From a phage: a stretch of 45,917 nucleotides of DNA. Location of the stretch: assembly GCA_014750165.1 (NCBI GenBank), contig GCA_014750165.1_4319.1; one strand, written 5' to 3'. The notes beneath the pieces are model-generated. The model searched no databases. It was given only the letters and a program-made list of their open reading frames with translations, and had not been told where the DNA came from. The position numbers and the translations under genes are program-made. This document shows positions 1-45,917 of this stretch, piece after piece; positions within the stretch are counted from its first letter, which is position 1; each line of letters opens with the position of its first letter.

Positions 1-8
1 AAAAAAAC

Positions 9-31
9 AGGGCGCTTCGGCGTCCTTTATT
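9..31 (+). terminator. intrinsic terminator-like hairpin
   Basis: AGGGCGC-TTCG-GCGTCCT stem-loop (one G:U) then TTATT, preceded by A7. It sits right after the TAA that would close the ORF leaving the window end. Confidence 0.6.
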
Positions 32-44
32 GTATGGAGCTAAT

Positions 45-446
45 ATGAATGATGCAATTTTGGCGTTTATGCGCTCGCTTGTTCCTGCGCTCAAGGCGGT
101 GGATGACGAATCAATTAATGTATGGATTGATTTGGCACGCCTATACGTATGCGAAAGCAAATTTGGTGCAGACAAAGACAAGGCTGTCGGGCTTTATGTG
201 CTACACCTGATGCTTGCTGATGGCGCATTTAAGGGTGAGAATGAAGGCCTGGAAACATACAGCCGTAGAATGGCAAGTTATGCACTGAGCGGTGAATTCT
301 CTATCACTTATGATAACCAATCAGCAATCCAGGGTGACTTATCATCTTCCTCATGGGGCCGCATGTACAAGGCACTTCTCCGCAAGAAAGGTGGCGGCTT
401 TGGATTGATTACTTCCGCTACTGGCGGTGGGTGCGGTTGCCGATGA
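45..446 (+). CDS. putative head-tail adaptor/connector protein
   Basis: ORF track 30..446. ATG at 45 follows GGAG (36-39). It is the first gene after the capsid block, and its stop overlaps the next start (ATGA at 443). Function assigned by position only. Confidence 0.55.
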   Translation: MNDAILAFMRSLVPALKAVDDESINVWIDLARLYVCESKFGADKDKAVGLYVLHLMLADGAFKGENEGLETYSRRMASYALSGEFSITYDNQSAIQGDLSSSSWGRMYKALLRKKGGGFGLITSATGGGCGCR

Positions 447-814
447 ACTACAGCGAAATCGAATCAATCACTCGCGCTGGTATTAACTTCTTTAGTGATG
501 CAAATTGTGTTTACGAAATGAGCACCGGAGCCGGTTATGTTGAAATCGTTAACGGCGTTGAGGTAGATGTTCCTTCGCAGACATCCCAGCTAAAAGGATT
601 GGTGAGAGAAATCAAGACGCGCGATATTGATGGCGAGTTTATCCAGTTTGGCGATAAGCGCGGAATCTTCACGGCACAGGTGGAAATTAAGCAGGGTTAT
701 CAGATTAAGGTTGATGGTGAGACTTTTGTTGTTGTTGACCCACGCCCTGTTAAACCAACTGGCACAGTTGTTGGTTATAGACCGATTCTTCGTAGGGTGG
801 CTACTTATGGCTAG
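443..814 (+). CDS. putative head-closure/neck protein
   Basis: ATG 443 overlaps the upstream TGA; 123 aa; lies in the head-to-tail joining gene run. Confidence 0.5.
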   Translation: MNYSEIESITRAGINFFSDANCVYEMSTGAGYVEIVNGVEVDVPSQTSQLKGLVREIKTRDIDGEFIQFGDKRGIFTAQVEIKQGYQIKVDGETFVVVDPRPVKPTGTVVGYRPILRRVATYG

Positions 815-1244
815 AAATATTGGAAGCGTGGCTATTTTTGAGAAATCTATTGCTGACTGGATTGATAGAGCAGACAGGGGCTTTGAGATTGTAGTAGCAA
901 ACACGGTAACTAAGGCAGCTAACGCAATTGTTGACCTTTCTCCCGTAGACACTGGTAGGTTCAAGGCTAACTGGCAAATCACTGCAAACTCACCAGCCCA
1001 GCAATCACTAAATGAGTACGATCAAACTGGTGGGCAGACGAAAACATATCTCGCCAGACAGGCTATGGCAGTTGCCAATTCAAAGGCCACTAGTGTTATT
1101 TATATCACTAACAGACTTGATTACGCTGCGGGGCTTGAGTATGGCGCATCAAATCAGGCTCCGGCTGGCGTTCTTGGCGTGGTGCAAGCAAGGTTGGGCA
1201 GGTATTTCCAGGAAGCGGTAGAGGAGGCTCGTCGTGCAATATGA
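807..1244 (+). CDS. HK97 gp10-like neck/tail-completion protein
   Basis: ATG 807 inside ORF 627..1244. LSPVDTGRFKANW resembles the HK97 gp10-family VDTG motif. Overlaps the neighbouring genes. Confidence 0.6.
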   Translation: MARNIGSVAIFEKSIADWIDRADRGFEIVVANTVTKAANAIVDLSPVDTGRFKANWQITANSPAQQSLNEYDQTGGQTKTYLARQAMAVANSKATSVIYITNRLDYAAGLEYGASNQAPAGVLGVVQARLGRYFQEAVEEARRAI

Positions 1245-1635
1245 ATTATCATTGGCAGCAAGGGCATTCGTCGACGATTTGTTGGTAAATGAATTTCCGG
1301 TCAGATATACAGTCGCTTGGGAGAACTGTAAGTTTACTCCTCCTGCCGATGGATCAATCTGGCTTAAGTACGACTATACAGAGGTTGACACAGTAACCTA
1401 CGGATTAAGCAGGAAGTGCAAATACTACGTAGGCATGGTTCAAATTTCAGTATTCTTCAGTCCTGGTACTGGAATTGACAGGCCCAGACAAATCGCTAAT
1501 AAATTGGCAGAATCTATCGTTGATGGTACAATGCTTGACAGCGGGACCATTTATGAGTCTGGAGTTGTTAACCCCGTTATCAAATCCAAGTCTGGGTGGT
1601 TTATCCCGGTTCGTTTTTATGTTCGTCTAGACTAA
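1234..1635 (+). CDS. tail terminator-like protein (gpU position)
   Basis: GTG 1234 lies 6 nt after GAGGAGG. 133 aa, immediately upstream of the major tail gene. Confidence 0.55.
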   Translation: MQYELSLAARAFVDDLLVNEFPVRYTVAWENCKFTPPADGSIWLKYDYTEVDTVTYGLSRKCKYYVGMVQISVFFSPGTGIDRPRQIANKLAESIVDGTMLDSGTIYESGVVNPVIKSKSGWFIPVRFYVRLD

Positions 1636-1650
1636 CAAAAGGAAAAATAC

Positions 1651-2307
1651 ATGGCTCACTTATCAAACGGCACCCAGGTGTTCGTAGAAGGCTCTCGCGG
1701 AGCTGCAATTGACGTAACTGCAATTTCTAACGCAGCTACCCCTGTTTTAACTGTATCTGACGCAGCTAGTTTGGTTGTTGGTGATTACCTGCTTTTCACA
1801 TCTTCAGCTTCCACTCTACTGGCCGACAAGCAAGTACGAATTACTGAAGTTTCTGGCACTTCGGTAACGGTTGAAGGTATTGATACCTCCAGCACCACCA
1901 AGTTCCCAGCTGGTTTAACTGGTGAAGTTGTCAAGATTACTTCCTGGTTCGAAGTTCCGTGTGTTCAGGACGTTTCCACTGACGGCGGCGAACAGCAGTT
2001 CGTTAACTTCCAGTGCTTGTCCGATGACCGCGAACAGCAGATTCCGACTTATAAATCTGCGGTAACGAACACCTTTACCTTCGCTCATGAGTACACTAAC
2101 CCGGTTTATCCGGTTCTGCGTAACTACGATGAGTCTGGCCAGGTTGTTGCGATTCGACTGTTCGTACCTCGCGCTAGCGAAATGCGTTTGCAGTCCGGCA
2201 CTATCGCTTTCAACGACACCCCTACAATTGGTGTTAACGAAATCGAAACTGTATCCATCGCAGTATCCATTCGTGGTCGACTGTCCTCCGTGGCAGCGGA
2301 AGTTTAA
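1651..2307 (+). CDS. major tail (tube) protein
   Basis: 218 aa with a strong RBS (AAGGAAAAA). Placed before the chaperone pair and tape measure, and followed by a strong terminator. Confidence 0.8.
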   Translation: MAHLSNGTQVFVEGSRGAAIDVTAISNAATPVLTVSDAASLVVGDYLLFTSSASTLLADKQVRITEVSGTSVTVEGIDTSSTTKFPAGLTGEVVKITSWFEVPCVQDVSTDGGEQQFVNFQCLSDDREQQIPTYKSAVTNTFTFAHEYTNPVYPVLRNYDESGQVVAIRLFVPRASEMRLQSGTIAFNDTPTIGVNEIETVSIAVSIRGRLSSVAAEV

Positions 2308-2312
2308 AACAC

Positions 2313-2336
2313 AAACCCTCTTCGGAGGGTTTTTTA
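2313..2336 (+). terminator. intrinsic terminator
   Basis: CCCTC-TTCG-GAGGG followed by T6. Confidence 0.75.
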
Positions 2337-2340
2337 TTGC

Positions 2341-2400
2341 ATAGCACTTTTTGCTAAAGCGTTAATCCAGTCTTCCTGTATAGTTAACTCATCGAAACGA
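2341..2400 (+). promoter_or_regulatory. box/-10/leader cassette (T-spacer variant)
   Basis: ATAGCACTTTTTGCTAAAG (2341-2359), a 22-nt spacer, TATAGT (2379-2384), then CATCGAAACGA (2390-2400). Confidence 0.6.
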
Positions 2401-2417
2401 AATGAGAGACTAAAGAA

Positions 2418-2543
2418 ATGAAAGCAATCATCACAATTATGGCAGTGGCAGCGGCAACAACCCTTTCAATTACTTATGTTAAGTTTTGCATGTCAGTAGC
2501 TGAGAGCTACTCAATCTGGCAATTTGCAACTCATTGGCACTAA
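2418..2543 (+). CDS. 41-aa hydrophobic peptide (moron-like)
   Basis: ATG 2418 follows the cassette leader. Sequence MKAIITIMAVAAATTLSITYVKFCM... Below the ORF-track size cutoff. Sits between the major tail terminator and the chaperone gene. Confidence 0.45.
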   Translation: MKAIITIMAVAAATTLSITYVKFCMSVAESYSIWQFATHWH

Positions 2544-2586
2544 GTGTTAGAATACTGATTCACAAACAATAAGAGGATTAACTAAG

Positions 2587-2901
2587 ATGGCAAAATTCAA
2601 ACTTTCACTAGCAGCGCTTCCTGACTTTAAGCTGCCTGTAAAATTCAAGCTGGCTAACGACCAGGATGTAGAGGTTATCTTTACAGTCAAGCACAAGAAA
2701 ACCTCAGAGCTTCAGGAGTTACTTAATAAAGAAGGCCTAAGCACCAAAGAACTCATTATGGCAATTGCATCTGATTGGGATTTGGAGGAGGAATACAACG
2801 AAGACAACGTTAATGAGTTCTCAGACCTGTTCCCGTCTTCAACCGTTGCTCTTACCACTGCTTACATGCAGGCGCTCGCTGGTCAGAGAGTAAAAAACTA
2901 A
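2587..2901 (+). CDS. tail assembly chaperone (gpG-like)
   Basis: 104 aa, directly upstream of the tape measure, with a slippery heptamer at its 3' end. Confidence 0.8.
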   Translation: MAKFKLSLAALPDFKLPVKFKLANDQDVEVIFTVKHKKTSELQELLNKEGLSTKELIMAIASDWDLEEEYNEDNVNEFSDLFPSSTVALTTAYMQALAGQRVKN

Positions 2902-3221
2902 AACGAGCGGTGTATCTACAGTACCAGTCAGAGCCAACAGATGCCGAACTGGAAGCTATTGGGATGCGCCGCTCCGATTACGAAGATGAAGAGCCTGAAG
3001 TTTTACACTTCGACGAAAACATGATGAAGGCGTGGGACATTTACTGTTCAATGGCTACGCAATGGCGAGTCGGAGCTAACGGAGCTACAGGCCTAGATTA
3101 CAACGTGCTAAATTTCCTCTTTAGAGTGTATAATGTTTCTGAAGAAGAATTGGTACTCAGCGATTTACGCATCCTTGAAGCTAAGGCTCTTGAGATGATG
3201 GATAACCTGAGAAAAAAATAA
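2587..3221 (+). CDS. tail assembly chaperone G-T fusion (via -1 frameshift at 2892-2898)
   Basis: The downstream ORF 2910..3221 has no RBS of its own and lies in the -1 frame of the G-like ORF. This is the conserved lambda G/GT arrangement. Confidence 0.7.
2892..2898 (+). other. -1 programmed frameshift slippery site A_AAA_AAC
   Basis: Zero-frame codons are gtA AAA AAC TAA. A -1 slip reads AAA AAA CTA AAA CGA GCG GTG, which is in frame with ORF 2910..3221. Confidence 0.75.
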
Positions 3222-3242
3222 CCCGCTTCGGCGGGTTTTCTA
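3222..3242 (+). terminator. terminator-like hairpin
   Basis: CCCGC-TTCG-GCGGG followed by TTTTCTATT. Confidence 0.5.
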
Positions 3243-3256
3243 TTATGGAGGCTTAG

Positions 3257-6241
3257 ATGGCAACAAATGAATTAGCCGGAATCACACTAGCCGTAGACGT
3301 CTCGCAAGTAGACAGGGGCACGCAATCCCTACAGAAGTTCAGGCAAGCTAACCAGCAAGCCGCTTCCGGCATTAGTGAATTCGTCAATGCTGAGCAGGTT
3401 GCTAAAAACCAGGCAAGAGACACAGCTCGCGCACTGGCTGAACAGCAAGCATCTTTAGCTAAATTGCAAACAGCTATCGACCCAACGGCTGCAAAGTTCC
3501 GCAAGCTGCAAGAGGCCGCAGTGGGTCTTGATAAGGCATTCGCGGCTGGCGTAGTTCCTGATGAGGAATTTTTCCGATTAGGCGAGGCGATTGAAACGCA
3601 GAACGCAAAACTTGCTCGCTCACGTGCAGCGCTAACTGAAGAGGGAAGAGCGGCTGCTCAGGCTGCAAAGGATAAGGCAAAAGCGAAGGCTGAAGCTGAT
3701 AGATTCATTGCATCACTTGAGCGTCAGGCTCAAGCAGCGACATTGACGCGAGAGGAGTACCTAAAGTTACAAGCGGCCCAGCTTGGAGTTAGTTCCCAGG
3801 CTGCACCAATCATTGACAGAATCGCCGACGCATCACAGAAGGCAAATACCCAGTTAATTGCTCAGAGTAAGGCTTTTCAGAAATCAGGATTAAGCGCCGG
3901 GCAATACAAGAATGCCATATCTCAACTACCAGCGCAGATTACTGATATTGGCACGTCGCTTGCTGGCGGAATTCCGATTTGGCTTATTGCAATTCAGCAG
4001 GGCGGGCAAATTAAGGATGCTTTTGGTGGTATTGGCAACACCTTTAGATTCGCGCTTGCGGCCTTAAATCCATTCAATGTTGCTGTTGGTGTTTTGGGTG
4101 GGGCTCTTGTGGCTCTTGGTGTTGGTGCGGCTCAGGCTGAAAGTGAATTCAGGGCGTTAAACTCCGCAATTGCGTTCTCAAACAACTCTACAATCGCATC
4201 AATCTCTCAGGTTAGAGAGTTGGTTAGCTCTGTTTCTGATGCAACGGGTGCCACCAGAGGACTTGTGACTAGCATCGCAACAAGCCTTACTGAGCAAGGG
4301 AACCTTACGCTGACGCAGATTGACAAGATTACTAAATCGACCGCAAGATGGGCGCAGTTGACAGGTAAGGATGCGAAGGAGATTACTGGTTACTATAACC
4401 AGATTGCGAGCGACCCAATACAGGGTTTAGTTGATTTGGATAAGCGCTTTAACTTCCTCACGCAGGGGCAGTTGACGACAATCGAAAACCTGAGAAAGAC
4501 AAAGGGAAAGGTTGAGGCTGTTACCGCCGCAATTGACATTTTCAGCAAGTCGCAGGAAGCCAACCTTAACGACATAGCGGCGCAGTTAACTCCGCTTGAG
4601 CTAGCCTGGAATGATTTCAGAAAGTACATCTCTGATATCTGGGATGCAATTAGTCGTAGAACGGTTGGGGCGCTAAACCTTTTTGTTGATGTAATCGCCG
4701 GAACGATTGAACAGATTAGGGTGTTCATTAACCAGGGCGACGTGCTGATTGGTGAGTTTGTAATCAGTGCAACGCAAGCGCTGCAAAACATCCCTGGTCT
4801 TGGCGATGCTGGAAATAATGTAATATCTGAGCAGCAGAAGATTATCGATGCTGCCAAGAGGCAAAACCTTGAGCTGGAAAAGTCCATCAGGGAGAGAGAT
4901 GCCAGAATCAGAGAGGGAGAACTTGGTTACGTTACTCGCAGGGAAAATCAGAATACCAATGAGCAATCAGGGACCGATGAGGAATTCGCAAAAAGGAAGA
5001 AGGCACTTCAGGATGAGCTTGACGCGATCAAGAAGAATAGGAAAGAGAAAAAAGGGAGGGTTAAGGAGCAAAGGGATTTAACAATTGGTTACGAATCTGG
5101 CGTGTTGGCACTTCAGGCCCAACTCAAGGTGCTTCAGGAAAACAGGGATGTTGGCGCAGTAATAAGCAATGAGCGCAATCAGTACCTTCAGGAAGAGGCT
5201 AAATTCAGGATTCTTGAGCAGAGGCAGCTTGATGGCTCGATTACCAAAGAGCAAGCAAGACTTCTCATTGAGAAGGATAAAGTACTAGAATTGGCAAGGC
5301 AGAAGGCTGAACTTGGCGACCAGATTGTTTTGCAGGAGCGAGCCAATAAGTTAGCTGAAGATAACCGTAAAAAGATCCTTCAGATTAACAATGAAGCAAG
5401 TAATATCGACTTGGGTGCTGGCCTGTCTTCTCGGGAGCAGCAGAGACTTAAAGAGATACAGGCACTCAAATCAAATCAGGAAAACGCTGGTGGATCTGTC
5501 AATGACGTTGATTTCCAGCAATTACTGGAAGCAAGAAAGGAATATTACAAGCAGGAGGATAATCTTAGATCAGACTGGCAATCCGGTGTAACATCCACTC
5601 TCGCCGACTTGACAGAGAAGTACACTGACTACAACCAGATTGCTAAGGACTTAACCGTTGCGGCATTTGACGGGATAACAGAGCAAATTACAAACCTTGT
5701 AACCACTGGTGAGACGAACTTTAGGGAGTTCACCGCAAGCATCCTCAAAATGATTGCGAAGATTGCAACTCAATTGCTTTTGGTTAAGGCTATTGAATCT
5801 ACAATCAAGAGCTTTGGTGGTGACACTGGTGCAGGTAGCGCTTTCGAGTCAATAAAATCAGCAATTGGTTTTGCTGGCGGTGGCTACACTGGTGATGGTG
5901 GGAAATATCAGCCAGCAGGAACCGTACACCGCGGTGAGTTTGTATTCACAAAAGAAGCGACAAGCCGAATTGGTGTTAAAAACCTATACGCACTGATGAA
6001 AGGTTATGCAAACGGCGGAGCGGTTGGTGGTCAATCTGGTTATGCTAATGGCGGCTTGGTTTCTAGTGGCTCAGATGTTAATGTTAGCGGCATCACTGTT
6101 AACGTAAACTCGGGTGTAGGTAGCGATCCGGAACAAGCTAAAGCATTGCAGAGTGGCGTTAAGGCAATAGTAGCGGAAGAGATTGCTCAGTCTTTCCAGC
6201 AAGGCGGCCGTGCTTATGCTTACCTTCGCGGATTCAACTAA
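3257..6241 (+). CDS. tail tape measure protein
   Basis: 994 aa. Ala/Gln-rich coiled-coil N-terminus, a hydrophobic glycine-rich segment (GGIPIWLIAIQQGG..), and a position after the G/GT chaperones. Confidence 0.9.
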   Translation: MATNELAGITLAVDVSQVDRGTQSLQKFRQANQQAASGISEFVNAEQVAKNQARDTARALAEQQASLAKLQTAIDPTAAKFRKLQEAAVGLDKAFAAGVVPDEEFFRLGEAIETQNAKLARSRAALTEEGRAAAQAAKDKAKAKAEADRFIASLERQAQAATLTREEYLKLQAAQLGVSSQAAPIIDRIADASQKANTQLIAQSKAFQKSGLSAGQYKNAISQLPAQITDIGTSLAGGIPIWLIAIQQGGQIKDAFGGIGNTFRFALAALNPFNVAVGVLGGALVALGVGAAQAESEFRALNSAIAFSNNSTIASISQVRELVSSVSDATGATRGLVTSIATSLTEQGNLTLTQIDKITKSTARWAQLTGKDAKEITGYYNQIASDPIQGLVDLDKRFNFLTQGQLTTIENLRKTKGKVEAVTAAIDIFSKSQEANLNDIAAQLTPLELAWNDFRKYISDIWDAISRRTVGALNLFVDVIAGTIEQIRVFINQGDVLIGEFVISATQALQNIPGLGDAGNNVISEQQKIIDAAKRQNLELEKSIRERDARIREGELGYVTRRENQNTNEQSGTDEEFAKRKKALQDELDAIKKNRKEKKGRVKEQRDLTIGYESGVLALQAQLKVLQENRDVGAVISNERNQYLQEEAKFRILEQRQLDGSITKEQARLLIEKDKVLELARQKAELGDQIVLQERANKLAEDNRKKILQINNEASNIDLGAGLSSREQQRLKEIQALKSNQENAGGSVNDVDFQQLLEARKEYYKQEDNLRSDWQSGVTSTLADLTEKYTDYNQIAKDLTVAAFDGITEQITNLVTTGETNFREFTASILKMIAKIATQLLLVKAIESTIKSFGGDTGAGSAFESIKSAIGFAGGGYTGDGGKYQPAGTVHRGEFVFTKEATSRIGVKNLYALMKGYANGGAVGGQSGYANGGLVSSGSDVNVSGITVNVNSGVGSDPEQAKALQSGVKAIVAEEIAQSFQQGGRAYAYLRGFN

Positions 6242-6271
6242 TTAATGGGGCTCCGGCCCCTAAGGATTTTT

Positions 6272-6622
6272 ATGGCTATTGATACTTTTAAATGGTGCAC
6301 TCAGATACAAAATGGAGGAGCCGCATTTTCCAACACGAACAATGTGCGAATCGTTAGCTTTGGTAATGGTTACGAGGCTAGAGGCACGGGAGGCTATCGC
6401 AGCAACAAGCGCAGCTACCAGATGACATACACTAACAAGGACTGGCGAGATGTGATGGATTTCTGCTTCAACCACATCATTACCCCGTTCTTCTGGACAA
6501 CTCCGCAGGGTGATACATCAATGTTTGTGATTCAACAGGATAGTATTAGCGTGACACCAGTCAGTAAGGAAGTTCAGACTGTAAACATGCAATTCGTGGA
6601 AGTATTTAGCTCAATGCGTTAA
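6272..6622 (+). CDS. minor tail protein (lambda gpM-like)
   Basis: ATG 6272 follows AAGGA. 116 aa. First gene of the M-L-K-I-J order. Confidence 0.75.
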   Translation: MAIDTFKWCTQIQNGGAAFSNTNNVRIVSFGNGYEARGTGGYRSNKRSYQMTYTNKDWRDVMDFCFNHIITPFFWTTPQGDTSMFVIQQDSISVTPVSKEVQTVNMQFVEVFSSMR

Positions 6623-6625
6623 ACT

Positions 6626-6648
6626 AGGCCCCATTAGGGGCTTTTTTA
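6626..6648 (+). terminator. terminator-like hairpin inside the tail operon
   Basis: GGCCCC-ATTA-GGGGCT followed by T6. Confidence 0.55.
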
Positions 6649-6660
6649 TTGGAGAAAATC

Positions 6661-7416
6661 ATGTTAAGTCCAAAGTTTGAAAATCAGTTGCAAAGTCTTT
6701 TCCCAGGCGAGATTGTGACTCTAATCCAGGTTGACGGAACCTCCTTTGGCTCTCTCGTTTATTCGTTCCATAATGAGAACATTTCATACACGCCAGAAGA
6801 GATCATGCTTGCCCAAATGAATGGCGAGCCACTGCCAGAGAAAACGATTACATTCCGTGGTGAAGAGTACGGCCCAAGACCTTTCGGCATCTCTGGCATC
6901 AATATGACTTCTGATGGCAAGGCAAACAAAGTTACGCTAACTGTATCAAACGTAGACCAGAGGATTAGCGCCTTGATTCGAACATACAACGGACTTGTTA
7001 AAGCTAAGGTTACCATATGGATTACTACGCGAGATAACATCAATGAAGACGGGAGTATTGCTGATGGAGATTATCGCAAATTCGTTTACTTCATTGAGCG
7101 ACCTAAGCAGGTTGATTACAAAACTGCGTCATTTGAGCTTAGTAGCCCGATGGATATGGATGGCATTTACATACCCGCACGGCTTGTTCAGTCTGTTTGT
7201 TATTGGGCGTCAAGGGGTTGGTATCGTAGCGGTAATGGATGCGACTACGCTGGTAATCGTTATTTTGACAAAGACGACAACCCGGTCAGTGACCCTTCTC
7301 TAGATTTCTGTGCGGGCACTGTTAACAGTTGCAAGATTAGATTCGGCGAGAATAATCAGCTTTCATTTGGTGGATGCGCAGCAGCAAGCCTTCAAGCCAA
7401 AGCGAATCAATCATAG
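6661..7416 (+). CDS. minor tail protein (lambda gpL-like)
   Basis: ATG 6661 follows GGAG. Has LTVSN and a C-terminal Cys cluster (CYW..C..C..C) as in gpL. Its stop TAG is part of the repeat box. Confidence 0.85.
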   Translation: MLSPKFENQLQSLFPGEIVTLIQVDGTSFGSLVYSFHNENISYTPEEIMLAQMNGEPLPEKTITFRGEEYGPRPFGISGINMTSDGKANKVTLTVSNVDQRISALIRTYNGLVKAKVTIWITTRDNINEDGSIADGDYRKFVYFIERPKQVDYKTASFELSSPMDMDGIYIPARLVQSVCYWASRGWYRSGNGCDYAGNRYFDKDDNPVSDPSLDFCAGTVNSCKIRFGENNQLSFGGCAAASLQAKANQS

Positions 7417-7470
7417 CACTTTTTGTTAAGAGGAAGGCGCAGGAATGCGCTATCCTCTAATCTCTTAAAC
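7413..7470 (+). promoter_or_regulatory. degenerate box cassette (T-spacer variant)
   Basis: ATAGCACTTTTTGTTAAG, then a long GAGGA..GCGC/GCGC..TCCTC hairpin and a weak TATCCT hexamer at the 22-nt spacing. Confidence 0.4.
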
Positions 7471-7482
7471 TGGAGATTAAAA

Positions 7483-7968
7483 ATGAACTGGAATGAAATT
7501 TTCGAATACAGAGATGGCAAGATTTATTGGAAAGTTAGCCCTGGCAGGAGGGCTAAGGTTGGTTCGGAAGCTGGATCAAATCAAATAAAAGGGTATAGAT
7601 TTGTGAAATTTCACGGAGTTTTATATATGACACACAGGGTTATTTGGGAGATGCATAACTGTGAAATACCGCATGGAATGGAGGTTGACCATTTAAATCA
7701 CATTAGGGACGATAACAGGATAGAGAATTTAAGAGTTGTTACAAAGTCAATTAATCAGAGGAATGCATCTAAAAGAATTGATAATAAAAGCGGTTTTACA
7801 GGCGTTTCTTGGTATCCCAAATATTCAAAGTGGAATGCTTACGCGACAGTAAATTCCAAGAGGTTTAATCTTGGTTACTTTGAATCAAAGCAAGATGCCT
7901 ATGTGGCTGTTAAAAAATTTAGGTCCATAAATGATTTTCATAAAAACCATGGAGTTGATTTATGTTAA
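7483..7968 (+). CDS. HNH homing endonuclease with AP2-like DNA-binding domain (copy 1)
   Basis: ATG 7483 follows GGAG. Contains HRVIWE..EVDHLNHIRDDNRIENLR (HNH) followed by GVSWYPKYSKWNAY (AP2-like). Inserted between the tail genes L and K. Confidence 0.85.
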   Translation: MNWNEIFEYRDGKIYWKVSPGRRAKVGSEAGSNQIKGYRFVKFHGVLYMTHRVIWEMHNCEIPHGMEVDHLNHIRDDNRIENLRVVTKSINQRNASKRIDNKSGFTGVSWYPKYSKWNAYATVNSKRFNLGYFESKQDAYVAVKKFRSINDFHKNHGVDLC

Positions 7969-8720
7969 CAAAAAGATGCAAATTAGAAATCTTTCGCCAC
8001 GCCAACGAGGTTTACCCGCATGAGTGCTGTGGAGTCGTCACACAGAAGGGTCGCGCTCAGAAATACCATAGAATCAAAAACGCCAGTAAAGACCCGGAAA
8101 ATGAGTTTATCCTTGATTCAAATGAGTATGCAGATGTTCTCTTTGAGTTAGCTCACAATGAGTCAATTGTTTACGTAGTTCACTCCCACACGGGTGATGG
8201 AGCCACAACAAGACCCAGCCCAGCGGATATCTGTAGCTGCAATGAATGCGAGATTCCTTATGTTATTGTAAGCATCCCAGAGGGAGACATGCGGATTCTT
8301 GAGCCATCAAATATGCCACTGATTGGTCGACCGTGGGGTCTTGGTAGCTTCGATTGCTGGGAGTTGGTTATGGCATTTCACAAGAAATACGGCGTAAAGC
8401 TGAACGACTATCGCGTTAATTACCCATGGTGGGAGAAGAAGTACAGCGAAAATATCTATGACGACAATTGGGCTAAAGAAGGTTTTGAGCTAGTAAAAAA
8501 CTCAGATATTCCCATTGGATCAATGATTATGATGCAGGTGCAGAGTGAGGTGACAAACCACGCCGGAATCTATATTGGCAACAACAGATTCATCCACCAT
8601 CTCTATGGTAAAATGAGTTCTGTAGATATCTACTCCGATTACTGGCGCGAGCGCACGGTGCGAATCGTTCGCCATAAGGATTTACCAGAGGATGTAATTT
8701 ATGACCCAGAAACTGATTGA
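7962..8720 (+). CDS. minor tail protein (lambda gpK-like, JAB/MPN + NlpC/P60)
   Basis: HECCG..HSHTGDGATTRPSPADI matches a JAMM-type motif. A C-terminal NlpC/P60-like region is present. Confidence 0.85.
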   Translation: MLTKRCKLEIFRHANEVYPHECCGVVTQKGRAQKYHRIKNASKDPENEFILDSNEYADVLFELAHNESIVYVVHSHTGDGATTRPSPADICSCNECEIPYVIVSIPEGDMRILEPSNMPLIGRPWGLGSFDCWELVMAFHKKYGVKLNDYRVNYPWWEKKYSENIYDDNWAKEGFELVKNSDIPIGSMIMMQVQSEVTNHAGIYIGNNRFIHHLYGKMSSVDIYSDYWRERTVRIVRHKDLPEDVIYDPETD

Positions 8721-9273
8721 TATTAAGTTAGGCCTGTCGCTAGGCCGTAAGTTTGGCAAGATTCACCAAATGGCAGTGAGTAGCGTGCCAGAGGCAATGC
8801 GAGCGCTTTGCTCTCAGATTCCCGCCCTCAAGGAGTTCATGAACAGTCATGTTGGTCAAAACACAAGGTACGCCGTGTTCGTTGATGGCAAAAATGTGAA
8901 CGAGCATCGAATCTCTGATTTTAGCGCCGTTCATGAGATACGCATCTTACCAATCCCTCAAGGCCGCAAGTCAGGTGGGTTATTTCAGACAATCCTAGGT
9001 GCTGCGCTTATCACGGTTGGTATCTTTACTGGTCAGATTTATCTTGTTGGTGCTGGTGTGTCTTTGGCAGCGGGTGGTATTGCTCAGCTACTTTCACCAC
9101 AAGCAACTGGATTAAAGACCCAGAACAACCAAGCGAGCAACCGCGCATCTTACGCATTTGGCTCAGCTGTAAACACGGTAGCCGCTGGTTATCCAGTCTG
9201 CCTACCATATGGCTACAGAACGGTTGGTGGCTCGGTATTTAGTGCCGGCAGCTACGCCGAAGACAATGCTTAA
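8701..9273 (+). CDS. tail assembly protein (lambda gpI-like)
   Basis: 190 aa, overlaps K, has a C-terminal hydrophobic Gly-rich segment, and precedes J. Confidence 0.8.
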   Translation: MTQKLIDIKLGLSLGRKFGKIHQMAVSSVPEAMRALCSQIPALKEFMNSHVGQNTRYAVFVDGKNVNEHRISDFSAVHEIRILPIPQGRKSGGLFQTILGAALITVGIFTGQIYLVGAGVSLAAGGIAQLLSPQATGLKTQNNQASNRASYAFGSAVNTVAAGYPVCLPYGYRTVGGSVFSAGSYAEDNA

Positions 9274-9280
9274 ATATCAT

Positions 9281-9303
9281 ACCCGCCTAGTGCGGGTTTT
9301 TTA
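9281..9303 (+). terminator. terminator-like hairpin
   Basis: ACCCGC-CTAGT-GCGGGT followed by T6. Confidence 0.6.
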
Positions 9304-9314
9304 TTTAGTGTAGA

Positions 9315-12300
9315 ATGGCACAAATGATCAAAACAAACATGGGGCTTTTTGATATGGCTGAAGAGATTAAGATTTATGGTGCTAAGGGTGGTAGCCAGAA
9401 GCAGCACCAACCAGTGGAGCAAGAAGATAACCTAATTTCACTTAACAAGGTTAAGGTACTGCTTGCGGTTGCTGATGGTGAGGTTGACCCTAATTTCTCA
9501 ATGAAGGATTTATACCTTGCTGACGTTCCGGTGCAAAACCAGGATGGTAGCTACAACTATGAAGGTGTTCGTGCTGAGTTCCGCGCTGGCACGCAGTATC
9601 AGGATTATATCGCTGGCCTTGATGGTGCTAACTCAGAGATTCAGGCTTCCAGAGAAATTACGAACGATACCCCGTACATCATTGCGGTTAACAACACTCA
9701 GCTATCAGCAATTCGAGTTAAGCTATTTTGGCCTCGACTTGTCAAGCAGGAAAGTAACGGTGACCTGAACGGTACAACATGCGAGTATGCAATTGACCTA
9801 TCTGTTAATGGTGGTGCTTACCAGGAATACACTCGCGGAGTTGCTAACGGGAAGACAACTACAGGTTACGACCGCAGCATTCGTATAAACCTTCCGGCTG
9901 AATTTGATAGCGCTTTGGTTCGTATCCGCAAGATTACAGCAGATTCAACAAGTAGCACACTGGTAAACGGGATGCAGATTACAACCTATCAGGAAGTAAT
10001 TGACGCTAAATTCCGCTATCCGCTTACCGCCCTGGTTTATGTTGAGTTTGGTTCTGACTTGTTCCCTAACGGAATCCCGACAATCTCAATCAAGAAGCGC
10101 TGGAAGTTAATTCAGGTTCCTACAAACTACGACCCGGAGACAAGAACTTACAGCGGGACATGGAATGGCCTTTTCAAAATGGCGTGGTCAAATAACCCGG
10201 CATGGGTTTTATATGACTTAGTAACAAACCGACGTTACGGACTTGACCAAAGAGAATTGGGTGTAGAGATTGATAAGTGGGGTCTTTACGAAGCTGCGCA
10301 ATTTTGTGACCAGATGGTTCCTGATGGTAAGGGTGGAATGGAGCCGCGCTACCTGTGCGATATGGTTGTGCAGAACAAGGTTGAGGCTTACACGCTAATT
10401 CGTGATATCTGCTCAATCTTCCGTGGCCTGACTTTCTATGACGGCGAAAAGATTGGTATCGTGGTTGATAAGCCTCGCAATCCATCTTACATTTTCACAA
10501 ATGATAACGTTGTAAACGGATTATTCAGCCGCACCTTTGCCAGTGACAAGAGTCTTTACACTACCGCAAACGTCCAGTTTGATGATGTAGAGAACAACTA
10601 TCAACAAGATGTAGAGCCGGTATTTGAATTAGAGGCAACTCGTCGTTTTGGATTTAACCCTGTAGATTTAACTGCGATTGGCTGTACTCGCAGAAGTGAA
10701 GCAAACAGACGTGGCAGATGGCTCCTAAAAACCAACCTGAGAAGCGAAACTATCAGCTTCACTACCGGGTTGGAGGGTATGATTCCGATGATTGGCGAGG
10801 TGATTGCGGTTAATGACGCGGCATGGTCTAGCAACTATCAGTTAAACCTTTCAGGTCGTATTGAATCAGTTCAGGGATTGCAGGCTTTTACCCCGTTCAA
10901 AGTTGACGCAGCGCCGGGTGACAGAATTCTTCTGAACAAGCCAGACGGCAGCCCAGAGGCAAGAACTATTGCCAGCGTTTCGGAGGATGGTAGAACAATC
11001 AACCTTAACACTGCTTTCAGCTTTGTAGCTCAGCCTGATACTGTATTCGCAATCGATAAGGATAATCTGGCGCTTCAGCAGTATGTTGTGACCGGGATTC
11101 AAAAAGCAGATACTGACGGCTCAGATTCATTCCAGTATACGATTACCGCGGTGGAGTATGACCCTAACAAGTATGACGAGATTGACTACGGCGTTAACAT
11201 CGTTGATCGTCCGACTTCAATCGTAGAGCCTGACAGATTGTCGCCGCCTGAGAATTTAACAGTGTCAAGCTACAGTAAGGTTGTTCAGGGCTTGTCAGTC
11301 GAGACGATGGTAATTGGCTGGGACAAGGCTCCATACGCTAAAACATACAATATTCAGTGGAGGAAAGAAAATGGTAACTGGATTAACGTACCCAGAACAG
11401 CAAGTACAGAAGTTGATATTGAGGGCATTTACGCAGGAATCTATGACGTTAGGGTTCGCAGCGTATCAGATACTGAAAACGTGTCTGCCTGGTCTAGCGT
11501 TGTAACGGTATCGCTAACTGGCAAGATTGGTCGACCTTCGGCGCCTACGGTTATCACGGCTTCAACTGATGAGGTATTTGGCATCCGTGTTAAGTGGGGT
11601 TTCCCTGAGGGTTCTGGTGACACTGCTTACACCGAACTTCAGCAGGTTCCAGATAATGGTGATGGTACTTACAATGCTGATAACGCGAGCTTACTTACGC
11701 TGCTTCCGTATCCGGCGTATGAATACTGGCACACGCCAATTCAGCCAGGCAAGGTGATTTGGTATCGCGCAAGATTGATTGACAGAATCGGTAACACATC
11801 TGATTGGTCTAATTTCGCAAGAGGCATGAGTACTGACGATGCCAACATTATCAATGATTACATCAAGGTTGATATTGAAGGTTCTGAAGGATTCAAATAT
11901 CTCGAGCAGAATGCGATTCAAAAGAATCAGGACATTCAGAATCAGGCAGAATCAATTCTCGAGAACGCATTAGCTAATGATACTGATGTTCGCCGCATGA
12001 CAAGGGAGAACGGCAAACGCAAGGCTGAATATGTTCAGGCAGTGAATCTAATAGCTGATGAAACTCAGGCGCGAGTAGAGGCTCTCACAGCTCTTAAGGC
12101 GCAGATAGATGATGAAGTTGTAGCATCGATTACAGAAGTTCAGACAGCTCTAGCAACTGAGACGGAAGCAAGAACTACTGCAGACACGGCTCTATCAGCA
12201 AGATTGGGTGATAACGAGGCGGCCATAAACCAGAAGTTAGACGCATTCTCCAATGCGACATCTACTGGCGTGCAATACGGAATCAGTTTAGGTCTTAAAT

Positions 12301-12740
12301 ATAACGGCCAGACTTATTCATCCGGCATGAGCATGGAGCTAGTTGGCACTGGTGGAAACGTTCGCAGTCAGTTCATTTTTGACGCAAACAGATTCGCAAT
12401 CAGTAACGGCATTGGTTCTGGTTCCGGTCAGTGGCAGCTCCCCTTCGTTGTAGAGAACGGAAACGTAATCATCCAGAGCGCAGTAATTGGTGATGGCTCA
12501 ATCAGTAACGCGAAGATTGGTAACTTTATTCAGTCTAATAACTACGTACCAGGAACTACAGGTTGGAGGATTGATAAGTCAGGAAGTGCAGAACTAAGTA
12601 ACGCAACTGTAAGGGGGAATCTGTACGCAAATAACGGTAACTTCGCATTCAATGGAACAAACAATACTGTTCAGATTAACAACAATGGAATTACAGTAAA
12701 CTTACCGAATGGAGGCAGGGTTGTAGTTGGAGTGTGGTAA
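9315..12740 (+). CDS. host-specificity / central tail fibre protein (lambda gpJ-like)
   Basis: 1141 aa, occupies the gpJ position, and carries an FN3-like segment (PPENLTVSS...W). Confidence 0.9.
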   Translation: MAQMIKTNMGLFDMAEEIKIYGAKGGSQKQHQPVEQEDNLISLNKVKVLLAVADGEVDPNFSMKDLYLADVPVQNQDGSYNYEGVRAEFRAGTQYQDYIAGLDGANSEIQASREITNDTPYIIAVNNTQLSAIRVKLFWPRLVKQESNGDLNGTTCEYAIDLSVNGGAYQEYTRGVANGKTTTGYDRSIRINLPAEFDSALVRIRKITADSTSSTLVNGMQITTYQEVIDAKFRYPLTALVYVEFGSDLFPNGIPTISIKKRWKLIQVPTNYDPETRTYSGTWNGLFKMAWSNNPAWVLYDLVTNRRYGLDQRELGVEIDKWGLYEAAQFCDQMVPDGKGGMEPRYLCDMVVQNKVEAYTLIRDICSIFRGLTFYDGEKIGIVVDKPRNPSYIFTNDNVVNGLFSRTFASDKSLYTTANVQFDDVENNYQQDVEPVFELEATRRFGFNPVDLTAIGCTRRSEANRRGRWLLKTNLRSETISFTTGLEGMIPMIGEVIAVNDAAWSSNYQLNLSGRIESVQGLQAFTPFKVDAAPGDRILLNKPDGSPEARTIASVSEDGRTINLNTAFSFVAQPDTVFAIDKDNLALQQYVVTGIQKADTDGSDSFQYTITAVEYDPNKYDEIDYGVNIVDRPTSIVEPDRLSPPENLTVSSYSKVVQGLSVETMVIGWDKAPYAKTYNIQWRKENGNWINVPRTASTEVDIEGIYAGIYDVRVRSVSDTENVSAWSSVVTVSLTGKIGRPSAPTVITASTDEVFGIRVKWGFPEGSGDTAYTELQQVPDNGDGTYNADNASLLTLLPYPAYEYWHTPIQPGKVIWYRARLIDRIGNTSDWSNFARGMSTDDANIINDYIKVDIEGSEGFKYLEQNAIQKNQDIQNQAESILENALANDTDVRRMTRENGKRKAEYVQAVNLIADETQARVEALTALKAQIDDEVVASITEVQTALATETEARTTADTALSARLGDNEAAINQKLDAFSNATSTGVQYGISLGLKYNGQTYSSGMSMELVGTGGNVRSQFIFDANRFAISNGIGSGSGQWQLPFVVENGNVIIQSAVIGDGSISNAKIGNFIQSNNYVPGTTGWRIDKSGSAELSNATVRGNLYANNGNFAFNGTNNTVQINNNGITVNLPNGGRVVVGVW

Positions 12741-12746
12741 ATGACT

Positions 12747-12772
12747 AGGCCCCTGAAGGGGCCTTTTCTTTT
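12747..12772 (+). terminator. intrinsic terminator at a convergent junction
   Basis: AGGCCCC-TGAA-GGGGCCT followed by TTTTCTTTT. Confidence 0.65.
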
Positions 12773-13733
12773 AGTAGAAGTTTGGAATAAATGGAAGTGC
12801 CATTGATATATTTGTGTCAAAAGGAAACTGAGCGCCTGTCTGAGTTGAGTAGTTACCTATTACAGATCCAGGAACAGCCCTAACGGAGCCACCAGACATA
12901 CAAACTCCCTTGTATCGTAAGTTGTTATACCCTCCGGTAACTCTAGTCGTAGCGCCGCACCTAAGTAGCGGGAAGAAACCACCATTTATTGACTGATATC
13001 CATTGCTTATTTGTATAAATCCACCAAGAACGAATGGTCGTCTAACGCTTGAAAAAACAATCTGACCAGAACTATTTGACATTGTGAGCCCTGGTCCTGC
13101 TGGTGGCGGTTCATTCCTGAATATCACTAACTGAACGTAAGTGCTTGCCGCCACGTCATCTATGCCACCATAGTTTACATCACGGCACCATATTGTACTA
13201 CCATCACTCTCCAGCGACACATTTGGGTTATCCCACTTACCAAATGGTATTCCGCTAACCGGTAGCGATGCTGCCCCGTTAACCTGTATTCCTCCAACCC
13301 ATGCTGCTGACATTAGTCTCGAGTTGCTTGATATGGCAAGGAAATCAGTTGAGTTCTCAACGAGTATGCCTGGACTTGATGAAGATGAAGCCGGTAGTAT
13401 CTCAAAGCAATTACCAGCAAAGTCAATTATTCTACCATTAGCACCATTGAAGTTGCTGAGCGTTATCCTGCCAGTTCCGTCATTTACCTTTTGAAACCCG
13501 TTCATGTAATAAACTTCGGGTATAACATCGTAAGCGTCAACGTGGACTGCCTTCGTTGGTAGGCAGAAAGCCGTAGAACCAGGTGACATTGTCAATCCAA
13601 AATCCCACGATATTGCTGGTGTTGAAAGTCCATTGGTATTTATTGATCCAGTCACAGCAGGTGCCCTTAATCCTGCCGTGATTTCCATCGCTGGTCTTCC
13701 GTCATTGAGGTCAATCAATATACCCTGCGGCAT
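12771..13733 (-). CDS. hypothetical Gly/Ser/Asn-rich protein, translationally coupled to the cor-like gene
   Basis: ATG 13733 overlaps the upstream stop (TAATG), and the AAGGAG RBS lies inside the cor-like 3' end. 320 aa with no motif I can name. Confidence 0.6.
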   Translation of the reverse strand: MPQGILIDLNDGRPAMEITAGLRAPAVTGSINTNGLSTPAISWDFGLTMSPGSTAFCLPTKAVHVDAYDVIPEVYYMNGFQKVNDGTGRITLSNFNGANGRIIDFAGNCFEILPASSSSSPGILVENSTDFLAISSNSRLMSAAWVGGIQVNGAASLPVSGIPFGKWDNPNVSLESDGSTIWCRDVNYGGIDDVAASTYVQLVIFRNEPPPAGPGLTMSNSSGQIVFSSVRRPFVLGGFIQISNGYQSINGGFFPLLRCGATTRVTGGYNNLRYKGVCMSGGSVRAVPGSVIGNYSTQTGAQFPFDTNISMALPFIPNFY

Positions 13734-13978
13734 TATTTCCACTCCTTACTGCCGTGATCTGCAACAGAACCGCCGTAACCTCCGCCAGCTTTACTTTCAA
13801 TGCCAGCGTATCGAATATCAACCTCACCAGCAGGAACAACTACACCGCCTTTCCACTTAGCTACGCACACGCCGTTTGCTTGCGTTGCACACCAACCGTC
13901 CGGTCGAGGACCAGAAGAACAACCAACTGCCATGATTACTGCCGCTGCGATGATTGCTGATTTGATTAAGTTAGTCAT
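13733..13978 (-). CDS. cor: Cor-like superinfection-exclusion lipoprotein (putative)
   Basis: 81 aa with a signal peptide and lipobox (IMAVG-C). Size and its location next to the J gene match cor of T1/phi80/N15-type phages. Confidence 0.55.
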
Positions 13979-13997
13979 TTTGTATTCCTTATTAAGT

Positions 13998-14064
13998 GCG
14001 TTTCGTTTCGATGGAGTAATAGTATCGCATCCTTGCGATCAGTGTTTAGCAATTAGTGCTATTC
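13998..14064 (-). promoter_or_regulatory. box/-10/leader cassette
   Basis: Minus strand reads AATAGCACTAATTGCTAAAC, 22 nt (ATCGCA..TGCGAT hairpin), TACTAT, then CCATCGAAACGAAACGC. Confidence 0.6.
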
Positions 14065-14696
14065 GCCAAAAATACAGCTCTTGCAAATCCACGAGGTGTA
14101 AGACTGCGAATTACCTTTGTTTTCTTGCTCTTCCCGCCTAGCTTCTTGTGCTGGTCTGAGTATCCATCATTAACGTCAACTGGTGAGGCATGAGGCCATT
14201 TAAACCCATTGCCAGACCAAATGCACGTCTTCTTAGGATATGCGTCTCTTGGCTTTATTAGGTCGCTAAAAAACGGGTGTAAATCATCTTCCGGCAAATA
14301 GCCTCCGTATTCGTAAGGGTGAAACGTGTTATCAGGTTTACGCCAGAGCGATGACAGCACGCTGACTGGGTTCTCAATCATGTATGGAACTCCGTATTTT
14401 TCAGCCAGTTTAAAAGCAACCTTGCAAGTCTCTGCCGCCTCAATTTGGAAGTTTTGGTTGGCTAGGCGCTTACGCTCAAAGTGTGCTGCCCCGCTCACGG
14501 CTAAATCCGTACAGGGCGGGAATGCCATGATAAAATCAGGCTTCACATCAAAATCAAAACTGGAATCTATCCAGGCGTTAACGTATGTAATGTTCTCATG
14601 TTCAACTCTTGCGTTTAAGTAGCTATAGCTCCCGTGGTCAGACTCATCAAAGTTGAAGCAGTAGCAAGTGTGACCAGCTTCAGCCCAATCCTTCAC
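14046..14696 (-). CDS. DNA (cytosine-5) methyltransferase, short form
   Basis: AFPPCTDLAVSG matches motif IV (PC) and MIENPVS matches motif VI (ENV). The SAM motif I (SLFDGSG) lies in frame upstream of the GTG at 14696, so the real start is probably near 14735. The protein ends in box-encoded NSTNC. Confidence 0.7.
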   Translation of the reverse strand: MKDWAEAGHTCYCFNFDESDHGSYSYLNARVEHENITYVNAWIDSSFDFDVKPDFIMAFPPCTDLAVSGAAHFERKRLANQNFQIEAAETCKVAFKLAEKYGVPYMIENPVSVLSSLWRKPDNTFHPYEYGGYLPEDDLHPFFSDLIKPRDAYPKKTCIWSGNGFKWPHASPVDVNDGYSDQHKKLGGKSKKTKVIRSLTPRGFARAVFLANSTNC

Positions 14697-14744
14697 AGCT
14701 AGACCAGAACCATCAAATAAAGACCAGATAACTATTTTTAAATC

Positions 14745-14810
14745 CTCGTTAGTTTAAGTGCGGCGATTATACCGCACAGAATTTATTGTTCTTTAGCAAT
14801 TCGTGCTATT
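14745..14810 (-). promoter_or_regulatory. box/-10/leader cassette
   Basis: Minus strand reads AATAGCACGAATTGCTAAAG, 22 nt (GTGCGG..CCGCAC hairpin), then TATAAT (14771..14766). Confidence 0.6.
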
Positions 14811-15453
14811 TCTTTTCCAGCAGCAGCTTGATGTCAATGCCGAGATTATTCTCAATCAATCCGGTCAGCGCATCATTCTTTTCTTTAAGGGCGAAGCATT
14901 GGGCTTCATATTTAAATCTCTCCTCCATCTCATCCGATCGACTAACCCAACATTGTCTAGCCTCACAAGCCAGCATATCGAGCTTTTCATCGGTATTCTT
15001 ATCCATGAGTAAAATCTCATTTATTCTTTGCTCTGCAACAATTCGCTGGCTCAGGTGTGCATTTTGCGCATTAGCCACACCAAGCATCATTCGAGCCTCT
15101 TTTAACTCATCAATGCTTACCATCTGGCTGATTACTTCTGCTTGCTTTTTAACTAATGCCTCCAGCTCATGAAGTCGACGGATTACTTTGTGTCGAAGCA
15201 CGACACTGTAGCCAGTGATTAGCGTTTCAGTGAGTTCCTTGTTGAGTAAAATCTCAGATGTATAGCCTCGATTGTCTGTAAGTAGTTGATAATCATCATG
15301 CCCCAAATCTGGGGCATCGTTATAATGTAACAATTCATTGATCATTTCCTTTGTGTCGCGAACGACGTGATCATGACGTTTGCCGGTTAACTCTGCGATT
15401 TCCTTTGTGCTCATCATGGTTTTTGGTTGTTCTTTGTACGCTTTAATGTTCAT
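14806..15453 (-). CDS. Rha-family phage regulatory protein
   Basis: STKEIAELTGKRHDHVVRDTKEMI matches the Rha N-terminal domain pattern. ATG 15453 preferred over the track start 15534. The stop TAG lies inside the box. Confidence 0.75.
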   Translation of the reverse strand: MNIKAYKEQPKTMMSTKEIAELTGKRHDHVVRDTKEMINELLHYNDAPDLGHDDYQLLTDNRGYTSEILLNKELTETLITGYSVVLRHKVIRRLHELEALVKKQAEVISQMVSIDELKEARMMLGVANAQNAHLSQRIVAEQRINEILLMDKNTDEKLDMLACEARQCWVSRSDEMEERFKYEAQCFALKEKNDALTGLIENNLGIDIKLLLEKK

Positions 15454-15519
15454 TTTAATCTCTCTATATGTTTTGACTTCGAAAATTTCGTATTCAAGCA
15501 GCACCATTGCCGCCATGAG

Positions 15520-15568
15520 CCTAAATATACCCAAAGATACCCAGTTGTCTTTAGCAAATCGTGCTATT
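15520..15568 (-). promoter_or_regulatory. box/-10 cassette
   Basis: Minus strand reads AATAGCACGATTTGCTAAAG, 22 nt, then TATATT (15529..15524). Confidence 0.55.
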
Positions 15569-15665
15569 TATAGCCAATTTCACCATAAATCACGGTTACA
15601 CGTAACCGATGTAACTCGATGTATACAATCTCATCCGCGGAAAATGATATACGCGCTGTTACGCC

Positions 15666-15938
15666 AATTTACGCAACAGTTACATTAAAATATCTATATA
15701 TATCAACCTTTTACTCTTATTATTATTATTATATATATTACTGTGTATATCATGTAACTACTTCTATAGAGTGTTCCGGTTATAATTTTAATATCATGTG
15801 ATTTTATACAGTATTGCACGGCAGCTATACCAATGCACCATCAGCAATAAATGATATACACGATATACACGCCGGTTACATTGAGCTATAGCTGGGCTTA
15901 GATGCCAAAAAACGTAACTAATGGCAATACCTACACGG
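15666..15938 (+). repeat. control-region repeat, copy A
   Basis: Collinear with 35031..35299. A 93-nt AT-rich core (15666-15758, including (TAT)n) aligns at roughly 85 percent identity. A second block (15877-15938) includes the start of ORF 15902. Confidence 0.8.
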
Positions 15939-16252
15939 AATTACAAGGATTCACGCGTAAACTTAAATCAACGATTGGCAAAACCAATTGGACTGGCTAC
16001 GGTGACGAATATATAGTTAACCCATCGAAAGCAAGCAACCAGAGAGATATAGAAATGGTAAAGAAGATAGATTTGTACTCAGCTCACACCGTAATACTGC
16101 CTAGCTATGCTCCGGTTTTTATTGGTGTAACTTACGAAATAGCTCTTAAATTATGCGAGTCATCATATGGTAAAGACTGGAAAAATAAATCAATTAGAAT
16201 AGAAAAGACAACTAAAGAGCATATCGAAATCATCGTGGGGTTGCAAAAATGA
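15902..16252 (+). CDS. hypothetical protein (first rightward gene)
   Basis: 116-aa ORF at the strand switch. Confidence 0.6.
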   Translation: MPKNVTNGNTYTELQGFTRKLKSTIGKTNWTGYGDEYIVNPSKASNQRDIEMVKKIDLYSAHTVILPSYAPVFIGVTYEIALKLCESSYGKDWKNKSIRIEKTTKEHIEIIVGLQK

Positions 16253-16443
16253 CATACTACATTATCAAAGAGAAAAACAACGCACTGTTCGGCGACTGCT
16301 ACTTTGGTGGTCCGGCTGGGTACACAACAGATAAGAGCGAGGCTGACAGATTCGAGACGAAAGAAGAAGCCCGTGATGTACTGACCGGTTACTTCACTGA
16401 AGAAGATTTGAAGTCTGTTAAAGTGGTTAAGATCAAGGGGTGA
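16249..16443 (+). CDS. hypothetical protein
   Basis: ATGA start/stop overlap with the upstream gene; 64 aa. Confidence 0.6.
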   Translation: MTYYIIKEKNNALFGDCYFGGPAGYTTDKSEADRFETKEEARDVLTGYFTEEDLKSVKVVKIKG

Positions 16444-16446
16444 GTT

Positions 16447-17412
16447 ATGAGATTTAAGGTTTTTACTCGAGAGGAACTAAGCAACGAGGCTTACCACTCA
16501 GAGACTGAACACATCTCCGGCAGCTCACTTGTTGAGATTATCCAGGGCTCACCAGCTAAGTGGAAATTCAAACAACGTAACAATGATAGCAAGGCTCTTA
16601 AGTTTGGCACACTAAGCCACACGATGATTCTCGAGCAAGATGTATTCGACAAGGAGTATCTTCGAGCTACAGATCTTGATGCGATTGAAGGATTAATTAC
16701 AAGTCAGACCGGATTGGCCTCAGCACTTAAAAAAGTTGGTGTAGCTGGCACGTCCGGTAAGGGGTATAGCGAGCTAGTAGAGATGATGCATCGCTCTGGT
16801 GAGGATTGGCCTGTTAAGTGGCTAATTGAGCAGCAGGAGAGCGCTCAGGCGCTCGTGGAGGGTAAAGAGCTAGTTAGTGCAGCGGACTATGACAAAGTGG
16901 TAGCGATGCGTGAGGTTCTTTGCAACATTCCAGCATATGATGCAATCGTGAACAGCGAGACGGCGCAGAAAGAGCTATCAATCTTCGGTGAGATTCTAGG
17001 TGTTGGCGTTAAGATTCGAATCGACCATGTTGATGTTGTTGATGGAGTCGTTCGGATCACAGATTATAAAACTACCGCAGACGCTAGCCCGGAAGGATTT
17101 GGTAAGTCGGCTTTTAATCACGGATACCTTGCAAAAATGGCGCTTCAGCGCGACCTGTTTGTGAAGGCATTCAACGAGAAGAGAAAGGTTATTGTAGGAT
17201 TGCTGGCGCAGGAGAAGGTAGAGCCATATTTACCAATGCTGTACACCTTGACGGACGAACAGCTACGAATTGGTCGTCTCCAGTATCTTGAGGCGCTCGC
17301 CACTTACAAGAAGTGCAAGGAGCTAGATATCTGGCCTGGATATTCGAACGGCATTACAGAGCAAGAATTGATGATTCCTGAGTGGGCGTTAAAACAATAT
17401 AAAGAAATCTAA
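16447..17412 (+). CDS. PD-(D/E)XK exonuclease (RecE/YqaJ-like)
   Basis: IRIDHVD...RITDYKT matches a D..D/E-x-K nuclease core. Adjacent to an annealase and SSB. Confidence 0.7.
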   Translation: MRFKVFTREELSNEAYHSETEHISGSSLVEIIQGSPAKWKFKQRNNDSKALKFGTLSHTMILEQDVFDKEYLRATDLDAIEGLITSQTGLASALKKVGVAGTSGKGYSELVEMMHRSGEDWPVKWLIEQQESAQALVEGKELVSAADYDKVVAMREVLCNIPAYDAIVNSETAQKELSIFGEILGVGVKIRIDHVDVVDGVVRITDYKTTADASPEGFGKSAFNHGYLAKMALQRDLFVKAFNEKRKVIVGLLAQEKVEPYLPMLYTLTDEQLRIGRLQYLEALATYKKCKELDIWPGYSNGITEQELMIPEWALKQYKEI

Positions 17413-17479
17413 ATAGCACGAATTGCCAAAACAAAGCGGGATGACTTAGGTATAGTTATCCCATCAACAACGAACGAGG
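17413..17479 (+). promoter_or_regulatory. box/-10/leader cassette
   Basis: ATAGCACGAATTGCCAAA, 22 nt (GGGAT..ATCCC hairpin), TATAGT (17451-17456), then CCATCAACAACGAACGAGG. Confidence 0.6.
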
Positions 17480-17485
17480 TTAAAG

Positions 17486-18136
17486 ATGCAAATTTCAGAA
17501 TCATGCAAATCAATTTTAAACGCGCTTCACACCGCTAAATCGCTATTTGCTAAGGCTGAGAAGTCTAAGCAGAACTCACACTTAAAGAACAAGTACGCCA
17601 CCTTAGAAGACGTGCTAGCGGCCGTTGAGCCAGGCTTAGATGAGTGTGGCTTGGTTATGTTCCAGAGCGTGCTTGATGATGAACAAACCAACCGTATGAA
17701 GGTTGAGACAAAACTGTTTCATGCTGAATCTGGAGAGTGGGTTAGCTTCTTGATGATAGTCCCAATCAGTAAGAATGATGCTCAAGGTTACGGATCTGCG
17801 CTTACATACGCTCGTCGCTACGGAATCACAGCAGCCTTAGGCCTTAGCCAGGCAGATGATGATGGCAATCTGGCAGCCAAGGGTGTTAAAGACTTTAAGC
17901 GAGAACTTGAGAAGTGTAATACGCTCGATGAGCTTCGTAACGTTTGGAAGGATGCTAAGCAATCACTTGATGCGGCAGGATGGAAGGTTTTCGAGCCTCA
18001 TATTATCGAGCGAAAAGCAGAGATTGAAGCAAACGCAGCAACTGGCTTCAACCCAGCAACACCAAAGAGAGTCGCAGAAAAAAGTAGTCCTGAAGAAAAG
18101 ATTGAAGTAGAATCACAACAAATCGACACATTCTAA
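17486..18136 (+). CDS. Erf-like single-strand annealing protein
   Basis: KNKYATLEDVL...GYGSALTYARRYGITAALGL fits the ERF-family pattern. Confidence 0.75.
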   Translation: MQISESCKSILNALHTAKSLFAKAEKSKQNSHLKNKYATLEDVLAAVEPGLDECGLVMFQSVLDDEQTNRMKVETKLFHAESGEWVSFLMIVPISKNDAQGYGSALTYARRYGITAALGLSQADDDGNLAAKGVKDFKRELEKCNTLDELRNVWKDAKQSLDAAGWKVFEPHIIERKAEIEANAATGFNPATPKRVAEKSSPEEKIEVESQQIDTF

Positions 18137-18176
18137 TTTAAGAGGGGCTTCGGCCCAAACAATAGAGAGATAAAAC

Positions 18177-18608
18177 ATGCACGTAATTACTGGTCAGATT
18201 CGCCGCGCTCCGTTCACCAAAGAAGGTCAAAACGCTAATGGTACATGGAAAATGTTTGCGGTTGATTTGAGTGAGCGATACAAGGATAAAGATGGGCAGA
18301 CTCAGTATAGTAACTATCGCGCCGTCTTCTTCGCCAAAGAGTCCATGTTAGATTGGTATAATGAAGCATTTCAAGAGGGTAAGGTTATTAGCGTTAGTGC
18401 TGAAACATTGGCTGTAGATGTTAGGGATAAAGATGGTAAGACTTACGTTACTGTCAATATGAACAATCCTCGACTTGAATTTAGTCAGCGTGGTGATTCA
18501 GCAACACAACAGACACAGCAAAATCAACATCAGCCAAAACAGCAGCAACAGCAGAATCAACGACAACCACAGCAGCAAAGTCAATTCAACGATGACATCC
18601 CATTCTGA
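18177..18608 (+). CDS. ssb: single-stranded DNA-binding protein
   Basis: OB-fold-sized N-terminus, a Gln-rich linker and the acidic tip DDIPF. Confidence 0.85.
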   Translation: MHVITGQIRRAPFTKEGQNANGTWKMFAVDLSERYKDKDGQTQYSNYRAVFFAKESMLDWYNEAFQEGKVISVSAETLAVDVRDKDGKTYVTVNMNNPRLEFSQRGDSATQQTQQNQHQPKQQQQQNQRQPQQQSQFNDDIPF

Positions 18609-18616
18609 TAAAAGAT

Positions 18617-18640
18617 AAAGCCCCTTTCGGGGCTTTTTTG
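18617..18640. terminator. bidirectional intrinsic terminator
   Basis: AAGCCCC-TTTC-GGGGCTT flanked by an A-run and a T-run, between convergent genes. Confidence 0.75.
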
Positions 18641-21238
18641 TTATGGCCTCATGAATCTAATTGCAGCCTGACCAGACACGCTAACTTCAGATGTATTGTG
18701 ATTAACTAAGAATACGTTAACACTACCAGTCCCGCCACCAGCCCTGGATGCAAATATATCAATACCACTAAGCCCAGAACTAACATCCACGTTTATGAAA
18801 TCACCATACTTAACTCCAGGGACGCTAACTGTTCCTAGAAATGACATTCCACCATTAGCTGCAAGTGTAACAGTGTAGTCAATATATGAAGGCTGTGAGA
18901 ATCCATTAATGAAAACAGATCCATTAACAAGCCCGCCAACATCACAGTTACTTGTGTAATCTATTCTGCTATCAGCGGATGCAGAGAGAGGGTAAGAGTA
19001 CTGCGATCCAGAGACTACAGGTAGGTTGCTTGCGCTAACCCTTACATTTGAACCTGAATTTGCAAGCACTACATAAGAGTTTGCTCCATCACTAATAACA
19101 TCAGAACTTCCACCAGAAACAAAACCAGATAAGTTGACTCCTGAAATATCAACGTCTGAGTTTGTGAATCTAAAAAGATAAGCCTCCTGTCCTTTCGGGT
19201 TTTGGTTTCTCCATGACGGTATCGAAAACCCTGAAATCTTTGCTGAATTGCAGTCAATAAGAACAAAGTCTGATCCGCCATTAATATTAACCTTTGATGA
19301 TTCATGCTGCATTCCAGTTATCGTCAACCCAGGGCACTGAGTTGCAATAAACGGCGTTAAGTTTCCAAAATTAGAGCTGCCATCGTACGCGCAGTTCACC
19401 AAAGTAGCTACGTGACAGTACTTTAGCGCCCATGACGCATAGCAATCAAGCGAGTAGCATGATGAGTACTTAACGGTTGTCCCGTAGTCTTTCCTAAAGC
19501 CCTGAATGCAATCCCACGCCCAGCAATTAACATACTCCATCAAATAAGCTGACGTCACATCGTAGAATCCATAGTAGGCACCTCTTACTATTACATTCTC
19601 AACCTTAAAGTTTGTAACTCCACCTGCGAGAGGGTCAATTGAAGAATCTCTGGTTCCAAAATCAATGCCACGACTAAAACCACTGTCTGTCGTTGGCTTA
19701 CCAGACTGATAGTTAATCCAAAAGTTAGCTATTGACCCACCTGGTTGATATCCGGTAGGGAAGTGCTCGAATCCAGAATGATCACCAGAGCATTGTATAA
19801 TTGTTCCGTATTTTGAATTTGGGTAGGTTGATGCCCCTCTTATGTTTTGAGTTCCGAAAAGTATTGGCCCACTAGTCAAAATTACACCTGGAGGAAAAGT
19901 CACATCCTGAAGCGTCGATGTTGCTCTGTTTGCTGCCGCGGTGTCATCACTTACACCGTCAGCTTTCACTCCAAACCATCTAGCATCAACTGGACCAGTG
20001 TAGCTTCTCTTCCATCTTCTATCCAATGCGTCAACAAGAATAGTACCATCATTGTCCTCGCTAGATGTGTCTGAATCATCTCTCTGGAATATACCAAAAG
20101 CATTATCTGCGATCGTCTCTCTTCCGTAACAACTAATGGAATAATCAGAACCCGAATAACCCCTTATGTCGCTATAGTTTGCCGAACCTATTTTTGAGAG
20201 TGAAGACACTCCTCCAAGATCTGCTTTTGAGTAAACGTCAAGATTAATTCTCGCAGCTTCTTTATTTGGGATGTCGCTAAGGTTGGAAGACCTTAGAAAG
20301 GTTTCACCCTTCGAGTAAACATCAAGCAACCCCCTAACCCTCAAGGCGCTAGAACCACCAGTAGCACCATCTCCACCAGGAACGCTTAGAAGTTCCCTTA
20401 CATAAAAATTCCTAGAACCAGTAGCTCCAGTAAAGGTAATTTCCGCAACCCTAAAAACTGCGTTTGAGGTTGTAGAAGGAGAAATTCTTACTACGTTACT
20501 TCCATTAATACCACGCGTTGCAAGAACATCAATACAAATAGTGGTGTTTGTCGCCGGGAACATTGAACTTAAGTCTGCCGGAATGTTAACCATGTTGTCA
20601 ATTTTGCACTGGTAACTACCACCTGAATAAAATTGCATTGTCTGCCAATCAAGAGATGTTAAAAGTGGAGTTGTTGTGCTTCCTATACCGTGTTCTGCAA
20701 AGTAAGCCACTGCGGCGGTATTCCCGGCTGCATTTATTGCGGCAACGGTTCTGTTGTATGAGTTCTGTGCATTATTGCTAGCACCAACGGCAGTTGATGC
20801 GCTTTCTGCGGCAGCAACCTGACTAGCAAGCGCCTCCGCAGCTCCAGTGGTGGATTGATTTGCAAGTTGCTCGAATCGAGGCCAGTCGAAAGTGTCTTGA
20901 CCAATAAATTGCAGCAATCCTTCGATGGATGTCTCCTTAGACTGGTAGTAACGCAAAGTCTCTGCTACATCCTGAGCTAAACCCTGAACGGTAATCCCAT
21001 CGTGAGCAAGGATCGCATAACCAGTTCCTGCAGGAACAGTTTCAGAATTAGGGTTATAAACATTAATCTGCGTATCGCTGATGATTTCTGAGATGGTGTA
21101 AATCTTCAGGGGGCTTGTTTTAAAAATAATGGTTGCACCTACACGAATCAGTGTAAGCGGTGCTTTCCATGTTGTTCCGACCCCAGTCACCTCGCCATTT
21201 GCGGCTAGCGACGCTGTTCCTAAGTCATAAATTGCCAT
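18641..21238 (-). CDS. tailspike / side tail fibre with beta-helix depolymerase-like domain
   Basis: ATG 21238 (MAIYDLGTASLAANGEVTGVGTTW, a T1-type fibre N-terminus). The central WFGVKADGVSDDTAA... stretch is typical of pectate-lyase-like beta-helices. Confidence 0.75.
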   Translation of the reverse strand: MAIYDLGTASLAANGEVTGVGTTWKAPLTLIRVGATIIFKTSPLKIYTISEIISDTQINVYNPNSETVPAGTGYAILAHDGITVQGLAQDVAETLRYYQSKETSIEGLLQFIGQDTFDWPRFEQLANQSTTGAAEALASQVAAAESASTAVGASNNAQNSYNRTVAAINAAGNTAAVAYFAEHGIGSTTTPLLTSLDWQTMQFYSGGSYQCKIDNMVNIPADLSSMFPATNTTICIDVLATRGINGSNVVRISPSTTSNAVFRVAEITFTGATGSRNFYVRELLSVPGGDGATGGSSALRVRGLLDVYSKGETFLRSSNLSDIPNKEAARINLDVYSKADLGGVSSLSKIGSANYSDIRGYSGSDYSISCYGRETIADNAFGIFQRDDSDTSSEDNDGTILVDALDRRWKRSYTGPVDARWFGVKADGVSDDTAAANRATSTLQDVTFPPGVILTSGPILFGTQNIRGASTYPNSKYGTIIQCSGDHSGFEHFPTGYQPGGSIANFWINYQSGKPTTDSGFSRGIDFGTRDSSIDPLAGGVTNFKVENVIVRGAYYGFYDVTSAYLMEYVNCWAWDCIQGFRKDYGTTVKYSSCYSLDCYASWALKYCHVATLVNCAYDGSSNFGNLTPFIATQCPGLTITGMQHESSKVNINGGSDFVLIDCNSAKISGFSIPSWRNQNPKGQEAYLFRFTNSDVDISGVNLSGFVSGGSSDVISDGANSYVVLANSGSNVRVSASNLPVVSGSQYSYPLSASADSRIDYTSNCDVGGLVNGSVFINGFSQPSYIDYTVTLAANGGMSFLGTVSVPGVKYGDFINVDVSSGLSGIDIFASRAGGGTGSVNVFLVNHNTSEVSVSGQAAIRFMRP

Positions 21239-21261
21239 TGCGTAAAGTCTCCATTTGTAAA

Positions 21262-21292
21262 ATAGCACGAATTGCTAAGTTGGATTGTAGCA
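21262..21292 (-). promoter_or_regulatory. extended -10 promoter with an inverted orphan box at the predicted transcript start
   Basis: Minus strand reads TGcTACAAT (-10 at 21289..21284). The box (21262-21279) is in the opposite orientation to the gene and starts about 7 nt downstream of the hexamer. Confidence 0.45.
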
Positions 21293-21301
21293 TCTTTCAG
21301 G

Positions 21302-21327
21302 TATAAAAAAACCTCCCGAAGGAGGTT
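21302..21327 (-). terminator. intrinsic terminator after the primase gene
   Basis: Minus strand reads AACCTCC-TTCG-GGAGGTT followed by T8. Confidence 0.8.
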
Positions 21328-22249
21328 AGTCTAGTAATTCACTTGCTTTGTATATTCGTTTTCTTATTCCTGACTTAAAAAAATTATCATCATTTGGCAT
21401 TACCACATCAAGATCGCGATCGTCAGCAACGGCGAGTAAATCAAAAGCGTGGCGAGTACAAGCGACGCGTAACTTGTAGTTTCTAAGCGCGTAAGCAACC
21501 ATTTCCATGTTGTAACTGGAGTGGCAAACAAGCACACAGCGGTTCCCTGTAGCAATGTGAACGCGATAGCCGTCAATGAAATTATCGACCAGATAAGCGT
21601 ACTCATCATCTTTAAAGGAACCAATAACAGCAATAGACTGGCGAGTATAATCTTTTGCAGCATAACTAACATCTCCCTCTTCATTGATAAACATTACATT
21701 GCACATTTCTTCTGATATACCATCACTATAGGCCATAAAACAAGGCACTGCGTGTATTAGTTCGCCTGATTTTGCCCTGCCAACATCAAAACCAAACTCA
21801 CTATAGATACCCTCGTATGTACTGAGCGGAGTTGATTCTACTCTTTCCGTCCTTTCCATTATCTCTAAGCATCTTTCGTGATCAATCTTGGCTCCCATTT
21901 TGTAGATCTGGGTTCTTGATGCTTGCTTGTTTGCCTTGTTGACAACCTCAACCGGGATAAGGTTTAGCCACTCACCGAGAACGTCGATACACTCACTGAA
22001 TGACTCGCCTCGAAGCTTCTGGACCCAGAGAATTCCATCCCCTGAGCCGCATTGGTTGCAGATAATGCCGCCATCACCCTCCTCGCTAACCTTGTTAGTC
22101 CATCTTGCCCTATCGTTGCCGCCACAATAAATGCACGGCTGATGCTTCTTAGTCTGGAAAAACTTAGGATCTGCGCCGCATATATTGACAAGAGCCTTAT
22201 CCCACAGGCCTCTCATTCTTGGTAGAACCTCTTTCTTATCGTAGTGCAT
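21326..22249 (-). CDS. DNA primase (P4-type zinc-binding domain)
   Basis: CIYCGGNDRARW...CNQCGSGDGILW matches the primase zinc-ribbon pattern. 307 aa. Confidence 0.7.
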   Translation of the reverse strand: MHYDKKEVLPRMRGLWDKALVNICGADPKFFQTKKHQPCIYCGGNDRARWTNKVSEEGDGGIICNQCGSGDGILWVQKLRGESFSECIDVLGEWLNLIPVEVVNKANKQASRTQIYKMGAKIDHERCLEIMERTERVESTPLSTYEGIYSEFGFDVGRAKSGELIHAVPCFMAYSDGISEEMCNVMFINEEGDVSYAAKDYTRQSIAVIGSFKDDEYAYLVDNFIDGYRVHIATGNRCVLVCHSSYNMEMVAYALRNYKLRVACTRHAFDLLAVADDRDLDVVMPNDDNFFKSGIRKRIYKASELLD

Positions 22250-22270
22250 ATCAATCTATCTCTTAACAAA

Positions 22271-22301
22271 TAAAAAAGGATGTACCGATTATGGCACATC
22301 C
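22271..22301 (-). terminator. intrinsic terminator
   Basis: Minus strand reads GGATGTgCC..GGtACATCC followed by T6. Confidence 0.65.
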
Positions 22302-22307
22302 AATTAT

Positions 22308-22781
22308 TTACCCTTTAGCTTTTCGTGCTGCCTCGTTAGCGGCCTTAATCTTGCGCCATGATCGACACTCTGGCTTGGTGGCTAACTCAGCCTCAGTAAC
22401 CACGCGTAGCATGTGACGCTTTTTGCACCGGAGTGTCAGTGGCTTGCCGTTACCGTCAAATTGCAGGTCTGGTCGGCAGAATGTAGCACGAAAACCCTCT
22501 CCGTTTCGTTTGTAGTAGTTGTGCGACAGTTGAGCACCGCGCGCAGAAATCATACCACGCTTAAACCATTCTTCTACAGCCTGCGGAGTTACCTTTAACT
22601 TCTTTGCAATATTCGCCTTTGTGACGAAGAAATCAAGGAGCATCTCAAGCCGCGCGCGTAGCCCGGCTCTTACTTCATCTTTTAAAACGTAGTAGCCTGA
22701 AGGTCGTTTACGTTGTTTTTTGTCTTCAGTGCGGATAGTTCCGTTATTACCGTTAGTGGTTCGCTTGTCAACTGCATTCAT
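22308..22781 (-). CDS. helix-turn-helix DNA-binding protein
   Basis: ANIAKKLKVTPQAVEEWFKRG is HTH-like. Basic N- and C-termini. 157 aa. Confidence 0.6.
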   Translation of the reverse strand: MNAVDKRTTNGNNGTIRTEDKKQRKRPSGYYVLKDEVRAGLRARLEMLLDFFVTKANIAKKLKVTPQAVEEWFKRGMISARGAQLSHNYYKRNGEGFRATFCRPDLQFDGNGKPLTLRCKKRHMLRVVTEAELATKPECRSWRKIKAANEAARKAKG

Positions 22782-22793
22782 TTCATCACCTCA

Positions 22794-22840
22794 ATAGCAT
22801 TTTTTGTTAAAAGTCATTCAGATTTGATGGTAGTATTGTA
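22794..22840 (+). promoter_or_regulatory. box cassette (T-spacer variant) upstream of the helicase
   Basis: ATAGCATTTTTTGTTAAAA, a 21-nt spacer, then TAGTAT (22831-22836). Confidence 0.45.
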
Positions 22841-22863
22841 CTCAATTAAACGCTACAAGACAA
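22835..22863 (-). promoter_or_regulatory. sigma70-like promoter for the HTH gene
   Basis: Minus strand reads TTGTCT (22863..22858), 17 nt, TACAAT (22840..22835). It overlaps the + strand TAGTAT hexamer. Confidence 0.5.
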
Positions 22864-22882
22864 TTTTTATAGGAATTTAGAT

Positions 22883-24877
22883 ATGTTGCCTATCGAGAAG
22901 CTGGTTGCAAACTTCGATAAAGAAAGAATCAAGCAGATTCAGAAAGATTATCAGTTTGGCGAGATAACCCCTTACGAGTTCCAGTGCGTAACATTCGATG
23001 CAATCGGAAAGGCTATTGGAAAGTACGAGGCCCCATTTATCGCTGACCTTTCCGTGTCTGCGGGTAAGACAATTATTCTCGCTATGATTGGAAAGCGTAT
23101 GGAGCAGCTTGGTCTTCCTTATATGGTCCTCTCTCGCCAGTCAGAGATAATCAGCCAGAACTCAGAAGAGCTTCGCAACTTCGGCATCCGTAACAGCGTC
23201 TATTGCGCTGGCCTTAACGTTAAATCAGTTTACTACCCAACCATAGTCGCTAGTGAAGGTACCGCGGCTAACGGCTTGTTTAAGGGGCTTGGTGACTATG
23301 TTCCGGCAGTTATCGCAATCGATGAGTGTCACATGCTTGATGCTATGGATATCGTTGAAGCCGAGGAGAACGAAGAAACATTTGAGCAAATGAGCACAAA
23401 GAAAGGTGAGATGGTATTTAAGGATGGTGTTAATACCGGGTTGCTTGGCACTGGCCGCGCGCAGTACACGCTAATCATTACCGAGATGAAACGTCGTTGT
23501 CGTGAGAAGTACGGTCGCGAGCTTAGGATTTTTGGCCTTACTGGTAGCCCATATCGTAACAACGATCACATTGTCGTTAGTAACCAAAATGTCCGTGGAT
23601 TCTGGCGCAAAACGGTAATACAAGTACCAACAAATTACCTTGTTGATTTGGGATTCGTTGTTCCAACCGTTTACGGAGAGGTTGGTGATTTGGGTTACGA
23701 CCTTGCAGAGTTTGCGCCAGACGGAAGCGATGGCGTTAAAGACTTTAGCAAGAAAGAAATGGAAGCAATGGCTGCAAAGATTCACGACAACCAATCCATG
23801 ACTCAAAGGATAATGGGTTTTGTTGTAAAAATACTTGAGACTCGAAACGCCGCATTGGTCACCTGTGCTGGCAAACTCCATTGTGATGAGGCTGCTGCGG
23901 CACTCCCAGACGGATACCCCTACGCCATCATCACAGACTCCACTGGAGAGAGGAAGCGCAGAGAGATTCTAGCTGATTGCCAGACTGGAAAGTACAAAAT
24001 AATATTCCAGATTGGCTGTCTAACTACGGGCGTAAACCAGCCATTGTGGGATACCAGCGTTATACTGCGCAAGATTGGCAGTTTGACTTTGATGATTCAG
24101 CTTCTTGGTCGTGGCATGCGAAAACTAAAAAAGGCGCACATAGATGCGGGGTTCAAGAAGGAGGATCACTTGGTATTAGACTTTGCCGGAGCGCTGGATG
24201 ATATGGCCGAGCTTTACTTTGACCCAATAATTGAAGAAATTCAGGCTGAGAAGTTCAAGTCCTCAAGGAAAGGTGGTGATGAGGCCCGTCAGTGCCCGCA
24301 ATGTGGATATGAGAACTCACCATTTGCTCGACGCTGTGGCAATAAGATTGATGGTGTTAGATGCGATCACTTCTTTCAGTTCACAACTTGCGAAGACATT
24401 ACGGACCCACAAACTAAATCGGTAATTAAAAAGGGATGTGGCGCTCGTAACGACATAGCGGCAAAGGTTTGCCGAGAGTGCGGTGAGATGCTTAAAGACC
24501 CGAATGCTAATCTGACCGGTAAGATGTATCGTCGAGGAGATTACTTGCGCGTTTATGATTTCCAGATTGGATTGAGTAAAAATCAAACAGGAATAGTAGT
24601 TAAATACAACATCATGGCACATAACGGAGAGAGGTTTAACGCGTGGGAATTCTTTAACCCTGAGTCTGACCATCGAGTTTGCAGTGTTCTATGGAAAAAC
24701 TTCTGCCTAGCTCATATTGAGAATCGAACAGAAGCAGCACGAATTGGAAGATTAAAGAATGCTAGAATGATCATGACCAACGTAGATAAGTTCCGTGCGC
24801 CAGTGCAAGTAACACACAGAAAAAACGGCAAAGGAAAGGACGTGATCGCGTTTAAGAATTTTGGAGAATTGAAGTGA
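22883..24877 (+). CDS. SF2 DNA helicase (DEAD/DEAH-like) with C-terminal zinc ribbons
   Basis: Walker A SAGKT, motif II DECH, and CPQCG..C..C plus CRECG in the C-terminus. Confidence 0.8.
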   Translation: MLPIEKLVANFDKERIKQIQKDYQFGEITPYEFQCVTFDAIGKAIGKYEAPFIADLSVSAGKTIILAMIGKRMEQLGLPYMVLSRQSEIISQNSEELRNFGIRNSVYCAGLNVKSVYYPTIVASEGTAANGLFKGLGDYVPAVIAIDECHMLDAMDIVEAEENEETFEQMSTKKGEMVFKDGVNTGLLGTGRAQYTLIITEMKRRCREKYGRELRIFGLTGSPYRNNDHIVVSNQNVRGFWRKTVIQVPTNYLVDLGFVVPTVYGEVGDLGYDLAEFAPDGSDGVKDFSKKEMEAMAAKIHDNQSMTQRIMGFVVKILETRNAALVTCAGKLHCDEAAAALPDGYPYAIITDSTGERKRREILADCQTGKYKIIFQIGCLTTGVNQPLWDTSVILRKIGSLTLMIQLLGRGMRKLKKAHIDAGFKKEDHLVLDFAGALDDMAELYFDPIIEEIQAEKFKSSRKGGDEARQCPQCGYENSPFARRCGNKIDGVRCDHFFQFTTCEDITDPQTKSVIKKGCGARNDIAAKVCRECGEMLKDPNANLTGKMYRRGDYLRVYDFQIGLSKNQTGIVVKYNIMAHNGERFNAWEFFNPESDHRVCSVLWKNFCLAHIENRTEAARIGRLKNARMIMTNVDKFRAPVQVTHRKNGKGKDVIAFKNFGELK

Positions 24878-25293
24878 ACATAACAGATAAAGAATATTAC
24901 ATTGAGTTTTACCCAGGTTCAGTTAAGTCATGCCCGAAAGAGGATGACGAACAAATCTTTTGCTCTGATTGGGTTAAGTATAACTATCCAGAGATGGTAT
25001 TTTTCCACTGTGTGAATGAGGGTAAGAAAACCATTGGTCAAGCAAGAAAAGACCAGGCAAAGGGTTTGCTCAAGGGCGTATCAGACTGCATGTTTTTGAT
25101 ACCTGAATCCGTGCGAGGAAGGTATCCATTTGGCGCAATAGAGCTAAAGAGAGCTGGAAAAACACAGGCTAGCCCAGTCAGTAACGAGCAGAAGTCATTC
25201 CTGAAAAGTGTAAGGGAATCAGGAGGTTTCTCCGCTGTGGCTTACGGTCGCGAGGGTTTTCTGGCAGCATTCAAAGAAATGATTTCTAAATAG
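24874..25293 (+). CDS. VRR-NUC domain nuclease
   Basis: GTGA overlap with the helicase. GVSDCMF..IELKR matches the D..E-x-K core. The stop TAG lies inside the box. Confidence 0.7.
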   Translation: MNITDKEYYIEFYPGSVKSCPKEDDEQIFCSDWVKYNYPEMVFFHCVNEGKKTIGQARKDQAKGLLKGVSDCMFLIPESVRGRYPFGAIELKRAGKTQASPVSNEQKSFLKSVRESGGFSAVAYGREGFLAAFKEMISK

Positions 25294-25354
25294 CACGAAT
25301 TGCTAAACTCGATTTTAAAAGATGTTGTATAGTTACTTCATAGAAACGAAACAC
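25289..25354 (+). promoter_or_regulatory. box/-10/leader cassette
   Basis: AATAGCACGAATTGCTAAA, 22 nt, TATAGT (25328-25333), then TCATAGAAACGAAAC. Confidence 0.6.
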
Positions 25355-25370
25355 ATAGAGAGATAAAGAA

Positions 25371-25577
25371 ATGAAATTAATGAAATTGAAACCTATCGAT
25401 ATCCGAGTTGGTGATTATATATATAGTGGATATACAGGAAAAAAGAAATGGCGAAGAGTATCTGAAATAATTGTTCAATCAGCATATAGGTATACATTAA
25501 TTATGAATTCGTGGAACTTATCAGCTGGTAGTTGTTGTGAATTTTTAGTAAAGGGTGTTCGTAACAATACTTTTTAA
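25371..25577 (+). CDS. hypothetical protein
   Basis: 68-aa ORF after the cassette leader and an RBS. Confidence 0.6.
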   Translation: MKLMKLKPIDIRVGDYIYSGYTGKKKWRRVSEIIVQSAYRYTLIMNSWNLSAGSCCEFLVKGVRNNTF

Positions 25578-25580
25578 TTA

Positions 25581-25645
25581 ATAGCACGAATTGCTAAAGA
25601 CTAATCGGTGAGGTGGTGTATTATCACCACATCGAAACGAAACGC
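25581..25645 (+). promoter_or_regulatory. box/-10/leader cassette
   Basis: ATAGCACGAATTGCTAAA, 22 nt, TATTAT (25619-25624) in the loop of GTGGTG..CACCAC, then ACATCGAAACGAAACGC. Confidence 0.6.
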
Positions 25646-25660
25646 AGAGAGATAAACAAA

Positions 25661-25855
25661 ATGGCTACTATCTACACTGGTAAATTCTACGAATCACGCA
25701 AAACCGGTTACGAATATGAATTAGTAATCACCCCTGATGGTTATGTTCTTGACGATGGAGATGGTTACGCATTTGATGTTAGCCCAACTTACAAAGATGA
25801 TTTAGAAACTGTTAAAAACGCATTTGGCGAAAAATTTGACGAGGTATCAGAATAA
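25661..25855 (+). CDS. hypothetical protein
   Basis: ATG 25661 follows the leader. The track start 25613 lies inside the cassette. Confidence 0.6.
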   Translation: MATIYTGKFYESRKTGYEYELVITPDGYVLDDGDGYAFDVSPTYKDDLETVKNAFGEKFDEVSE

Positions 25856-26076
25856 TGGCAATTTTTAAATTTGAGCACCAATTGGAAGTGTTTAAGTTAA
25901 TGGCAGTTGAGGAGCTAAAGAAATCTGGATATAACAAAAACCCGTGGGACTTAGCATTTTGCCTGGATATGAGCTTTGAAGAAGACTACATGAACACTGA
26001 TATCGAGACATGGCGTGACCGTATGGTTGCTGACATTGCGGAAATGAAAAAAGATTGCCCAGAGGATTTTGAATAA
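25855..26076 (+). CDS. hypothetical protein
   Basis: TAATG overlap with the upstream gene; 73 aa. Confidence 0.6.
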   Translation: MAIFKFEHQLEVFKLMAVEELKKSGYNKNPWDLAFCLDMSFEEDYMNTDIETWRDRMVADIAEMKKDCPEDFE

Positions 26077-26201
26077 TGAAAATTGTAGACAAAGAGATGT
26101 TTAGGGTTGCCCAGAATTTTGCTGAATTTGCAGTTGAGTTTCAATCAGAAGAGCATTGGATGTGCGCTAGAGAATATCTAAAACTGGCTTACGGACTATG
26201 A
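26076..26201 (+). CDS. hypothetical 41-aa protein
   Basis: TAATG overlap at its start and ATGA overlap at its end fill the gap between the flanking genes. Below the ORF-track cutoff. Confidence 0.45.
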   Translation: MKIVDKEMFRVAQNFAEFAVEFQSEEHWMCAREYLKLAYGL

Positions 26202-26446
26202 TAGTTGAAACCGGACGCGCCGCCGTATGGGCGCACTGTGGAGAGGCGGGGTTGCAGAATGACATTAAGCAGATATCCCGCTTCTTTGACATAAAAGATA
26301 TCAGTGTTGTTTTTAATGGTAAATTCTCTTACATGGATGAGCGACCAAGAAAATACGTAAGAGTTAAGCCAGGCGTCAGGATTGATGTTAATGAGTTCCT
26401 TAAATCTGAGGGATTCAAGTTTAAGATAACCAAGCCTAAGGATTGA
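26198..26446 (+). CDS. hypothetical protein
   Basis: 82-aa ORF. Confidence 0.55.
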   Translation: MIVETGRAAVWAHCGEAGLQNDIKQISRFFDIKDISVVFNGKFSYMDERPRKYVRVKPGVRIDVNEFLKSEGFKFKITKPKD

Positions 26447-26448
26447 GT

Positions 26449-26700
26449 ATGTTGGGTTTAGATTTTCAGCCAGAGCATTACGATTTAGCATATGGTAAAA
26501 GTGGTGCAAAGTTTAGAGCGATCCCTATTGCTGACTGGTTCCCTCCTGATTATGTGGATGTGAACGCAAAAACTAAAGACGGCAATTGGGTGCAGATTTA
26601 TTACTCGCCAGCATGTGGAAACCTTTGTATGACTGACCTTGATCAGAAATTAGCAATTAGTGCGGAAGTTATCGACTACTGGTTGAAAGAAGTTGAATGA
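26449..26700 (+). CDS. hypothetical protein
   Basis: ATG 26449 lies 6 nt after AAGGA (track start is TTG 26443). Confidence 0.55.
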   Translation: MLGLDFQPEHYDLAYGKSGAKFRAIPIADWFPPDYVDVNAKTKDGNWVQIYYSPACGNLCMTDLDQKLAISAEVIDYWLKEVE

Positions 26701-26783
26701 AGAGCCTGATACTAGTAGCATTAGTCCCACTGTTTAGCTTTACTATCTTATACTTTATCGTAATGAATTAAGGAACTTATATA

Positions 26784-27920
26784 ATGGCAACTGCAAAAAT
26801 CACTAACGAAGAGCTGCGTGAAGAGCTTGCTAATGGCATGACAAACAAGGCAATCGCAGAGAAATACGGAATGAACATTCGCAACGTTGAATTGCGTCGT
26901 AGTAAATTGGCAAAGAGTGGAGAATTGCACGGAAACCCAGGTATCAAGAAGTTAGTTCCTGACGGTTATATGGTTAAGGGAACCTCCACGATGATTGATG
27001 CGGATGGTAACGAGAAGCTGCGCTGGGTTAAAACCTCTGTAGACAATGAGCGACTTGAGGTTTTAATGGAGCAAGCTCGAGAAGCATTTTGCTCTGATTT
27101 GCCAAAGGCTATTCCATCTGAATCACCGAATGTTAACTTTGATGATAACACGCTTGCGATGTATCCAGTTTTTGATTTACACATTGGGGCGATGGCTCAC
27201 AAACATGAGTGTGGCGAAAACTATGATACAGCAACAGCAGAGAAAGTAATGAATGGGTTCTTTGACTACGCTGTTGATAAGGCTCCAAACTCTAAGAATG
27301 CTGTATTGGTATTGGGTGGTGATTTCCTGCATTACGACTCTCTGGAGGCTAAAACCCCGGCATCAGGTCATATCTTAGATTCTGACAGTCGTTACGCCAA
27401 GATTGTTTATGTTGCAATCCGGTCAGTGCGTCGTGCCATTTCTCGAATGATGGAAAAGCACCAAGTTATTGAAATTAAAGTAATAAGTGGCAATCACGAC
27501 GAGGCAGGAATGGTTTGGCTCCGCGCTGCACTTGCTGCATTTTATGAAGATGAGCCTCGCGTAAATGTTGATGTTAGCCCAGCCGCAATGATGATGACCA
27601 GCTTTGGAACGACGCTTATTGGATACACTCACGGGCACCAAATGCGGAAAGCCGATACTCGACTAACTGTTATGGCAACTGATTTTCGTAAGTTATTTGG
27701 CCAAAGTGAGTATGTTTACACACATAGTGGCCACTGGCATTCGCAGAAGATTACAGAAACAAACTTGGGAATTGATGAGGTTCATGGGCAGCTTGGAAGC
27801 CCTGACGCGTACTCCGCAAATGGCGGTTGGCGTTCTCAACGTCAAGCGGCAGTCATTGTCTACCATAAAGAATTCGGTGAAGTTGGCCGATTCATTTGTC
27901 GCCCTAAAATGTTTGGCTAA
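26784..27920 (+). CDS. metallophosphoesterase with N-terminal HTH
   Basis: DLHIG, GGDFLH, GNHD and GHWH match calcineurin-like motifs. The N-terminal NKAIAEKYGMNIRNVELRR is HTH-like. Confidence 0.7.
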   Translation: MATAKITNEELREELANGMTNKAIAEKYGMNIRNVELRRSKLAKSGELHGNPGIKKLVPDGYMVKGTSTMIDADGNEKLRWVKTSVDNERLEVLMEQAREAFCSDLPKAIPSESPNVNFDDNTLAMYPVFDLHIGAMAHKHECGENYDTATAEKVMNGFFDYAVDKAPNSKNAVLVLGGDFLHYDSLEAKTPASGHILDSDSRYAKIVYVAIRSVRRAISRMMEKHQVIEIKVISGNHDEAGMVWLRAALAAFYEDEPRVNVDVSPAAMMMTSFGTTLIGYTHGHQMRKADTRLTVMATDFRKLFGQSEYVYTHSGHWHSQKITETNLGIDEVHGQLGSPDAYSANGGWRSQRQAAVIVYHKEFGEVGRFICRPKMFG

Positions 27921-27985
27921 TAGCGCTTTTTGTTAAAACGATACCCGCGAAAGCGGGTATTATTGTTTTATCGAAACGGCAGGGG
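27919..27985 (+). promoter_or_regulatory. box/-10/leader cassette (T-spacer variant)
   Basis: AATAGCGCTTTTTGTTAAAA, 22 nt (ATACCCGC-GAAA-GCGGGTAT hairpin), TATTAT (27958-27963), then TATCGAAACGG. Confidence 0.55.
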
Positions 27986-28002
27986 GATTGAAATGAATTG
28001 GC

Positions 28003-28485
28003 ATGATTTTTTTATACTATAAGGATGGAAAGGTTTTCTGGAGAGATCCGCACTGCACGAGATTGAAGCCAGGTGATGAGGCTGGTAGTAGGCACCATAG
28101 GGGTTATTGGTATATTCGTAGATATGACAAAACAATGTCAAGGCACCGAATCGTATGGGAGATGCACAACGGAACAATACCAGACGGTATGGAGATAGAT
28201 CATATAAATCACGTGCCTGGTGATGACAGAATTGAAAACCTAAGAATGGTCACAAGAAGGCAAAACAATCAAAACAAAAAATTAAATGAAAGAAATACAA
28301 GCGGACACGTCGGGGTTAGCTGGAACAAGAAGACAAACAAATGGAGAGCAATGATAGGCATAAGGGGAGAGGACGGAAAGAGGAAAACTTTATACGTTTA
28401 TTATGGTGATTCTTTCGATGATGCGGTATCAGCAAGAAAGAAAGCAGAGGCTGAGCACTCGTTTCATGAAAATCACGGTAAATAG
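28003..28485 (+). CDS. HNH homing endonuclease with AP2-like domain (copy 2)
   Basis: HRIVWE..EIDHINHVPGDDRIENLR followed by GVSWNKKTNKWRA. The RBS-backed ATG at 27993 is out of frame by one across a T7 run (28007-28013). Confidence 0.8.
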   Translation: MIFLYYKDGKVFWRDPHCTRLKPGDEAGSRHHRGYWYIRRYDKTMSRHRIVWEMHNGTIPDGMEIDHINHVPGDDRIENLRMVTRRQNNQNKKLNERNTSGHVGVSWNKKTNKWRAMIGIRGEDGKRKTLYVYYGDSFDDAVSARKKAEAEHSFHENHGK

Positions 28486-28544
28486 CACTTTTTGCCTAAC
28501 TCATGCCGTAGAAATGCGGCATAATCACCAAATCGAAACGAGAT
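28480..28544 (+). promoter_or_regulatory. box/-10/leader cassette (T-spacer variant)
   Basis: AAATAGCACTTTTTGCCTAA, 22 nt (ATGCCG..CGGCAT hairpin), CATAAT (28520-28525), then AAATCGAAACGAGA. Confidence 0.55.
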
Positions 28545-28555
28545 GAGGAATTGTA

Positions 28556-29029
28556 ATGATTTATGTATTTGATATCGATGGAACTATAGCTAATAATGAG
28601 CATAGAAGCCACCTCTTGCCATCCAGTGACCTTCACTTGACTTCAAGTTGGAAGGATTACAATAAAGCCTGTTCCGGAGACTCACCAATAATTCCAATGA
28701 TAAAAATGATGAATTCTTTAGCTGAGTCATCTCAAGTTTACATAATGACCTCAAGAAGTGATGAAGTTGAATGGAGAACGCTTCAGTGGCTTCATGATAA
28801 TGATGTTGAGTATGATTCGATATACATGAGAAGTCGACATGACAACCGAAAAGATTACAAAATAAAAGAGGAATGGCTTACTGAAATCAGTGGTGGCGAT
28901 AAAAGCAATGTGGTTATTTTTGAAGATAACCCGCAAGTAATCAAGCACTTAAGGAGCTTCGGATATACTGTAATGTCAGTTTGCGAATATGAAGACCTAC
29001 CTAAAGACTGCGAATCTCACGGAGAATGA
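28556..29029 (+). CDS. HAD-family phosphatase (polynucleotide 3'-phosphatase / nucleotidase-like)
   Basis: N-terminal VFDIDGT motif I; 157 aa. Confidence 0.65.
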   Translation: MIYVFDIDGTIANNEHRSHLLPSSDLHLTSSWKDYNKACSGDSPIIPMIKMMNSLAESSQVYIMTSRSDEVEWRTLQWLHDNDVEYDSIYMRSRHDNRKDYKIKEEWLTEISGGDKSNVVIFEDNPQVIKHLRSFGYTVMSVCEYEDLPKDCESHGE

Positions 29030-29031
29030 AA

Positions 29032-29586
29032 ATGACTAAATTATTTATCCTTAATGGCCCAGCTGGAGTTGGCAAGGACACTATAGCCGATATCATGGTT
29101 GAGACTGGTGTCGCCAAAGAAAAGGTATCATTCAAGTCACCAATGTTTAACGTTGTAAAAGGAATGCTATCAAGCGATGAATTTGATGGATTCATCAAGA
29201 ATTACGACAATAGAGACTATAAGGAATCACCTCATGGATTTCTTAGCGGTATGACAGTTCGTGAATTTATGATTTGGATTAGCGAGTCTGTAATGAAGCC
29301 AGTCTTTGGTGATGATGTTTTCGGTAAAAGGCTAGCACAGTCACTTGGTGATGGTTGCTACATTTGCGCTGACGGTGGGTTTGCTAGCGAGATTAAGCCA
29401 CTGATCGACACTGGTGTTGAGGTAACGTTAATCAGGTTGCATAGGGAAGGGTACACATTTTATGGCGATAGTCGCTCATACATTCACGGTGTGTGTGCAA
29501 GAGAGATTGATGTTCATGTTGTTGATGGTGATATTAATGGAACATCAGCATTGGTAAGGCACGTAATAAATAGCACGAATTGCTAA
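29032..29586 (+). CDS. P-loop (d)NMP kinase-like protein
   Basis: NGPAGVGKDT P-loop. ATG 29032 lies 7 nt after GGAG (track start 29026). The C-terminus is box-encoded NSTNC. Confidence 0.65.
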   Translation: MTKLFILNGPAGVGKDTIADIMVETGVAKEKVSFKSPMFNVVKGMLSSDEFDGFIKNYDNRDYKESPHGFLSGMTVREFMIWISESVMKPVFGDDVFGKRLAQSLGDGCYICADGGFASEIKPLIDTGVEVTLIRLHREGYTFYGDSRSYIHGVCAREIDVHVVDGDINGTSALVRHVINSTNC

Positions 29587-29632
29587 AGATAATATTAAAA
29601 ACTGGGTTATCATTAACACATCGAAACGAGAT
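29569..29632 (+). promoter_or_regulatory. box/-10/leader cassette
   Basis: AATAGCACGAATTGCTAAA, 22 nt, TATCAT (29608-29613), then ACATCGAAACGAGA. Confidence 0.6.
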
Positions 29633-29654
29633 GAACCAAACGAGGAAAAACAAA

Positions 29655-29831
29655 ATGACTAAAATGATTTACTGCACCAAGAACAACTCCAAGACGCTTC
29701 CATTTACAGTTAACCAGCCGTATAGCGCAGAGTACCAGGGCGATGGATACTACAAGATTTATGGCGACGATATGACGCACATCTTAGCGCCGATTGATGG
29801 TTCGTTAGTTGAATTTATTGTCGCTGACTAG
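29655..29831 (+). CDS. hypothetical protein
   Basis: ATG 29655 follows GAGGA. The track start 29580 lies inside the box. Confidence 0.55.
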   Translation: MTKMIYCTKNNSKTLPFTVNQPYSAEYQGDGYYKIYGDDMTHILAPIDGSLVEFIVAD

Positions 29832-29858
29832 CGCATAAAAAACATAGCGTTACGAACG

Positions 29859-29884
29859 GGGAGCCTTTTGGCTCCCTTTTTTTA
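29859..29884 (+). terminator. intrinsic terminator
   Basis: GGGAGCC-TTTT-GGCTCCC followed by T7. Confidence 0.8.
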
Positions 29885-29962
29885 TGCTTCTTTTCCGAGC
29901 GGTGATAATGTATCATTCTTTTACTAACTTAAACATTGACAAATACATAAATGGAGGATCAC

Positions 29963-30178
29963 ATGAGGGAAGTAATCAACGCTGCTACTGCGTCAACTGG
30001 CGGTGCTGCGGTAACTGGCGCAGCAACTGGTCAAATGACTATAGCAATAATCAGCCTCATCGCTCTTATTATTTTTGGTGTCTGGGGCGCTTACTGGAAG
30101 TTCAAAGATAGCCAGGCGATTCGTCGAGCACTTGAATCTGGCGACCTAAAAACAGCAATAAAGATAAGGAGTAAGTAA
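29963..30178 (+). CDS. holin (pinholin-like candidate)
   Basis: ATG 29963 follows GGAGGA, with an upstream in-frame ATG at 29951. Has a hydrophobic segment (TIAIISLIALIIFGVWGAYW), a charged C-terminus, and directly precedes the endolysin. Confidence 0.65.
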   Translation: MREVINAATASTGGAAVTGAATGQMTIAIISLIALIIFGVWGAYWKFKDSQAIRRALESGDLKTAIKIRSK

Positions 30179-30664
30179 ATGAAGCAGAAGCTGCTACTTA
30201 GCGCAGTTACGGCTGCGGCAATATACATCGCAGCGCCGCTTATTGAACTCGTTGAGGGTGTGGAGAACAAGCCTTACATGGACATTGCCGGAATACCTAC
30301 AGTCTGCGCGGGTATCACTGGTCCTGACGTAGTTTGGGGTAAAACATACAGCAACAGGGAGTGCCGTAACCTGCTGGAGAAACACATTCAGATTCATGGG
30401 GAGCATGTTCAGGATGCGGTTACCTACCCAATTGCACCGCAGACAAGGGCGGCGTTAATCAGCTTTAGCTACAATGTTGGCGGTTCAGCGATGAGGAAGT
30501 CTACGGCTGTTAAGTTGATTAACCAGGGTAATATTGAGCAGGGTTGCAATGCCCTCGGTATGTGGAATAAAGCTACCATTAATGGTAAGAAGGTTGTCGT
30601 TAAGGGGTTAGTGAATCGCCGGAATGAGGAGATTAAGTTATGCTTAAGTGGATTGCAGCGTTAG
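30179..30664 (+). CDS. SAR endolysin (GH24 lysozyme)
   Basis: The N-terminal weakly hydrophobic LLLSAVTAAAIYIAAPLI is followed by E-x8-D-x5-T (EGVENKPYMDIAGIPT). Confidence 0.85.
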   Translation: MKQKLLLSAVTAAAIYIAAPLIELVEGVENKPYMDIAGIPTVCAGITGPDVVWGKTYSNRECRNLLEKHIQIHGEHVQDAVTYPIAPQTRAALISFSYNVGGSAMRKSTAVKLINQGNIEQGCNALGMWNKATINGKKVVVKGLVNRRNEEIKLCLSGLQR

Positions 30665-31029
30665 TGTTGTGTGTAGCTTTAACTGGATGCTCGGCAACAT
30701 CTGCGCTGACTGGTTTAATTGGCAGTAAGCCAGAGATTAGCGCTCAAGCTGGTGCAGAGAACAATAAGGTTGGTGTCGGGTTAACGAACAAGGTTGACTC
30801 CAGTAACTCCAGCGATGCTTCCGTTAAGGATTCTAGCGTAGGCTCTCTGGATAGCTCGAGCGGAAAAAAGACTGCTGACAATTCGATTAAGGCCTCAACA
30901 ATCACTGCCGAAAAGATTGAAATTACCAATAACGAATCATCAGCGCTTCCGTGGGTTGGAACAGGGGCTATGGGGTTGCTTGTTCTGATTCTCCTGGCCT
31001 TAATCTTAAGACGTAAAAAAGCCTCCTAA
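30640..31029 (+). CDS. unimolecular spanin (T1 gp11-like)
   Basis: N-terminal lipobox LTGC plus a C-terminal TM (AMGLLVLILLALIL) followed by RRKK. Confidence 0.8.
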   Translation: MLKWIAALVLCVALTGCSATSALTGLIGSKPEISAQAGAENNKVGVGLTNKVDSSNSSDASVKDSSVGSLDSSSGKKTADNSIKASTITAEKIEITNNESSALPWVGTGAMGLLVLILLALILRRKKAS

Positions 31030-31046
31030 TGGAGGCTATATTTTTA
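31014..31046. terminator. bidirectional intrinsic terminator
   Basis: A6-AGCCTCC-TAAT-GGAGGCT-ATATTTTT between convergent genes. Confidence 0.75.
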
Positions 31047-31379
31047 GCTAAATAACTCGTCGTCAGTCATTGTTCCTATATTCATCATCTCTTTTATGTA
31101 ATTGCTCTGATACCCGCCAAGCGCCTCGAAGTTGAAATCAAATGGCCTTTTCAAACTCCCCTTGCTAACAAACTCACCACACTTACCATCAATGTATCCA
31201 GCAGTTAACATCTTTGCGCAAAACTCCTTTGAAGCCGCGCTGCAAAACTCTCTATGAGATAACCCCGCCGCCTTGCTGAATCTCTGGGAGTCCTTATGTT
31301 GGTAGATGAATCGCGCCAAATGCTGACGCGTGAAAAAGCTATAAGATTCGCAAAAACGATACAAATCCAAAATGAACAC
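31044..31379 (-). CDS. hypothetical protein
   Basis: GTG 31379 follows GGGGTGA; 111 aa. Confidence 0.55.
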   Translation of the reverse strand: MFILDLYRFCESYSFFTRQHLARFIYQHKDSQRFSKAAGLSHREFCSAASKEFCAKMLTAGYIDGKCGEFVSKGSLKRPFDFNFEALGGYQSNYIKEMMNIGTMTDDELFS

Positions 31380-31382
31380 TTA

Positions 31383-32966
31383 TCACCCCAGCAGTCGTGG
31401 ATTAATGTAAACTTTATCACCAATCAGGCAAGTATAGTTTTTCTCATCAAGCATTGGCAGTAAGTGATCTTTAATCTTCGTCATTACTCCAGCCTGAGCC
31501 TCGAATGGCTTAACCTTGCGAGCAGCTTCATACAATGAACGAATACCAACTACGCCCTTCCCGTTTTTCCCTTGCTTGATCAGGATATCAATCAGCTTAT
31601 TCATCTCGGCATTGTCGCCAGCGTGACCAGCTGCGCTGGCAGATGACAGGTAAGTCTTGCTTAGTTCCTGGAACATGATTACAGCTTCTTGCATGGTATC
31701 AAGTTCAATCTCTCTGGATTTCTGCGGACTCCCACCGTTAGGGTTGAACCAGTTACGAACAGCATGAAGAACGGCTGCAATCCTGATGGCCTGTTTATCG
31801 AACTTGCCCAGGGCACCACGTAACATTGTGTGTGAATACTTCCCGCCATCAGCAAGGTGAGGTTCCATTTCTTGGCGCGCTCGGTTGAGGTACTTCATCG
31901 CTGAGTTGCTTACTGTCAGCTTAACATCTTGCTCATTCATTATCTCATGAACTAAGCGGAAGTAATCAGCCTTTAGTCCACCATCAATTGGCTCGTAAGT
32001 TGAGTCTCCATTCTCATCAACAAATACACGCTCGCCCAGGAATGATTTTTCACGTACAAGCAGAAAACGCTCAGATACACCGATACCACGCGCACCGGCA
32101 TTCATGATTGCATTGATTGTTTCGTCTTGCGCAATTACAGAGATGCAACCCAAAGCAACGAAGCTCATGTTGTTCTCTGCGTTAGCACGCGCAATAGATA
32201 CGTTACCCGCATCCCATGCTTTAAGCACTAGTTCGCTGTTCGTTTTCTTTGAGCCATCACCATAGGTCATGCCAAGCAGTGAGTTCACGCTCGTTGCTTC
32301 ATCCGAGATTACAGCAAAGTTACCCTGACGGTTGTTTATTCGCGCAAGACCTTCCGGCGTGGTATCGGACACGGGGAAAACGATATCGCATAGCTTCTCG
32401 AGCTTCTCCTCTAACTCCTCTTTCTCCTCAAAAAGTGAGGCCATCTCTGATGGTGACTTTTCCTGTTTCATCTCTTTTGATAATGCAGACAGCTTTGCCA
32501 TAATCTTTTTACGCTCACGCTTTCGCACTTCATTCAGCCGCTCAGTCTCAGCAATCATTGGAGCAATTGAAAGTGAGTTAATTGCTGATTTACCTGTCGA
32601 TGGCGGCTGGCTTGTCACGACATAAAGCGAAGTTGGCTGCTGAGTTCCGTGATACTCAACAGTGAATCGACCAAGCATTGCAGCGGAAATACACCCCAGG
32701 AAGTGCATATATGCGGACGACTCAGGAAACTGAACAGAACGAGCAATATTGGCTGACAGCTTACCAACAACATCAATATCATTGCCTAGTGAGATTACAG
32801 GGTACTTGTCATTAGCCGCATCAATCTCTACAGGTGCCTTCCAGAATGATTGAGACTGGCGATAGCCATTGGCATTAATAGCCACGCGCAGGGGTGGGAG
32901 GTTGTCTGCGGCTGCAATTGCCATAACCTGTTCAACAGATAGCTTATCTTCGTTGAAATCAAACAT
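31383..32966 (-). CDS. DUF3987/YfjI-like putative replication ATPase
   Basis: 527 aa with a P-loop-like SQPPSTGKSA. The overall layout is recalled from DUF3987 primase-associated proteins and has not been checked against a profile. Confidence 0.5.
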   Translation of the reverse strand: MFDFNEDKLSVEQVMAIAAADNLPPLRVAINANGYRQSQSFWKAPVEIDAANDKYPVISLGNDIDVVGKLSANIARSVQFPESSAYMHFLGCISAAMLGRFTVEYHGTQQPTSLYVVTSQPPSTGKSAINSLSIAPMIAETERLNEVRKRERKKIMAKLSALSKEMKQEKSPSEMASLFEEKEELEEKLEKLCDIVFPVSDTTPEGLARINNRQGNFAVISDEATSVNSLLGMTYGDGSKKTNSELVLKAWDAGNVSIARANAENNMSFVALGCISVIAQDETINAIMNAGARGIGVSERFLLVREKSFLGERVFVDENGDSTYEPIDGGLKADYFRLVHEIMNEQDVKLTVSNSAMKYLNRARQEMEPHLADGGKYSHTMLRGALGKFDKQAIRIAAVLHAVRNWFNPNGGSPQKSREIELDTMQEAVIMFQELSKTYLSSASAAGHAGDNAEMNKLIDILIKQGKNGKGVVGIRSLYEAARKVKPFEAQAGVMTKIKDHLLPMLDEKNYTCLIGDKVYINPRLLG

Positions 32967-32969
32967 TAC

Positions 32970-33040
32970 TTCTCTCCGTATTGTTTCTGAGCGGCCATTA
33001 TATCAACGACCGCTTATAATTCATTATCAATTTGTGCTAT
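32970..33040 (-). promoter_or_regulatory. box/-10 cassette (variant box)
   Basis: Minus strand reads ATAGCACAAATTGATAA, 22 nt, TATAAT (33002..32997), then CTCAGAAACAATACGGAGAG. Confidence 0.55.
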
Positions 33041-33424
33041 TTACAGGTATTGCGCCTCAAAAAAGTAAGTCTGGCAAAGCGTGTAAAAACCAACGTCCTC
33101 ACTGCGGTAAAGCTGCCAGGCGTTTCCATCCTCGTCATAAATGTATCCGGCATTTTGTCCAAGCCCAGCATGCATAGATACCTGGTAACGCTTTCCTTCT
33201 TTAAAGTCTTTTTTAACTCCTGACTTGTGGTTAACATTTGTGCAATAGAGAGTCTTTGTCTTAATGTATCTACCTAGCTCAGTAAGGTTCTGCCACTTGC
33301 CATTAACCTTGATTTGCTTTACACCATCCTTATCTCTAGCTTTATACAATACGTTATTGTTGCTAATCCAGTTCTTTGTGGTTTTGTTCCATCCGGCAGT
33401 TATCTTGCACTGATTGATAGTCAT
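33041..33424 (-). CDS. hypothetical protein
   Basis: ATG 33424 follows GAGAG (track start is GTG 33448); 127 aa. Confidence 0.55.
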   Translation of the reverse strand: MTINQCKITAGWNKTTKNWISNNNVLYKARDKDGVKQIKVNGKWQNLTELGRYIKTKTLYCTNVNHKSGVKKDFKEGKRYQVSMHAGLGQNAGYIYDEDGNAWQLYRSEDVGFYTLCQTYFFEAQYL

Positions 33425-33585
33425 TTTTTTACTCTCTTCGTTGTCCACATAAATTTGTTTTGTACTGATTTGCGCACTATTCGCACAGCAATCTTATCTG
33501 TCTTTTGTACAAGTCCGTAAATCTTGCCGTCAAGCGACGCGCGGTACACCGCCTCTTCCATCGCGTCGTAAAAGTTGTCGAACAT
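33421..33585 (-). CDS. hypothetical 54-aa protein
   Basis: ATG 33585 lies right after the cassette leader plus GGGAG. Its stop overlaps the next start (ATGA). Below the ORF-track cutoff. Confidence 0.45.
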   Translation of the reverse strand: MFDNFYDAMEEAVYRASLDGKIYGLVQKTDKIAVRIVRKSVQNKFMWTTKRVKK

Positions 33586-33589
33586 TTCT

Positions 33590-33655
33590 CATCTCCCGTT
33601 TCGATGGAAAGATAATACCGCATCCTTGCGATTTCGTTTTAGCAATTCGTGCTGT
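33590..33655 (-). promoter_or_regulatory. box/-10/leader cassette
   Basis: Minus strand reads ACAGCACGAATTGCTAAAA, 22 nt (TCGCA..TGCG hairpin), TATTAT (33617..33612), then CCATCGAAACGGGAG. Confidence 0.6.
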
Positions 33656-33803
33656 TGCGCGCCCTTTCTATCGCCTTGAGCATAATTTCGTGACTTTCCA
33701 GTAAATCCTCTCGGAACCAATCCCCGCAAGGCCAACCATTTCCGCTGTAAGCTGCGATGGTGCAAAGATCGTAATAGTTAATATCTGATGGTAGTAGCAT
33801 CAT
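33639..33803 (-). CDS. hypothetical 54-aa protein ending in NSTNC
   Basis: ATGA overlap with the upstream gene at 33803. Reads through the box, so the C-terminus is ..RARNSTNC. Below the ORF-track cutoff. Confidence 0.5.
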   Translation of the reverse strand: MMLLPSDINYYDLCTIAAYSGNGWPCGDWFREDLLESHEIMLKAIERARNSTNC

Positions 33804-34039
33804 TTCACCTCATCAAAAGTTGCAATCCCAGGGATGAACATCCCAACCTTCCAACCTGCAATGGCAATCCATCCAGAATCGTGCTTGTGCGTTCTCTCAG
33901 CGCCATTAATCAACCATTCGTTCGGGATTGTCTTGCCGTTAATGATTAGCGGCTCAGCGTCGTATACAGAGCCTTTAACGAATGGCGTTAATACTTTCTT
34001 GTCGGTACTGGTGATGCAATTAGTGCAGATTATCTTCAT
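33800..34039 (-). CDS. hypothetical protein
   Basis: 79-aa ORF after a GAGG RBS. Confidence 0.55.
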   Translation of the reverse strand: MKIICTNCITSTDKKVLTPFVKGSVYDAEPLIINGKTIPNEWLINGAERTHKHDSGWIAIAGWKVGMFIPGIATFDEVK

Positions 34040-34043
34040 TATA

Positions 34044-34535
34044 CTACCTCATTCCGCTGTTCTTGTGGTATTTCGCATTAACCTCAGCAACAATCCTCGC
34101 CTCGCAAGCACAGATAAAGTCTATGAATGTTCCTAAACATACAATTTTCCCATCTATGCTAATTCTTGCCGACCACTTACCTCTAACATCCATGTTCACA
34201 CCAGTTACCCCTGGCTTTCTTCTTACATACCTTTTGAGATTCTTATGATTTTCCATGTGGCTAACTAGCCTTAAGTTTTCAATCCTATTATCAGACCTAT
34301 CTCCATTAATGTGGTCGATCTGCATTCCTTTTGGTATATCTCCGTTGTGAATAATCCAGACCGCTCGATGGCAATAAATTAGCTTATTCTTAACCCTAAA
34401 TGCCTTGTATCCATGGCTATGCATGCAGCCAGCCTCGTCACCAACTTTTACTTGGGATGAGTTATACTTTCTGTAAAGTTTCCCATCCTTATACTCTACG
34501 GCGTTTACAATATCCTCAACTAGAATGGCACACAT
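34044..34535 (-). CDS. HNH homing endonuclease with AP2-like domain (copy 3)
   Basis: HRAVWI..QIDHINGDRSDNRIENLR followed by GVNMDVRGKWSAR. Confidence 0.8.
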   Translation of the reverse strand: MCAILVEDIVNAVEYKDGKLYRKYNSSQVKVGDEAGCMHSHGYKAFRVKNKLIYCHRAVWIIHNGDIPKGMQIDHINGDRSDNRIENLRLVSHMENHKNLKRYVRRKPGVTGVNMDVRGKWSARISIDGKIVCLGTFIDFICACEARIVAEVNAKYHKNSGMR

Positions 34536-34696
34536 GATTCACACCCCCAATCCCCACAACAGAAATCTTCATCCTCTGACTGGAATTGCTTAGCCAAATC
34601 AATATCCAACTTTCCGCGGACAACAATTTCGGTGTAATCTTCGTTAAGTCCGATCAGCGCGCATTCGTGGCGTAACTCGTCTTTATCAATCTTCAT
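34520..34696 (-). CDS. hypothetical 58-aa protein with Cys-rich C-terminus
   Basis: ATG 34696 follows the cassette leader plus GAGGAG. Ends ..FCCGDWGCESCVPF. Its last 16 nt overlap the HNH start. Confidence 0.45.
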   Translation of the reverse strand: MKIDKDELRHECALIGLNEDYTEIVVRGKLDIDLAKQFQSEDEDFCCGDWGCESCVPF

Positions 34697-34699
34697 ATC

Positions 34700-34768
34700 T
34701 ATCTCCTCGTTTTGATGAGTTAACTATATCCTCCATGACCCCCAATGTCTTTGGCAAAAAGTGCTATT
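34700..34768 (-). promoter_or_regulatory. box/-10/leader cassette (T-spacer variant)
   Basis: Minus strand reads AATAGCACTTTTTGCCAAAG, 23 nt, TATAGT (34728..34723), then CTCATCAAAACGAGGAG. Confidence 0.55.
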
Positions 34769-34779
34769 CGTTAGATTTA

Positions 34780-34867
34780 TTGATTGTTGCATATATTGCA
34801 ATGATTATCATGACTATTGCACATATGGCAATATTGCTTCAGATGCAATGATGTTTTTGATTGTTGC
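34780..34867 (+). repeat. iteron-like nested direct repeats
   Basis: TTGATTGTTGC occurs at 34780 and 34857. TGCAATGAT occurs at 34797 and 34844. Several (A/C)TATTGC units lie in a non-coding AT-rich stretch. Confidence 0.5.
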
Positions 34868-35030
34868 GAAAAGTGAAATGAAGTGGTGAGTGAGTGAATG
34901 AAAGATGGATGGACTACCATACAAGTTGATTTTTATTCTTGCTGAGCCATTTTCACGCATACGCGTTATAAAAGTTATGCCTTGTGGATGATGCCACCCT
35001 CCGCAGTAATCGTGCACGCCTATAACGCTG

Positions 35031-35299
35031 AATTACGCAATGGTTACACTATAATATCTATATATAACAACCATTTAGTATAATTATTATTATTATATAT
35101 ATTACTATGTATATCATGTAACCACGCATCCGGCGGGGGTCGATAGTTTTTCTATGAAAATGACATTTTCTATATATATAAGGATAGGCATATACCCTCC
35201 CCGATTTCCGCGGAAATCCATACACAGGCAAATTACATACGCTATAGCTGGGCTGAGGTAGCAAAAAGCGTAACCGGGGCCAATATAAACACGAAATAA
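35031..35299 (+). repeat. control-region repeat, copy B
   Basis: Collinear with 15666..15938. The core is 35031-35122 and the second block is 35233-35299. Confidence 0.8.
35258..35299 (+). pseudogene. remnant of the 5' end of the ORF-15902 homologue
   Basis: GTA GCA AAA AGC GTA ACC GGG GCC AAT ATA AAC ACG AAA TAA aligns codon for codon with ATG CCA AAA AAC GTA ACT AAT GGC AAT ACC TAC ACG GAA at 15902. Confidence 0.5.
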
Positions 35300-35302
35300 C
35301 AC

Positions 35303-35330
35303 TTGATAACGTGTATATGTGTGTTATTAT
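35303..35330 (+). promoter_or_regulatory. sigma70-like promoter for the rightward small-gene operon
   Basis: TTGATA (35303-35308), 16 nt, TATTAT (35325-35330), then a CATCTTAACGAAGGG leader. Confidence 0.5.
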
Positions 35331-35372
35331 GGATTCATCTTAACGAAGGGCAACCAATCAGGAGTAATGAAT

Positions 35373-35891
35373 ATGTCAGAACATAAAGAAGCAGTAAGTC
35401 TCGGTGAGGTGGTTCGTTACATGGCTGGCCAGGCTTTGGCTAGCGATAATAAATCATTTGCGGTTCCATTGCGCATGATCGTACAGCAAGTGTATGGACT
35501 TGATAAAGTGGATATGATGAGGGTGTACGAAGAGGACCTTACGCCTGGTGGTAAGTATCATCTCAAGAAGCTGAAGGCATCATACGTTTCAAACACAGTA
35601 AGCCGCATGCCTGAAATCAAAGCTGCTAACGTCCGGTCCATGTTCTCACTGAAGGACATGGAGTTTAATGAGGAGGAAGTTCGATGTGCGGTAATCTCAC
35701 TTGTGCCAGGCGCTATCAATACCGGGTCGCGTAACAAAGCAGAAGCAGAGAAGGAGGCGGCTATCATTGAAAAATTCAAGAAGCGACTCTTATCCGTTAC
35801 GCCAAGCGTCATTCACTTGAAAGGTGAGGAGCTTCAGGGTGCAATGTTCGCACTGTCCGCATACCAGGAACTTATTAAGGAGACAAAGTAA
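35373..35891 (+). CDS. hypothetical protein
   Basis: ATG 35373 lies 8 nt after AGGAG (track start is GTG 35319, inside the promoter). Confidence 0.6.
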   Translation: MSEHKEAVSLGEVVRYMAGQALASDNKSFAVPLRMIVQQVYGLDKVDMMRVYEEDLTPGGKYHLKKLKASYVSNTVSRMPEIKAANVRSMFSLKDMEFNEEEVRCAVISLVPGAINTGSRNKAEAEKEAAIIEKFKKRLLSVTPSVIHLKGEELQGAMFALSAYQELIKETK

Positions 35892-35907
35892 CAGACTACC
35901 ATACCAC

Positions 35908-35988
35908 TTGCGGTACAGCGAAGAAGATGTGGAGAGGGCGATTGAGTTCTACCGGAAAGCTAAATCACTACTGAATGGTGAATATTAA
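35908..35988 (+). CDS. possible 26-aa ORF (TTG start)
   Basis: Protein-like sequence RYSEEDVERAIEFYRKAKSLLNGEY. Its stop overlaps the next ATG (TAATG). The start is uncertain. Confidence 0.3.
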   Translation: MRYSEEDVERAIEFYRKAKSLLNGEY

Positions 35989-36215
35989 TGCTTATAAAAT
36001 GCGTGTATGCAAGGCAAGCCAATCACCACAACCTTTCAGTTGTAAATGGTGGGATATACTCGGCAAAGCCAATCACTCGCTTTAATGGCTCATACTACAT
36101 CAAGGTTGATGGCAATGAGTACATGGTGAAGACGATAGGTGAAGCTCTTATGATAAAAAGCCTTGGCGTCATAATGGCTAAATTCGAAATCTTTCACAAT
36201 AGCACTAATTGCTAA
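35988..36215 (+). CDS. hypothetical protein ending in NSTNC
   Basis: 75-aa ORF whose C-terminus is encoded by the box. Confidence 0.55.
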   Translation: MLIKCVYARQANHHNLSVVNGGIYSAKPITRFNGSYYIKVDGNEYMVKTIGEALMIKSLGVIMAKFEIFHNSTNC

Positions 36216-36263
36216 ACCCGCTCCGGCAGGTTTTGTTATAGTTGGTTCACACCAAACGAGAGG
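36198..36263 (+). promoter_or_regulatory. box/-10/leader cassette
   Basis: AATAGCACTAATTGCTAAA, 22 nt, TATAGT (36237-36242), then CACACCAAACGAGAGG. Confidence 0.6.
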
Positions 36264-36271
36264 AAGCAAAG

Positions 36272-36463
36272 ATGATTACAATTAACCTATCAGAGGAAAT
36301 GGCTGCCGACCTTCTTGATTCACTAAGCCTGGTTAAAATTCGATACGGAACTTACCACAGAAGCGAATCAGTAAAGGAAGTGGTAAAGCAAGTTAAGCAG
36401 CATGTCGTAGCGGCCAAAATTGAATTGCAGAACACCCCGTACGATTTTAATAAAGGTGAATAA
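36272..36463 (+). CDS. hypothetical protein (MITINLSE paralog 1)
   Basis: ATG 36272 follows GAGGAAG. Confidence 0.55.
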   Translation: MITINLSEEMAADLLDSLSLVKIRYGTYHRSESVKEVVKQVKQHVVAAKIELQNTPYDFNKGE

Positions 36464-36464
36464 G

Positions 36465-36701
36465 ATGATTACGATTAACCTGTCAGAGAAGGATGCAGAG
36501 GTGCTGAAGAGTGGCTGCAATTACCTTCGCTCAATTAAAGCATTCAACGATAATGAAGTTAATAAGAATGTCATTCAACAGATCAACAACCAGCAGTTCG
36601 ACGTTAGTGACTTTGAGAGTTCAAGGCAATACGAGGCGATGAGCGTCAATGCTGCGTACATTGATAAAAAAGTATGGGAAAAGGCGAGAAATAAAAAATG
36701 A
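36465..36701 (+). CDS. hypothetical protein (MITINLSE paralog 2)
   Basis: ATG 36465. Has the same first eight residues as the upstream gene. Confidence 0.55.
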   Translation: MITINLSEKDAEVLKSGCNYLRSIKAFNDNEVNKNVIQQINNQQFDVSDFESSRQYEAMSVNAAYIDKKVWEKARNKK

Positions 36702-36835
36702 TTTACATCCATACTTACTACACTGGGAAGTTTAATAGCGTTAAGCATTCCAGTGTTCACGATAGCTACGAGAGCGCAAAGGCCCAATGGTTGGTTCTTG
36801 GTGGTGATATCAATTCATATAGAGTCGCTGAATAG
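36698..36835 (+). CDS. hypothetical 45-aa protein
   Basis: ATGA overlap at its start, and its stop TAG lies inside the box. Below the ORF-track cutoff. Confidence 0.45.
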   Translation: MIYIHTYYTGKFNSVKHSSVHDSYESAKAQWLVLGGDINSYRVAE

Positions 36836-36897
36836 CACGAATTGCTAAAACAGTATTGGGGTAATTTGGTATAGTTACCCCATCGAAACGAACGAGG
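36831..36897 (+). promoter_or_regulatory. box/-10/leader cassette
   Basis: AATAGCACGAATTGCTAAAA, 22 nt, TATAGT (36870-36875) in the loop of GGGGTAA..TTACCCC, then CATCGAAACGAACGAGG. Confidence 0.6.
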
Positions 36898-36905
36898 AAT
36901 CAGAA

Positions 36906-37118
36906 ATGAAAATTGAAATTATCGACGTGGACTACAGACCAGAGGTAGACGTACTGACTCTTGGTGAGTGTGGATTTGAAGTTGGCGACGTAGTTGAAGT
37001 GTCAGGTCACTACGTTGATGGCAACCTTTTAATCCAGGCTATCCGTGGTACTGAGTTCGTGAGTGTAGGAAATGAAGTAAGCGCAAGCGAGCATGAATAT
37101 AAGGTGGTTGAGGAATGA
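36906..37118 (+). CDS. hypothetical protein
   Basis: 70-aa ORF after the cassette. Confidence 0.55.
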   Translation: MKIEIIDVDYRPEVDVLTLGECGFEVGDVVEVSGHYVDGNLLIQAIRGTEFVSVGNEVSASEHEYKVVEE

Positions 37119-37294
37119 GATTTAGACAAAGCGAGCCTAAGCTCCAGGCTAACCACTTCGATGGCTACTCCACATTCATCATTGCTCAGGCTTGCGGAAT
37201 GCGTGAAGACCCACAGGTTCACACCATCCACTTAACCGAAGAGCAGGCCAGAGAGCTAGCATACGAAATTCTAGAGCAATTGAACCGAATCTAA
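37115..37294 (+). CDS. hypothetical 59-aa protein
   Basis: ATGA overlap with the upstream gene. Below the ORF-track cutoff. Confidence 0.45.
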   Translation: MRFRQSEPKLQANHFDGYSTFIIAQACGMREDPQVHTIHLTEEQARELAYEILEQLNRI

Positions 37295-37345
37295 CGGTCC
37301 TAAAACGCATTCTAACTAACAATAATTTAAGTAAGGTGATTCATC

Positions 37346-37477
37346 ATGGAAGTACAAGAAGGCCCATTAGAGTGGTGTAAGCGAATGCAGGACGAAGCCA
37401 AAACGGGCGAAGAGGCGATGGCTTACTACGAGTTGGCGCAAATTTGGATGGAACGGGAGGGCAAGAGCAATGGTTGA
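37346..37477 (+). CDS. hypothetical 43-aa protein
   Basis: ATG follows AAGGTGA. Overlaps the next ORF by 8 nt. Confidence 0.4.
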   Translation: MEVQEGPLEWCKRMQDEAKTGEEAMAYYELAQIWMEREGKSNG

Positions 37478-37622
37478 CACTTGCATTTATTTTTATGGCC
37501 ATGAATTTATTGATGACTTAATGTACTTTCACGAAAATTATGGCGACACATTCGAATGCGATGGTGACAATCTTGAGGTTCTAGCGACATTCAATAGGGG
37601 TGGCAAAAATGAACTTCACTGA
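37470..37622 (+). CDS. hypothetical 50-aa protein
   Basis: Member of the chain of overlapping small ORFs. Confidence 0.4.
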   Translation: MVDTCIYFYGHEFIDDLMYFHENYGDTFECDGDNLEVLATFNRGGKNELH

Positions 37623-37752
37623 ATATGTAATAGCATGTGAACGACTGGTCTTTGATATGAATACTTTTCACTGGTTCATCATTAAGGATTTAATCAAGCC
37701 TTACAAGCAGGGGGTAACACCTGAGGCTTTTGTTAAGTCATTCTATAAATAA
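37609..37752 (+). CDS. hypothetical 47-aa protein
   Basis: Member of the chain of overlapping small ORFs. Confidence 0.4.
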   Translation: MNFTEYVIACERLVFDMNTFHWFIIKDLIKPYKQGVTPEAFVKSFYK

Positions 37753-37778
37753 TTTAACAAGAAATATAGGAGAGGAAA

Positions 37779-37970
37779 ATGTGGATTAAGTGCAGTGTTC
37801 GGATGCCTGAGCATTTCAGTTATGTTATCATTACAGATGGCGAGCATGTCGAGGTTAAATGGTGGAATGGTGACAAATGGGATTGTTGGGCGGATTGTTG
37901 GGTGGGTAACTCGAATATCTGTAGCGACGATGTTACCCACTGGATGCCGCTACCAGTAGCCCCTAAATAG
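37779..37970 (+). CDS. hypothetical Trp-rich protein
   Basis: 63-aa ORF after AGGAGAGGA. The stop TAG lies inside the box. Confidence 0.55.
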   Translation: MWIKCSVRMPEHFSYVIITDGEHVEVKWWNGDKWDCWADCWVGNSNICSDDVTHWMPLPVAPK

Positions 37971-38032
37971 CAAGAATTGCTAAATGGAGTCGCCACGGAT
38001 GGCATACAATAACCACATCAACACAACGAGAG
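37965..38032 (+). promoter_or_regulatory. box/-10/leader cassette
   Basis: AAATAGCAAGAATTGCTAAA, 22 nt (GCCA-CGGA-TGGC hairpin), TACAAT (38005-38010), then CACATCAACACAACGAGAG. Confidence 0.55.
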
Positions 38033-38040
38033 ATTTAGAA

Positions 38041-38280
38041 ATGTTCGGACTAAATGAAGCGATGTTCAATGCTGTAAAGCGACAGGCTAAAAAGCTCAAC
38101 GATAAGTATGAGTCACTAAGCAAGCTGGACCGCAAGAGTGATAAACTAGTTGCCGGTATCATCACTGAGATTTGGCAGCCTGTTTCCACAGTGATTAGCA
38201 GGGATCGATTTGTGTGGGTAGCTGGTTACTTGCGAGGTCGAGTTGGTCATGATGAGAATGGGAACAGCCTTTATGAGTAA
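38041..38280 (+). CDS. hypothetical protein
   Basis: ATG 38041 follows the leader. The track start 37984 lies inside the cassette. Confidence 0.55.
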   Translation: MFGLNEAMFNAVKRQAKKLNDKYESLSKLDRKSDKLVAGIITEIWQPVSTVISRDRFVWVAGYLRGRVGHDENGNSLYE

Positions 38281-38389
38281 ATTCATTGATTGCGTTATTT
38301 ACATGTGGTTTTTAGCCTTGGCCTCTGCCTCTGGTATGCTAATCATCGCGGCGATTATGATGATGACGGGGTATGTACGAGTGAGCTAA
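38273..38389 (+). CDS. hypothetical 38-aa membrane peptide
   Basis: MSKFIDCVIYMWFLALASASGMLIIAAIMMMTGYVRVS. Overlaps the upstream stop. Confidence 0.4.
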   Translation: MSKFIDCVIYMWFLALASASGMLIIAAIMMMTGYVRVS

Positions 38390-38463
38390 CAATCTGGTTT
38401 ATCGCAGGGATGATTACTTGGGCTTACTTTTTAATCGTTTAGATGGAGATTGTTAAAAAGAGC

Positions 38464-38492
38464 TTGCATTACTGACTGGAAACTTCTAATAT
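38464..38492 (+). promoter_or_regulatory. near-consensus sigma70 promoter
   Basis: TTGCAT (38464-38469), 17 nt, TAATAT (38487-38492). Confidence 0.65.
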
Positions 38493-38499
38493 TAACCAC

Positions 38500-38658
38500 G
38501 TAGGCAAACGAGCCATCCAAGATGGAACGGCGCACGGAGCGCAACTACTAAGTCCGTTGCTCATTAAGTAGCGCATGCGGCATTAAGACCTAGCGCAAAT
38601 ATGCAGATTAACCGGCTGTATCAGGCAGCCCCGGAGCCGTAACCGGGACTCATTCAAA
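38500..38658 (+). ncRNA. candidate structured leader / small RNA upstream of the tRNA
   Basis: No ORF longer than about 13 codons. Hairpins CCATC-caa-GATGG, GCGC-acgga-GCGC, GCAAC..GTTGC, GGCTG..CAGCC and CCCGG..CCGGG. Direct repeat CATTAAG(N0-3)TAGCGCA occurs twice. Confidence 0.35.
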
Positions 38659-38736
38659 GCTCTGCTAGCTCAATTGGATAGCAGCAACGACCTTCTAAGT
38701 CGTAGGTTACTGGTTCGAGGCCAGTGCAGAGCGCCA
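38659..38736 (+). tRNA. tRNA-Arg (anticodon UCU), CCA encoded
   Basis: Acceptor GCTCTGC/GCAGAGC, anticodon stem ACGAC/GTCGT with loop CTTCTAA, T arm ACTGG-TTCGAGG-CCAGT, discriminator G followed by CCA. Confidence 0.9.
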
Positions 38737-38751
38737 ATAAGGGAGTTCATT

Positions 38752-38934
38752 ATGTGGGATGTGAAGTTGTCCATTCGCTTAATGGGCCGCTCATGCAAGA
38801 GTTGCAGTCAAGATTACATCGCGTCAGTTGCCGCAATCAGCGCTGAGGATGCGGTAGCGAAAGTAAAGGAGATGTCGGGCGCTGACCCTGACACTCACAA
38901 ATTCCTGGTAGCTTACGTTCGTGAGCGAAAGTAA
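38752..38934 (+). CDS. hypothetical protein
   Basis: ATG 38752 lies 7 nt after AAGGGAG. The track start 38674 lies inside the tRNA. Confidence 0.55.
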   Translation: MWDVKLSIRLMGRSCKSCSQDYIASVAAISAEDAVAKVKEMSGADPDTHKFLVAYVRERK

Positions 38935-38978
38935 AAAGTGTTATACCCTCGTTAAGTTTCGTTTCTCTCGTTGTTTTT

Positions 38979-39003
38979 ATCCCTCTCTTGAGGGATTTTT
39001 TTC
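38979..39003 (+). terminator. intrinsic terminator
   Basis: ATCCCTC-TCTT-GAGGGAT followed by T7. Confidence 0.75.
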
Positions 39004-39013
39004 GCCTGTAATA

Positions 39014-39022
39014 TGGTATAAT
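39014..39022 (+). promoter_or_regulatory. extended -10 promoter upstream of the terminase genes
   Basis: TGgTATAAT (TATAAT at 39017-39022). No good -35. Confidence 0.5.
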
Positions 39023-39046
39023 CTGACCTCAACAAAGGGGGATTAA

Positions 39047-39553
39047 ATGAGCAAAGCAGCATTAAAGATGGGTGAGGGAAACTTCAAGGCGCTCTACAAC
39101 AAGAAGTATGGCGACATTGCCATGGTGGCAATCAACCGCAAGTACACGCCAGAAGAGGTTTTAGATTTCGCCGTTCGATATTTCTCCTGGGCGGAGAGTG
39201 AGGCAATCAAAGCAATTGAGACAGCAGCATTTCAGGGCGTGGTTAGCGAGAGCTTAGTGCACAAGCCGAGAGTGTTCACATTAACCGGGCTGGCGCTATT
39301 TATGGGTGTTAACATCAATAGATTCGCTCGCTGGCGCACTGAAGCTGGATACTCCGATGTGATGGAATTCATTGATAACGTAATCTACGAGCAGAAATAT
39401 CAGCTTGGCGTTGCAGGTATTATCAACTCTACCATCGTTGGTAAAGAGCTTGGAATTGATAAGCCTCAGGAAATCACCATTAGCAACAACTCTACAGCTA
39501 ACGACGTTGATAGCATGAAGGAAGCTCTGGAATCTGTGATTAGCAAGTTATAA
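39047..39553 (+). CDS. terminase small subunit
   Basis: 168 aa directly upstream of the large subunit. The N-terminal half is HTH-like (LTGLALFMGVNINRFARW). Confidence 0.75.
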   Translation: MSKAALKMGEGNFKALYNKKYGDIAMVAINRKYTPEEVLDFAVRYFSWAESEAIKAIETAAFQGVVSESLVHKPRVFTLTGLALFMGVNINRFARWRTEAGYSDVMEFIDNVIYEQKYQLGVAGIINSTIVGKELGIDKPQEITISNNSTANDVDSMKEALESVISKL

Positions 39554-39571
39554 CAATAAGAGGGTATAACA

Positions 39572-41143
39572 ATGAGTGATTTAATCGTGTGGGATGAACT
39601 TACATACGCAGAAAAGATGGCTATCAAGGCCATCTCTGAGCATAGTTTCGAGGGGTTCTTGCGGTGTTTCTTCCAGATAACGCAGGGTGAGAGATTTAAA
39701 ATGAATTGGCACGCGAAGTACCTTTGCCGCGTCATAGATGAGATTCTTGATGGTAAGAGAAAGGACACCATCATAAACATAGCTCCGGGATCTGCCAAAA
39801 CCGAACTGTTTAGCATCCACTTCCCTGTATATAGCATGATTAAGATTAAGAAGGTTAGAAATCTTAGTTTGTCTTTCTCTGATTCATTGGTGAAGCGCAA
39901 CTCAAAGCGTGTTCGTGACCTGATAAAGTCAAAGGAGTTCCAGGAGCTTTGGCCCTGCAAGTTTGGAACATGCAGGGATGACGAAATTCAAGTGCTGGAT
40001 GAGAATGGTAAAGTTAGGTTTGAGTCTATATCTAAGGCGATGGCGGGGCAGGTGACGGGAAGCAGGGGAGGCTACATGACTGACGATTATAGTGGTTGCA
40101 TAATGCTGGATGACCCACTAAAACCTGATGACGCGCTAAGTAATGTAAGAAGAGAGGCTGTCAACATGCTTCTCAAGAACACAATTCGTTCACGTCGAGC
40201 TAGCTCAGTAAAGGGAAAGGAAACGCCAATACTTGCCGTGCAGCAAAGACTTCATGTCCTGGACACTAGCCACTTCATGGAGTCAGGGCAGATGGGCATC
40301 AAGTTCGACGTAGTGAAAGTTCCAGCCATAGTCACGGAGGATTACGCCGACACGCTCCCTGATTGGATTAAGCAGCAATTTATTGATGATGTTCTTTCGT
40401 CACCATTTGTTGAGAGGGATGGGGTTAAGTATTACAGCTACTTCCCAGCAAAGGAATCAATAGAAGACTTGATGGCAATGCGGGATGCTGACCCTTATAC
40501 ATTCCTAAGTCAGTACGCTCAAGAACCAGTAGCACTTGGCGGCAATCTGATTAACGTGGATTGGTTCCAGCGCCTTAGCGATACATTCAGACCTCCCGCT
40601 AAGTATGATTATCGATTCATCACATGCGATACTGCGATGACCACAAAGAGTTATAGTGACTTCTCTGTACTTCAGTTGTGGGGATATAAGGATGCTAAGA
40701 TTTACCTGATAGACCAGCGCAGAGGTAAATTTGAAGCACCAGAGTTGGAGGCTGAACTACTGGACTTCGAGAAGAAATCAAGGGCAACCAGTCAGTCAGA
40801 TGGCATCCTCCGAAAGATCATCATCGAGAAGAAAGCGTCTGGTATCGGCCTGATTCAATCAGCTGGCAGGGTTATGCGAACACCGATAGAGTCATACGTA
40901 CCGGATAATGACAAGCTAACCAGGGTGATGAGTGCACTACCACAGATTAAGGCTGGTAACGTAGTTCTTCCAGAGTCATCGCCGTGGCTAAACGGATTGC
41001 TCACTGAGGTTGCGGCTTTTACGGCAGATGACTCGCATAAGCACGACGACCAAATTGACTGTCTAACAATGGCGGTAAACCTTGTACTTAACATCGCGGA
41101 TGATCCTAAGGCGAGACTAATGCGCATAGCAGGAATTAAATAG
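39572..41143 (+). CDS. terminase large subunit
   Basis: 523 aa. ATPase motifs (NIAPGSAKTE, IMLDDP) and a C-terminal nuclease region (..HDDQIDC). The stop TAG lies inside the box. Confidence 0.9.
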   Translation: MSDLIVWDELTYAEKMAIKAISEHSFEGFLRCFFQITQGERFKMNWHAKYLCRVIDEILDGKRKDTIINIAPGSAKTELFSIHFPVYSMIKIKKVRNLSLSFSDSLVKRNSKRVRDLIKSKEFQELWPCKFGTCRDDEIQVLDENGKVRFESISKAMAGQVTGSRGGYMTDDYSGCIMLDDPLKPDDALSNVRREAVNMLLKNTIRSRRASSVKGKETPILAVQQRLHVLDTSHFMESGQMGIKFDVVKVPAIVTEDYADTLPDWIKQQFIDDVLSSPFVERDGVKYYSYFPAKESIEDLMAMRDADPYTFLSQYAQEPVALGGNLINVDWFQRLSDTFRPPAKYDYRFITCDTAMTTKSYSDFSVLQLWGYKDAKIYLIDQRRGKFEAPELEAELLDFEKKSRATSQSDGILRKIIIEKKASGIGLIQSAGRVMRTPIESYVPDNDKLTRVMSALPQIKAGNVVLPESSPWLNGLLTEVAAFTADDSHKHDDQIDCLTMAVNLVLNIADDPKARLMRIAGIK

Positions 41144-41206
41144 CACGAATTGCTAAACTAAGTCGCCACGGATGGCGTATAGTTACTTCATCGAAACGAG
41201 AGGAGA
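41140..41206 (+). promoter_or_regulatory. box/-10/leader cassette
   Basis: ATAGCACGAATTGCTAAA, 22 nt (CGCCA-CGGA-TGGCG hairpin), TATAGT (41178-41183), then TCATCGAAACGAGAGGAG. Confidence 0.6.
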
Positions 41207-41213
41207 TAAACAA

Positions 41214-41603
41214 ATGACTACAATTTATTCAAAGGCATTATATCTTGGTAACATTGATAATGAAGACTGTGGATTCACAGTGGGTAAGAAATATAGGGTT
41301 AACCGTTTTGATACTGATGATGAAAACTATTTTTGGTGCGTAGATGATCATGATGGTTACCGTTACATAAAAAACGGAGAATTCCACAAGTTTGATATCC
41401 GCGAAGAGGGCGAGGGTTTCTTAACTGAAAGCGAATGCGCAGCCAAAGCCACTGACAATAATAAAAAACCATATCTAAGATATTACATAAACGGACATGA
41501 GGTTGACGTGATTGAGTTCGGAAATGTGGGTCGTACTGTATATGCGCTTGATCGGGATGGCGTAAAGTGCGACACAATCAAGTTCGAAGTAAAATTCGAG
41601 TAA
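41214..41603 (+). CDS. hypothetical protein (moron between TerL and portal)
   Basis: ATG 41214 follows the leader. 129 aa with its own cassette and terminator. Confidence 0.55.
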   Translation: MTTIYSKALYLGNIDNEDCGFTVGKKYRVNRFDTDDENYFWCVDDHDGYRYIKNGEFHKFDIREEGEGFLTESECAAKATDNNKKPYLRYYINGHEVDVIEFGNVGRTVYALDRDGVKCDTIKFEVKFE

Positions 41604-41624
41604 TTAAAAGCCGTGTGATAAACT

Positions 41625-41647
41625 AGCCCCTACATGGGGCTTTTTTA
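41625..41647 (+). terminator. intrinsic terminator
   Basis: AGCCCC-TACAT-GGGGCT followed by T6. Confidence 0.75.
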
Positions 41648-41659
41648 TTGGAGAAAAAC

Positions 41660-42913
41660 ATGGTTAAGACAGACAGCTACGCCAATATCTTTCTAGGCGG
41701 CAGTGATGGTAGTGAGATTTACGGGAGTTTACAGAATCAAGACCCTACAATTCTTGGTTCGCTTTATGCAAATAATGCGCTGGTGCGTCGAATCATTGAC
41801 ACAATCCCGGAAACAGCACTAGCGGCAGGGTTCCACATTGATGGTATTGATGATGAGTCAGCATTTTGGTCGCGCTGGGATGATTTAGAAATGACGCAGA
41901 ACATTAACGACGCTTGGTCATGGGCGCGATTATTTGGCGGCGCTGCAATTGTCGCTATCGTTAAGGACAATAGAGCATTAACGAGTCCGGTCAGAGAAGG
42001 TGCCGAGCTTGAAACTGTTCGCGTTTACGACCGTACGCAGGTAAAGGTACAAACTCGCGAGGAGAACCCACGCAACGCGCGATTTGGTAAGCCGCTAACC
42101 TATCGTATCACCACAAACGAAAGCGATATGTTCTACGATGTGCACTACAGCCGCATTCACATCATTGACGGAGAGCGAATTCCTAACGTAATGCGTCGGC
42201 AGAATGATGGCTGGGGCCGCAGCGTTCTATCCAGTGACATTCTTGACTCAATTAAGGATTACACCAACTGCGAACGACTGGCTACGCAGTTACTGAAGCG
42301 CAAGCAGCAAGCAGTGTGGAAGGCGAAAGGTCTGGCTGAGTTATGTGATGATAGCGAAGGATTTGGTGCCGCTAGATTACGACTTGCACAGGTTGACAAC
42401 AATAGCGGCGTTGGTCAGGCTATTGGCATTGATGCAGAGTCTGAAGAATACAGCGTTCTGAACTCTGATATTGGTGGGATTGACGCGTTCCTGGATAAGA
42501 AGTTTGACAGAATCGTTGCCCTGAGCGGAATTCATGAAATCATCCTGAAGAACAAGAACGTTGGTGGCGTGTCATCAAGCCAGAATACGGCGCTAGAGAC
42601 ATTCCATAAGCTAGTTGACCGCAAGCGTAACTCTGAGTTGCTTCCTATTCTTGAGTTCTTAATCCAGTTCATCGTTAACGTTGACGAATGGTCAGTTGAG
42701 TTTAATCCTTTAGCCCAGGAGTCCAGCAAGGATAAAGCAGAGATTCTTGAGAAGAACGTAAGCAGCATTGCGGCACTAATTGGGGCTGGCGCTATGGATA
42801 CTAACGAAGCACGTGATACACTACGCACTATCGCACCAGAGATTAAGATCTCAGATGTCGATATTGACGCCCAACAACAAGAGCCATTAGAGGAGGTCGT
42901 AATTAATGAGTAA
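41660..42913 (+). CDS. portal protein
   Basis: ATG 41660 follows GGAG. About 417 aa, placed after TerL and before the scaffold/capsid genes. Confidence 0.75.
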   Translation: MVKTDSYANIFLGGSDGSEIYGSLQNQDPTILGSLYANNALVRRIIDTIPETALAAGFHIDGIDDESAFWSRWDDLEMTQNINDAWSWARLFGGAAIVAIVKDNRALTSPVREGAELETVRVYDRTQVKVQTREENPRNARFGKPLTYRITTNESDMFYDVHYSRIHIIDGERIPNVMRRQNDGWGRSVLSSDILDSIKDYTNCERLATQLLKRKQQAVWKAKGLAELCDDSEGFGAARLRLAQVDNNSGVGQAIGIDAESEEYSVLNSDIGGIDAFLDKKFDRIVALSGIHEIILKNKNVGGVSSSQNTALETFHKLVDRKRNSELLPILEFLIQFIVNVDEWSVEFNPLAQESSKDKAEILEKNVSSIAALIGAGAMDTNEARDTLRTIAPEIKISDVDIDAQQQEPLEEVVINE

Positions 42914-43994
42914 AATCCGATATGACAGCGCAAAGGTGAAAGCTAGATTTGATGAAAACGGCTTTCTGGTTGATACCCCGATTGTTGCGCGCGTCGGGGT
43001 GCAAACCTACTACCTTCCAGATGGCACAGAACGCAGAGAATTTAGACCAGCCTCAGAGGTCTTTAAGCCTGATTCTCTGTCTAGTTATCAGGGTAAGCCA
43101 ATTACATTAGGTCATGTGTTTGTTAACTCAGAGAATGCTAAAGAGGTCGTTGTAGGTGCGGTATCTGGCTCAGCAATGCGTGAGGATTCAAATGTGATTG
43201 TTCCCCTAATTGTTTACGACAAGGAATCAATCGAGAAGGCAAAAAATGGCATTGCTGGTGAGTTATCTGTAGGTTACTCAACTGTTGACGTTGAGTCCAA
43301 AGGCTGGGGTAGTAACGAAACTGGTGAGTATAAGCTAGATGGTGAGTATCAATCACAGGATGAAATTCCTTCTGACTGGGTTAGATTCGATGCGCTGCAA
43401 ACTGAAATTAAAGTAAACCATGTCGCGCTGGTATACAAAGGAAGAGCCCAAGTAGCAAAGTTAAATTTTGACGCTCAACAGGAAAACCCGTATACTACTG
43501 ACGTTGATATCAATAAAGAGGATAAACAGGAAATGATTAAGATTAAACTCGATGGCGCGCAGGAATTTGAAGTCGCCCCTGAAGTCGCTTCTCACATCGA
43601 AGCGCTGAACGCAAAGGCTGACACTGCAATCGCAGAGCGTGATGCACTGAAAGCAAAAGTAGATGCAATGCCTTCTGAAATCGAAGCTGCAGTTGCTAAA
43701 GCGAAAGCTGACGCTGATGCTCTTGCTGCTCTGGTAGCTGTTGCTGCTGAAGCTGGTGTAAAGGCTGATGGCCTGGATGCTAAAGGCATTAAAGTTGCCT
43801 ACGTTAAAGAAATCTCCGGCCTTGATGTTAGTGAGAAATCCGATGCGTACATCGACGCGGCGTTCGACATTGCCAAAGAATCTGATAAAATGGCTGAAGT
43901 ACGTAAAGCGACTACCGCTTCCGACAAATCTGACAGCGCCGATGAGCCTAAGAAATTAGACCCACGTGCTCGTTTAGCTAAAATTAAGAAATAA
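42906..43994 (+). CDS. head scaffold/maturation protein (DUF2213-like)
   Basis: Globular N-terminus with ..AGELSVGY.. and an Ala/Lys/Asp-rich coiled-coil C-terminus typical of scaffolds. Confidence 0.55.
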   Translation: MSKIRYDSAKVKARFDENGFLVDTPIVARVGVQTYYLPDGTERREFRPASEVFKPDSLSSYQGKPITLGHVFVNSENAKEVVVGAVSGSAMREDSNVIVPLIVYDKESIEKAKNGIAGELSVGYSTVDVESKGWGSNETGEYKLDGEYQSQDEIPSDWVRFDALQTEIKVNHVALVYKGRAQVAKLNFDAQQENPYTTDVDINKEDKQEMIKIKLDGAQEFEVAPEVASHIEALNAKADTAIAERDALKAKVDAMPSEIEAAVAKAKADADALAALVAVAAEAGVKADGLDAKGIKVAYVKEISGLDVSEKSDAYIDAAFDIAKESDKMAEVRKATTASDKSDSADEPKKLDPRARLAKIKK

Positions 43995-44006
43995 GGAGTT
44001 ATAAAC

Positions 44007-44528
44007 ATGGCAATTCGTTCCGTAGCACTGGCTGGTATGATTTCTGATACTTCGCTCTATAACATCGACGGCGCTTGCGTGGTTGGTGGCGCAGCAGCCA
44101 TTCCGGTTGGCACTTTTGTTGGCGTTACATCCGCTCAGCCTGTAGATGGTCACAAGGTTGTTGGCCTTCCCGCTGTAACTGGCTCGGCAGTTAAACCTTA
44201 CGGTGTTGTTGTTAAATCTCATTACGAGACTCCAGATGGCACAGCTCGCGTAAATGAAGCAGTTAACGTAATGACTCATGGTCGAATCTGGGTTCGTACA
44301 ACTCTAGCGGCTGCGCCAGTTTTTGGTAGCAAGGTTTACGTAAACGCGAGTGGCGTTGTTGCTACTGAGGTTGCTACCACTACTTGGGAGACTGGCTTTA
44401 CATTTGCTGGCGGTTATGTGTCGGCTTACGCTGGCGGCTCTGACCCAATTAAGCAAGGTGAAAGCGTTGATGGTGCACTGGTTGAAGTTCAGTTGATTCA
44501 ATCCGCAGACTCAACCGTAGCTGCTTAA
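44007..44528 (+). CDS. putative head decoration/cement protein
   Basis: 173 aa, Gly/Val/Ala-rich, placed between the scaffold-like and major capsid genes. Confidence 0.45.
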   Translation: MAIRSVALAGMISDTSLYNIDGACVVGGAAAIPVGTFVGVTSAQPVDGHKVVGLPAVTGSAVKPYGVVVKSHYETPDGTARVNEAVNVMTHGRIWVRTTLAAAPVFGSKVYVNASGVVATEVATTTWETGFTFAGGYVSAYAGGSDPIKQGESVDGALVEVQLIQSADSTVAA

Positions 44529-44545
44529 TAATTAAGATATATAAA

Positions 44546-44568
44546 GCCTCCTTCGGGAGGTTTTTTTA
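44546..44568 (+). terminator. intrinsic terminator
   Basis: CCTCC-TTCG-GGAGG followed by T7. Confidence 0.75.
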
Positions 44569-44573
44569 TACCA

Positions 44574-44601
44574 TTGCGTGGGCTAAAAACTCGTGTATAA
44601 T
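44574..44601 (+). promoter_or_regulatory. sigma70-like promoter upstream of the capsid gene
   Basis: TTGCGT (44574-44579), 16 nt, TATAAT (44596-44601). Confidence 0.55.
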
Positions 44602-44639
44602 GAATCCGTAGACACCTAACTGAAAAGGAACAATAAAGA

Positions 44640-45581
44640 ATGGCCATTAAATTTGATGCAGAACAAGCAAAAATCACCGCTCATCTCGAGCAAATGGGCG
44701 TAGATAAGGCTGATGCCGCTGGTATCTGGACTGTTAGCCAGCTGACCGCCGCTCTTAATCGCGCTTATGAAAAAGAATATGCAGAAAACTCAGTTGTTAA
44801 TATCTTCCCTGTAACCAATGAAATCCCTGGTCATGCGAAGTATTTCGAATATCCAGAGTTTGATGGTGTTGGTATTGCTCAGATTATCGCTGATTACTCT
44901 GATGACCTGCCGCTGGTTGATGCTTTCATGACTGAGAAACAAGGTAAAGTGTTCCGTTTCGGTAACGCGTTCCTTATTTCTACCGATGAAATCAAAGCAG
45001 GCGCTGCAACTGGTCAGTCACTGTCAACTCGCAAGCAAGCCCTGGCTTTCGAAGCGCACGATAACCTGCTTGATAAACTGGTTTGGTCTGGCTCCACCCC
45101 GCACGGTATCCCTAGCGTATTCGACCACCCGAACATCAACAACGTTGTTGCTGGTACGTGGAACTCCGCAGCTGCCGCCATGACTGATATCACCGCACTT
45201 ATTGATGCGATCGAGACTTCGACCAATGGCACTCACACCGCAACCGATATCTTGCTGCCTGCTTCCGCTCGCCGCCTGATGCAAGAGCTGGTTCCTAACA
45301 CCTCTATCAGTTACGCGCAGTTGTTTGCTACCAACAACTCGGGCATCAATCTTCGTTATCTTCAGTTCCTGGATAACTACGACGGCGCAGGCGGCAAAGC
45401 AGCATTGGCATTTGAAAAAAATCCGCTTAACCTTTCGATTGAGATCCCGGAAGCCACTAACGTGCTGCCTGGGCAAGTGAAGGATTTACATATCAAGTAC
45501 CCTGTAACCTCTAAGACCACAGGATTGATTTTATATCGCCCTCTGACAGTGGCAGTAATGAAAGGTATCACCTTCGCGTGA
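44640..45581 (+). CDS. major capsid protein
   Basis: 313 aa with its own promoter and a strong terminator. Position in the head module. Confidence 0.8.
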   Translation: MAIKFDAEQAKITAHLEQMGVDKADAAGIWTVSQLTAALNRAYEKEYAENSVVNIFPVTNEIPGHAKYFEYPEFDGVGIAQIIADYSDDLPLVDAFMTEKQGKVFRFGNAFLISTDEIKAGAATGQSLSTRKQALAFEAHDNLLDKLVWSGSTPHGIPSVFDHPNINNVVAGTWNSAAAAMTDITALIDAIETSTNGTHTATDILLPASARRLMQELVPNTSISYAQLFATNNSGINLRYLQFLDNYDGAGGKAALAFEKNPLNLSIEIPEATNVLPGQVKDLHIKYPVTSKTTGLILYRPLTVAVMKGITFA

Positions 45582-45587
45582 TAAATC

Positions 45588-45610
45588 GCCCTCTTCGGAG
45601 GGCTTTTTTA
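45588..45610 (+). terminator. intrinsic terminator
   Basis: GCCCTC-TTCG-GAGGGC followed by T6. Confidence 0.8.
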
Positions 45611-45673
45611 CGTCTGTACCAAATGGATTTGTTGGGTTATAATCACTCAATCAGATAAACAAAGGAGACAAAA

Positions 45674-45917
45674 ATGATTCGTTTAGAACACACTGGCGCT
45701 TGCCTTATCGTTTACAAAGGTGAGAAATATTTGCCTGGTGACACTTTCGAGGTTGATGTAATTTGCGACGGACTCAAGCGTTTAATCGCAGAGGGTAAAC
45801 TCACTATTGAAGGTGACGCTAAAGCAACCAAGCAGATTGCGCAAGAAATTGTTAGCAAGAAAAAGCGCAAAGAACCGAAAACCATCTCCGAAGCTGAGAC
45901 TGGTAACGAGTACAAAT
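45674..45917 (+). CDS. hypothetical protein, runs off the window end
   Basis: ATG 45674 follows AAGGAGA. 81 codons plus 1 nt. The final T plus window positions 1-2 (AA) would form TAA. Confidence 0.6.
   Translation, partial: MIRLEHTGACLIVYKGEKYLPGDTFEVDVICDGLKRLIAEGKLTIEGDAKATKQIAQEIVSKKKRKEPKTISEAETGNEYK

Follow-up and report, generated by a model that had tools for sequence, protein, structure and literature searches.

A conserved bidirectional promoter beside an oriented repeat suggests a candidate activator and autorepressor switch in T1-like phages

Between two divergent genes of a phage, the gap at positions 22782-22882 holds what appear to be two opposed promoters and one oriented repeat, raising the question of whether a single bound protein could turn on the gene to its right while turning off the gene to its left, and whether that protein is encoded by the leftward gene itself. 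The gap is part of a 45,917-nucleotide contig, GCA_014750165.1_4319.1 (hereafter the window, meaning the whole stretch of DNA that was analyzed), and is flanked by a leftward 157-aa open reading frame (ORF; 22308..22781, minus strand) and a rightward helicase gene. The window is a T1-like phage of the Drexlerviridae; all 96 phage records matched by megablast, with positions 21300-25300 as the query, were T1-like siphoviruses at 82-88% identity, among them BEK3, SU57 (classified in the Drexlerviridae, Braunvirinae), Veterinaerplatzvirus, and the BASEL "Piccard" phages. In relatives, the 157-aa ORF is annotated as a "transcriptional regulator", and we refer to it as the regulator; its gene has the primase gene on one side and the helicase gene on the other. 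The helicase (22883-24877) and a VRR-NUC nuclease (24874-25293) make up a plus-strand operon (22883..25293) behind a putative box promoter, where the box denotes the oriented repeat, and the next box after this operon starts at 25290.

The first-pass annotation, made from the letters of the window alone, had placed back-to-back promoters in the gap and a box inside the 5′ untranslated region (UTR) of the regulator gene, and the sequence check recovered each of these elements where they had been described. On the minus strand, the regulator promoter consists of the -35 hexamer TTGTCT (22858..22863), a 17-nt spacer, and the -10 hexamer TACAAT (22835..22840); a promoter scan returned the same site. 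As judged from the -10 position, the regulator mRNA would start at 22828 on the minus strand and carry a 5′ UTR of 47 nt. Within this predicted leader, the box is present as an exact 19-mer at 22794-22812 and abuts the ribosome binding site (RBS) of the regulator, GAGGTGA (22786..22792, minus strand), which is 2 nt from the box core; the ATG is at 22781. Read on the plus strand, the box is the T-type 21-nt repeat caATAGCATTTTTTGTTAAAA (22792..22812) with the core TAGCATTTTTTGTTA (TAGCA-N5-TGTTA, 22795-22809). caATAGCATTTTTTGTTAAAA departs from the TLS consensus at a single core position, where C6 is T, and has T at the free 'n', so that TGTTA replaces TGCTA. The box points to the helicase gene, with 89 nt separating the start of its 17-mer (22794) from the helicase ATG. 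At 21 nt past the box core lies the -10 hexamer of the helicase promoter, TAGTAT (22831..22836, plus strand), which is in the register of the TATTAT of relatives at the same offset from the core and is not accompanied by a -35 hexamer at 16-18 bp. The predicted helicase transcription start (22843..22844, plus strand) corresponds to a conserved CA at index 48-49 from the box in a logo of 593 box units described below. By these assignments, the box centre (22802) would fall at -42 relative to the predicted helicase start, with the box core spanning +20..+34 of the predicted regulator mRNA. The two -10 hexamers have positions 22835-22836 in common, which is the 2-bp overlap that had been claimed.

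The window sequence alone cannot establish the leftward promoter, as it is a 9/12 match and such matches are no commoner than in shuffled sequences (7 found, 6.3 expected). An alignment of 38 homologues of the regulator was used to fetch 80 loci from IMG/VR, comprising 70 distinct sequences. The order of regulator start codon, RBS, 1-2 nt, T-type box, 21-22 nt, and -10 hexamer was preserved in 70/70 distinct sequences; the adjacency of box and RBS holds down to 43% protein identity, and the layout is kept as far out as Vibrio phage Vc1, L084, and L207, the relatives that diverge most (43-50% protein identity). These comparative loci bear out the back-to-back promoters and the box in the regulator 5′ UTR as a family-wide layout. 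A leftward sigma70 match of at least 9/12 with an overlapping -10 was found in 98% of 57 distinct regulator/helicase units, as against 2% of 569 other box units, the control being that the reverse strand of every box unit was scored identically. Similarly, the heptamer TATTATA is present at the -10 position in 79% of the 57 regulator/helicase units and in 1% of the 569 others. The contrast of 98% with 2% demonstrates that the leftward promoter is specific to, and conserved at, this one gap and is not a side effect of -10 symmetry. The leftward -35 hexamer in relatives is TTGTCA, TTGAGT, TTAACG, or TTGAAT, with a spacer of 16-17 nt, and TTGTCA raises the match to 11/12 in 31/72 loci scanned.

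Published annotations place a promoter at the same site. For phage TLS, a deliberately strict search yielded only three intergenic sigma70-like promoters genome-wide; one of these, P57, lies upstream of the gp57 "transcriptional regulator", with the repeat DR11 between P57 and gp57 (PMC11447400). By structural and sequence homology, TLS gp57 is the orthologue of the window regulator, and DR11 and P57 are arranged next to gp57 in exactly the same way as the box and the leftward promoter next to the window regulator. The GenBank record of T1 annotates a leftward promoter over exactly the same hexamers and a terminator after the regulator gene. The same promoter is thus listed for TLS (supplementary table) and for T1 (GenBank record), in both cases without interpretation. 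A BPROM promoter annotated in SU57 lies over the box and off the conserved hexamers, and was not adopted. We consider it highly probable that both promoters of the gap are real.

The overlap of the two promoters follows from the heptamer TATTATA, which reads as TATTAT rightward and as TATAAT leftward; in most relatives, the -10 hexamers overlap by 5 bp, with 18 bp between the predicted starts. The clade of the window reads TAGTATTGTA, in which the leftward -10 is TACAAT, where relatives have TATAAT, and is positioned 3 bp further from the box than in most clades; this shift leaves an overlap of 2 bp and predicted starts 15-16 bp apart rather than 18. In bacterial bidirectional promoters, as described by Warman, Grainger, and colleagues, a common -10 element serves both directions, the starts are mostly 18 bp apart, and two polymerases cannot bind together (PMC12825309). 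Divergent start spacings in such promoters are 18 (or 10 or 23) bp. When CRP is bound at -40.5 of a bidirectional promoter, one direction is activated and the other is blocked, often by polymerase competition alone (PMC12825309). The phage gap is alike in its overlapping opposite-strand -10 hexamers, which in relatives are mostly TATTATA with predicted starts 18 bp apart. It differs in that the leftward promoter is a self-sufficient sigma70 promoter while the rightward promoter lacks a -35 and is putatively box-dependent, and in that the proposed activator is the product of the regulated gene.

By match to its consensus, the box is the published 21-nt T1/TLS repeat aaATAGCACnnnTTGnTAAAA. In 2024, Kropinski and colleagues detailed 18 intergenic 21-nt direct repeats in TLS (DR1-DR18), situated ~76 nt ahead of start codons, oriented with transcription, and divided into G, T, and A subtypes; they noted comparable repeats in T1, Rtp, and Rogue1, offered stoperator, enhancer-site, or UP-like roles for the repeat, and named its function as one of the questions that T1-like phages still pose (PMC11447400). 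Across the window, we found ~20 oriented copies of ATAGCACnnnTTGCTAA, with the G, T, and A subtypes known from TLS; the box is over-represented, with 21 matches versus 4.3 expected, a number that 0/100 shuffles reached. Boxes precede replication, structural, and small early genes alike, and their orientation is always that of the gene. The order within a unit is box, fixed gap, -10-like hexamer (mostly TATAGT), 5 nt, and then CATCGAAACGA. The box-to-start-codon distance is 70-85 nt in most window units, and the extra length at the helicase unit houses the leftward -35.

Pooling 593 distinct units from the window and ~200 related loci into a logo positioned the box core, TAGCA-N5-TGyTA, 22 nt upstream of the -10 hexamer, with 21 nt at the helicase unit. 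Conserved positions outside the selected core are A at -2/-1, A at +15 to +17, G at index 35, T-A-T-A-n-T at index 37-42, C-A at index 48-49, and an A-rich stretch at index 53-55. With A49 set to +1, the -10 hexamer falls at -12..-7, the G at -14, and the box centre (index 7) at -42. A -35 hexamer at 16-18 bp spacing was not found in box units, and the TTGCTA inside the box, being 22 bp from the -10 hexamer, is too far away for sigma70. The TGn of an extended -10 is present in just two window box units, and the promoter scan detected few intergenic sigma70 promoters in the window. Read from their sequences, box units are -10-only promoters that carry a 15-bp site at the position of a class II activator (centre near -41.5), and we take the box to be a likely activator site.

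The anatomy of the box is that of an imperfect dyad. Its half-sites, TAGCA and TGCTA, are 5-bp inverted elements whose centres are 10 bp apart, separated by an A/T-rich middle; the half-site spacing and the A/T-rich middle are like those of Cro and repressor operators and would suit a Cro-type dimer. The G at position 2 is invariant, its symmetric counterpart at position 12 can be either C or T, and asymmetry extends to the flanks, with AA to the left and AAA to the right. In the 593-unit logo, the invariant positions are AGCAC and TTG, and the centre is the variable part. The box of the helicase unit is atypical in always being T-type and in forming a perfect dyad in 19% of cases versus 60% of units elsewhere, counts that are phylogenetically non-independent. 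These features could set a higher occupancy threshold; equally, they could reflect the need for an A-rich leader beside the RBS.

Several other assignments for the box were tried and rejected. The MotA box, (a/t)(a/t)(a/t)TGCTTtA, is centred at -30 and is 11-13 bp from the -10 hexamer; TTGCTAAA is similar, but it ends ~20 bp from the -10 hexamer and the box centre is at -42, and the box units were not assigned as T4 MotA-dependent middle promoters. The sigma54 promoter consensus is TGGCAC-N5-TTGC at -24/-12, against which the box reads TAGCAC-N3-TTGC and is followed by a conserved sigma70-type -10 hexamer 22 nt downstream. The spacing and the conserved positions speak against an UP element. 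A hairpin that would loop out the extra spacer length was likewise set aside, as the spacing is fixed, yet hairpins are present in only 23% of units.

The regulator gene is one of very few units of the genome that are not behind a forward box, which is exactly what an activator needed by all other units would require. Directly after its stop codon is an intrinsic terminator hairpin (22278..22301, minus strand), as is also the case in TLS (T57) and T1, and the regulator gene is therefore monocistronic. The loop of this terminator contains CATAAT (22293..22288, minus strand), 22 nt downstream of a degenerate box, CAGCACGAAAAGCTA (22330..22316). TLS carries a good box (DR10) at the place of CAGCACGAAAAGCTA, and the primase gene may possess its own, weaker box promoter made up of CAGCACGAAAAGCTA and CATAAT.

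A second sigma70-type promoter with a reversed box was found ahead of the tail-fibre gene (21263..21292, minus strand). The promoter has an extended -10, TGcTACAAT (21292..21284), and the box core TAGCAATTCGTGCTA (21277..21263) would cover approximately +1..+15 of the transcript; the RBS is at 21252..21248 and the ATG at 21238, both on the minus strand. There is no divergent gene here for the reversed box to serve. A -10 hexamer lies within 24 nt upstream of the reversed box in 26/26 distinct tail-fibre contexts and is extended (TGnTAnnnT) in 24 of them. As the reversed box begins 5-11 nt past the -10 hexamer in 25/26 contexts, the predicted start site would be covered. The same arrangement is present in T1 and in L207, the latter among the most divergent relatives. 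Two conserved sigma70-type promoters, each with a downstream reversed box, thus fit and support a model in which the box binder would repress transcription at these sites.

The reading of the 157-aa product as a helix-turn-helix (HTH) protein stood up to profile and structure searches, and the regulator is a Cro/YdaS-type HTH protein. It falls into phrog_2856, "transcriptional regulator", of the PHROGs collection with an E value of 2e-81. Pfam matches at aa 48-84 were sub-threshold (P22_Cro, 18.7 bits with a cut-off of 30.2; YdaS_toxin, 14.8 with a cut-off of 30), and several relatives have precomputed PF14549/PF15943 matches. The fold is all-alpha with five helices and the HTH at helices 2-3; an N-terminal arm (aa 5-29) precedes the Cro/YdaS-type HTH region (~aa 33-108), which is followed by a C-terminal extension. 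Short relatives of ~80-100 aa have helix 1, the HTH, and an "RPDL" core in common with it. The full architecture is confined to T1-like phages, with 826 phage records, and ~20 clusters were recovered at E 1e-10 or better among 1.84 billion representatives. All 826 records are 43-53 kb in length, except the weakest partial match, the lambdoid phage PHB10; this tblastn match corresponds to an ordinary lambdoid repressor region, is uninformative on the box, and was discarded.

Sequence conservation is distributed unevenly over the regulator. A disordered basic arm, D5-K25 (DKRTxNGNNGTxRGxDKKxRK), is near-invariant, as is helix 1 over its first half. Helices 2 and 3 vary at their surface, with an entropy of 3.5 bits at position 66; DNA-facing residues that are partly kept are S/T65 (89%), Q67 (78%), Q/N/E70 (75%), and R75 (91%), and the Vc1 clade has a different recognition helix. 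The box is unchanged from Escherichia to Vibrio phages, while few parts of the protein are as poorly conserved as the recognition helix; a varying helix and a constant box weaken the straightforward idea that this helix dictates which box is bound. The pattern of conservation points to the N-terminal arm as a probable important contact, either with DNA or with an equally conserved host polymerase. Covariation between protein and box cannot be scored, because the most divergent full-length relatives (Vc1, L084, and L207) all keep the same box; loci of more distant relatives, including the arm-less forms P0126 and P0119, were not found in IMG/VR.

The 157-aa protein is the only regulator-like phage protein that we found family-wide. 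A PHROG scan of 20 further ORFs returned mostly families of unknown function, the named ones being two HNH endonucleases, a DNA repair exonuclease, and a membrane protein. Only an accessory Ant-like protein (14806..15453) gave another 'transcription regulation' match among these 20 ORFs, and the SU57 annotation lists one regulator. In the first-pass annotation, the HTH protein had been named as the most economical candidate for the box-binding factor; the present data lean towards it being the box binder.

The strongest of the alternatives accepts the architecture and has the box bound by another phage product, such as a small early protein or a sigma70-remodelling complex, in which case the 157-aa protein would be a Cro-like repressor or a replication accessory factor with another target. 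The varying recognition helix beside an unvarying box is in keeping with such a product, as are the unequally constrained box halves, of which the right half, TTGyTA, is like a -35 displaced by 5 bp. The family also possesses many conserved small ORFs of unknown function, one of them behind a sigma70-like promoter at 35303-35330, and the regulator gene is located between the primase and helicase genes. However, no other family-wide recognisable DNA-binding fold was present among the 20 ORFs scanned, and no other conserved dyad that could provide an alternative operator is visible in the regulator/helicase gap of the aligned relatives. The box lies beside the RBS of the regulator itself in every relative, which is what autoregulation predicts. 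We regard a different phage-encoded binder as unlikely.

A different mode of recognition by the regulator itself is less probable again. Here, the arm and helix 1, and not the recognition helix, would act with host sigma70 polymerase to read a bipartite element, composed of AATAGCAC and the -35-like TTGyTA displaced 5 bp upstream. Such sigma appropriation would have nearly every gene of a virulent phage driven by one Cro-fold protein, and the regulator and tail-fibre promoters would have titratable operators in their reversed boxes, with timing set by genome copy number.

We also doubt that host RNA polymerase or a host factor reads the box directly, as a UP-like or -35-like element and without a phage protein. 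UP-element-like enhancers were raised by the TLS authors (PMC11447400), a host partner that does not vary would be in keeping with a box that stays the same in phages of different hosts, and T-type boxes contain T and A tracts. Yet it is AGCAC and TTG, rather than A/T tracts, that are invariant, while the centre varies; TTGCTA at 22 bp from the -10 hexamer is beyond the spacer range of sigma70; and the sigma54-like sequence has the wrong spacing (N3 versus N5). Exact G-type boxes in IMG/VR are confined to T1-sized contigs or fragments. In 596 Gb of bacterial genomes, the G-type 18-mer occurs 13 times, as against ~17 by chance on our own estimate, and 3/13 of these occurrences are on one 46.7-kb contig that is T1-sized and presumably phage; the E. 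coli, Klebsiella, and Salmonella chromosomes in this set contain no exact G-type box. A count close to chance gives no sign of a host regulon.

It is very unlikely that the leftward sigma70 match merely results from -10 symmetry and is not the true promoter of the regulator gene. The window match is just 9/12 and not above chance, TATAAT-like hexamers are inherently near-symmetric, and the BPROM annotation of SU57 puts the promoter elsewhere. Set against these points, a reverse-strand promoter with a TTGnnn -35 at 16-17 nt distinguishes the regulator/helicase units from all others (98% versus 2%), improves to 11/12 in the 31 loci mentioned above, and was independently called in TLS and T1; moreover, with no forward box promoter ahead of the regulator gene, a promoter is needed here. 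Least probable of all is that the reversed box acts as RNA and determines how well the regulator and tail-fibre mRNAs are translated or how stable they are, for instance by pairing with forward-box RNA: the reversed box is 1-2 nt from the regulator Shine-Dalgarno (SD) sequence in every relative, with a gap of 2 nt to the tail-fibre SD in 11/26 contexts, and terminator-like hairpins after the forward box in some units would make upstream transcripts end in box RNA, but the regulator 5′ UTR is structured at shuffled level (z = 0.15), an Rfam scan of the window matched a tRNA only and nothing at the regulator leader, the tail-fibre box-to-SD gap is 9 nt in the window clade, and the fixed distance from forward box to -10 points to a role at the DNA level.

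Taken together, a model for a switch at this locus can be put forward, in which the bidirectional promoter is served by the regulator as box binder, activator, and autorepressor; for this complete model, we estimate a probability of about 0.5. Early in infection, host sigma70 polymerase would initiate at the leftward promoter (TTGTCT-17-TACAAT) to furnish the monocistronic regulator mRNA. The regulator, probably as a dimer, would then occupy the 15-bp box, TAGCA-N5-TGyTA. Bound at ~20 boxes at -42, it would act as a class II activator and turn on nearly all other units, including the helicase/VRR-NUC operon. At its own locus, the bound regulator would sit at +20..+34 of its own mRNA, and the polymerase recruited to the helicase promoter would hold the shared -10 region, so that polymerase competition, possibly with a roadblock, would switch regulator synthesis off. 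The tail-fibre promoter would be repressed by the same protein, bound to the reversed box over the start site. That one bound protein would activate the helicase operon and simultaneously repress the regulator gene, as the first-pass annotation had suggested, is plausible given the position of the box at -42 of -35-less promoters, the CRP precedent, and the reversed box of the tail-fibre promoter; the present data show the sequence layout, its conservation, the Cro-type fold, and the confinement of protein and box alike to T1-like phages, while we infer the start sites, activation, repression, dimer binding, and the identity of the box binder.

Comparable logic is known from other phage and bacterial systems. 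The phage activators Mu Mor/C and P2 Ogr bind a dyad that overlaps the -35 position of -10-only promoters, or lies immediately upstream of it, and they switch on many operons. The T1-like system differs from these in the fold of its candidate activator, which is of the Cro/YdaS type, and in that box promoters serve replication and structural genes rather than one temporal class. As compared to lambda cI at OR2/PRM-PR and to the C proteins of restriction-modification systems, the phage here is virulent and has ~20 dispersed putative activator sites instead of one operator cluster; relative to Cro and C proteins, only the T1-like regulator possesses the invariant disordered N-terminal arm and the C-terminal extension. 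Mycobacteriophage L5 stoperators are likewise many short, oriented, intergenic sites. Two reversed boxes in the T1-like phage are part of transcribed leaders, and a protein bound to them could stop polymerase; in contrast to stoperators, the forward boxes are at a fixed distance upstream of a -10 hexamer, which is a promoter architecture, and the T1-like phage is not temperate.

Parts of this picture are already known. The repeat is published, and the arrangement of P57, DR11, and gp57 is apparent from the TLS table and from the T1 record. The paper on TLS does not tie the repeats to gp57, to a fixed -10 at 22 nt, or to a bidirectional arrangement (PMC11447400), and it was the only match in a literature search for the box sequence and for T1-like transcription mapping. 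In the searchable literature, we found no paper that places the box at -42 of -35-less promoters, identifies the shared -10 switch or the tail-fibre operator, or proposes gp57-type proteins as the box binder. Mechanisms of this type, in which a class II activator also regulates itself at a bidirectional promoter, are well known; the protein architecture and the genome-wide use of its sites in a family of virulent phages are new variations on them.

T1-like phages of the Drexlerviridae are common, are present in therapy collections, and are notorious laboratory contaminants. They possess neither a polymerase nor a sigma factor of their own, and the model addresses how their transcription is directed; it proposes a specific and testable function for a published repeat. 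If confirmed, the regulator and its box would constitute a compact natural activator/promoter pair for synthetic biology, and the regulator/helicase gap would provide a natural example of the polymerase-competition rule that has been shown in engineered bidirectional promoters.

A conserved initial transcribed sequence, CATCGAAACGA, begins at the predicted +1 in most box units, the combination of the TAGCA-N5-TGyTA box with a -10 element 22 nt downstream; examples in the window lie at 41189-41199, 36881-36891 and 25630-25640, and the helicase unit carries the variant CAATTAAACGC at 22843-22853. The role of CATCGAAACGA could lie in promoter escape, mRNA stability or translation. Upstream of this sequence, GC-rich hairpins within the box-to--10 spacer or flanking the -10 recur family-wide (in the window at 27945-27957, 7437-7449 and 41165-41178). 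Across 629 units, stems of at least 5 bp were found in 23%, as against 8% of shuffled sequences and 4% of the downstream control region. Where such a hairpin is present, the -10 together with the T-rich sequence around it would form the U-tract of a terminator. The box consensus across all units, in the form TAGCAC-N3-TTGC, resembles the sigma54 -24/-12 consensus TGGCAC-N5-TTGC, from which it differs by a spacer 2 nt shorter and by an A replacing the first G, and its TTGCTAAA portion resembles the T4 MotA box; spacing ruled out both readings.

Within the regulator, the candidate box-binding HTH protein, conservation peaks in a basic N-terminal arm, DKRTxNGNNGTxRGxDKKxRK (amino acids 5-29; 22695-22769, minus strand), where it exceeds that of the HTH recognition helix. 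The arm is disordered by AlphaFold prediction (pLDDT 52-60) and is absent from shorter, distant relatives of about 100 amino acids. The regulator promoter is probably misplaced in the existing annotation of close relatives: the BPROM promoter recorded for the SU57 gene (MT511058; locus L001, 3001-3033) covers the box and spacer, away from the family-conserved hexamers. The final codons of the regulator gene overlap a degenerate box, CAGCACGAAAAGCTA (within 22288-22330, minus strand), at a position where the related phage TLS has a good box (DR10); 22 nt downstream of the degenerate box, CATAAT occupies the loop of the terminator. Together, CAGCACGAAAAGCTA and CATAAT may constitute a weak box promoter of the primase gene. 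Placement of the next promoter's -10 in a terminator loop is common to this window terminator (22278-22301) and the TLS terminator T57.

Box promoters also precede accessory genes, namely two HNH homing-type endonucleases (34044-34424, minus strand; 28003-28485, plus strand) and an Ant-like anti-repressor homologue (phrog_8235; 14806-15453, minus strand). A tRNA gene lies at 38659-38733 on the plus strand (Rfam RF00005, 52.9 bits), and relatives possess a tRNA-Arg at the corresponding place. Among the very few intergenic sigma70-like promoters of the window is TTGATA-16-TATTAT (10/12 matches; 35283-35335, plus strand), which precedes a functionally uncharacterised 172-aa ORF (35373-35891, phrog_4841). 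The inverted repeat ATAACAC...GTGTTAT flanks this promoter on both sides; it probably corresponds to TLS promoter P01 and might be an early promoter controlled through an operator of its own.

A reversed box, pointing against transcription of the leader that holds it, accompanies the tail-fibre gene promoter (21263-21292, minus strand), where an extended -10, TGnTAnnnT, is followed by the box and then by the RBS. The arrangement recurs in relatives (L221, 4880-4950; L207, 5050-5110; many of the loci L003-L082): all 26 distinct contexts possess the -10, which is TGn-extended in 24, and the reversed box lies 5-11 nt past it (14 nt in one context), with the RBS next. Because there is no divergent gene at this site, the tail-fibre promoter itself must be the target of the reversed box. 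As to why a structural gene should come under repression by the same factor, one conceivable idea is titration by replicated genomes.

Follow-up and report, generated by a model that had tools for sequence, protein, structure and literature searches.

A marbox-like site at a fixed distance from the -10 hexamer in predicted class II promoters of a T1-like phage

Background

Phages TLS, T1, Rtp and Rogue1 carry 21-nt direct repeats with the consensus aaATAGCACnnnTTGnTAAAA, which are oriented with transcription and are found about 76 nt 5' of start codons (PMC11447400). The re-annotation of TLS listed this repeat as being of unknown function and offered a stoperator, an enhancer site or a UP element as possible roles (PMC11447400). 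The box described below corresponds to these repeats. The repeat itself is already published; new here are its match to a marbox, its fixed 18-bp link to a -10 hexamer and an associated hairpin, none of which is mentioned in that report (PMC11447400).

Factors of the MarA family bind as monomers to an asymmetric site (PMC6900184), the marbox, which has been defined as gcannwwntgnnaaa (PMC12052159; the sites in the supplementary tables of that work are predicted, not verified ones). Class II marboxes are found in forward orientation, with their centre near -41/-41.5 and no -35 element (PMC8811837; PMC9638938; PMC10268841), the -35 region of such promoters matching at no more than three positions (PMC10268841).

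Results

The window, i.e. the whole stretch of 45,917 nt that was analysed (contig GCA_014750165.1_4319.1), comes from a T1-like phage (Drexlerviridae) and carries 18 copies of a cassette, including the one studied here at positions 25290-25340 of the plus strand. This copy begins with a 20-bp box, ATAGCACGAATTGCTAAACT (25290-25309), a marbox-like candidate activator site at -50 to -31 from the predicted start; the TAG stop codon of the upstream VRR-NUC gene (24874-25293) falls within it. The dyad TAGCACGAATTGCTA, with core TAGCA-N5-TGCTA, occupies 25291-25305 and includes TTGCTA at 25300-25305. The box is followed by a spacer of 18 bp (25310-25327), whose sequence is not conserved and whose length equals the distance between marbox and -10 hexamer in micF, and by the -10 hexamer TATAGT (25328-25333). 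When this hexamer is placed at -12 to -7, the predicted start is A25340, the dyad centre (25298) is at -42 and the centre of the 20-mer is at -40.5. The predicted leader (25340-25370) contains, after A25340, a semi-conserved ATAGAAACGA (family consensus ATCGAAACGA), then a Shine-Dalgarno-like GAGAGA. The predicted target of the cassette is a 68-aa ORF (25371-25577) with no family match. An Rfam scan reported a tRNA alone, the leader matching no known RNA family.

The coordinates and arithmetic given in the initial annotation for the dyad, TTGCTA, the 22-nt distance and TATAGT were reproduced, as was the dyad centre at -42. The same annotation had seen in this locus the class II geometry of an activator-dependent promoter with no usable -35 element, and the sequence layout supports this view. 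TTGCTA, separated from TATAGT by 22 nt (25306-25327), is indeed no -35 element; reading it as one with a long spacer was rejected in view of these 22 bp and of the lack of any -10 hexamer 17 bp downstream. At 17 nt from the -10 hexamer only AAAnnn is present, as had been claimed, and in 397 of 424 unique cassettes no hexamer at a spacing of 16-18 nt shared more than 3 of 6 bases with TTGACA. Features of an extended -10 were frequent among these cassettes (G-14 in 357/424, full TG at -15/-14 in 189/424); copies bearing TG or G may be extended -10 promoters, for which basal unaided firing is possible. The 25290 copy has TT in place of this TG, and thus neither TG nor G-14.

Other boxes on the plus strand of the window were located at 2341-2360 (among the tail genes, 5' of a 41-aa ORF), 17413-17432 (a TTGCCA variant, its predicted target at 17486 being the counterpart of the Erf-like gene rtp48 of Rtp), 22794-22813 (a TTGTTA variant upstream of the helicase gene at 22883 and within the 5' UTR of the divergently oriented HTH gene), 25581-25600 (-10 hexamer TATTAT at 25619-25624, predicted target ORF starting at 25661), 27920-27939 (an ATAGCGC variant), 29570-29589 (predicted target ORF at 29655), 36199-36218 (predicted target at 36272), 36832-36851 (predicted target at 36906), 37967-37986 (a GCAA variant, predicted target at 38041) and 41140-41159 (3' of the large terminase gene, predicted target at 41214). 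Those on the minus strand were at 14043-14062 (predicted target a lipoprotein-like ORF starting at 13978), 14790-14809 (predicted target a 216-aa ORF starting at 14696), 15548-15567 (predicted target a Rha-like ORF starting at 15453), 33021-33040 (a TTGATA variant, its predicted target being a 527-aa ORF at 32966, counterpart of the Rtp DNA helicase rtp67), 33636-33655 (an ACAGCAC variant, predicted target at 33585) and 34748-34767 (a TTGCCA variant with its -10 hexamer offset by 1, predicted target at 34696). An orphan box at 21262-21281 (plus strand), flanked by the primase terminator and by the 5' end of the tail-fibre gene, opposes the direction of both genes and has no -10 hexamer at N18. 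Most cassettes were followed by early genes, genes of DNA metabolism or small accessory ORFs. Box-free promoter sequences were also found: a sigma70-like match, TTGTCT-N17-TACAAT, precedes the HTH gene (22835-22863, minus strand; equivalent to P57 of TLS), and a canonical sigma70 promoter, TTGATA-N16-TATTAT with TG before its -10 hexamer (35303-35330, plus strand), precedes the first left-arm gene (DUF7174, 35373-35888) and likely drives an immediate-early gene.

The occurrence of the box was far above expectation, with 12 copies of TAGCA-N5-TGCTA in the window for 0.07 expected, and 15 copies of the 18-mer at up to 3 mismatches, again for 0.07 expected. Spacing was surveyed in 1.2 Mb of T1-like phage DNA, which contained 521 unique sites. 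The distance from the 20-mer to the -10 hexamer was 18 bp at 424 of them (81%), 17 bp at 23 and 19 bp at 16; in the window, the 20-mer, the 18 bp and the -10 hexamer followed each other in 14 of the first 15 copies listed. A profile built on 90 sites from six phage genomes displayed a conserved TATAAT/TATAGT at positions 39-44 and a CA start, with C at -1 in 61/90 and A at +1 in 73/90 sites. Conservation across these 90 sites supports the promoter reading. Every copy with a -10 hexamer was in identical orientation, GCAC distal and AAA proximal. The sequence match, the orientation, the spacing, the missing -35 element and the conservation over the family are all direct observations. The same box was also found in Vc1, a phage labelled as a Vibrio phage (label only).

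Outside the 5-bp core, the conserved positions of the 90 sites were A1, C7, T11, A17 and A18, an asymmetric set. The pairs C7/T11, A1/A17 and A0/A18 were conserved yet not complementary, symmetry being confined to 5+5 bp. Position 14 alternated between C and T without a matching substitution in the left arm, G4 remaining invariant, and the dyad was broken (TTGTTA) in about half of the T1 and TLS copies. Flanks were A-rich at positions -1, 0 and 16-19, and the specific sequence in the box amounted to about 27 bits. Since symmetry is limited to the core and half of the T1/TLS copies have a broken dyad, a dimeric reader is not indicated; the step from the dyad to a dimeric phage factor is not supported, given the asymmetric conservation, the broken dyads and the fixed orientation. 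A conserved two-fold symmetric site for a CRP/FNR-type dimer was rejected as well, the symmetry covering just 5+5 bp. Such an asymmetric, oriented pattern fits the site of a monomeric two-HTH protein like MarA, SoxS or Rob.

An exact match to the marbox string GCAnnWWnTGnnAAA was present at 25293-25307. This string occurred 15 times in the window for 0.92 expected, and relatives contained 14 (Rtp), 20 (T1) and 19 (TLS) exact matches. The box also fits an older marbox consensus, AYnGCACnnWnnRYYAAAY, with which the 90-site profile agreed wherever a base is specified except at position 19 (mostly A versus Y). The older string occurs in PMC2064960 and PMC3709825, and the box further fits the published marbox GCAHWWWWTGYYAAA (PMC6900184). 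Agreement extended to positions that were not used in site finding: A1 in 82/90 sites, C7 in 81/90, A/T at position 10 in 89/90 and C/T at position 14 in 83/90. The positions that vary among phages (8-10 and 14) are the degenerate positions of the marbox. In E. coli, micF carries ACAGCACTGAATGTCAAAAC, 18 bp and TAGAAT, in forward orientation as in the phage. Forward, overlapping the -35 region and centred near -41 from the predicted start, the phage box has the layout of a class II marbox.

Cassettes were also associated with hairpins. The mean folding energy was significantly lower than in shuffles (-10.8 versus -5.1 kcal/mol). In the 25581 cassette, the -10 hexamer lies inside the loop of the hairpin GTGGTG/CACCAC; in the 36832 cassette, the hairpin GGGGTAATT/AGTTACCCC surrounds it; and in the 27920 cassette, the spacer contains the hairpin CCCGCgaaaGCGGG, which was scored as a terminator by scan together with the T-rich -10 region after it. 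Cassettes likewise coincided with borders of gene exchange. Ends of synteny blocks between the window and Rtp were within 40 nt of a cassette in 11 of 40 cases for 2.2 expected (P about 8e-6). The gene at 25371-25577 is an inserted module relative to Rtp, bounded by the 25290 and 25581 cassettes; the flanking cassette copies are half-matching, with the junction within the cassette.

Candidate readers were sought among phage proteins. When ORFs from all six frames of the window, Rtp, T1 and TLS were scanned with a MarA/SoxS/Rob profile, the best E-value was 0.17; a phmmer search on the same ORFs returned no AraC/MarA-type protein, and the annotations of Rtp, T1 and TLS include no MarA-type protein. 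The main phage-encoded candidate is the HTH protein at 22308-22781 (minus strand; T1 gp23 / rtp52 family), for which AlphaFold and Foldseek predicted a Cro-like fold. Phage records containing it number 826, and it seems to occur throughout Drexlerviridae. Its recognition helix is highly variable (QAVEEW, QTVQGW, KTVWGW, RLTNAY, LEYREM) among phages with identical boxes, its invariant part being a disordered N-terminal motif and not the HTH. Its gene has its own sigma70 promoter match without a box, and one box in its own 5' UTR. The same approach applied to the DUF7174 product (35373-35888) yielded no convincing match and no DNA-binding fold, so that neither early protein with a canonical promoter has a MarA-type fold. 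The initial annotation had nominated two other readers. The Rha protein (14806-15453) was discarded: Rtp, T1 and TLS share the box, and their annotations contain nothing named Rha. The ORF at 26784-27920, credited with an HTH N-terminus, proved to be the T1 gp16 phosphoesterase / DNA-repair exonuclease, with no match to an HTH family.

Discussion

We propose with moderate confidence, on sequence grounds, that the cassettes work as class II promoters for sigma70 and that their activators are host MarA/SoxS/Rob. The cassette order would then be a 20-bp site, 18 bp of free sequence, the -10 hexamer, a CA start 7 nt further on, the leader and a ribosome-binding site. The 20-bp site would be bound by one host activator molecule of this family, most plausibly constitutive Rob in unstressed cells, MarA or SoxS under stress and RamA in other hosts. 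Sitting at about -41 in forward orientation, this protein would stand in for the absent -35 contact by touching sigma70 region 4 and one alpha C-terminal domain, an arrangement known from the solved class II complexes on micF. From the DNA we infer the start site, the firing of the cassettes and the identity of the binding protein.

Several points speak against a host activator. It would be unusual for a virulent phage to lean on non-essential host regulators. Rob shows little activity unless an inducer is present, and unstressed cells contain little MarA or SoxS. Literature searches on the box sequence, on marbox and phage, and on MarA/SoxS/Rob and phage infection found no link, and no start-site map of a T1-like phage was found in the Drexlerviridae transcriptome literature. 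When the T1-like phage LL5 was screened on the Keio single-knockout collection, rob, marA and soxS were not mentioned among the required genes (PMC7229145), which is weak evidence against a host activator because the three are redundant. Canonical promoters on the genes of the Cro-like HTH protein and DUF7174 are what would be expected of a phage-encoded cascade. The box in the HTH gene leader, the Vibrio-labelled carrier and the TG/G copies that may fire alone also count on this side, as does the prevalence of A at position 19, where the older consensus specifies Y.

In the main rival explanation, possible but doubtful, a phage early protein reads the box and the cassettes form a middle temporal class. 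The reader would be mainly a gp23 dimer on TAGCA-N5-TGCTA, or else DUF7174, their genes being first transcribed by host RNAP from canonical promoters. The dyad is real in the window, with half-sites about one helical turn apart, and it could suit gp23, whose predicted fold resembles dimeric Cro proteins and whose distribution apparently spans Drexlerviridae. A box-free sigma70-like promoter together with a box in the leader is what autoregulation predicts (P57 in TLS), only three sigma70-like promoters were found in TLS, and the box is kept in a phage labelled as infecting Vibrio. The proposal of this HTH protein as reader, already made in the initial annotation, gained a Cro-like fold, a leader box and a promoter of its own; it suffered from a recognition helix that differs widely while the box is invariant, and from a conservation that sits in the disordered N-terminal motif. 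The asymmetric box with its strict orientation and the broken dyads of about half of the T1/TLS copies argue further against a gp23 dimer, as does the lack of a match to a DNA-binding fold against DUF7174. Finally, a full marbox match combined with micF spacing would on this view be a coincidence, with a chance below 1 in 1000 once multiple comparisons are allowed for (rough estimate).

Host and phage factors may even act in turn. In a broader scheme that we consider rather unlikely, most early and middle genes would be wired into the host mar/sox/rob regulon, with 15-20 consensus class II marbox promoters per genome turned on by a monomeric host activator (Rob, MarA, SoxS or RamA), and gp23 would later shut the promoters via the dyad; broken-dyad variants would represent another temporal class, and the hairpin at the -10 hexamer a DNA-level element or a built-in terminator.

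That no specific activator is involved appears improbable. The cassettes would then be extended -10 promoters for host RNAP alone, with the box as a UP-element-like or bent enhancer for alpha C-terminal domains. The frequent G-14 and TG and the A-rich flanks agree with such promoters, and UP elements were raised by the TLS authors (PMC11447400). However, about 27 bits far exceeds what binding by these domains needs, both TG and G-14 are missing from the 25290 copy, and the strict helical phasing with the -10 hexamer suggests a protein bridging to RNAP. Invariant GCAC and TG positions are not known to be features of UP elements, which is a further argument against this reading.

A repressor operator is a very unlikely primary role. 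Boxes shutting off early units, for instance via a Cro-like protein, would correspond to the stoperator idea of the TLS paper (PMC11447400). The predicted Cro-like fold of gp23, the leader box downstream of its promoter, the 21262 orphan box and boxes lying antisense in the late region of T1 may be cited in favor. But 81% of boxes are 18 bp from a -10 hexamer with no -35 element, i.e. at an activator position, few boxes are inside transcription units, and without an activator there would be little left to repress. The same 81% led us to reject stoperators of the mycobacteriophage L5 type, which are oriented repressor sites spread through transcription units without regard to promoters. As a second, later function, an operator role is compatible with activation by a host factor.

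It is most improbable that the cassette is mainly a recombination signal for shuffling gene modules among T1-like phages, with secondary promoter features: despite the excess of synteny ends near cassettes, the 25371-25577 insertion between half-matching copies and the precedent of PeSL elements in T4-like phages (PMC4122927), homology alone suffices for recombination, the invariant 18-bp spacing, -10 hexamer, CA start and ribosome site would be unexplained, and module shuffling is better viewed as a consequence of repeated promoters. Other known sites were rejected as well. TAGCACG/TTGCT resembles the sigma54 consensus TGGCACG-N4-TTGCW, but it has AG for GG, its elements are 2 bp too close and the GC is missing from TTGTTA variants. 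No match was obtained with the sites of CRP, FNR and other E. coli regulators.

If MarA-type activators do read the box, this would be, to our knowledge, the first virulent phage family with promoters of the host stress-regulon type, and near-consensus, strictly spaced class II marboxes would become available as a set for studying these activators. Were the regulon wiring true, phage expression would sense chemical stress (bile salts, phenolics, redox agents, antibiotics), and salicylate, bile salts, redox drugs and some antibiotics should alter infection dynamics. The phages affected would be a very common group of coliphages and of Klebsiella phages employed in therapy, a group that is also feared for contaminating fermentations. 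If a phage protein reads the box instead, its convergence on the marbox code would be informative too. The marbox reading makes the function of the repeat, open since the T1 genome paper, experimentally tractable.

Comparison with known systems

CRP and FNR are dimers acting on symmetric sites, TGTGA-N6-TCACA and TTGAT-N4-ATCAA respectively. Their class II promoters share with the cassettes an activator centred at about -41.5, where it covers and substitutes for the -35 element; the phage box matches neither site and its conservation is asymmetric. The middle or late promoters served by Mor/C of phage Mu and by MotA with AsiA of T4 also combine a good -10 hexamer, no -35 element and an upstream protein site, in a cascade starting from canonical promoters. 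The MotA box is centred at -30 and not at -41, and Mor/C sites are dyads; Pfam scans of 20 ORFs detected no homologue of Mor/C, MotA or AsiA.

PeSL cassettes of T4-like phages (PMC2839356, PMC4122927) likewise consist of a promoter and a stem-loop flanking small variable ORFs, and are likewise found at insertion/deletion junctions between related phages. They differ by their unrelated sequence and by being ordinary early sigma70 promoters without an activator box, whereas the stem-loop of the phage cassettes often encloses the -10 hexamer. By analogy, the cassettes can be called PeSL-like, in the sense of a functional resemblance only.

A close likeness in layout was with the class II promoters of Enterobacteriaceae that depend on MarA/SoxS/Rob/RamA (such as micF, rfaY and lpxL). 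Both have an asymmetric 20-bp marbox with GCAC and YAAA, in forward orientation and centred near -41, no recognisable -35 element, a sigma70 -10 hexamer and a CA start; the 18-bp distance is also shared by micF, a class II promoter whose complexes with SoxS and RamA have been solved. Unlike these host promoters, the phage cassettes occur in a virulent phage genome, at 14-20 per genome. Their boxes are closer to consensus than those of host micF and mar, each of which is one base off the 15-mer. They are further distinguished by an essentially invariant spacing, a frequent G or TG before the -10 hexamer, a hairpin in the spacer or around the -10 hexamer and a shared leader.

Organization of the repeated cassette

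The window covers nearly all of a Drexlerviridae genome, whose order is a circular permutation of that in the Rtp record, and the T1-like siphophages ACG-M12, ECH1, Rtp and BEK2 were 84-88% identical to the 8 kb surrounding the cassette at 25290. Its tRNA-Arg gene (anticodon TCT, 38659-38736, + strand) has a reported counterpart in other T1-like phages. The repeat itself is known: the box of the window is the element described in the 2024 re-annotation of phage TLS as "21-nt direct repeats", with 18 intergenic copies (consensus aaATAGCACnnnTTGnTAAAA) oriented with transcription about 76 nt 5' of start codons, and present also in T1, Rtp and Rogue1 (PMC11447400). In TLS, the authors of that work identified no more than three sigma70-like promoters; for the repeat they considered stoperators, enhancer sites and UP elements, and they named its function among the open questions (PMC11447400). 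The marbox match, class II geometry, invariant spacing and hairpin reported here were found in no paper of the searchable literature, which leaves out most subscription journals, including that of the T1 genome paper.

At the cassette studied, the dyad TAGCACGAATTGCTA spans 25291-25305, and TTGCTA (25300-25305) is separated by 22 nt from TATAGT (25328-25333). Placing this hexamer at -12 to -7 yields a predicted start at A25340 and a dyad centre (25298) at -42, as the initial annotation had calculated. The dyad pattern occurred in 12 copies in the window (0.07 expected) and the 18-mer in 15 copies with up to three mismatches; including degenerate copies, 18 cassettes were counted, each 70-115 nt 5' of a same-strand start codon. 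An orphan box (21262-21281, + strand), flanked by the primase terminator and the beginning of an 875-aa tail-fibre gene, opposes the direction of both neighbouring genes and lacks a -10 at the spacing seen elsewhere; the late region of T1 contains similar antisense boxes (15086 and 18850).

Alignment of 90 sites from the window, Rtp, T1, TLS, Pantoea phage AAS23 and a 20-kb piece of phage Vc1 revealed a conserved block, A1 T2 A3 G4 C5 A6 C7 and T11 T12 G13 Y14 T15 A16 A17 A18, interrupted by a variable triplet (GAA, TTT or TAA). It is followed by 18 positions without conservation and by T-A-T-A-A/G-T at positions 39-44, with a G two bases 5' of the hexamer and C and A at positions 50-51, where a sigma70 start is expected. 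The leader beyond the start was more loosely conserved (ATCGAAACGA). Its semi-conserved part comprises the first 10 transcribed bases (25340-25350 and equivalents), with A at 55-57 in about 61 of the 90 sites; no Rfam family matched the cassette leader, which may carry an initial-transcribed-sequence or mRNA 5'-end signal.

A wider survey of 1.2 Mb of T1-like DNA from phage and viral-contig collections returned 521 unique sites matching the box pattern. A -10-like hexamer lay exactly 18 bp past the 20-mer in 424 of them (81%), compared with only 23 at 17 bp and only 16 at 19 bp. In 397 of these 424 cassettes, no hexamer at normal spacing matched the -35 at more than 3/6 positions; the earlier observation that the window copies have no usable -35 is correct. 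G was found at -14 in 357 of the 424 and TG at -15/-14 in 189. To judge from these patterns, the cassettes are sigma70 promoters, -35-less and partly of extended -10 type, with an upstream site in strict helical register, which bears out the class II geometry first proposed for the window.

The box as a marbox

MarA sites have been defined as 5'-GCAHWWWWTGYYAAA-3' (PMC6900184) and as 5'-gcannwwntgnnaaa-3' (PMC12052159). The sequence at 25293-25307, GCACGAATTGCTAAA, matches the latter exactly; such exact matches number 15 in the window (0.92 expected), 14 in Rtp, 20 in T1 and 19 in TLS. An older marbox consensus is AYnGCACnnWnnRYYAAAY. This string is present in PMC2064960 and PMC3709825. Among the 90 sites, positions lying outside the pattern used to collect them also agree with the marbox (A1, C7, W10 and Y14), and the variable positions of the phage box are the degenerate positions of the marbox. 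The two invariant blocks noted by the TLS authors, ATAGCAC and TAAAA (PMC11447400), correspond to the GCAC and CAAA elements, which are touched by the two helix-turn-helix motifs of one MarA/SoxS molecule (PMC9638938; PMC8811837). The mar operon marbox of K-12, ATGCCACGTTTTGCTAAATC, has 16 of 20 bases in common with the phage TTT-type box. By sequence, the phage box is a marbox.

Class II mar/sox/rob promoters carry a forward marbox over the -35 region, centred near -41/-41.5, and have no -35 element (PMC6900184; PMC8811837; PMC9638938; PMC10268841); rfaY is counted among class II MarA promoters in the paper that describes it, where its predicted marbox is tabulated at -41. In K-12, micF consists of ACAGCACTGAATGTCAAAAC, 18 bp and TAGAAT, the RNA being annotated to start 8 nt further on, and the phage cassette likewise consists of a 20-mer, 18 bp and a -10 in identical orientation. 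Chance would very rarely produce a full marbox match (about 22 bits) that also has the right orientation and precisely the spacing of micF; a rough estimate, allowing for the many factors and offsets that one could compare, is well below 1 in 1000.

The dyad had been taken as a sign of a dimeric factor. It is real in the window, yet limited to a 5+5 core: G4 is invariant, whereas at its dyad partner, position 14, 53 of the 90 sites have C and 30 have T, and the pairs C7/T11, A1/A17 and A0/A18 are conserved but non-complementary. Half of the TLS and T1 copies have TTGTTA with the left arm unchanged, and the orientation of the box relative to the -10 is constant. Because conservation is asymmetric, some right arms are broken and orientation is fixed, the pattern is the apparent trace of a monomer with two different reading heads, not of a symmetric dimer.

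Candidate readers of the box

Profile and single-sequence searches with MarA/SoxS/Rob against all six-frame ORFs of at least 30 aa in four genomes detected no MarA-type protein (best E = 0.17), and none is annotated. Since the phages encode no such protein, it is simplest to suppose that the box would be bound, and the cassettes served, by an activator of the host's MarA/SoxS/Rob family, and we give this an even chance. Of these, Rob is produced constitutively and in abundance, whereas stress induces MarA and SoxS. One objection is that dependence of a virulent phage on dispensable host regulators would be unusual; another is that rob, marA and soxS were unlisted when the T1-like phage LL5 was screened on the Keio collection (PMC7229145), although the three genes are redundant. 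The box is also kept in Vc1 (MT360682.2; at 801, 7495, 12856, 15180 and 16707), a phage labelled as infecting Vibrio, which may count against a host factor as well; its gp23 and that of Citrobacter phage HCF1 have nearly the same N-terminus.

A phage-encoded reader is the main rival and appears less likely. Among the three proteins put forward in the initial annotation, Rha has no annotated namesake in Rtp, T1 or TLS, and 26784-27920 encodes a conserved phosphoesterase/DNA-repair exonuclease. The third, the HTH protein at 22308-22781, is T1 gp23/rtp52, a conserved "transcriptional regulator" found in 826 phage records. Its gene has a box in the leader and a box-less sigma70-like promoter match of its own (TTGTCT-N17-TACAAT, 22863-22835, - strand, 9/12; P57 of TLS), both in favour of a phage reader. 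Likewise, the DUF7174 gene (35373-35888), first of the left arm, has a strong canonical box-less promoter (35303-35330, + strand, 10/12 plus TG; P01 of TLS), resembling an immediate-early tier; sigma70-type matches were unenriched in the window at 13-32 kb (29 versus 38 +/- 6 expected). The gp23-like and DUF7174 genes are probably immediate-early genes, and fold matches of the DUF7174 product were uninformative. However, the gp23 model (pLDDT 87) resembles all-alpha Cro proteins and not MarA, and phages with identical boxes have widely differing gp23 recognition helices, which speaks against this helix reading the bases of the box. The invariant segment of gp23 is a predicted-disordered N-terminal motif, DKRxxNGNNGxxRGxDxxxR, which suggests that its conserved partner is a host protein, not a DNA sequence.

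Both readings can be combined: a host activator would act on the marbox and, later, the Cro-like protein on the dyad embedded in it. The remaining weight is shared by unaided promoters, a repressor operator and a purely recombinational role.

Hairpins and module boundaries

About 70-80% of cassettes contain a short GC-rich inverted repeat (e.g. 25600-25640, 36850-36885 and 14755-14790; also in Rtp, T1 and two further comparison sequences). For positions 21-58 of 355 unique contexts, the mean fold energy was -10.8 kcal/mol, versus -5.1 for shuffles and -6.95 for chimeras, in which the spacer of one cassette was joined to the -10 region of another; -8 kcal/mol or lower was reached by 72% of cassettes, 15-19% of shuffles or random 38-mers and 37% of chimeras. 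Arm sequences vary from copy to copy with complementarity kept. In 125 cases the -10 lies wholly or partly between the arms, the 3' arm then forming the discriminator, and in 85 a tetraloop hairpin lies within the 18-bp spacer. Some spacer hairpins are picked up in terminator scans together with the T-rich -10 region (compare T62 of TLS; PMC11447400). The hairpin may act as a DNA structure at the promoter, or as a terminator or stabiliser for the upstream gene in read-through RNA.

The stop codon of the upstream gene frequently lies within or abuts the box: the VRR-NUC gene (24874-25293) ends in it, at the TAG inside aTAGcac (25291-25293), and elsewhere taaATAGCAC is found. No gap separates gene ends from the promoter that follows.

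Of 40 block ends in the window/Rtp alignment, 11 lay within 40 nt of a cassette (2.2 expected). The 68-aa gene 25371-25577, predicted to be driven by the 25290 cassette, forms with one cassette copy an insertion relative to Rtp, the junction falling within the cassette (window 25290-25661, Rtp 37775-37885). The lone Rtp cassette at 37795 matches window 25290 in its upstream half and window 25581 in leader and gene; the hairpin, present in the Rtp counterpart, is lost in the 25290 copy. The cassettes behave like mobile regulatory units, and as markers of module boundaries they parallel the PeSL promoter/stem-loop cassettes of T4-like phages (PMC4122927).

Follow-up and report, generated by a model that had tools for sequence, protein, structure and literature searches.

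A probable free-standing HNH homing-endonuclease cassette with its own putative promoter box beside a resident box promoter in an Rtp-like coliphage

Introduction

T4-like phages contain free-standing homing-endonuclease genes, seg and mob, which are flanked by conserved genes and transcribed from promoters of their own. At class II activator promoters, CRP is positioned at -41.5, and the lambda cI protein, bound at OR2 and centred at -42, activates PRM.

In T4-like phages, promoter-early stem-loop (PeSL) elements have been described as mobile regulatory cassettes (PMC2839356, PMC4122927). The phage TLS contains a 21-nt direct repeat (DR) with the consensus aaATAGCACnnnTTGnTAAAA that is oriented with transcription and lies about 76 nt from start codons (German, Misra, Kropinski et al., Phage 2024, PMC11447400). 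According to the middle triplet (AAA, TTT or GAA), the TLS repeats are divided into groups A, T and G, and the supplementary table of that study includes the forms analyzed here (PMC11447400). Such repeats also occur in T1, Rtp and Rogue1; no function was assigned to them, and a stoperator, an enhancer site or an UP element was suggested (PMC11447400). Promoter prediction by Niu (2014) and Kropinski (2012) was solely consensus-based.

Here we describe a stretch of 45,917 nt, called the window, from an Rtp/ACG-M12-like coliphage (Drexlerviridae, Braunvirinae). Its repeats, called boxes below, agree with the TLS repeat in consensus (aaATAGCACnnnTTGnTAAAA, many copies), orientation, distance and triplet subgroups. 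The box and its A/T/G subtypes have already been published for TLS; a full-text literature search with the box sequence yielded no relevant match. The analysis centered on positions 27919-28499. This region is probably a free-standing HNH homing-endonuclease cassette, consisting of its own T-group box, a terminator-like hairpin, a -10 hexamer, a leader and an ORF, and situated between the stop codon of an exonuclease gene and a resident T-group promoter.

Results

Number and types of boxes

A scan with ATAGCACNNNTTGNTAA, allowing at most two mismatches, identified 20 boxes in the window. Shuffled sequences contained 1.68 +/- 1.15 boxes, and 0 of 100 attained 20. With ATAGCACTTTTTG and at most one mismatch, six T-type boxes were found, compared to 0.16 in shuffled sequences. 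The middle triplets of the other 14 boxes are GAA (10), TAA (2), GAT (1) and AAA (1). A first-pass annotation had distinguished two subtypes with 14 and 6 copies; both numbers were reproduced, far above the shuffled background, and its T-type box positions were right to within 1-2 nt. All 20 boxes are located at gene boundaries.

A larger set of 127 unique boxes was compiled from nine Braunvirinae genomes. In this set, the right arm is TGCTA in 39 of 44 GAA boxes, and it is TGTTA, TGCCT or TGCCA in 35 of 47 TTT boxes. The split between T and GAA boxes is a genuine class difference, in which the triplet correlates with the right arm.

Promoter-like geometry of the boxes

The T boxes and the G/A boxes have a common layout, i.e., the box, a spacer of 22 nt that often contains a hairpin, a -10 hexamer and the leader CATCGAAACGA, which follows the -10 hexamer in most window boxes. 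With one exception, a -10-like hexamer is present 21-23 nt after TTGnnA in all window boxes (19/20; TATAGT, TATTAT, TATAAT or CATAAT at the fixed offset). The spacing is exactly 22 nt in 17 window boxes and in 103 of 120 unique T, G and A boxes from the nine genomes. For 16 of the 20 boxes, the distance to a start codon on the same strand is 70-89 nt; for the box at 15567 it is 114 nt. The box at 27920 precedes the HNH start at 27993. To the box at 14809 no start codon was assigned. The box at 21262 has neither a downstream gene on the same strand nor a -10 hexamer at the usual spacing, and it is a misfit to the promoter model. Significantly stable hairpins were found in 8 of the 20 window boxes.

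None of the window boxes has a -35 hexamer 16-18 nt upstream of the -10 hexamer, and a consensus promoter scan of the window called no box promoter; TTGCTA or TTGTTA is instead found 22 nt upstream. A canonical sigma-70 promoter was rejected because the -35 hexamer is lacking at this distance, although the -10 hexamer is present. A sigma-54 promoter (TGGCAC-N5-TTGC) was also rejected, as the box reads TAGCAC-N3-TTGC, with AG replacing GG and a spacer that is 2 nt too short.

The box palindrome TAGCA-N5-TGCTA is a 15-bp inverted repeat with half-sites 10 bp apart. Transcription would start at the A of CATCGAAAC, about 7 nt after the -10 hexamer, which corresponds to 27970 and 28532 for the two boxes that flank HNH copy 2. 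The center of the palindrome is located about 42 bp upstream of this predicted start. Because of this position and the lack of a -35 hexamer, the box would most likely be the site of a dimeric activator that stands in for the -35 contact, in the manner of class II activators and of lambda cI at PRM. The T boxes, in which the distal half-site is intact and the proximal half-site is degenerate, might represent a class of lower affinity or different timing.

The HNH gene at the exonuclease site

The features of this site and of the other T-type boxes and HNH genes are compiled in Table 1.

Table 1. Positions of the HNH genes, the T-type boxes and the flanking features in the window
Feature	Position	Strand	Basis
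DNA repair exonuclease gene (homologue of T1 gp16 / rtp61), left flank	26784..27920	+	Annotation in Rtp, ACG-M12
Putative T-group promoter box ATAGCGCTTTTTGTTAA of the HNH cassette	27920..27936	+	Box scans
Spacer hairpin GATACCCGC-GAAA-GCGGGTAT, then T-rich run	27940..27969	+	Terminator-like flag
Leader ATCGAAACGG and ribosome-binding site GGGGGA of HNH copy 2	27970..27992	+	Leader motif CATCGAAACGA
HNH copy 2, HNH_3, AP2-like C-terminal part	27993..28485	+	Pfam HNH_3 E=1e-20, PHROG 99
Resident T-group box ATAGCACTTTTTGCCTA, hairpin, -10 CATAAT (28520-28525), leader	28482..28555	+	Geometry and relatives
Polynucleotide kinase/phosphatase (HAD_PNKP) gene, right flank	28556..29029	+	Pfam PF25109 E=4e-17
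HNH copy 1 cassette	7413..7968	+	T box 7413-7429, spacer hairpin, -10 TATCCT 7451-7456, ORF 7483-7968
HNH copy 3, no own box	34044..34535	-	Start overlaps end of 58-aa ORF 34520-34696
T box, putative first promoter of leftward small-gene operon	34751..34767	-	Relatives
T box of putative helicase promoter	22794..22810	+	TTT in 9/9 Braunvirinae genomes
T box after major-tail-protein terminator	2341..2357	+	Before variable small membrane-protein slot
T-type boxes	2341, 7413, 22794, 27920, 28482	+	ATAGCACTTTTTG scan
Sixth T-type box, ATAGCACTTTTTG match	34755-34767	-	ATAGCACTTTTTG scan

The stop codon TAA of the exonuclease gene abuts the box at 27920. The spacer hairpin has a minimum free energy of -16.4 kcal/mol (z -4.7 versus shuffled sequences) and probably resembles a terminator for transcripts of the exonuclease gene. 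The 3' arm of the hairpin shares sequence with the -10 hexamer TATTAT (27958-27963), which sits 22 nt after TTGTTA. A run of seven T at 28007-28013 puts the family start (ATGAATTGG at 27993) in a different reading frame from the main ORF (28003-28485), as seen by comparison with TH30 and ACG-M12. Either the 5' end carries a +1 frameshift or the homopolymer was misread in sequencing, and copy 2 may be inactive. The gene shares 86-88% identity with its ACG-M12/SCS31 counterpart at this site; a PDB sequence search with copy 2 yielded no match. Its stop codon TAG falls inside the next box, at 28482, so that copy 2 is indeed bracketed by two T boxes, at 27920 and 28482, as the first-pass annotation had described.

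Two gene orders were found at this site. The order exonuclease gene, own box with hairpin, HNH gene and resident box occurs in the window, ACG-M12, DTL, TH30 and T1. In Rtp, 12397V, T145P1, A110b and RobRod40, which have no HNH gene here, the exonuclease gene is followed by the resident T box and the next gene; in the first four of these, a near-identical promoter stands directly after the exonuclease gene. The resident promoter would serve the PNKP phosphatase gene in the window and a gp14-like gene in Rtp; the breakpoint between the two arrangements falls at the leader. Because HNH-free relatives keep the resident promoter directly after the exonuclease gene, the two boxes that flank copy 2 appear to be separate promoters, of which the HNH gene brought one and the other is resident, and not a target-site duplication. 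It had been proposed that the insertion duplicated a box or brought its own. The second part is supported, whereas the first is not, as the flanking boxes share only the family-wide core of 13 nt.

Other HNH genes and their empty sites

The window contains three HNH_3 genes (7483-7968+, 27993/28003-28485+ and 34044-34535-). All three had been designated HNH-AP2 genes. The HNH_3 domain (PF13392) was found in each copy, with E-values from 1e-20 to 5e-20 (PHROG 99), but the AP2 domain (PF00847) scored 20.0 and 21.5 bits in copies 1 and 2, below the Pfam cut-off of 33.3, and copy 3 gave no Pfam match to it. Some HNH orthologues have been labelled 'AP2 domain protein' by depositors. The three paralogues are 36-43% identical, and none is the nearest relative of another. 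A recent intragenomic duplication was rejected in view of this identity and of closer same-site relatives in other phages.

Copy 1 is inserted exactly between the stop codon of tail gene L and the start codon of tail gene K. The combination of box and HNH gene is found at this L/K site in the window, DTL, JulesPiccard and Rtp. In 12397V, T145P1, Msk and A110b, the empty site has no box: about 10 nt, including a ribosome-binding site, separate the stop codon from ATG. Because the empty sites lack a box, copy 1 appears to have brought its own T box. Other contents of the L/K site are a virion-protein gene with a G box and a terminator (the gp45 cassette of ACG-M12 and SU57) and a reverse-oriented Rha gene. 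Phage 2725-N35 is about 88% identical to the window over tail L/K, the sole region compared.

Between copy 3 and the upstream T box lies the 58-aa gene, and copy 3 is predicted to depend on translational coupling, downstream of a conserved operon promoter. In Rtp, 12397V and Msk, the empty site consists of a stop codon, 12 nt and ATG, without a box. The claim that all HNH genes lie behind T boxes is therefore correct in that the nearest upstream box is of the T type for all three, but no box belongs to copy 3 itself, and another gene lies in between.

Sites beyond the three copies yielded a mixed picture. The HNH genes between TerS and TerL of Rtp and RobRod40 have a T box, and the empty TerS/TerL site of the window has none. 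The HNH gene after TerL in RobRod40 has its own T-like box and a resident TAA-type box downstream; the difference in type rules out a duplication of the resident box. The empty TMP/M site has no box. Among the 22 HNH loci in Braunvirinae and Nouzillyvirus genomes, 11 are without a box. Breakpoints coincide with a box at the exonuclease site and on the 5' side of the L/K cassettes, whereas several empty sites are free of the motif.

At the exonuclease, L/K and copy-3 intergenic sites, the HNH gene is present or absent among relatives, with conserved flanking genes. HNH genes are sporadic at the same locus across subfamilies, and the same distribution has been reported (PMC13164509). The proposal that units of cassette and gene are mobile is supported: HNH genes with their own box were found at the L/K, TerS/TerL and exonuclease sites, and relatives without the HNH gene lack that box.

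Resident T boxes and the association with HNH genes

The T boxes appear to be mainly resident promoters of core genes. Those of the helicase, the left operon and the region downstream of the exonuclease gene persist in four HNH-free genomes, and the four HNH-free relatives carry 2-6 T boxes each. The orthologue of the box at 34751..34767 is of the T type in 6 of 6 relatives compared, four of which are without HNH genes. The helicase box is divergent from a gene for a Cro-like regulator (22308-22781, PHROG 2856). The slot after the box at 2341 holds an ORF of 41 aa (2418-2543) in the window, as had been annotated; the T box at this slot is kept in Rtp, ACG-M12, T145P1, RobRod40 and DTL, in which the downstream genes differ. 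No terminator is evident after this ORF, while the gp45 cassette has both a box and a terminator. The idea that the T subtype marks HNH genes and morons is not supported.

Quantification of the association did not yield uniform results. Within the window, a Fisher test (3/3 HNH genes behind 6/20 T boxes) gave p ~0.018. The value was about 0.08 when copy 3 was excluded, and about 0.07 when orthologous sites in the nine genomes were counted once. Of five independent sites with an HNH cassette that has its own box, four have a T or T-like box and none a GAA box; the GAA type was found in 0 of 11 HNH own boxes. These values are no more than suggestive of an excess of T boxes on HNH cassettes. The residual T bias is a weak trend, which we leave as chance or as shared ancestry of the site promoters.

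Possible origins of the arrangement

In the explanation we prefer, the HNH gene would spread by homing into the intergenic site downstream of the exonuclease gene and would carry its promoter along. The common box core would allow the crossover to fall anywhere within the box. We infer the promoter role, the activator reading at -42 and homing from the sequences of the window and its relatives.

A box-mediated modular shuffling, in which promoter/stem-loop modules provide short homologies for cassette exchange and no endonuclease is needed, has a fair amount in its favor and might well contribute, though we would bet against it as the main process. It is compatible with homing and not exclusive of it. 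The L/K site with its alternative contents (HNH gene and T box, virion-protein gene with G box and terminator, reverse Rha gene, or nothing) fits such an exchange, and so does the fusion of the same resident T promoter to PNKP or the gp14-like gene at the leader. In addition, the box type differs between orthologues: the gp14-like gene has GAA, TAA, AAA or TTT, and a 75-aa gene has TTT in 12397V and GAA in DTL. The strong hairpins in 8/20 boxes and the PeSL concept of T4-like phages (PMC4122927, PMC2839356) point in the same direction. However, the empty L/K, TerS/TerL and copy-3 sites are without a box, so that box homology was lacking on one or both sides of these insertions. Moreover, 13-19 nt of shared sequence is little for recombination to be efficient, and neither recombination intermediates nor recent events were observed in the compared genomes.

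A more general model would regard the box as the operator of a dimeric factor, possibly the Cro-like regulator, that drives nearly all Drexlerviridae promoters from -42. The T boxes would be a regulatory class with a variant half-site, and the modules would be portable junctions for cassettes, with HNH genes favoring T. We regard this model as rather unlikely in its full extent.

It is also unlikely, and slightly more so, that T and G/A boxes are temporal or regulatory promoter classes (e.g., factor-independent versus activator-dependent) and that T-class expression has been selected for homing endonucleases. The correlated degenerate proximal half-site of the T boxes, the invariant type at some core promoters (helicase TTT in 9/9, DNA helicase AAA in 6/6) and the lack of GAA among the 11 HNH own boxes would agree with this possibility. 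Yet T boxes precede functionally diverse genes (helicase, lysis region, tail-module small gene, early small genes), the box type switches at other orthologous genes, and the T/HNH enrichment is not significant at the level of independent sites (p ~0.07).

The first-pass annotation had proposed that the box is a landing site, i.e., that the HNH enzymes recognize or cleave T-type boxes and thus accumulate there, and it had suggested an alignment of HNH-free relatives to see whether the empty sites coincide with boxes. Copy 2 does lie exactly at the resident T box, with a crossover that is inseparable from the 13-nt core, its arrangement is kept in ACG-M12, DTL, TH30 and T1, and the T or T-like own boxes at 4/5 independent sites would be expected as well. 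In contrast, the empty sites of copies 1 and 3, as well as TerS/TerL and TMP/M, are not at boxes, half of the HNH loci (11/22) have no box nearby, four further T boxes in the same genome are unoccupied and presumably uncut, and HNH-free genomes keep their 2-6 T boxes. A landing site is thus mostly refuted and highly improbable.

A target-site duplication by a transposition-like HNH insertion is hardly credible, because the two direct copies of ATAGCRCTTTTTG that flank the HNH gene share only the 13 nt that are the consensus of all six T boxes and even differ at one base, they diverge right after the core (TTAAAACGATACCC versus CCTAACTCATGCC), neither copy 1 (single box, empty site without a box) nor the HNH gene after TerL in RobRod40 has a matching second box, and there is no transposase and there are no terminal inverted repeats.

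Discussion

The window provides a worked example of homing-endonuclease genes of T1-like phages that appear to carry their own promoter module. In addition, the family-wide repeat known from TLS has the geometry of an activator-dependent promoter, which makes the transcription of T1-like phages, with their very few canonical promoters, directly testable. The claim of a special box subtype for HNH genes and morons adds little, as the subtype has been published, is found mostly on core genes and has a statistically weak link to HNH genes.

The window boxes resemble the TLS repeat in consensus, orientation, distance to the start codon and subdivision by triplet. The TLS study is silent on the 22-nt spacing to the -10 hexamer, the palindromic arms, the spacer hairpins and a relation to HNH genes (PMC11447400). 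T boxes form the majority in TLS and other Tempevirinae, whereas T and G are about equally frequent in Braunvirinae.

Short composite promoter/terminator-like stem-loops, repeated at gene boundaries next to indels and replacements between close relatives, may link the boxes to PeSL elements. Nevertheless, the sequences are unrelated and the phage family is different. Unlike in PeSL elements, the stem-loop in the window is part of the promoter spacer or surrounds the -10 hexamer, and several insertion sites are free of the motif in their empty form.

With class II activator promoters, the boxes share an inverted repeat at about -42 from the predicted start, a good -10 hexamer and the lack of a -35 hexamer. 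In this comparison, the start is a predicted one and the box-binding protein is hypothetical, with the Cro-like regulator (22308-22781) as the candidate.

The seg and mob genes of T4 differ from the window HNH genes in the type of nuclease (GIY-YIG for seg and the mob HNH type for mob, compared to HNH_3/AP2-like) and in their promoters, which are not of the Drexlerviridae box type; cleavage and homing by the HNH proteins of T1-like phages are putative. Similarities are the intergenic insertion from stop to start codon with a promoter of its own, the sporadic occurrence at the same locus among close relatives, and the presence of several distant paralogues per genome.

The HNH cassette behind the exonuclease gene

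The interval 27919-28499 is a cassette of a putative homing-endonuclease (HNH) gene, copy 2, with its own T-group promoter box, inserted directly in front of a resident T-group promoter. The first-pass annotation had placed copy 2 between two T boxes, and both were recovered, at 27920 and 28482. It had called the three paralogs HNH-AP2 genes; all three carry a strong HNH_3 domain (Pfam), but the AP2 matches stayed under the Pfam threshold. Over its full length, region 26700-29700 shares about 90% identity with Escherichia phage vB_EcoS_ACG-M12, and it also matches many Rtp-like and T1-like coliphages. The window therefore represents all or most of a Braunvirinae (Drexlerviridae) genome. Its gene order is that of Rtp and ACG-M12.

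Phage Rtp, which lacks this HNH gene, has one T box directly behind the exonuclease gene, and from TTTTTG onward this box matches the second box of the window (CCTAACTCATGCCGTA.AAATGCGGCATAATCACCAAATC). In 12397V, T145P1, A110b, and RobRod40, likewise without the HNH gene, the resident promoter also stands behind the exonuclease gene. Upstream of it, the cassette is present in the window, ACG-M12, DTL, TH30 (Nouzillyvirus), and T1, in the order box (TTTTTGTTAAAAC type, CATTT or CCTTT in some), hairpin (C/G)CCGCGAAAGCGG(G/C), TATTATTGTTTTAT, leader, and HNH gene; the hairpin and the T run behind it resemble a terminator. A target-site duplication was ruled out, because the two boxes diverge beyond the 13-nt consensus core, the only part they share, and differ at one base even within it. 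As both boxes share this core, the crossover can be located only to within it.

The family-typical start of copy 2 at 27993-28022 (ATGAATTGGCATGAT, MNWHD...) meets a stop after 9 codons because the T7 run is one base longer than in TH30, ACG-M12, and DTL, and the long ORF restarts at ATG 28003. The extra base reflects a homopolymer sequencing error or, alternatively, a genuine 5′ frameshift, which may weaken or inactivate the gene. The HNH promoter and hairpin of phage T1 (L022, 1860-1945) are almost identical to window positions 27915-27995. T1 was absent from the best 60 records of the HNH protein search (matches listed down to about 48% identity), and its HNH protein thus appears to have diverged much further; between T1 and the window, conservation is far stronger in the regulatory module than in the HNH gene it drives. 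Downstream, a PNKP-phosphatase and dNMP-kinase-like gene pair, with a T box at its left border and a GAA box at its right border, forms a present-or-absent cassette. In Rtp, 12397V, and others, the pair is missing and the T promoter is joined directly to the gp14-like gene.

The box as part of a putative promoter module

Twenty boxes were found in the window with ATAGCACNNNTTGNTAA at up to two mismatches (1.7 expected), and the six T boxes with ATAGCACTTTTTG at up to one mismatch (0.16 expected), so that the numbers and positions reported earlier were borne out. The middle of the remaining 14 boxes is GAA, TAA, GAT, or AAA. All copies have the layout ATAGCAC-NNN-TTGCTAA, a 22-nt spacer, and a -10-like hexamer (TATAGT, TATTAT, TATAAT, or CATAAT), which is followed by about six bases, in most copies by CATCGAAACGA, and by a ribosome-binding site. 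The spacer is exactly 22 nt long in 17 of 19 window copies and, across nine Braunvirinae genomes, in 103 of 120 unique boxes of the T, G, and A types. In 16 of the 20 window boxes, a distance of 70-89 nt separates the box from the start codon. A -35 hexamer at 16-18 nt was not found at the boxes, and the box sites were not called in a consensus promoter scan. TAGCA-N5-TGCTA forms an inverted repeat whose half-sites are separated by one turn of the helix. With a transcription start about 7 nt beyond the -10, the repeat would be centered near -42, where class II activators and, at OR2, lambda cI are positioned.

Significantly stable hairpins in the spacer or around the -10 were predicted for 8 of the 20 boxes (z below -4 versus shuffles). 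Their placement varies: the 3′ arm abuts the -10 in some boxes, and the hexamer lies within the loop in others. Possible roles are termination of the upstream gene, processing, or promoter control.

Positions of boxes and associated features in the window
Feature	Position	Strand	Remark
T box	2341	+	
T box	7413	+	stable hairpin
T box	22794	+	
T box	27920	+	stable hairpin
T box	28482	+	stable hairpin
T box	34767	-	
Box	14809	-	stable hairpin
Box	17413		stable hairpin
Box	25581		stable hairpin
Box	33040	-	stable hairpin
Box	36832		stable hairpin
Perfect GAA box	21262-21278		
HNH copy 1	7483-7968	+	
HNH copy 2	27993/28003-28485	+	
HNH copy 3	34044-34535	-	
T7 run in copy 2	28007-28013		
Tail L end	7405-7416		
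41-aa ORF	2418-2543		behind tail-module T box
Cro-like regulator gene	22308-22781		region 22308-22810
PNKP/dNMP-kinase-like pair	28482-29650		

The perfect GAA box, kept in all relatives, lies between the tail-fiber and primase genes (both on the minus strand) and has neither a -10 at 22 nt nor a plus-strand gene downstream. Viewed on the minus strand, it is just downstream of a TACAAT hexamer, an operator-like position. Divergent from the helicase gene lies a conserved gene for a Cro-like helix-turn-helix regulator (PHROG 2856; T1 gp23/rtp52 homolog), and the always-TTT helicase box directly adjoins the ribosome-binding site of this regulator gene. The regulator is a candidate box-binding protein.

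Empty sites and the origin of the boxes

The first-pass annotation had offered two readings, the box as a landing site of the endonuclease and the gene with its box as a mobile unit. At the empty site of copy 1 (12397V, T145P1, Msk, A110b), about 10 nt, including a ribosome-binding site, separate the stop of tail gene L from the start of K, and no box is present. The L/K junction contains a T box and an HNH gene in the window, DTL, and JulesPiccard, a CTTAT box and a distant HNH gene in Rtp, another gene with a GAA box and a terminator in ACG-M12 and SU57, and a reverse-oriented Rha gene with a canonical promoter in IME253. Therefore, the box arrives together with the gene. The empty site of copy 3 (Rtp, 12397V, Msk) consists of a stop, 12 nt, and an ATG, again without a box. 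The empty-site comparison supports the mobile unit for copies 1 and 2. Copy 3 lacks an own box, and its start lies within the end of the 58-aa gene before it. The landing-site reading fails at the empty sites of copies 1 and 3 and at other HNH sites in relatives, which do not coincide with boxes.

In genomes with the HNH cassette, tail L ends with CAA TCA TAG, and in empty or gp45-carrying genomes with CAG AGY TAA, the amino acids being unchanged; this could be a co-converted flank or could guard the HNH-carrying allele from cleavage. Phage 2725-N35 (MN840485.1) is about 88% identical to the window in the tail L/K region, the only region compared, and lacks copy 1 there. The 41-aa ORF shares the N-terminal signal-like MKAII.IMA with Rtp rtp34, a 128-aa lipoprotein-like protein, and the slot after the major tail gene contains different small membrane proteins in different relatives.

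The three HNH proteins of the window are 36-43% identical. A neighbor-joining tree was built from 27 HNH genes, taken from TLS and from the non-Tempevirinae genomes compared. In this tree, close relatives are only genes that share a site between phages: window and DTL at L/K; window, ACG-M12, and TH30 after the exonuclease gene. These results indicate that the HNH genes are old and were placed independently, and they rule out recent duplications that copied a box. Very different HNH lineages lie behind one conserved site-specific promoter, for T1 and DTL versus the window after the exonuclease gene and likewise for Rtp and JulesPiccard at L/K.

The T type and its association with HNH genes

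The T type is a real class. Of 44 GAA boxes, 39 have TGCTA as the right arm, but only 11 of 47 TTT boxes do (TGTTA 23, TGCCT 10, TGCCA 2); therefore, the distal half-site of the T type is intact and the proximal one mostly degenerate. The common spacing, -10, and leader are retained. The box type can vary at orthologous genes, by upstream promoter module.

T boxes are mostly core-gene promoters, and genomes without any HNH gene contain 2-6 of them. The helicase promoter is TTT in 9/9 genomes, and other core promoters are also stably T. The leftward operon has as its first promoter the T box 230 nt upstream of copy 3; all six relatives examined have the T type there, and four of these have no HNH gene. 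T and G boxes are about equally frequent in Braunvirinae, and T boxes account for 11-12 of 12-14 boxes in Tempevirinae.

For the proposed link with HNH genes, a bias was seen. Among 22 HNH loci, 11 have an own box (seven Braunvirinae and Nouzillyvirus genomes), which were grouped into five independent sites: L/K (TTT, TTT, TTA), after the exonuclease gene (TTT, TTT, ATT, CTT), TerS/TerL (TTT, TTT), after TerL (TTT, then ATG in place of TTG), and TMP/M (TAA). GAA was found in none of these 11 boxes. T or T-like boxes occur at 4 of 5 HNH sites versus roughly 16 of 47 non-HNH sites (one-sided hypergeometric p about 0.07), a bias that is worth noting but not established.

Comparison with known repeats

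Reading the boxes as recombination junctions like the PeSL elements (PMC2839356, PMC4122927) would complement the cassette reading and is reasonable but unproven. In phage TLS, a 21-nt direct repeat, aaATAGCACnnnTTGnTAAAA, has been described at 21 places, oriented with transcription and about 76 nt upstream of start codons, with groups A, T, and G (middle AAA, TTT, and GAA) and with similar repeats in T1, Rtp, and Rogue1; a stoperator, an enhancer site, or an UP element was suggested, and the role was left undecided (PMC11447400, section 17). The box and its T subtype were thus already known, and only the proposed HNH link is new here; the T subtype is a family-wide promoter variant found mainly on core genes.

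Follow-up and report, generated by a model that had tools for sequence, protein, structure and literature searches.

Nucleotides 38499–38658 of a 45,917-nt stretch of phage DNA (GCA_014750165.1, contig GCA_014750165.1_4319.1; hereafter the window) almost certainly specify a strongly conserved structured RNA, judging by comparative sequence analysis, and this RNA belongs to a family absent from Rfam 15 and from the literature we searched. An initial annotation of the window had proposed that a promoter here drives an ORF-free, structured RNA ahead of a tRNA; that core claim is supported, through covariation rather than through the quality of the promoter or the number of stems.

A conserved module ahead of a tRNA

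BLAST places the window among the Rtp-like coliphages (Drexlerviridae, Braunvirinae), and 87–89 phage records match the region of the interval at 73–95% identity. GenBank records of these relatives leave the RNA interval blank or fill it with ORFs that are plainly spurious. Rfam 15 (4,227 models) gave no match in 38443–38658 at E ≤ 10, nine diverse family members gave no Rfam match on the RNA at E ≤ 1, and literature searches returned no account of the RNA. The locus is laid out as follows.

38450–38463, + strand: A-rich conserved block TTGTTAAAAAGAGC, the left edge of the conserved module, adjoining the 5′ side of the −35 hexamer; conservation sets in here in 19 relatives
38464–38492, + strand: sigma-70-type promoter TTGCAT-17-TAATAT; hexamers present, 7/12 matches to consensus, promoter kept in place in relatives
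38499–38658, + strand: structured RNA of ~160 nt, with a 5′ end predicted from the promoter and a 3′ end at the RNase P site of the tRNA; covariation in 19 Braunvirinae
38659–38736, + strand: tRNA-Arg(UCU) on the same transcript, its CCA encoded in the DNA (found by ARAGORN and by Rfam at 52.9 bits)
38752–38934, + strand: 60-aa ORF of phrog_2919, homolog of T1 ST56, last gene of the RNA–tRNA unit
38979–38996, + strand: intrinsic terminator closing the unit, 7-bp stem followed by T7
39014–39022, + strand: perfect extended −10 TGGTATAAT of the terminase operon

The tRNA, listed by ARAGORN and Rfam as tRNA-Arg(TCT), is the only one found and starts at 38659, as first annotated. RNase P cleavage at the 5′ end of tRNAs is established biology; the enzyme must therefore cut between 38658 and 38659, which puts the 3′ end of the RNA at 38658. 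The phrog_2919 family also lies 3′ of the RNA in T1 and in metagenomic relatives; its 47–60-aa proteins have no informative domain and no similarity to known toxins. In SU57 and ETEP102 a promoter is annotated at the place equivalent to the extended −10 of the terminase operon.

Covariation reveals a folded RNA on the + strand

We compared 19 Braunvirinae, in which the genes upstream of the RNA are mosaic while conservation begins exactly at TTGTTAAAAAGAGC-TTGCAT and continues through to the tRNA. RNAalifold predicted 34 pairs in these genomes, 10 of them changed on both sides; 98.1% of cells are paired, and 50 cells carry both-side changes. None of 500 shuffles matched the observed covariation, and slid controls gave 0–3 both-side pairs. 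Five helices are supported, four of them by compensatory changes across these close relatives. About 50 U.G cells on the + strand would become C.A mismatches if read on the − strand, and the RNA must therefore lie on the + strand, like the promoter and the tRNA. Its parts in the window are given below.

38499–38512, + strand: single-stranded conserved 5′ end CGUAGGCAAACGAG, family consensus CGU-R-R-AC-A-N-A-M-GAG, kept across all subfamilies
38513–38525, + strand: P1 hairpin CCAUC-CAA-GAUGG; 12 or more distinct complementary helices among family members, 5/5 pairs changed on both sides
38526–38529, + strand: linker AACG, invariant in the aligned 5′ domains (alignments A3 and A4)
38530–38542, + strand: P2 hairpin GCGC-ACGGA-GCGC, invariant in Braunvirinae; the family loop always contains CG(A/G)
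38552–38581, + strand: P3 hairpin (G.CCGUUGCU / AGCG..GCGGC) with loop CAUUAAGU; Braunvirinae only, 100% paired
38582–38614, + strand: variable, dispensable middle segment holding the second direct-repeat copy
38615–38629, + strand: P4 hairpin GCUGU-AUCAG-GCAGC; 3/5 pairs changed on both sides (CU/AG to UC/GA)
38630–38647, + strand: last hairpin P5, CCCGG-AGCCGUAA-CCGGG, with the CCGUAA common to the family; 2/5 pairs changed on both sides in Braunvirinae
38648–38658, + strand: single-stranded tail ACUCAUUCAAA, with AUUC(A/U)A conserved

Compensatory substitutions are seen in several helices. Within Braunvirinae P1 passes through the series CCAUC/GAUGG, GCCAC/GUGGC, CUAGC/GCUAG and ACCAC/GUGGU, and P5 changes from CCCGG/CCGGG to GCUGG/CCAGC; P3 shows G-C to A-U and U.G to C-G or U-A changes, and P4 includes a replacement of GCUG/CAGC by GUCG/CGAC. 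ES lacks the middle segment, TR2 has other sequence in its place, and in Rtp, JeanPiccard, OzMSK, ACG-M12 and JulesPiccard it is 20–130 nt longer. Downstream, P5 runs into ACUCAUUCAAA with no U run, so that the window version does not end as a terminator-ended small RNA would. Two further pairings were considered and rejected: a pseudoknot between the linker ACGG(C) and the CCGU of the P5 loop shows no covariation (the loop varies in TR2, ES and ACG-M12 while the linker is invariant), and pairing of the 5′ end with the 3′ tail is not conserved.

Several particulars of the initial annotation can be judged against these data. It had called the interval hairpin-dense, but folding energy is ordinary (MFE −45.6 kcal/mol, z = −0.63 on the + strand; z = −0.30 on the − strand), and significance comes solely from the comparison with relatives. 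Among the stems it had listed, CCATC/GATGG, GGCTG/CAGCC and CCCGG/CCGGG are real helices with compensatory changes, and GCGC/GCGC is a real helix that is invariant in close relatives and covaries across the wider family. The fifth, GCAAC/GTTGC, falls away, with no compensatory support and a score no better than shuffles; its bases belong to P3 (38552–38581). The direct repeat is present as described (CATTAAG at 38562 and 38581, TAGCGCA at 38569 and 38591) and lies in a segment that relatives can do without, being missing in ES and replaced in TR2. The longest + strand ORF of the interval has 13 codons, in agreement with the earlier limit of about 13. The interval had also been called GC-richer than its surroundings, which holds for the upstream side (0.51–0.54 vs ~0.43, a modest rise) but not for the downstream sequence, which is similar.

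A promoter held in place by relatives

The two hexamers of the proposed promoter, TTGCAT at 38464–38469 and TAATAT at 38487–38492, and their 17-nt spacer are confirmed in the sequence. The promoter had been described as near-consensus and the best in the window, but it matches consensus at only 3/6 plus 4/6 positions, that is 7/12. When we counted site/spacer combinations across the window, 1,058 reached 8–10 of 12; the promoter scan tool omits TTGCAT-17-TAATAT, and a perfect extended −10, TGGTATAAT, stands at 39014–39022. The promoter is credible because relatives hold one at the same spot with different and better hexamers: TTGACA-17-TACATT in ES, TTGACA-17-TATCTT in ETEP102, TTGACG-17-TAGTAT in Rogue1, TTGACC-18-TAGTAT in T1 and TTGACG-17-TACATT in NBD2. 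Despite these differing hexamers the −35 starts 34–36 nt 5′ of the conserved CGU in ~60 members, and the promoter spacer contains a conserved motif, CTGAYYGG. Transcription is predicted from the promoter to start at the conserved CGUAG or within 1–2 bases of it.

An RNA family across Drexlerviridae

The family as a whole comprises ~60 distinct RNA sequences from at least five lineages, a non-redundant set drawn from loci anchored on the terminase small subunit together with reference loci. Members share one layout: promoter, 5′-CGUARAC..GAG, P1, AACG, P2, a variable insert of roughly 0–200 nt (an estimate from RNA lengths), a last hairpin whose loop has CCGUAA in its 3′ part, and the tail. All of these elements are present in the window at 38464–38658. 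In the family the RNA lies upstream of phrog_2919 and the terminase small subunit, a synteny confirmed for the window, and it sits where the early gene block meets the late one.

A covariance model of the 5′ domain built from non-Braunvirinae sequences only (R2) has 38499–38545 as its only significant match in the window (23.4 bits, E ~9e-5), finds one copy in T1 and recovers 59 members in 70 loci. In the R2 alignment, which was fitted to the model so that the percentage paired is inflated and helix diversity is not, 10 of 11 pairs are changed on both sides (139 cells vs 44.6 in shuffles, and at most 27 in slid controls). P2 is a hairpin of 4–6 bp throughout, with at least 11 different helices, 5/6 pairs changed on both sides and loops ACGGA, GCGGA, GCGAUA or CGAU. 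Forms of the last stem across the family include GCCGC/GCGGC, GCGGG/CCCGC, GUGGG/CCCAC, GCCGG/CCGGC and CCGC/GCGG.

What follows the RNA differs by lineage: tRNA-Arg, tRNA-Ser, tRNA-Trp, six tRNAs (in one metagenomic relative) or an ORF directly. Rogunavirinae (Rogue1, Sd1 and others) have the same start context TTAACCACGTAGAC, last hairpin and tail, with a different core, and their RNA is followed by tRNA-Arg(CCT), in Sd1 by Trp plus Arg. The NBD2 copy precedes tRNA-Ser(GCT); the "tRNA-Ser" overlap that BLAST reports in NBD2-like records is this kind of neighbouring, genuine tRNA. The ETEP102 version is 113 nt long. In T1 the copy lies at 7623–7743 behind TTGACC-18-TAGTAT, has no tRNA and leads straight into the SD and ATG of ST57; the conserved AUUC(A/U)A of the tail is kept even there, as ACAAUUCAAG followed by SD and ATG. 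Because the family precedes different tRNAs or none, the link to tRNAs must be secondary. In a further subgroup (L296, L305, L307, L318, L325–L328 and L227/L315) the last stem is extended to 8–9 GC-rich bp and followed by U4–U8, forming a terminator that carries the CCGUAAGAC motif in its loop; directly 3′ of it, ORFs resembling ST57 or ST56 begin with their SD and ATG. Since this terminator abuts the SD and ATG, no promoter lies between it and the conserved ORFs.

Searches outside the family were negative. No chromosomal homolog of the RNA was found in E. coli, and no second copy, by analogy with putL/putR or nutL/nutR, was found in the window or in T1. Exact matches to the 15-mer ACGGCGCACGGAGCG among viral and genome contigs were nearly all chance occurrences in GC-rich DNA, and only known Braunvirinae genomes among them passed the covariance model.

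A candidate cis-acting leader

By analogy with put and nut, our tentatively preferred reading is that the RNA is a cis-acting leader that modifies the polymerase transcribing it; the initial annotation had named a regulatory leader for the late (terminase) genes among its suggestions. The host-type promoter at 38464–38492 would start a transcript near 38499, the RNA would fold from P1 to P5, and the transcript would run on into tRNA-Arg(UCU), the 60-aa ORF and the terminator at 38979–38996. The invariant nucleotides (5′ CGUARAC..GAG, AACG, CG(A/G) of the P2 loop and CCGUAA), held in place by covarying helices, would bind the polymerase that made the RNA, either directly, as in HK022 put, or through a phage or Nus-type protein, as in lambda nut. 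The polymerase thus modified would resist termination. Here we infer all three of the stability of the released RNA, its contact with polymerase and its effect on termination.

Several observations suggest this reading, beginning with the covariation itself and with the 34–36-nt spacing between the −35 and the conserved CGU. The covarying hairpins P1 and P2 come directly after the start site and are joined by an invariant linker. In the terminator subgroup, the last stem of the RNA is itself a terminator set against conserved ORFs, which calls for read-through. The late block, moreover, is studded with terminators: strong + strand terminators at 41625, 9, 3220 and 6626 leave no gap before the SD and ATG of the late gene that follows, and the T1 record annotates 11 + strand terminators at 8.3–29.6 kb, in the late block. 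As late terminators placed in this way leave no promoter room before the next gene, polymerase must read through many of them, and we know of no antiterminator described for T1-like phages. The leader of the terminase promoter, at only ~25 nt, has no room for another such element. That operon does have its own perfect extended −10 after the terminator of the RNA–tRNA unit, so the late genes need not depend on the RNA promoter.

Other points speak against a leader. The last hairpin of the window lacks a U run and is not a terminator, so the window itself gives no sign of attenuation. The RNA has neither homology to put nor a boxA, and put and nut in turn have nothing like its conserved 3′ hairpin motif or its long dispensable inserts. 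Early and late timing would also be blurred if antiterminated polymerase came from a sigma-70 promoter that is not regulated.

A broader version of the leader reading, which we hold to be possible but somewhat less secure, is that the whole T1-like family uses processive antitermination, evolved independently of HK022 put, with the RNA as its loading signal. If so, the leader, alone or with a small phage protein, would make E. coli RNA polymerase ignore some ten late intrinsic terminators; this would constitute a second RNA-based antitermination system and explain late-gene expression in T1-like phages.

Alternative readings

The strongest competitor, to which we give perhaps a one-in-several chance, is a stable trans-acting small RNA of 160 nt, freed by RNase P here and by an intrinsic terminator in some relatives; release through RNase P/E processing had been suggested in the initial annotation. 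Such an RNA could possibly bind a host or phage protein, or pair with mRNAs through its single-stranded 5′ end, and serve as a sponge, a decoy or an anti-defence factor. The layout is gene-like, with an own promoter, a structured RNA of 90–160 nt and a defined 3′ end, and the conserved single-stranded 5′ end resembles a seed. The 3′ end is a terminator with U4–U8 in L296, L305, L307, L318 and L325–L328, and the 5′ end of a tRNA in Braunvirinae, Rogunavirinae and NBD2. That Arg-UCU, Arg-CCU, Trp plus Arg, Ser-GCU or a six-tRNA array stands at the exact 3′ boundary, depending on lineage, suggests a self-contained module, and the T4 stable RNAs species 1 and 2, co-transcribed with tRNAs, offer a precedent. 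However, T1-type members have neither terminator nor tRNA, and their RNA enters the SD and ATG of ST57. The window version lacks a U tail and other features of Hfq-dependent sRNAs, no target was identified, and the dense covariation with invariant loop and junction bases fits a ligand- or protein-binding fold better.

Two specific trans roles were considered and dropped. For a CsrA sponge, the GGA in the P2 loop of the window is not kept across the family (GCGAUA or CGAU), and three GGA triplets in 160 nt are about the chance expectation. For an anti-CRISPR RNA or CRISPR-repeat mimic, P4 resembles the hairpin of a type I-F repeat, but its loop is unconserved in relatives.

We consider it unlikely that the RNA is a riboswitch-like or protein-dependent attenuator in which the last stem gates the tRNA and small ORFs. 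The pattern is indeed aptamer-like, in that stems covary, nucleotides in junctions and loops are invariant and extra hairpins are inserted in some members, and one subgroup has a terminator directly 5′ of its first ORF. The window and nine diverse members, however, matched no known aptamer, and the examined Braunvirinae, T1, Rogunavirinae and L313/L316-type members have no expression platform. In the terminator subgroup CCGUAAGAC sits inside the terminator loop, so the terminator stem belongs to the conserved fold and does not compete with it. A candidate antiterminator pairing was seen in L307 only, and not in L318 or L305, both of which were compared.

Less probable again is a passive leader that protects the 5′ end or aids processing of tRNA or mRNA, with no regulatory or trans role. 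The RNA does form the 5′ end of the transcript and a tRNA comes next in many members, but a protective hairpin needs neither invariant AACG, CG(A/G) and CCGUAA nor three universal helices. The extreme 5′ end is moreover single-stranded, and the RNA is kept where the tRNA is absent.

There is very little room for a DNA-level element such as pac or a replication origin, or for a small coding sequence on one strand or the other. The interval does contain few ORFs and lies near the terminase genes, and − strand ORFs of 35–37 codons overlap it. The compensatory changes, though, include many U.G pairs that are valid only as + strand RNA; across members no ORF is conserved on the + or the − strand, and indel lengths do not keep to multiples of three. 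As for pac, the 2.8-kb terminal repeat of T1 is annotated at 1–2800, ~7.6 kb from the T1 copy of the RNA. If packaging starts at the repeat, as we suppose, pac lies that far away, and the RNA interval is probably not pac.

A decayed second tRNA or tRNA-like remnant, one of the origins first suggested for this RNA, is the least credible of all: the interval adjoins a tRNA, spans about two tRNA lengths and has several 5-bp stems, but ARAGORN finds nothing down to ps80 on the + strand (at ps70 it makes a junk call with a 2-nt anticodon), the Rfam tRNA model (RF00005) has no match at E ≤ 10, purifying and compensatory selection acts on the helices and loops, which is not what decay would leave, and the same RNA occurs in T1, which has no tRNA there.

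Significance

T1 is a classic coliphage, and few phages turn up more often in isolations on enterobacteria than Drexlerviridae do. To our knowledge the control of transcription in Drexlerviridae is essentially undescribed and Rfam holds no non-coding RNA from them. The conserved RNA with its promoter offers a concrete and easily mutated handle on transcription control in T1-like phages. Should the RNA modify RNA polymerase, it would add a new example to the few known of antitermination by RNA; should it act in trans, lytic phages would share a widespread small RNA. Either way, it merits annotation in Drexlerviridae records.

Comparison with known systems

Type III toxin–antitoxin loci (toxI-terminator-toxN) share with the terminator-type relatives the order of promoter, non-coding RNA, leaky terminator and small protein gene. 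Unlike them, the RNA described here is not a tandem repeat array, a tRNA may intervene, and phrog_2919 has no similarity to toxins.

The T4 species 1 and 2 RNAs (rnaC/rnaD), P4 CI and P1 C4 are RNAs of ~80–140 nt with tRNA-like processing and release by RNase P, and the present RNA is likewise a small phage RNA co-transcribed or processed with a tRNA. It differs from P4 CI and P1 C4 in having no Rfam C4 match. It differs from the T4 RNAs in that the Drexlerviridae family is not tied to tRNAs (T1 has none); the T4 RNAs, moreover, lie within a tRNA cluster and not at the 5′ end of a transcript.

Lambda nut and PR′-qut-tR′ are short promoter-proximal leaders, as the RNA is by position; the RNA also ends at a terminator in some members and heads a terminator-studded late block. 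The PR′-qut-tR′ late leader of lambda is the 194-nt 6S transcript, and Q binds within the promoter spacer; the conserved CTGAYYGG in the spacer of the RNA family recalls such a Q site. In lambda boxB, a short hairpin with a GNRA-like pentaloop is bound by the arginine-rich N protein, and the small P2 hairpin with its conserved loop could bind a protein in a similar way. Unlike nut, however, the Drexlerviridae RNA has no boxA: the best match to GCUCUUUAACAA / CGCUCUUA in the RNA, at 38558, has 3/13 mismatches, a level reached 27 times in the window vs 21 by chance. We know of no N or Q homolog in T1-like phages, and of no conserved multi-helix fold in the lambda leader.

HK022 put needs no protein factors to suppress termination in cis, but it does need the zinc-binding domain of the RNA polymerase beta′ subunit. 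R2 has no significant match in the HK022 genome, where its top score (8.1 bits, E 0.68) falls outside PL and PR, and the RNA also differs from put in having one copy per genome rather than two, an extra conserved 3′ hairpin with CCGUAA, and variable inserts. In layout put is nonetheless the closest known system: both are phage-encoded, stand at the head of a transcript that a host-type promoter drives, contain two stem-loops joined by a short linker and lie upstream of genes separated by terminators. P1 and P2 would occupy +15 to +44 of the predicted transcript, an architecture found in ~60 members, and the resemblance is one of layout only. The putL element is ~70 nt long, consists of two stem-loops just downstream of PL, and acts independently of a tether through the nascent transcript (PMC9378689). 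Because put can act untethered, a cut at the downstream tRNA would not matter to a leader working in the same way.

A motif shared by promoters of the RNA family

Throughout the Drexlerviridae leader RNA family, to which the structured RNA at 38499-38658 (+) belongs, the spacer of the promoter keeps the motif CTGAYYGG:

38473-38480, window, promoter spacer
7600-7607, T1 (relative locus L277), promoter spacer
also ETEP102 (L232) and the relative loci L278, L314 and L316, promoter spacers

The motif usually adjoins the -10 hexamer and thus provides an extended -10 with its TG; in the Braunvirinae, the window's own Rtp-like subfamily, it is placed 7 nt further upstream than this usual position. 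It could also be a binding site for a regulator.

The transcript start of the family recurs at a second T1 promoter:

30319-30380, T1 (L277), promoter TTGACT-17-TATAAT of the recE-like exonuclease gene

Transcripts from this promoter would begin with CGTAAACGAAGGAG, which matches the start of the family's RNAs and here acts as leader and Shine-Dalgarno (SD) sequence of the exonuclease gene. The purine-rich 5' end of the RNA family (..AAGAG) itself resembles an SD.

Extra segments and database records among relatives

Several relatives carry additional segments around the tRNA:

1101-1169, JulesPiccard (L233), partial tandem duplicate of the RNA 3' domain (hairpins P4 and P5, and tail), placed after the complete RNA and before the tRNA
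~1095-1217, EC3a (L015), extra ~100-nt segment directly 3' of tRNA-Arg
1095-1196, PCEc3 (L019), the same
1597-1656, ETEP102 (L232), at the corresponding place

The post-tRNA-Arg segment is labelled as a 102-nt "tRNA-Ile" in the PCEc3 record, and ETEP102 gives a sub-threshold tRNA-like match there (26 bits); these segments could represent tRNAs that are degenerate or unusual.

Among the phage records searched, none had at least 99% identity to the queried region. Escherichia phage 2725-N35 (MN840485.1) is about 91-92% identical over this region, on the opposite strand. MG065688.1, titled "Campylobacter phage A110b" (host C. jejuni), shows ~90% identity to the window's coliphage region, and several further "Campylobacter phage" records match tRNAs of rV5-like coliphages; probably these labels are wrong or the isolates were contaminated.

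Terminators and promoters of the late genes

Further transcription signals were found downstream of the tRNA, at the boundary between gene blocks and within the late block:

within 38979-39046, strong terminator ATCCCTC-TCTT-GAGGGAT followed by T7, upstream of the terminase small-subunit gene (39047)
39014-39022, perfect extended -10 promoter TGGTATAAT, directly 3' of that terminator and before the same gene
31020-31037, terminator AGCCTCC-TAAT-GGAGGCT, bidirectional because each strand has a T run, where gene blocks switch direction
41625-41641, 9-26, 3220-3237 and 6626-6643, + strand, four strong intrinsic terminators, GC-rich and followed by T runs

Judged on its -10 element, the predicted promoter at 39014-39022, which has no recognisable -35 hexamer, is better than TTGCAT-17-TAATAT ahead of the structured RNA. 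Each of the four late-block terminators lies 5-15 nt upstream of the following late gene's SD and ATG, which leaves no space for a promoter, so expression of the late genes requires polymerase to read through terminators. In T1, 11 + strand terminators are annotated over the late block.

Follow-up and report, generated by a model that had tools for sequence, protein, structure and literature searches.

A conserved block at the putative transcription start closes the repeat cassettes of a T1-like coliphage and recurs in promoters of unrelated phages

The repeat cassettes of a T1-like coliphage close with a conserved 11-nt block, CATCGAAACGA, which lies at one fixed distance beyond the -10 hexamer, recurs across the phage family and in unrelated phages, and is independent of the sequence found downstream. 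The window that we analysed, a stretch of 45,917 nucleotides, represents essentially the whole genome of a T1-like (Rtp-like) coliphage of the Drexlerviridae; an 8-kb piece of it is 83–91% identical to Rtp-like coliphages, and its gene order is that of phage Rtp. The reading that we favour, at about even chances, is that the block is a module combining the start site with the initial transcribed sequence (ITS), tuned for the host sigma70 RNA polymerase. Judging from promoter geometry and from analogy with the annotated starts of T7 A1 and A3 and the start implied at phi80 pL, the C of the block most likely corresponds to position -1 and its A to position +1, at the head of the first ten transcribed bases (A-TCGAAACGA, where TCGAAACGA stands for the bases that follow the putative +1 A). 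The seventh nucleotide past the hexamer is the usual start position for sigma70, and by the same analogy it is plausible that the transcripts have their 5' end at the motif. What is new here is a sequence-conserved initial transcribed block in a PeSL-like cassette that has no -35 element.

At the focal site, the plus strand carries the core of the 21-nt repeat family (TAGCACGAATTGCTAAA, 41141..41157), whose palindrome, TAGCA-N5-TGCTA, has its centre at -42 relative to the predicted start. It is followed by a spacer hairpin located between the repeat and the -10 (CGCCA-cgga-TGGCG, 41164..41177), by the -10 hexamer TATAGT (41178..41183), by a 5-nt discriminator, tactt (41184-41188), and by an exact copy of CATCGAAACGA (41189..41199), in which the putative +1 is the A at 41190. 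The sequence GAGGAG (41200-41205) precedes the ATG at 41214, the start of an Rtp22-like virion gene downstream of the motif. A coding explanation of the motif was rejected: an ORF (41172-41603) does span it, but the ATG of this ORF lies inside the spacer hairpin and has no ribosome-binding site. GAGGAG stands before the ATG at 41214 and not before the start of the 41172 ORF, and the Rtp homologue rtp22 shows an identical layout.

Six exact copies of CATCGAAACGA are present in the window, and 11 copies are found when one mismatch is allowed, against 0.71 ± 0.87 expected from shuffled sequences; the repeated leader announced by the original prediction is therefore real. In addition to the focal copy, exact copies are located at 2390..2400 (+), 5 nt past TATAGT (2379-2384) and with its repeat at 2342; at 14003..14013 (-), 5 nt past TACTAT, with its repeat at 14045-14061 (-) and upstream of a lipoprotein (Rtp45-like) gene; at 25630..25640 (+), 5 nt past TATTAT, with its repeat at 25582; at 29619..29629 (+), 5 nt past TATCAT, with its repeat at 29571; and at 36881..36891 (+), 5 nt past TATAGT, with its repeat at 36833. 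The -10 of the 36881 cassette is flanked by an inverted repeat, GGGGTAA/TTACCCC. One mismatch separates the motif from CATAGAAACGA (25339..25349, +, 5 nt past TATAGT, repeat at 25291), AATCGAAACGA (28531..28541, +, 5 nt past CATAAT, repeat at 28483), CATCGAAACGG (33596..33606, -, 5 nt past TATTAT, repeat at 33638-33654 (-)) and CATCAAAACGA (34707..34717, -, 5 nt past TATAGT, repeat at 34750-34766 (-)); the copy at 25339 was absent from the sites originally listed. TATCGAAACGG (27969..27979, +) has two mismatches and lies 5 nt past TATTAT, in a cassette whose spacer contains a terminator-like hairpin (27940-27961). Every cassette copy is thus found 5 nt past a -10 hexamer, TAnnnT in form with CATAAT at 28531, and on the same strand as the downstream gene. 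The looser forms that had been pointed out are also present at this offset from the -10, all on the plus strand: CATCAACAACGA (17462..17473, cassette at 17414, Erf gene), CACACCAAACGA (36248..36259, cassette at 36200) and CATCAACACAACGA (38016..38029, cassette at 37968). The initial estimate of 13 or more cassettes was fair, since 11 of the 19 well-formed cassettes of the window are within two mismatches of CATCGAAACGA and three more carry loose forms; positions had been given correctly to 1-2 nt, the two minus-strand values falling within the match or slightly beyond it.

The one-mismatch copy at 38435 (-) has no cassette and probably occurs by chance. CATCTTAACGA (two mismatches, 35336..35346, +) is located 5 nt past the -10 of a canonical TTGATA-16-TATTAT promoter-like site (35303-35330) without the 21-nt repeat. 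At up to two mismatches, the bare 11-mer is weakly enriched in the window (23 copies against 12.2 expected); at the same tolerance the composite TAnnnT-N5-CATCGAAACGA has 13 matches against 0.33 expected, and in these 13 sites the A of the motif is the seventh base past TAnnnT. The placement directly past a -10-like hexamer therefore holds as a fixed distance. The distance from the motif to the ATG varies in the window from 10 to 25 nt, and the intervening sequence is variable.

The complete cassette consists, in this order, of the 21-nt repeat aaATAGCACnnnTTGnTAAAA, a variable spacer of 20 nt that often forms a hairpin, the -10, five nucleotides and the motif. A 21-nt direct repeat has been described in TLS, T1, Rtp and Rogue1, at about 76 nt before start codons and along the direction of transcription; its function was left open in 2024, and a stoperator, an enhancer site or an UP-like element were proposed (PMC11447400). 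This repeat of T1-like phages belongs to the same cassette and obeys the same orientation rule as the CATCGAAACGA block, but only the repeat is described in that work, which is silent on a block linked to the -10. CATCGAAACGA thus closes a known repeat cassette.

We extended the analysis to a family set made of six complete genomes (the window, Rtp, T1, Klebsiella KOX1, Cronobacter CS01 and phage Motto) and 72 loci around a conserved HTH regulator. These ~78 relatives yielded 457 unique repeat-bearing segments, 416 of which have a -10. At the exact offset, 137 of the 416 unique cassettes are within two mismatches of the motif, whereas offsets shifted by 1–30 nt give 0–4. When the sequences are anchored on the repeat, offset 37 corresponds to the -10 and 48-49 to CA, and the 20 nt in between carry almost no information. 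Anchoring on the -10 gives C in 74% and A in 74% of the cassettes at -1/+1, T (48%), C (53%) and G (44%) at +2 to +4, A in 66–69% at +5 to +7, C in 52% at +8 and A in 64% at +10, with almost no information in the spacer and in the discriminator. The search for the leader 11-mer in related phages, which had been suggested as a check, recovered it at the fixed offset in Rtp, T1, KOX1, CS01 and Motto. The proportion of motif-bearing cassettes is 11/19 in the window, 5/19 in Rtp, 2/21 in T1, 6/16 in KOX1, 2/14 in CS01 and 8/17 in Motto; the forms found in T1 are mostly degenerate.

Within groups of cassettes sharing a downstream gene, the motif columns are 0.8–1.0 identical, against 0.65–0.78 for the spacer and the distal leader, and orthologous genes have the same motif with different spacers and -10s. 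Since the motif columns are kept while spacer and leader diverge, the block is under a constraint of its own, weaker than that on the repeat and on the invariant -10 bases. Could the block nevertheless be functionless, a remnant of an ancestral cassette multiplied by duplication, and still awaiting decay? The cassettes are clearly paralogous, loose variants do occur, and T1 has its mostly degenerate forms. However, the adjoining spacer, discriminator and leader have been randomised while the motif was kept, in paralogues as well as in orthologue groups; the motif persists across genera whose HTH regulators are ~51–63% identical to that of the window; and it is present in unrelated promoter architectures, as described below. 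We regard simple inheritance as very unlikely. The motif is one of several leader classes, the others being CACACCAAC... and ATTGAAGCGAACCAATCAGGAG. Family-wide, the start codon is located 20–36 nt from the C of the motif, with unrelated sequence in between; the ribosome-binding site may start directly after +10 and never overlaps the block, and the sequence past about +14 is unrelated between cassettes.

The position of the repeat is also nearly invariant. The distance from its first base to the motif is 48 nt (49 nt to the predicted +1) in about 73% of the unique cassettes (305/416), and within ±1 nt of this value in 95%. As calculated from the repeat- and -10-anchored profiles, the centre of the palindrome TAGCA-N5-TGCTA is located 42 nt before the A of CATCG. 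Class II activators have their sites centred in this way, as does lambda cI at PRM, and by analogy the cassettes would be promoters of the activator type. A Cro-like HTH protein encoded at 22308-22781 (-), which is present in 825 phage records, is the candidate binder and probably recognises the repeat as an activator. None of 12 T1-like cassettes has a -35 at 16-18 bp, and the TTGCTA of the repeat lies 21–23 bp from the -10. In the window, sites with a canonical -35 and -10 show no enrichment (28, with 36.9 expected from shuffles); this agrees with TLS, for which only three promoters of this kind have been reported. Spacer hairpins of at least 5 bp are found in 24.8% of the cassettes (3.3% in shuffles) and arms flanking the -10 in 5.8% (2.0% in shuffles); terminator-like calls within cassettes of the window were obtained at 27940 and 33632. 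Motif-bearing cassettes possess the best-kept 21-nt repeats (mean of 0.53 versus 1.37 mismatches, p = 3e-14), and no link was detected between the presence of the motif and the quality of the -10 (4.91 versus 4.84 matches to TATAAT). According to the Rtp annotation, the cassettes precede genes for replication/recombination, lysis-region genes, virion genes and homing-endonuclease genes. Because the repeat is rigidly coupled to the -10 and to a start block common to promoters of other phages, we argue that the cassettes are of the activator type and have a predictable start. The question of the function of the repeat thereby comes within reach of simple in vitro and reporter experiments, in phages that are common laboratory and industrial contaminants.

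The motif was then sought outside the T1-like family. In viral contigs, the pattern TAnnnT-N5-CATCGAAACGA has at least 126 matches in at least 120 stretches, from which only proportions are used. The T1-type repeat is present in 12 of the 126 matches listed, and 47 of these 126 correspond to lambdoid phages of the phi80/HK639 type. In this lambdoid group, the pL promoters that precede the motif are of at least five operator types. The pL of phi80 reads TTGACC-17-TTTAAT-tactc-CATCGAAACGAAAC, and its annotated O-L operator region ends at the C of the motif; in HK639, 5 nt separate the end of the annotated putative pL from the motif, and 68 nt separate the motif from the start of the annotated putL-like RNA. 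These pL promoters therefore share with the T1-like cassettes an identical CATCGAAACGAAAC located 5 nt past the -10. Unlike the cassettes, they combine a canonical -35 with repressor operators, occur as a single copy, and their motif runs into a conserved non-coding leader, with the antiterminator RNA further downstream in HK639. Among the matches listed, 27 of 36 in the pL group have a -35 at 16-18 bp. Conservation extends into the leader after the motif in these phi80/HK639-type phages, where the motif may be retained as one piece of that leader.

Among the 66 other unique hits listed, 20 have a TTGnnn -35 at 16-18 bp (1–4 at control spacings), and 31 have a ribosome-binding site and a start codon within 45 nt. 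The vibriophage KVP40 harbours five early promoter-terminator cassettes with the motif, confirmed at 100% identity; an unclassified 109-kb contig contains four copies, and several high-GC contigs carry the motif as well. What follows the motif outside the family ranges from a ribosome-binding site with an ATG to non-coding leaders. The presence of an identical block in ordinary -35/-10 promoters of unrelated phages argues for a part of the promoter rather than for a phage-specific RNA signal. Such a recurrence of an exact 11- to 14-mer at +1 across phage families was unexpected. In an unbiased sample of sites drawn from all viral contigs, only 3 of the 129 listed TTGACA-17-TATAAT-N5-CA sites are within two mismatches of the motif, indicating that it is recurrent in certain lineages and not universal. 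These 129 sites have T at +2 in 56% and A in 36–53% across +3 to +10. A universal optimum of consensus promoters was accordingly rejected as an explanation of the motif, the listed sites showing a general A-richness and a T at +2 only.

The T1-like cassettes resemble the PeSL/PmSL of T4-type phages, in which a stem-loop is found between, over or after the promoter boxes and which are associated with gene shuffling (PMC2839356, PMC4122927). As in PeSL/PmSL (Arbiol 2010; Comeau 2014), they are short intergenic modules located before small genes; their stem-loop, in many cases with GGGG...CCCC arms, adjoins the promoter or overlaps it; the module ends in a ribosome-binding site and a start codon; and indels have their junctions inside the cassette, in one case here. 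They differ in lacking a -35 at 16-18 bp, in carrying a 21-nt palindromic repeat instead, and in belonging to another phage family with a different presumed activator. In the PeSL papers as consulted here (PMC2839356, PMC4122927), the transcribed block is not singled out. This resemblance raises the possibility that the motif owes its conservation mainly to serving as a patch of homology in mobile promoter-terminator cassettes, recombination exchanging small genes and homogenising the shared blocks. The case just mentioned is a clean indel of 291 nt (25371-25661 of the window) with respect to relative L006, which removes a 68-aa ORF together with one cassette. Both ends of this indel fall inside a duplicated CAT(A/C)GAAACGAAAC..AGAGAGA segment, so that the junction lies within duplicated motif and leader. 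The orthologues that differ in spacer and -10 and keep the motif would fit such exchanges, which PeSLs, with stem-loops overlapping the promoter, do mediate (PMC2839356, PMC4122927); moreover, the PeSL-type promoters of KVP40 carry the identical motif. On the other hand, an 11-nt block amid unrelated sequence is short for homologous exchange, for which the 21-nt repeat would be a better substrate, and gene conversion would homogenise spacer and discriminator, yet both are near zero information. Homology would explain neither the exact offset from the -10 nor the single-copy promoters (phi80 pL, T7). Recombination may help to keep the block uniform, but as the main reason for its conservation it seems to us distinctly improbable.

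The original prediction took the conserved leader to point to a role after initiation, such as recognition by a translational regulator or an RNase, or a processing site. The conserved leader might indeed be the target of a factor encoded by T1-like phages: a translational repressor, an endoribonuclease or processing enzyme, or a DNA-binding regulator acting at +1 to +10. A sequence common to many genes of one genome looks like the mark of a regulon, the repeats are best preserved in motif cassettes (0.53 versus 1.37 mismatches), and T1-like phages encode many small proteins without assigned function. Nevertheless, the identical sequence stands at the same place in promoters of phages that do not possess the 21-nt repeat and are unrelated to T1 (phi80, HK639, KVP40, the 109-kb contig and the high-GC contigs). 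Its frequency, from 2/21 in T1 to 11/19 in the window, would be odd for an essential regulatory site, and the downstream genes belong to several functional classes. A reader specific to these phages is thus very unlikely, and a translational regulator, RNase or processing site fits poorly with a motif that is found in unrelated phages, at a variable distance from the ribosome-binding site, and for which neither structure nor rRNA pairing was detected.

The other mechanisms that had been put forward were antitermination and pausing. An antitermination signal of the put type is excluded, as the motif is not accompanied by a conserved downstream RNA: a put-type antiterminator is an RNA of ~70 nt with two stems, whereas here the sequence after +14 is unrelated between cassettes and folds more weakly than shuffles. 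Nor can the motif be part of a lambdoid put RNA, since the annotated putL-like RNA of HK639 starts 68 nt downstream. A sigma-dependent pause is likewise excluded, the motif containing no -10-like hexamer; for a pause of the lambda Q type, ATCGAAACGA has a single T (+2) and hence no TAnnnT, and the downstream sequence is variable.

What remains of a post-initiation role is possible in another form, namely the reading of the RNA 5' end by a host factor. The motif would then act as RNA, AUCGAAACGA(AAC), at the 5'-triphosphate end. Candidate readers are RppH/RNase E at the entry to decay, the ribosome or S1 during loading on short leaders, and the transcribing polymerase itself, and the expected outcome would be a longer life or a better translation of phage primary transcripts. 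The motif is strand-specific and always located at the putative 5' end; the leaders are short, the C preceding the start codon by 20–36 nt, and the ribosome-binding site can adjoin +10. All 11 transcripts of the window have less structure in their first 70 nt than shuffled sequences (z from +0.6 to +1.6), and this weak folding fits a selection for an open 5' end. C3, G4, C8 and G9 are kept beyond the composition bias. The recurrence in unrelated phages demands a reader encoded by the host, for which an RNA-binding factor serves as well as the polymerase. By contrast, neither the ribosome-binding site nor the start codon lies at a set distance from the motif, which is also found at the head of transcripts without a nearby gene (the phi80/HK639 pL leaders and T7 A3), and the complementarity to 16S rRNA is 8/10, G-U pairs included, against a mean of 8.09 for shuffled motifs. 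We hold such a reading of the RNA by the host to be possible but rather unlikely. A broader version of it, in which AUCGAAACGA(AAC) would be a 5'-terminal signature shared by primary transcripts of many unrelated phages of Proteobacteria and would privilege phage over host transcripts when read by a host component, seems to us less likely still. This version would span the T1-like phages, the phi80-type pL, KVP40 and others, and the reader would be the polymerase, the ribosome or the 5'-end decay machinery.

Several specific RNA structures and pairings were considered and set aside. Pairing of the motif with 16S or 23S rRNA is at chance level, and an rRNA-complementary translational enhancer was rejected on the basis of this chance-level 16S match and of the spacing to the ATG of 10–25 nt. 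A UCG-AAA-CGA hairpin in the motif was discarded because the variants ATAGAAACGA, ATCAAAACGA and ATCGAAACAA break the stem without compensation. Pairing of the motif with the leader or with the ribosome-binding site gave no consistent structure, the folds being weaker than those of shuffles. With Rfam 15 at the gathering score, the sole match in the window is a tRNA (38659-38733), and none was obtained at the motif.

The reading that we favour, a start site joined to an ITS suited to the host polymerase, takes the block at the level of initiation and promoter escape. The target of the block would be the host RNA polymerase, with CA setting the start 7 nt past the -10. It would be followed by an A-rich, T-poor stretch with only purines at +4 to +7, and we propose that, for this reason, it would offer no pyrimidine-purine step where the sigma finger meets the nascent RNA. 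The polymerase would make the first ~10 nt and then leave the promoter quickly. The ten-nucleotide length of the block would correspond, as a parallel only, to the size that the RNA has reached when polymerase escapes from the promoter. Across the cassettes, T accounts for 11% and A for 47% of the bases at +3 to +10, and AA or GA is found at +5/+6 in 58%.

This composition can be compared with what has been published on escape. The ITS governs escape rate and promoter strength, and its bases from +2 to +10 shift promoter escape about 1000-fold, that is by about three orders of magnitude (PMC5961368). Slow escape is associated with two to three T in the first 7 nt and with TG or TA at +5/+6, whereas GA and GG favour escape and purine content tracks productive yield. 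CG steps, as measured at +5/+6, are mildly unfavourable in two of three promoter contexts (PMC5961368), which counts against the favoured reading; those of the motif lie at +3/+4 and +8/+9. The premise of the original prediction, that a promoter alone does not require a conserved initial transcribed sequence, is thus wrong, given that +2 to +10 changes escape about 1000-fold (PMC5961368). Published ITS work has reported no conserved sequence motif and no natural consensus, and no start-site or transcriptome map for T1-like phages or Drexlerviridae was found in the literature searched. Composition does not account for the conservation of C+3, G+4, C+8 and G+9, and the start-site and ITS reading does not account for the use of the motif by some lineages only; T1 itself, with the motif in 2 of its 21 cassettes, was counted against it. 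As a motif at the start of transcription in the DNA is by the same token at the 5' end of the RNA, a role in the promoter and a role in the RNA are computationally inseparable.

Among the closest known counterparts are the ITS of the T7 A1, T7 A3 and T5 N25 type, which, like the motif, stand directly past a -10 and a discriminator. At T7 A1, the annotated start is the A of CCATCGAGAGG and the RNA begins AUCGA; at T7 A3, the annotated start is the A of CACATGAAACGA / CACATGAAACGACAG and the RNA begins AUGAAACGA (AU-GAAACGA). The motif shares with these strong phage promoters for the host polymerase a CA-T start and a purine-rich or A-rich, T-poor composition. Unlike them, it is one exact 11- to 14-mer reused within one genome and in several unrelated phage groups. 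Its exact recurrence at the putative +1 makes it a candidate for a natural ITS optimum, and it could serve as a compact part for strong synthetic promoters.

The 20-nt variable spacer between the 21-nt repeat and the -10 hexamer often forms a GC hairpin, both in the cassettes of the window and in those of phage T1. Spacer hairpins or inverted repeats of this kind occur in the window at 27940-27961, 33617-33632 (minus strand), 36857-36880 and 41164-41177, and in T1 at positions 2270, 3536 and 4345. One example, CCCGC-gaaa-GCGGG followed by TATTATTGTTTT, looks like a transcription terminator. In other cassettes, it is the -10 hexamer itself that is flanked by an inverted repeat, as in GGGGTAA..TATAGT..TTACCCC. 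Spacer hairpins were observed at a frequency of 24.8%, versus 3.3% in shuffles, and arms flanking the -10 at 5.8%, versus 2.0%. Since the arms vary from cassette to cassette, it is the pairing that is kept and not the sequence. The hairpins may act as DNA, or else as RNA that ends or stabilises the transcript coming from upstream.

Several sites depart from the standard cassette. At 35303-35346 (plus strand), where the two arms of small genes diverge, lies one of the few canonical promoter-like sequences of the window (TTGATA-16-TATTAT, with an upstream TG), followed after 5 nt by the motif variant CATCTTAACGA. This site may serve as an early promoter that needs no activator. At 16012-16033 (plus strand), TATAGT-taacc-CATCGAAAGCA precedes a ribosome-binding site and an ATG. 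No recognisable 21-nt repeat was found there at the usual distance, but only a degenerate ATTGGCAAAA, about 31 nt upstream. Downstream of a well-formed repeat at 21263-21279, a bidirectional terminator (AAAAAAACCTCCCGAAGGAGGTT) stands in place of the -10 and the motif. This repeat is on the plus strand, opposite to the neighbouring tail fibre and primase genes, which are both on the minus strand, and the same arrangement of repeat and terminator is present at position 33763 in Rtp and 34903 in T1.

For the palindromic 21-nt repeat, which is centred at -42, the obvious candidate binder is a conserved protein of 157 aa whose Cro-like HTH is weak. It is encoded at 22308-22781 (minus strand), its gene diverging from the helicase cassette at 22795. 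Its match to Pfam P22_Cro (E = 0.0015) falls under the curated cutoff; the protein is found in 825 phage records, nearly all of them T1-like.

Comparison with a relative (L006) revealed a 291-nt insertion or deletion at 25371-25661, containing a 68-aa ORF and one entire cassette. The two junctions both lie within a duplicated CAT(A/C)GAAACGAAAC...AGAGAGA segment, which is the signature described for excision or insertion mediated by PeSL, the promoter-terminator cassettes of T4-type phages.

In lambdoid phages of the phi80/HK639 type, the block is found at pL (phi80, 204-255; HK639, 153-200). Among the matches listed, about 36 unique viral contigs carry at least five unrelated versions of the pL operators and -35/-10 elements, and in every version the inferred transcript begins with CATCGAAACGAAACATCGACAGCTGAGCGAAGTTAGCCAGCGGCG. 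This constant start downstream of unrelated elements places the mosaic boundary of the immunity region at the start of transcription. The annotated putL-like RNA is preceded by a conserved leader that itself carries no annotation. Three high-GC viral contigs (L088, L131 and L195) have a hairpin followed by CTG-TAGACT-N5-CATCGAAACGAAACGA(C/A)C..ATG, where a ribosome-binding site is not obvious. The block forms an A-rich island within their GC-rich DNA, which suggests that phages of other Proteobacteria also use it.

The window also carries a tRNA gene at 38659-38733 (plus strand; Rfam tRNA, 52.9 bits), and one arginyl-tRNA has been reported for T1-like phages. An 8-kb query from the window matched Escherichia phage 2725-N35 (MN840485.1) with about 91% identity over 72%.
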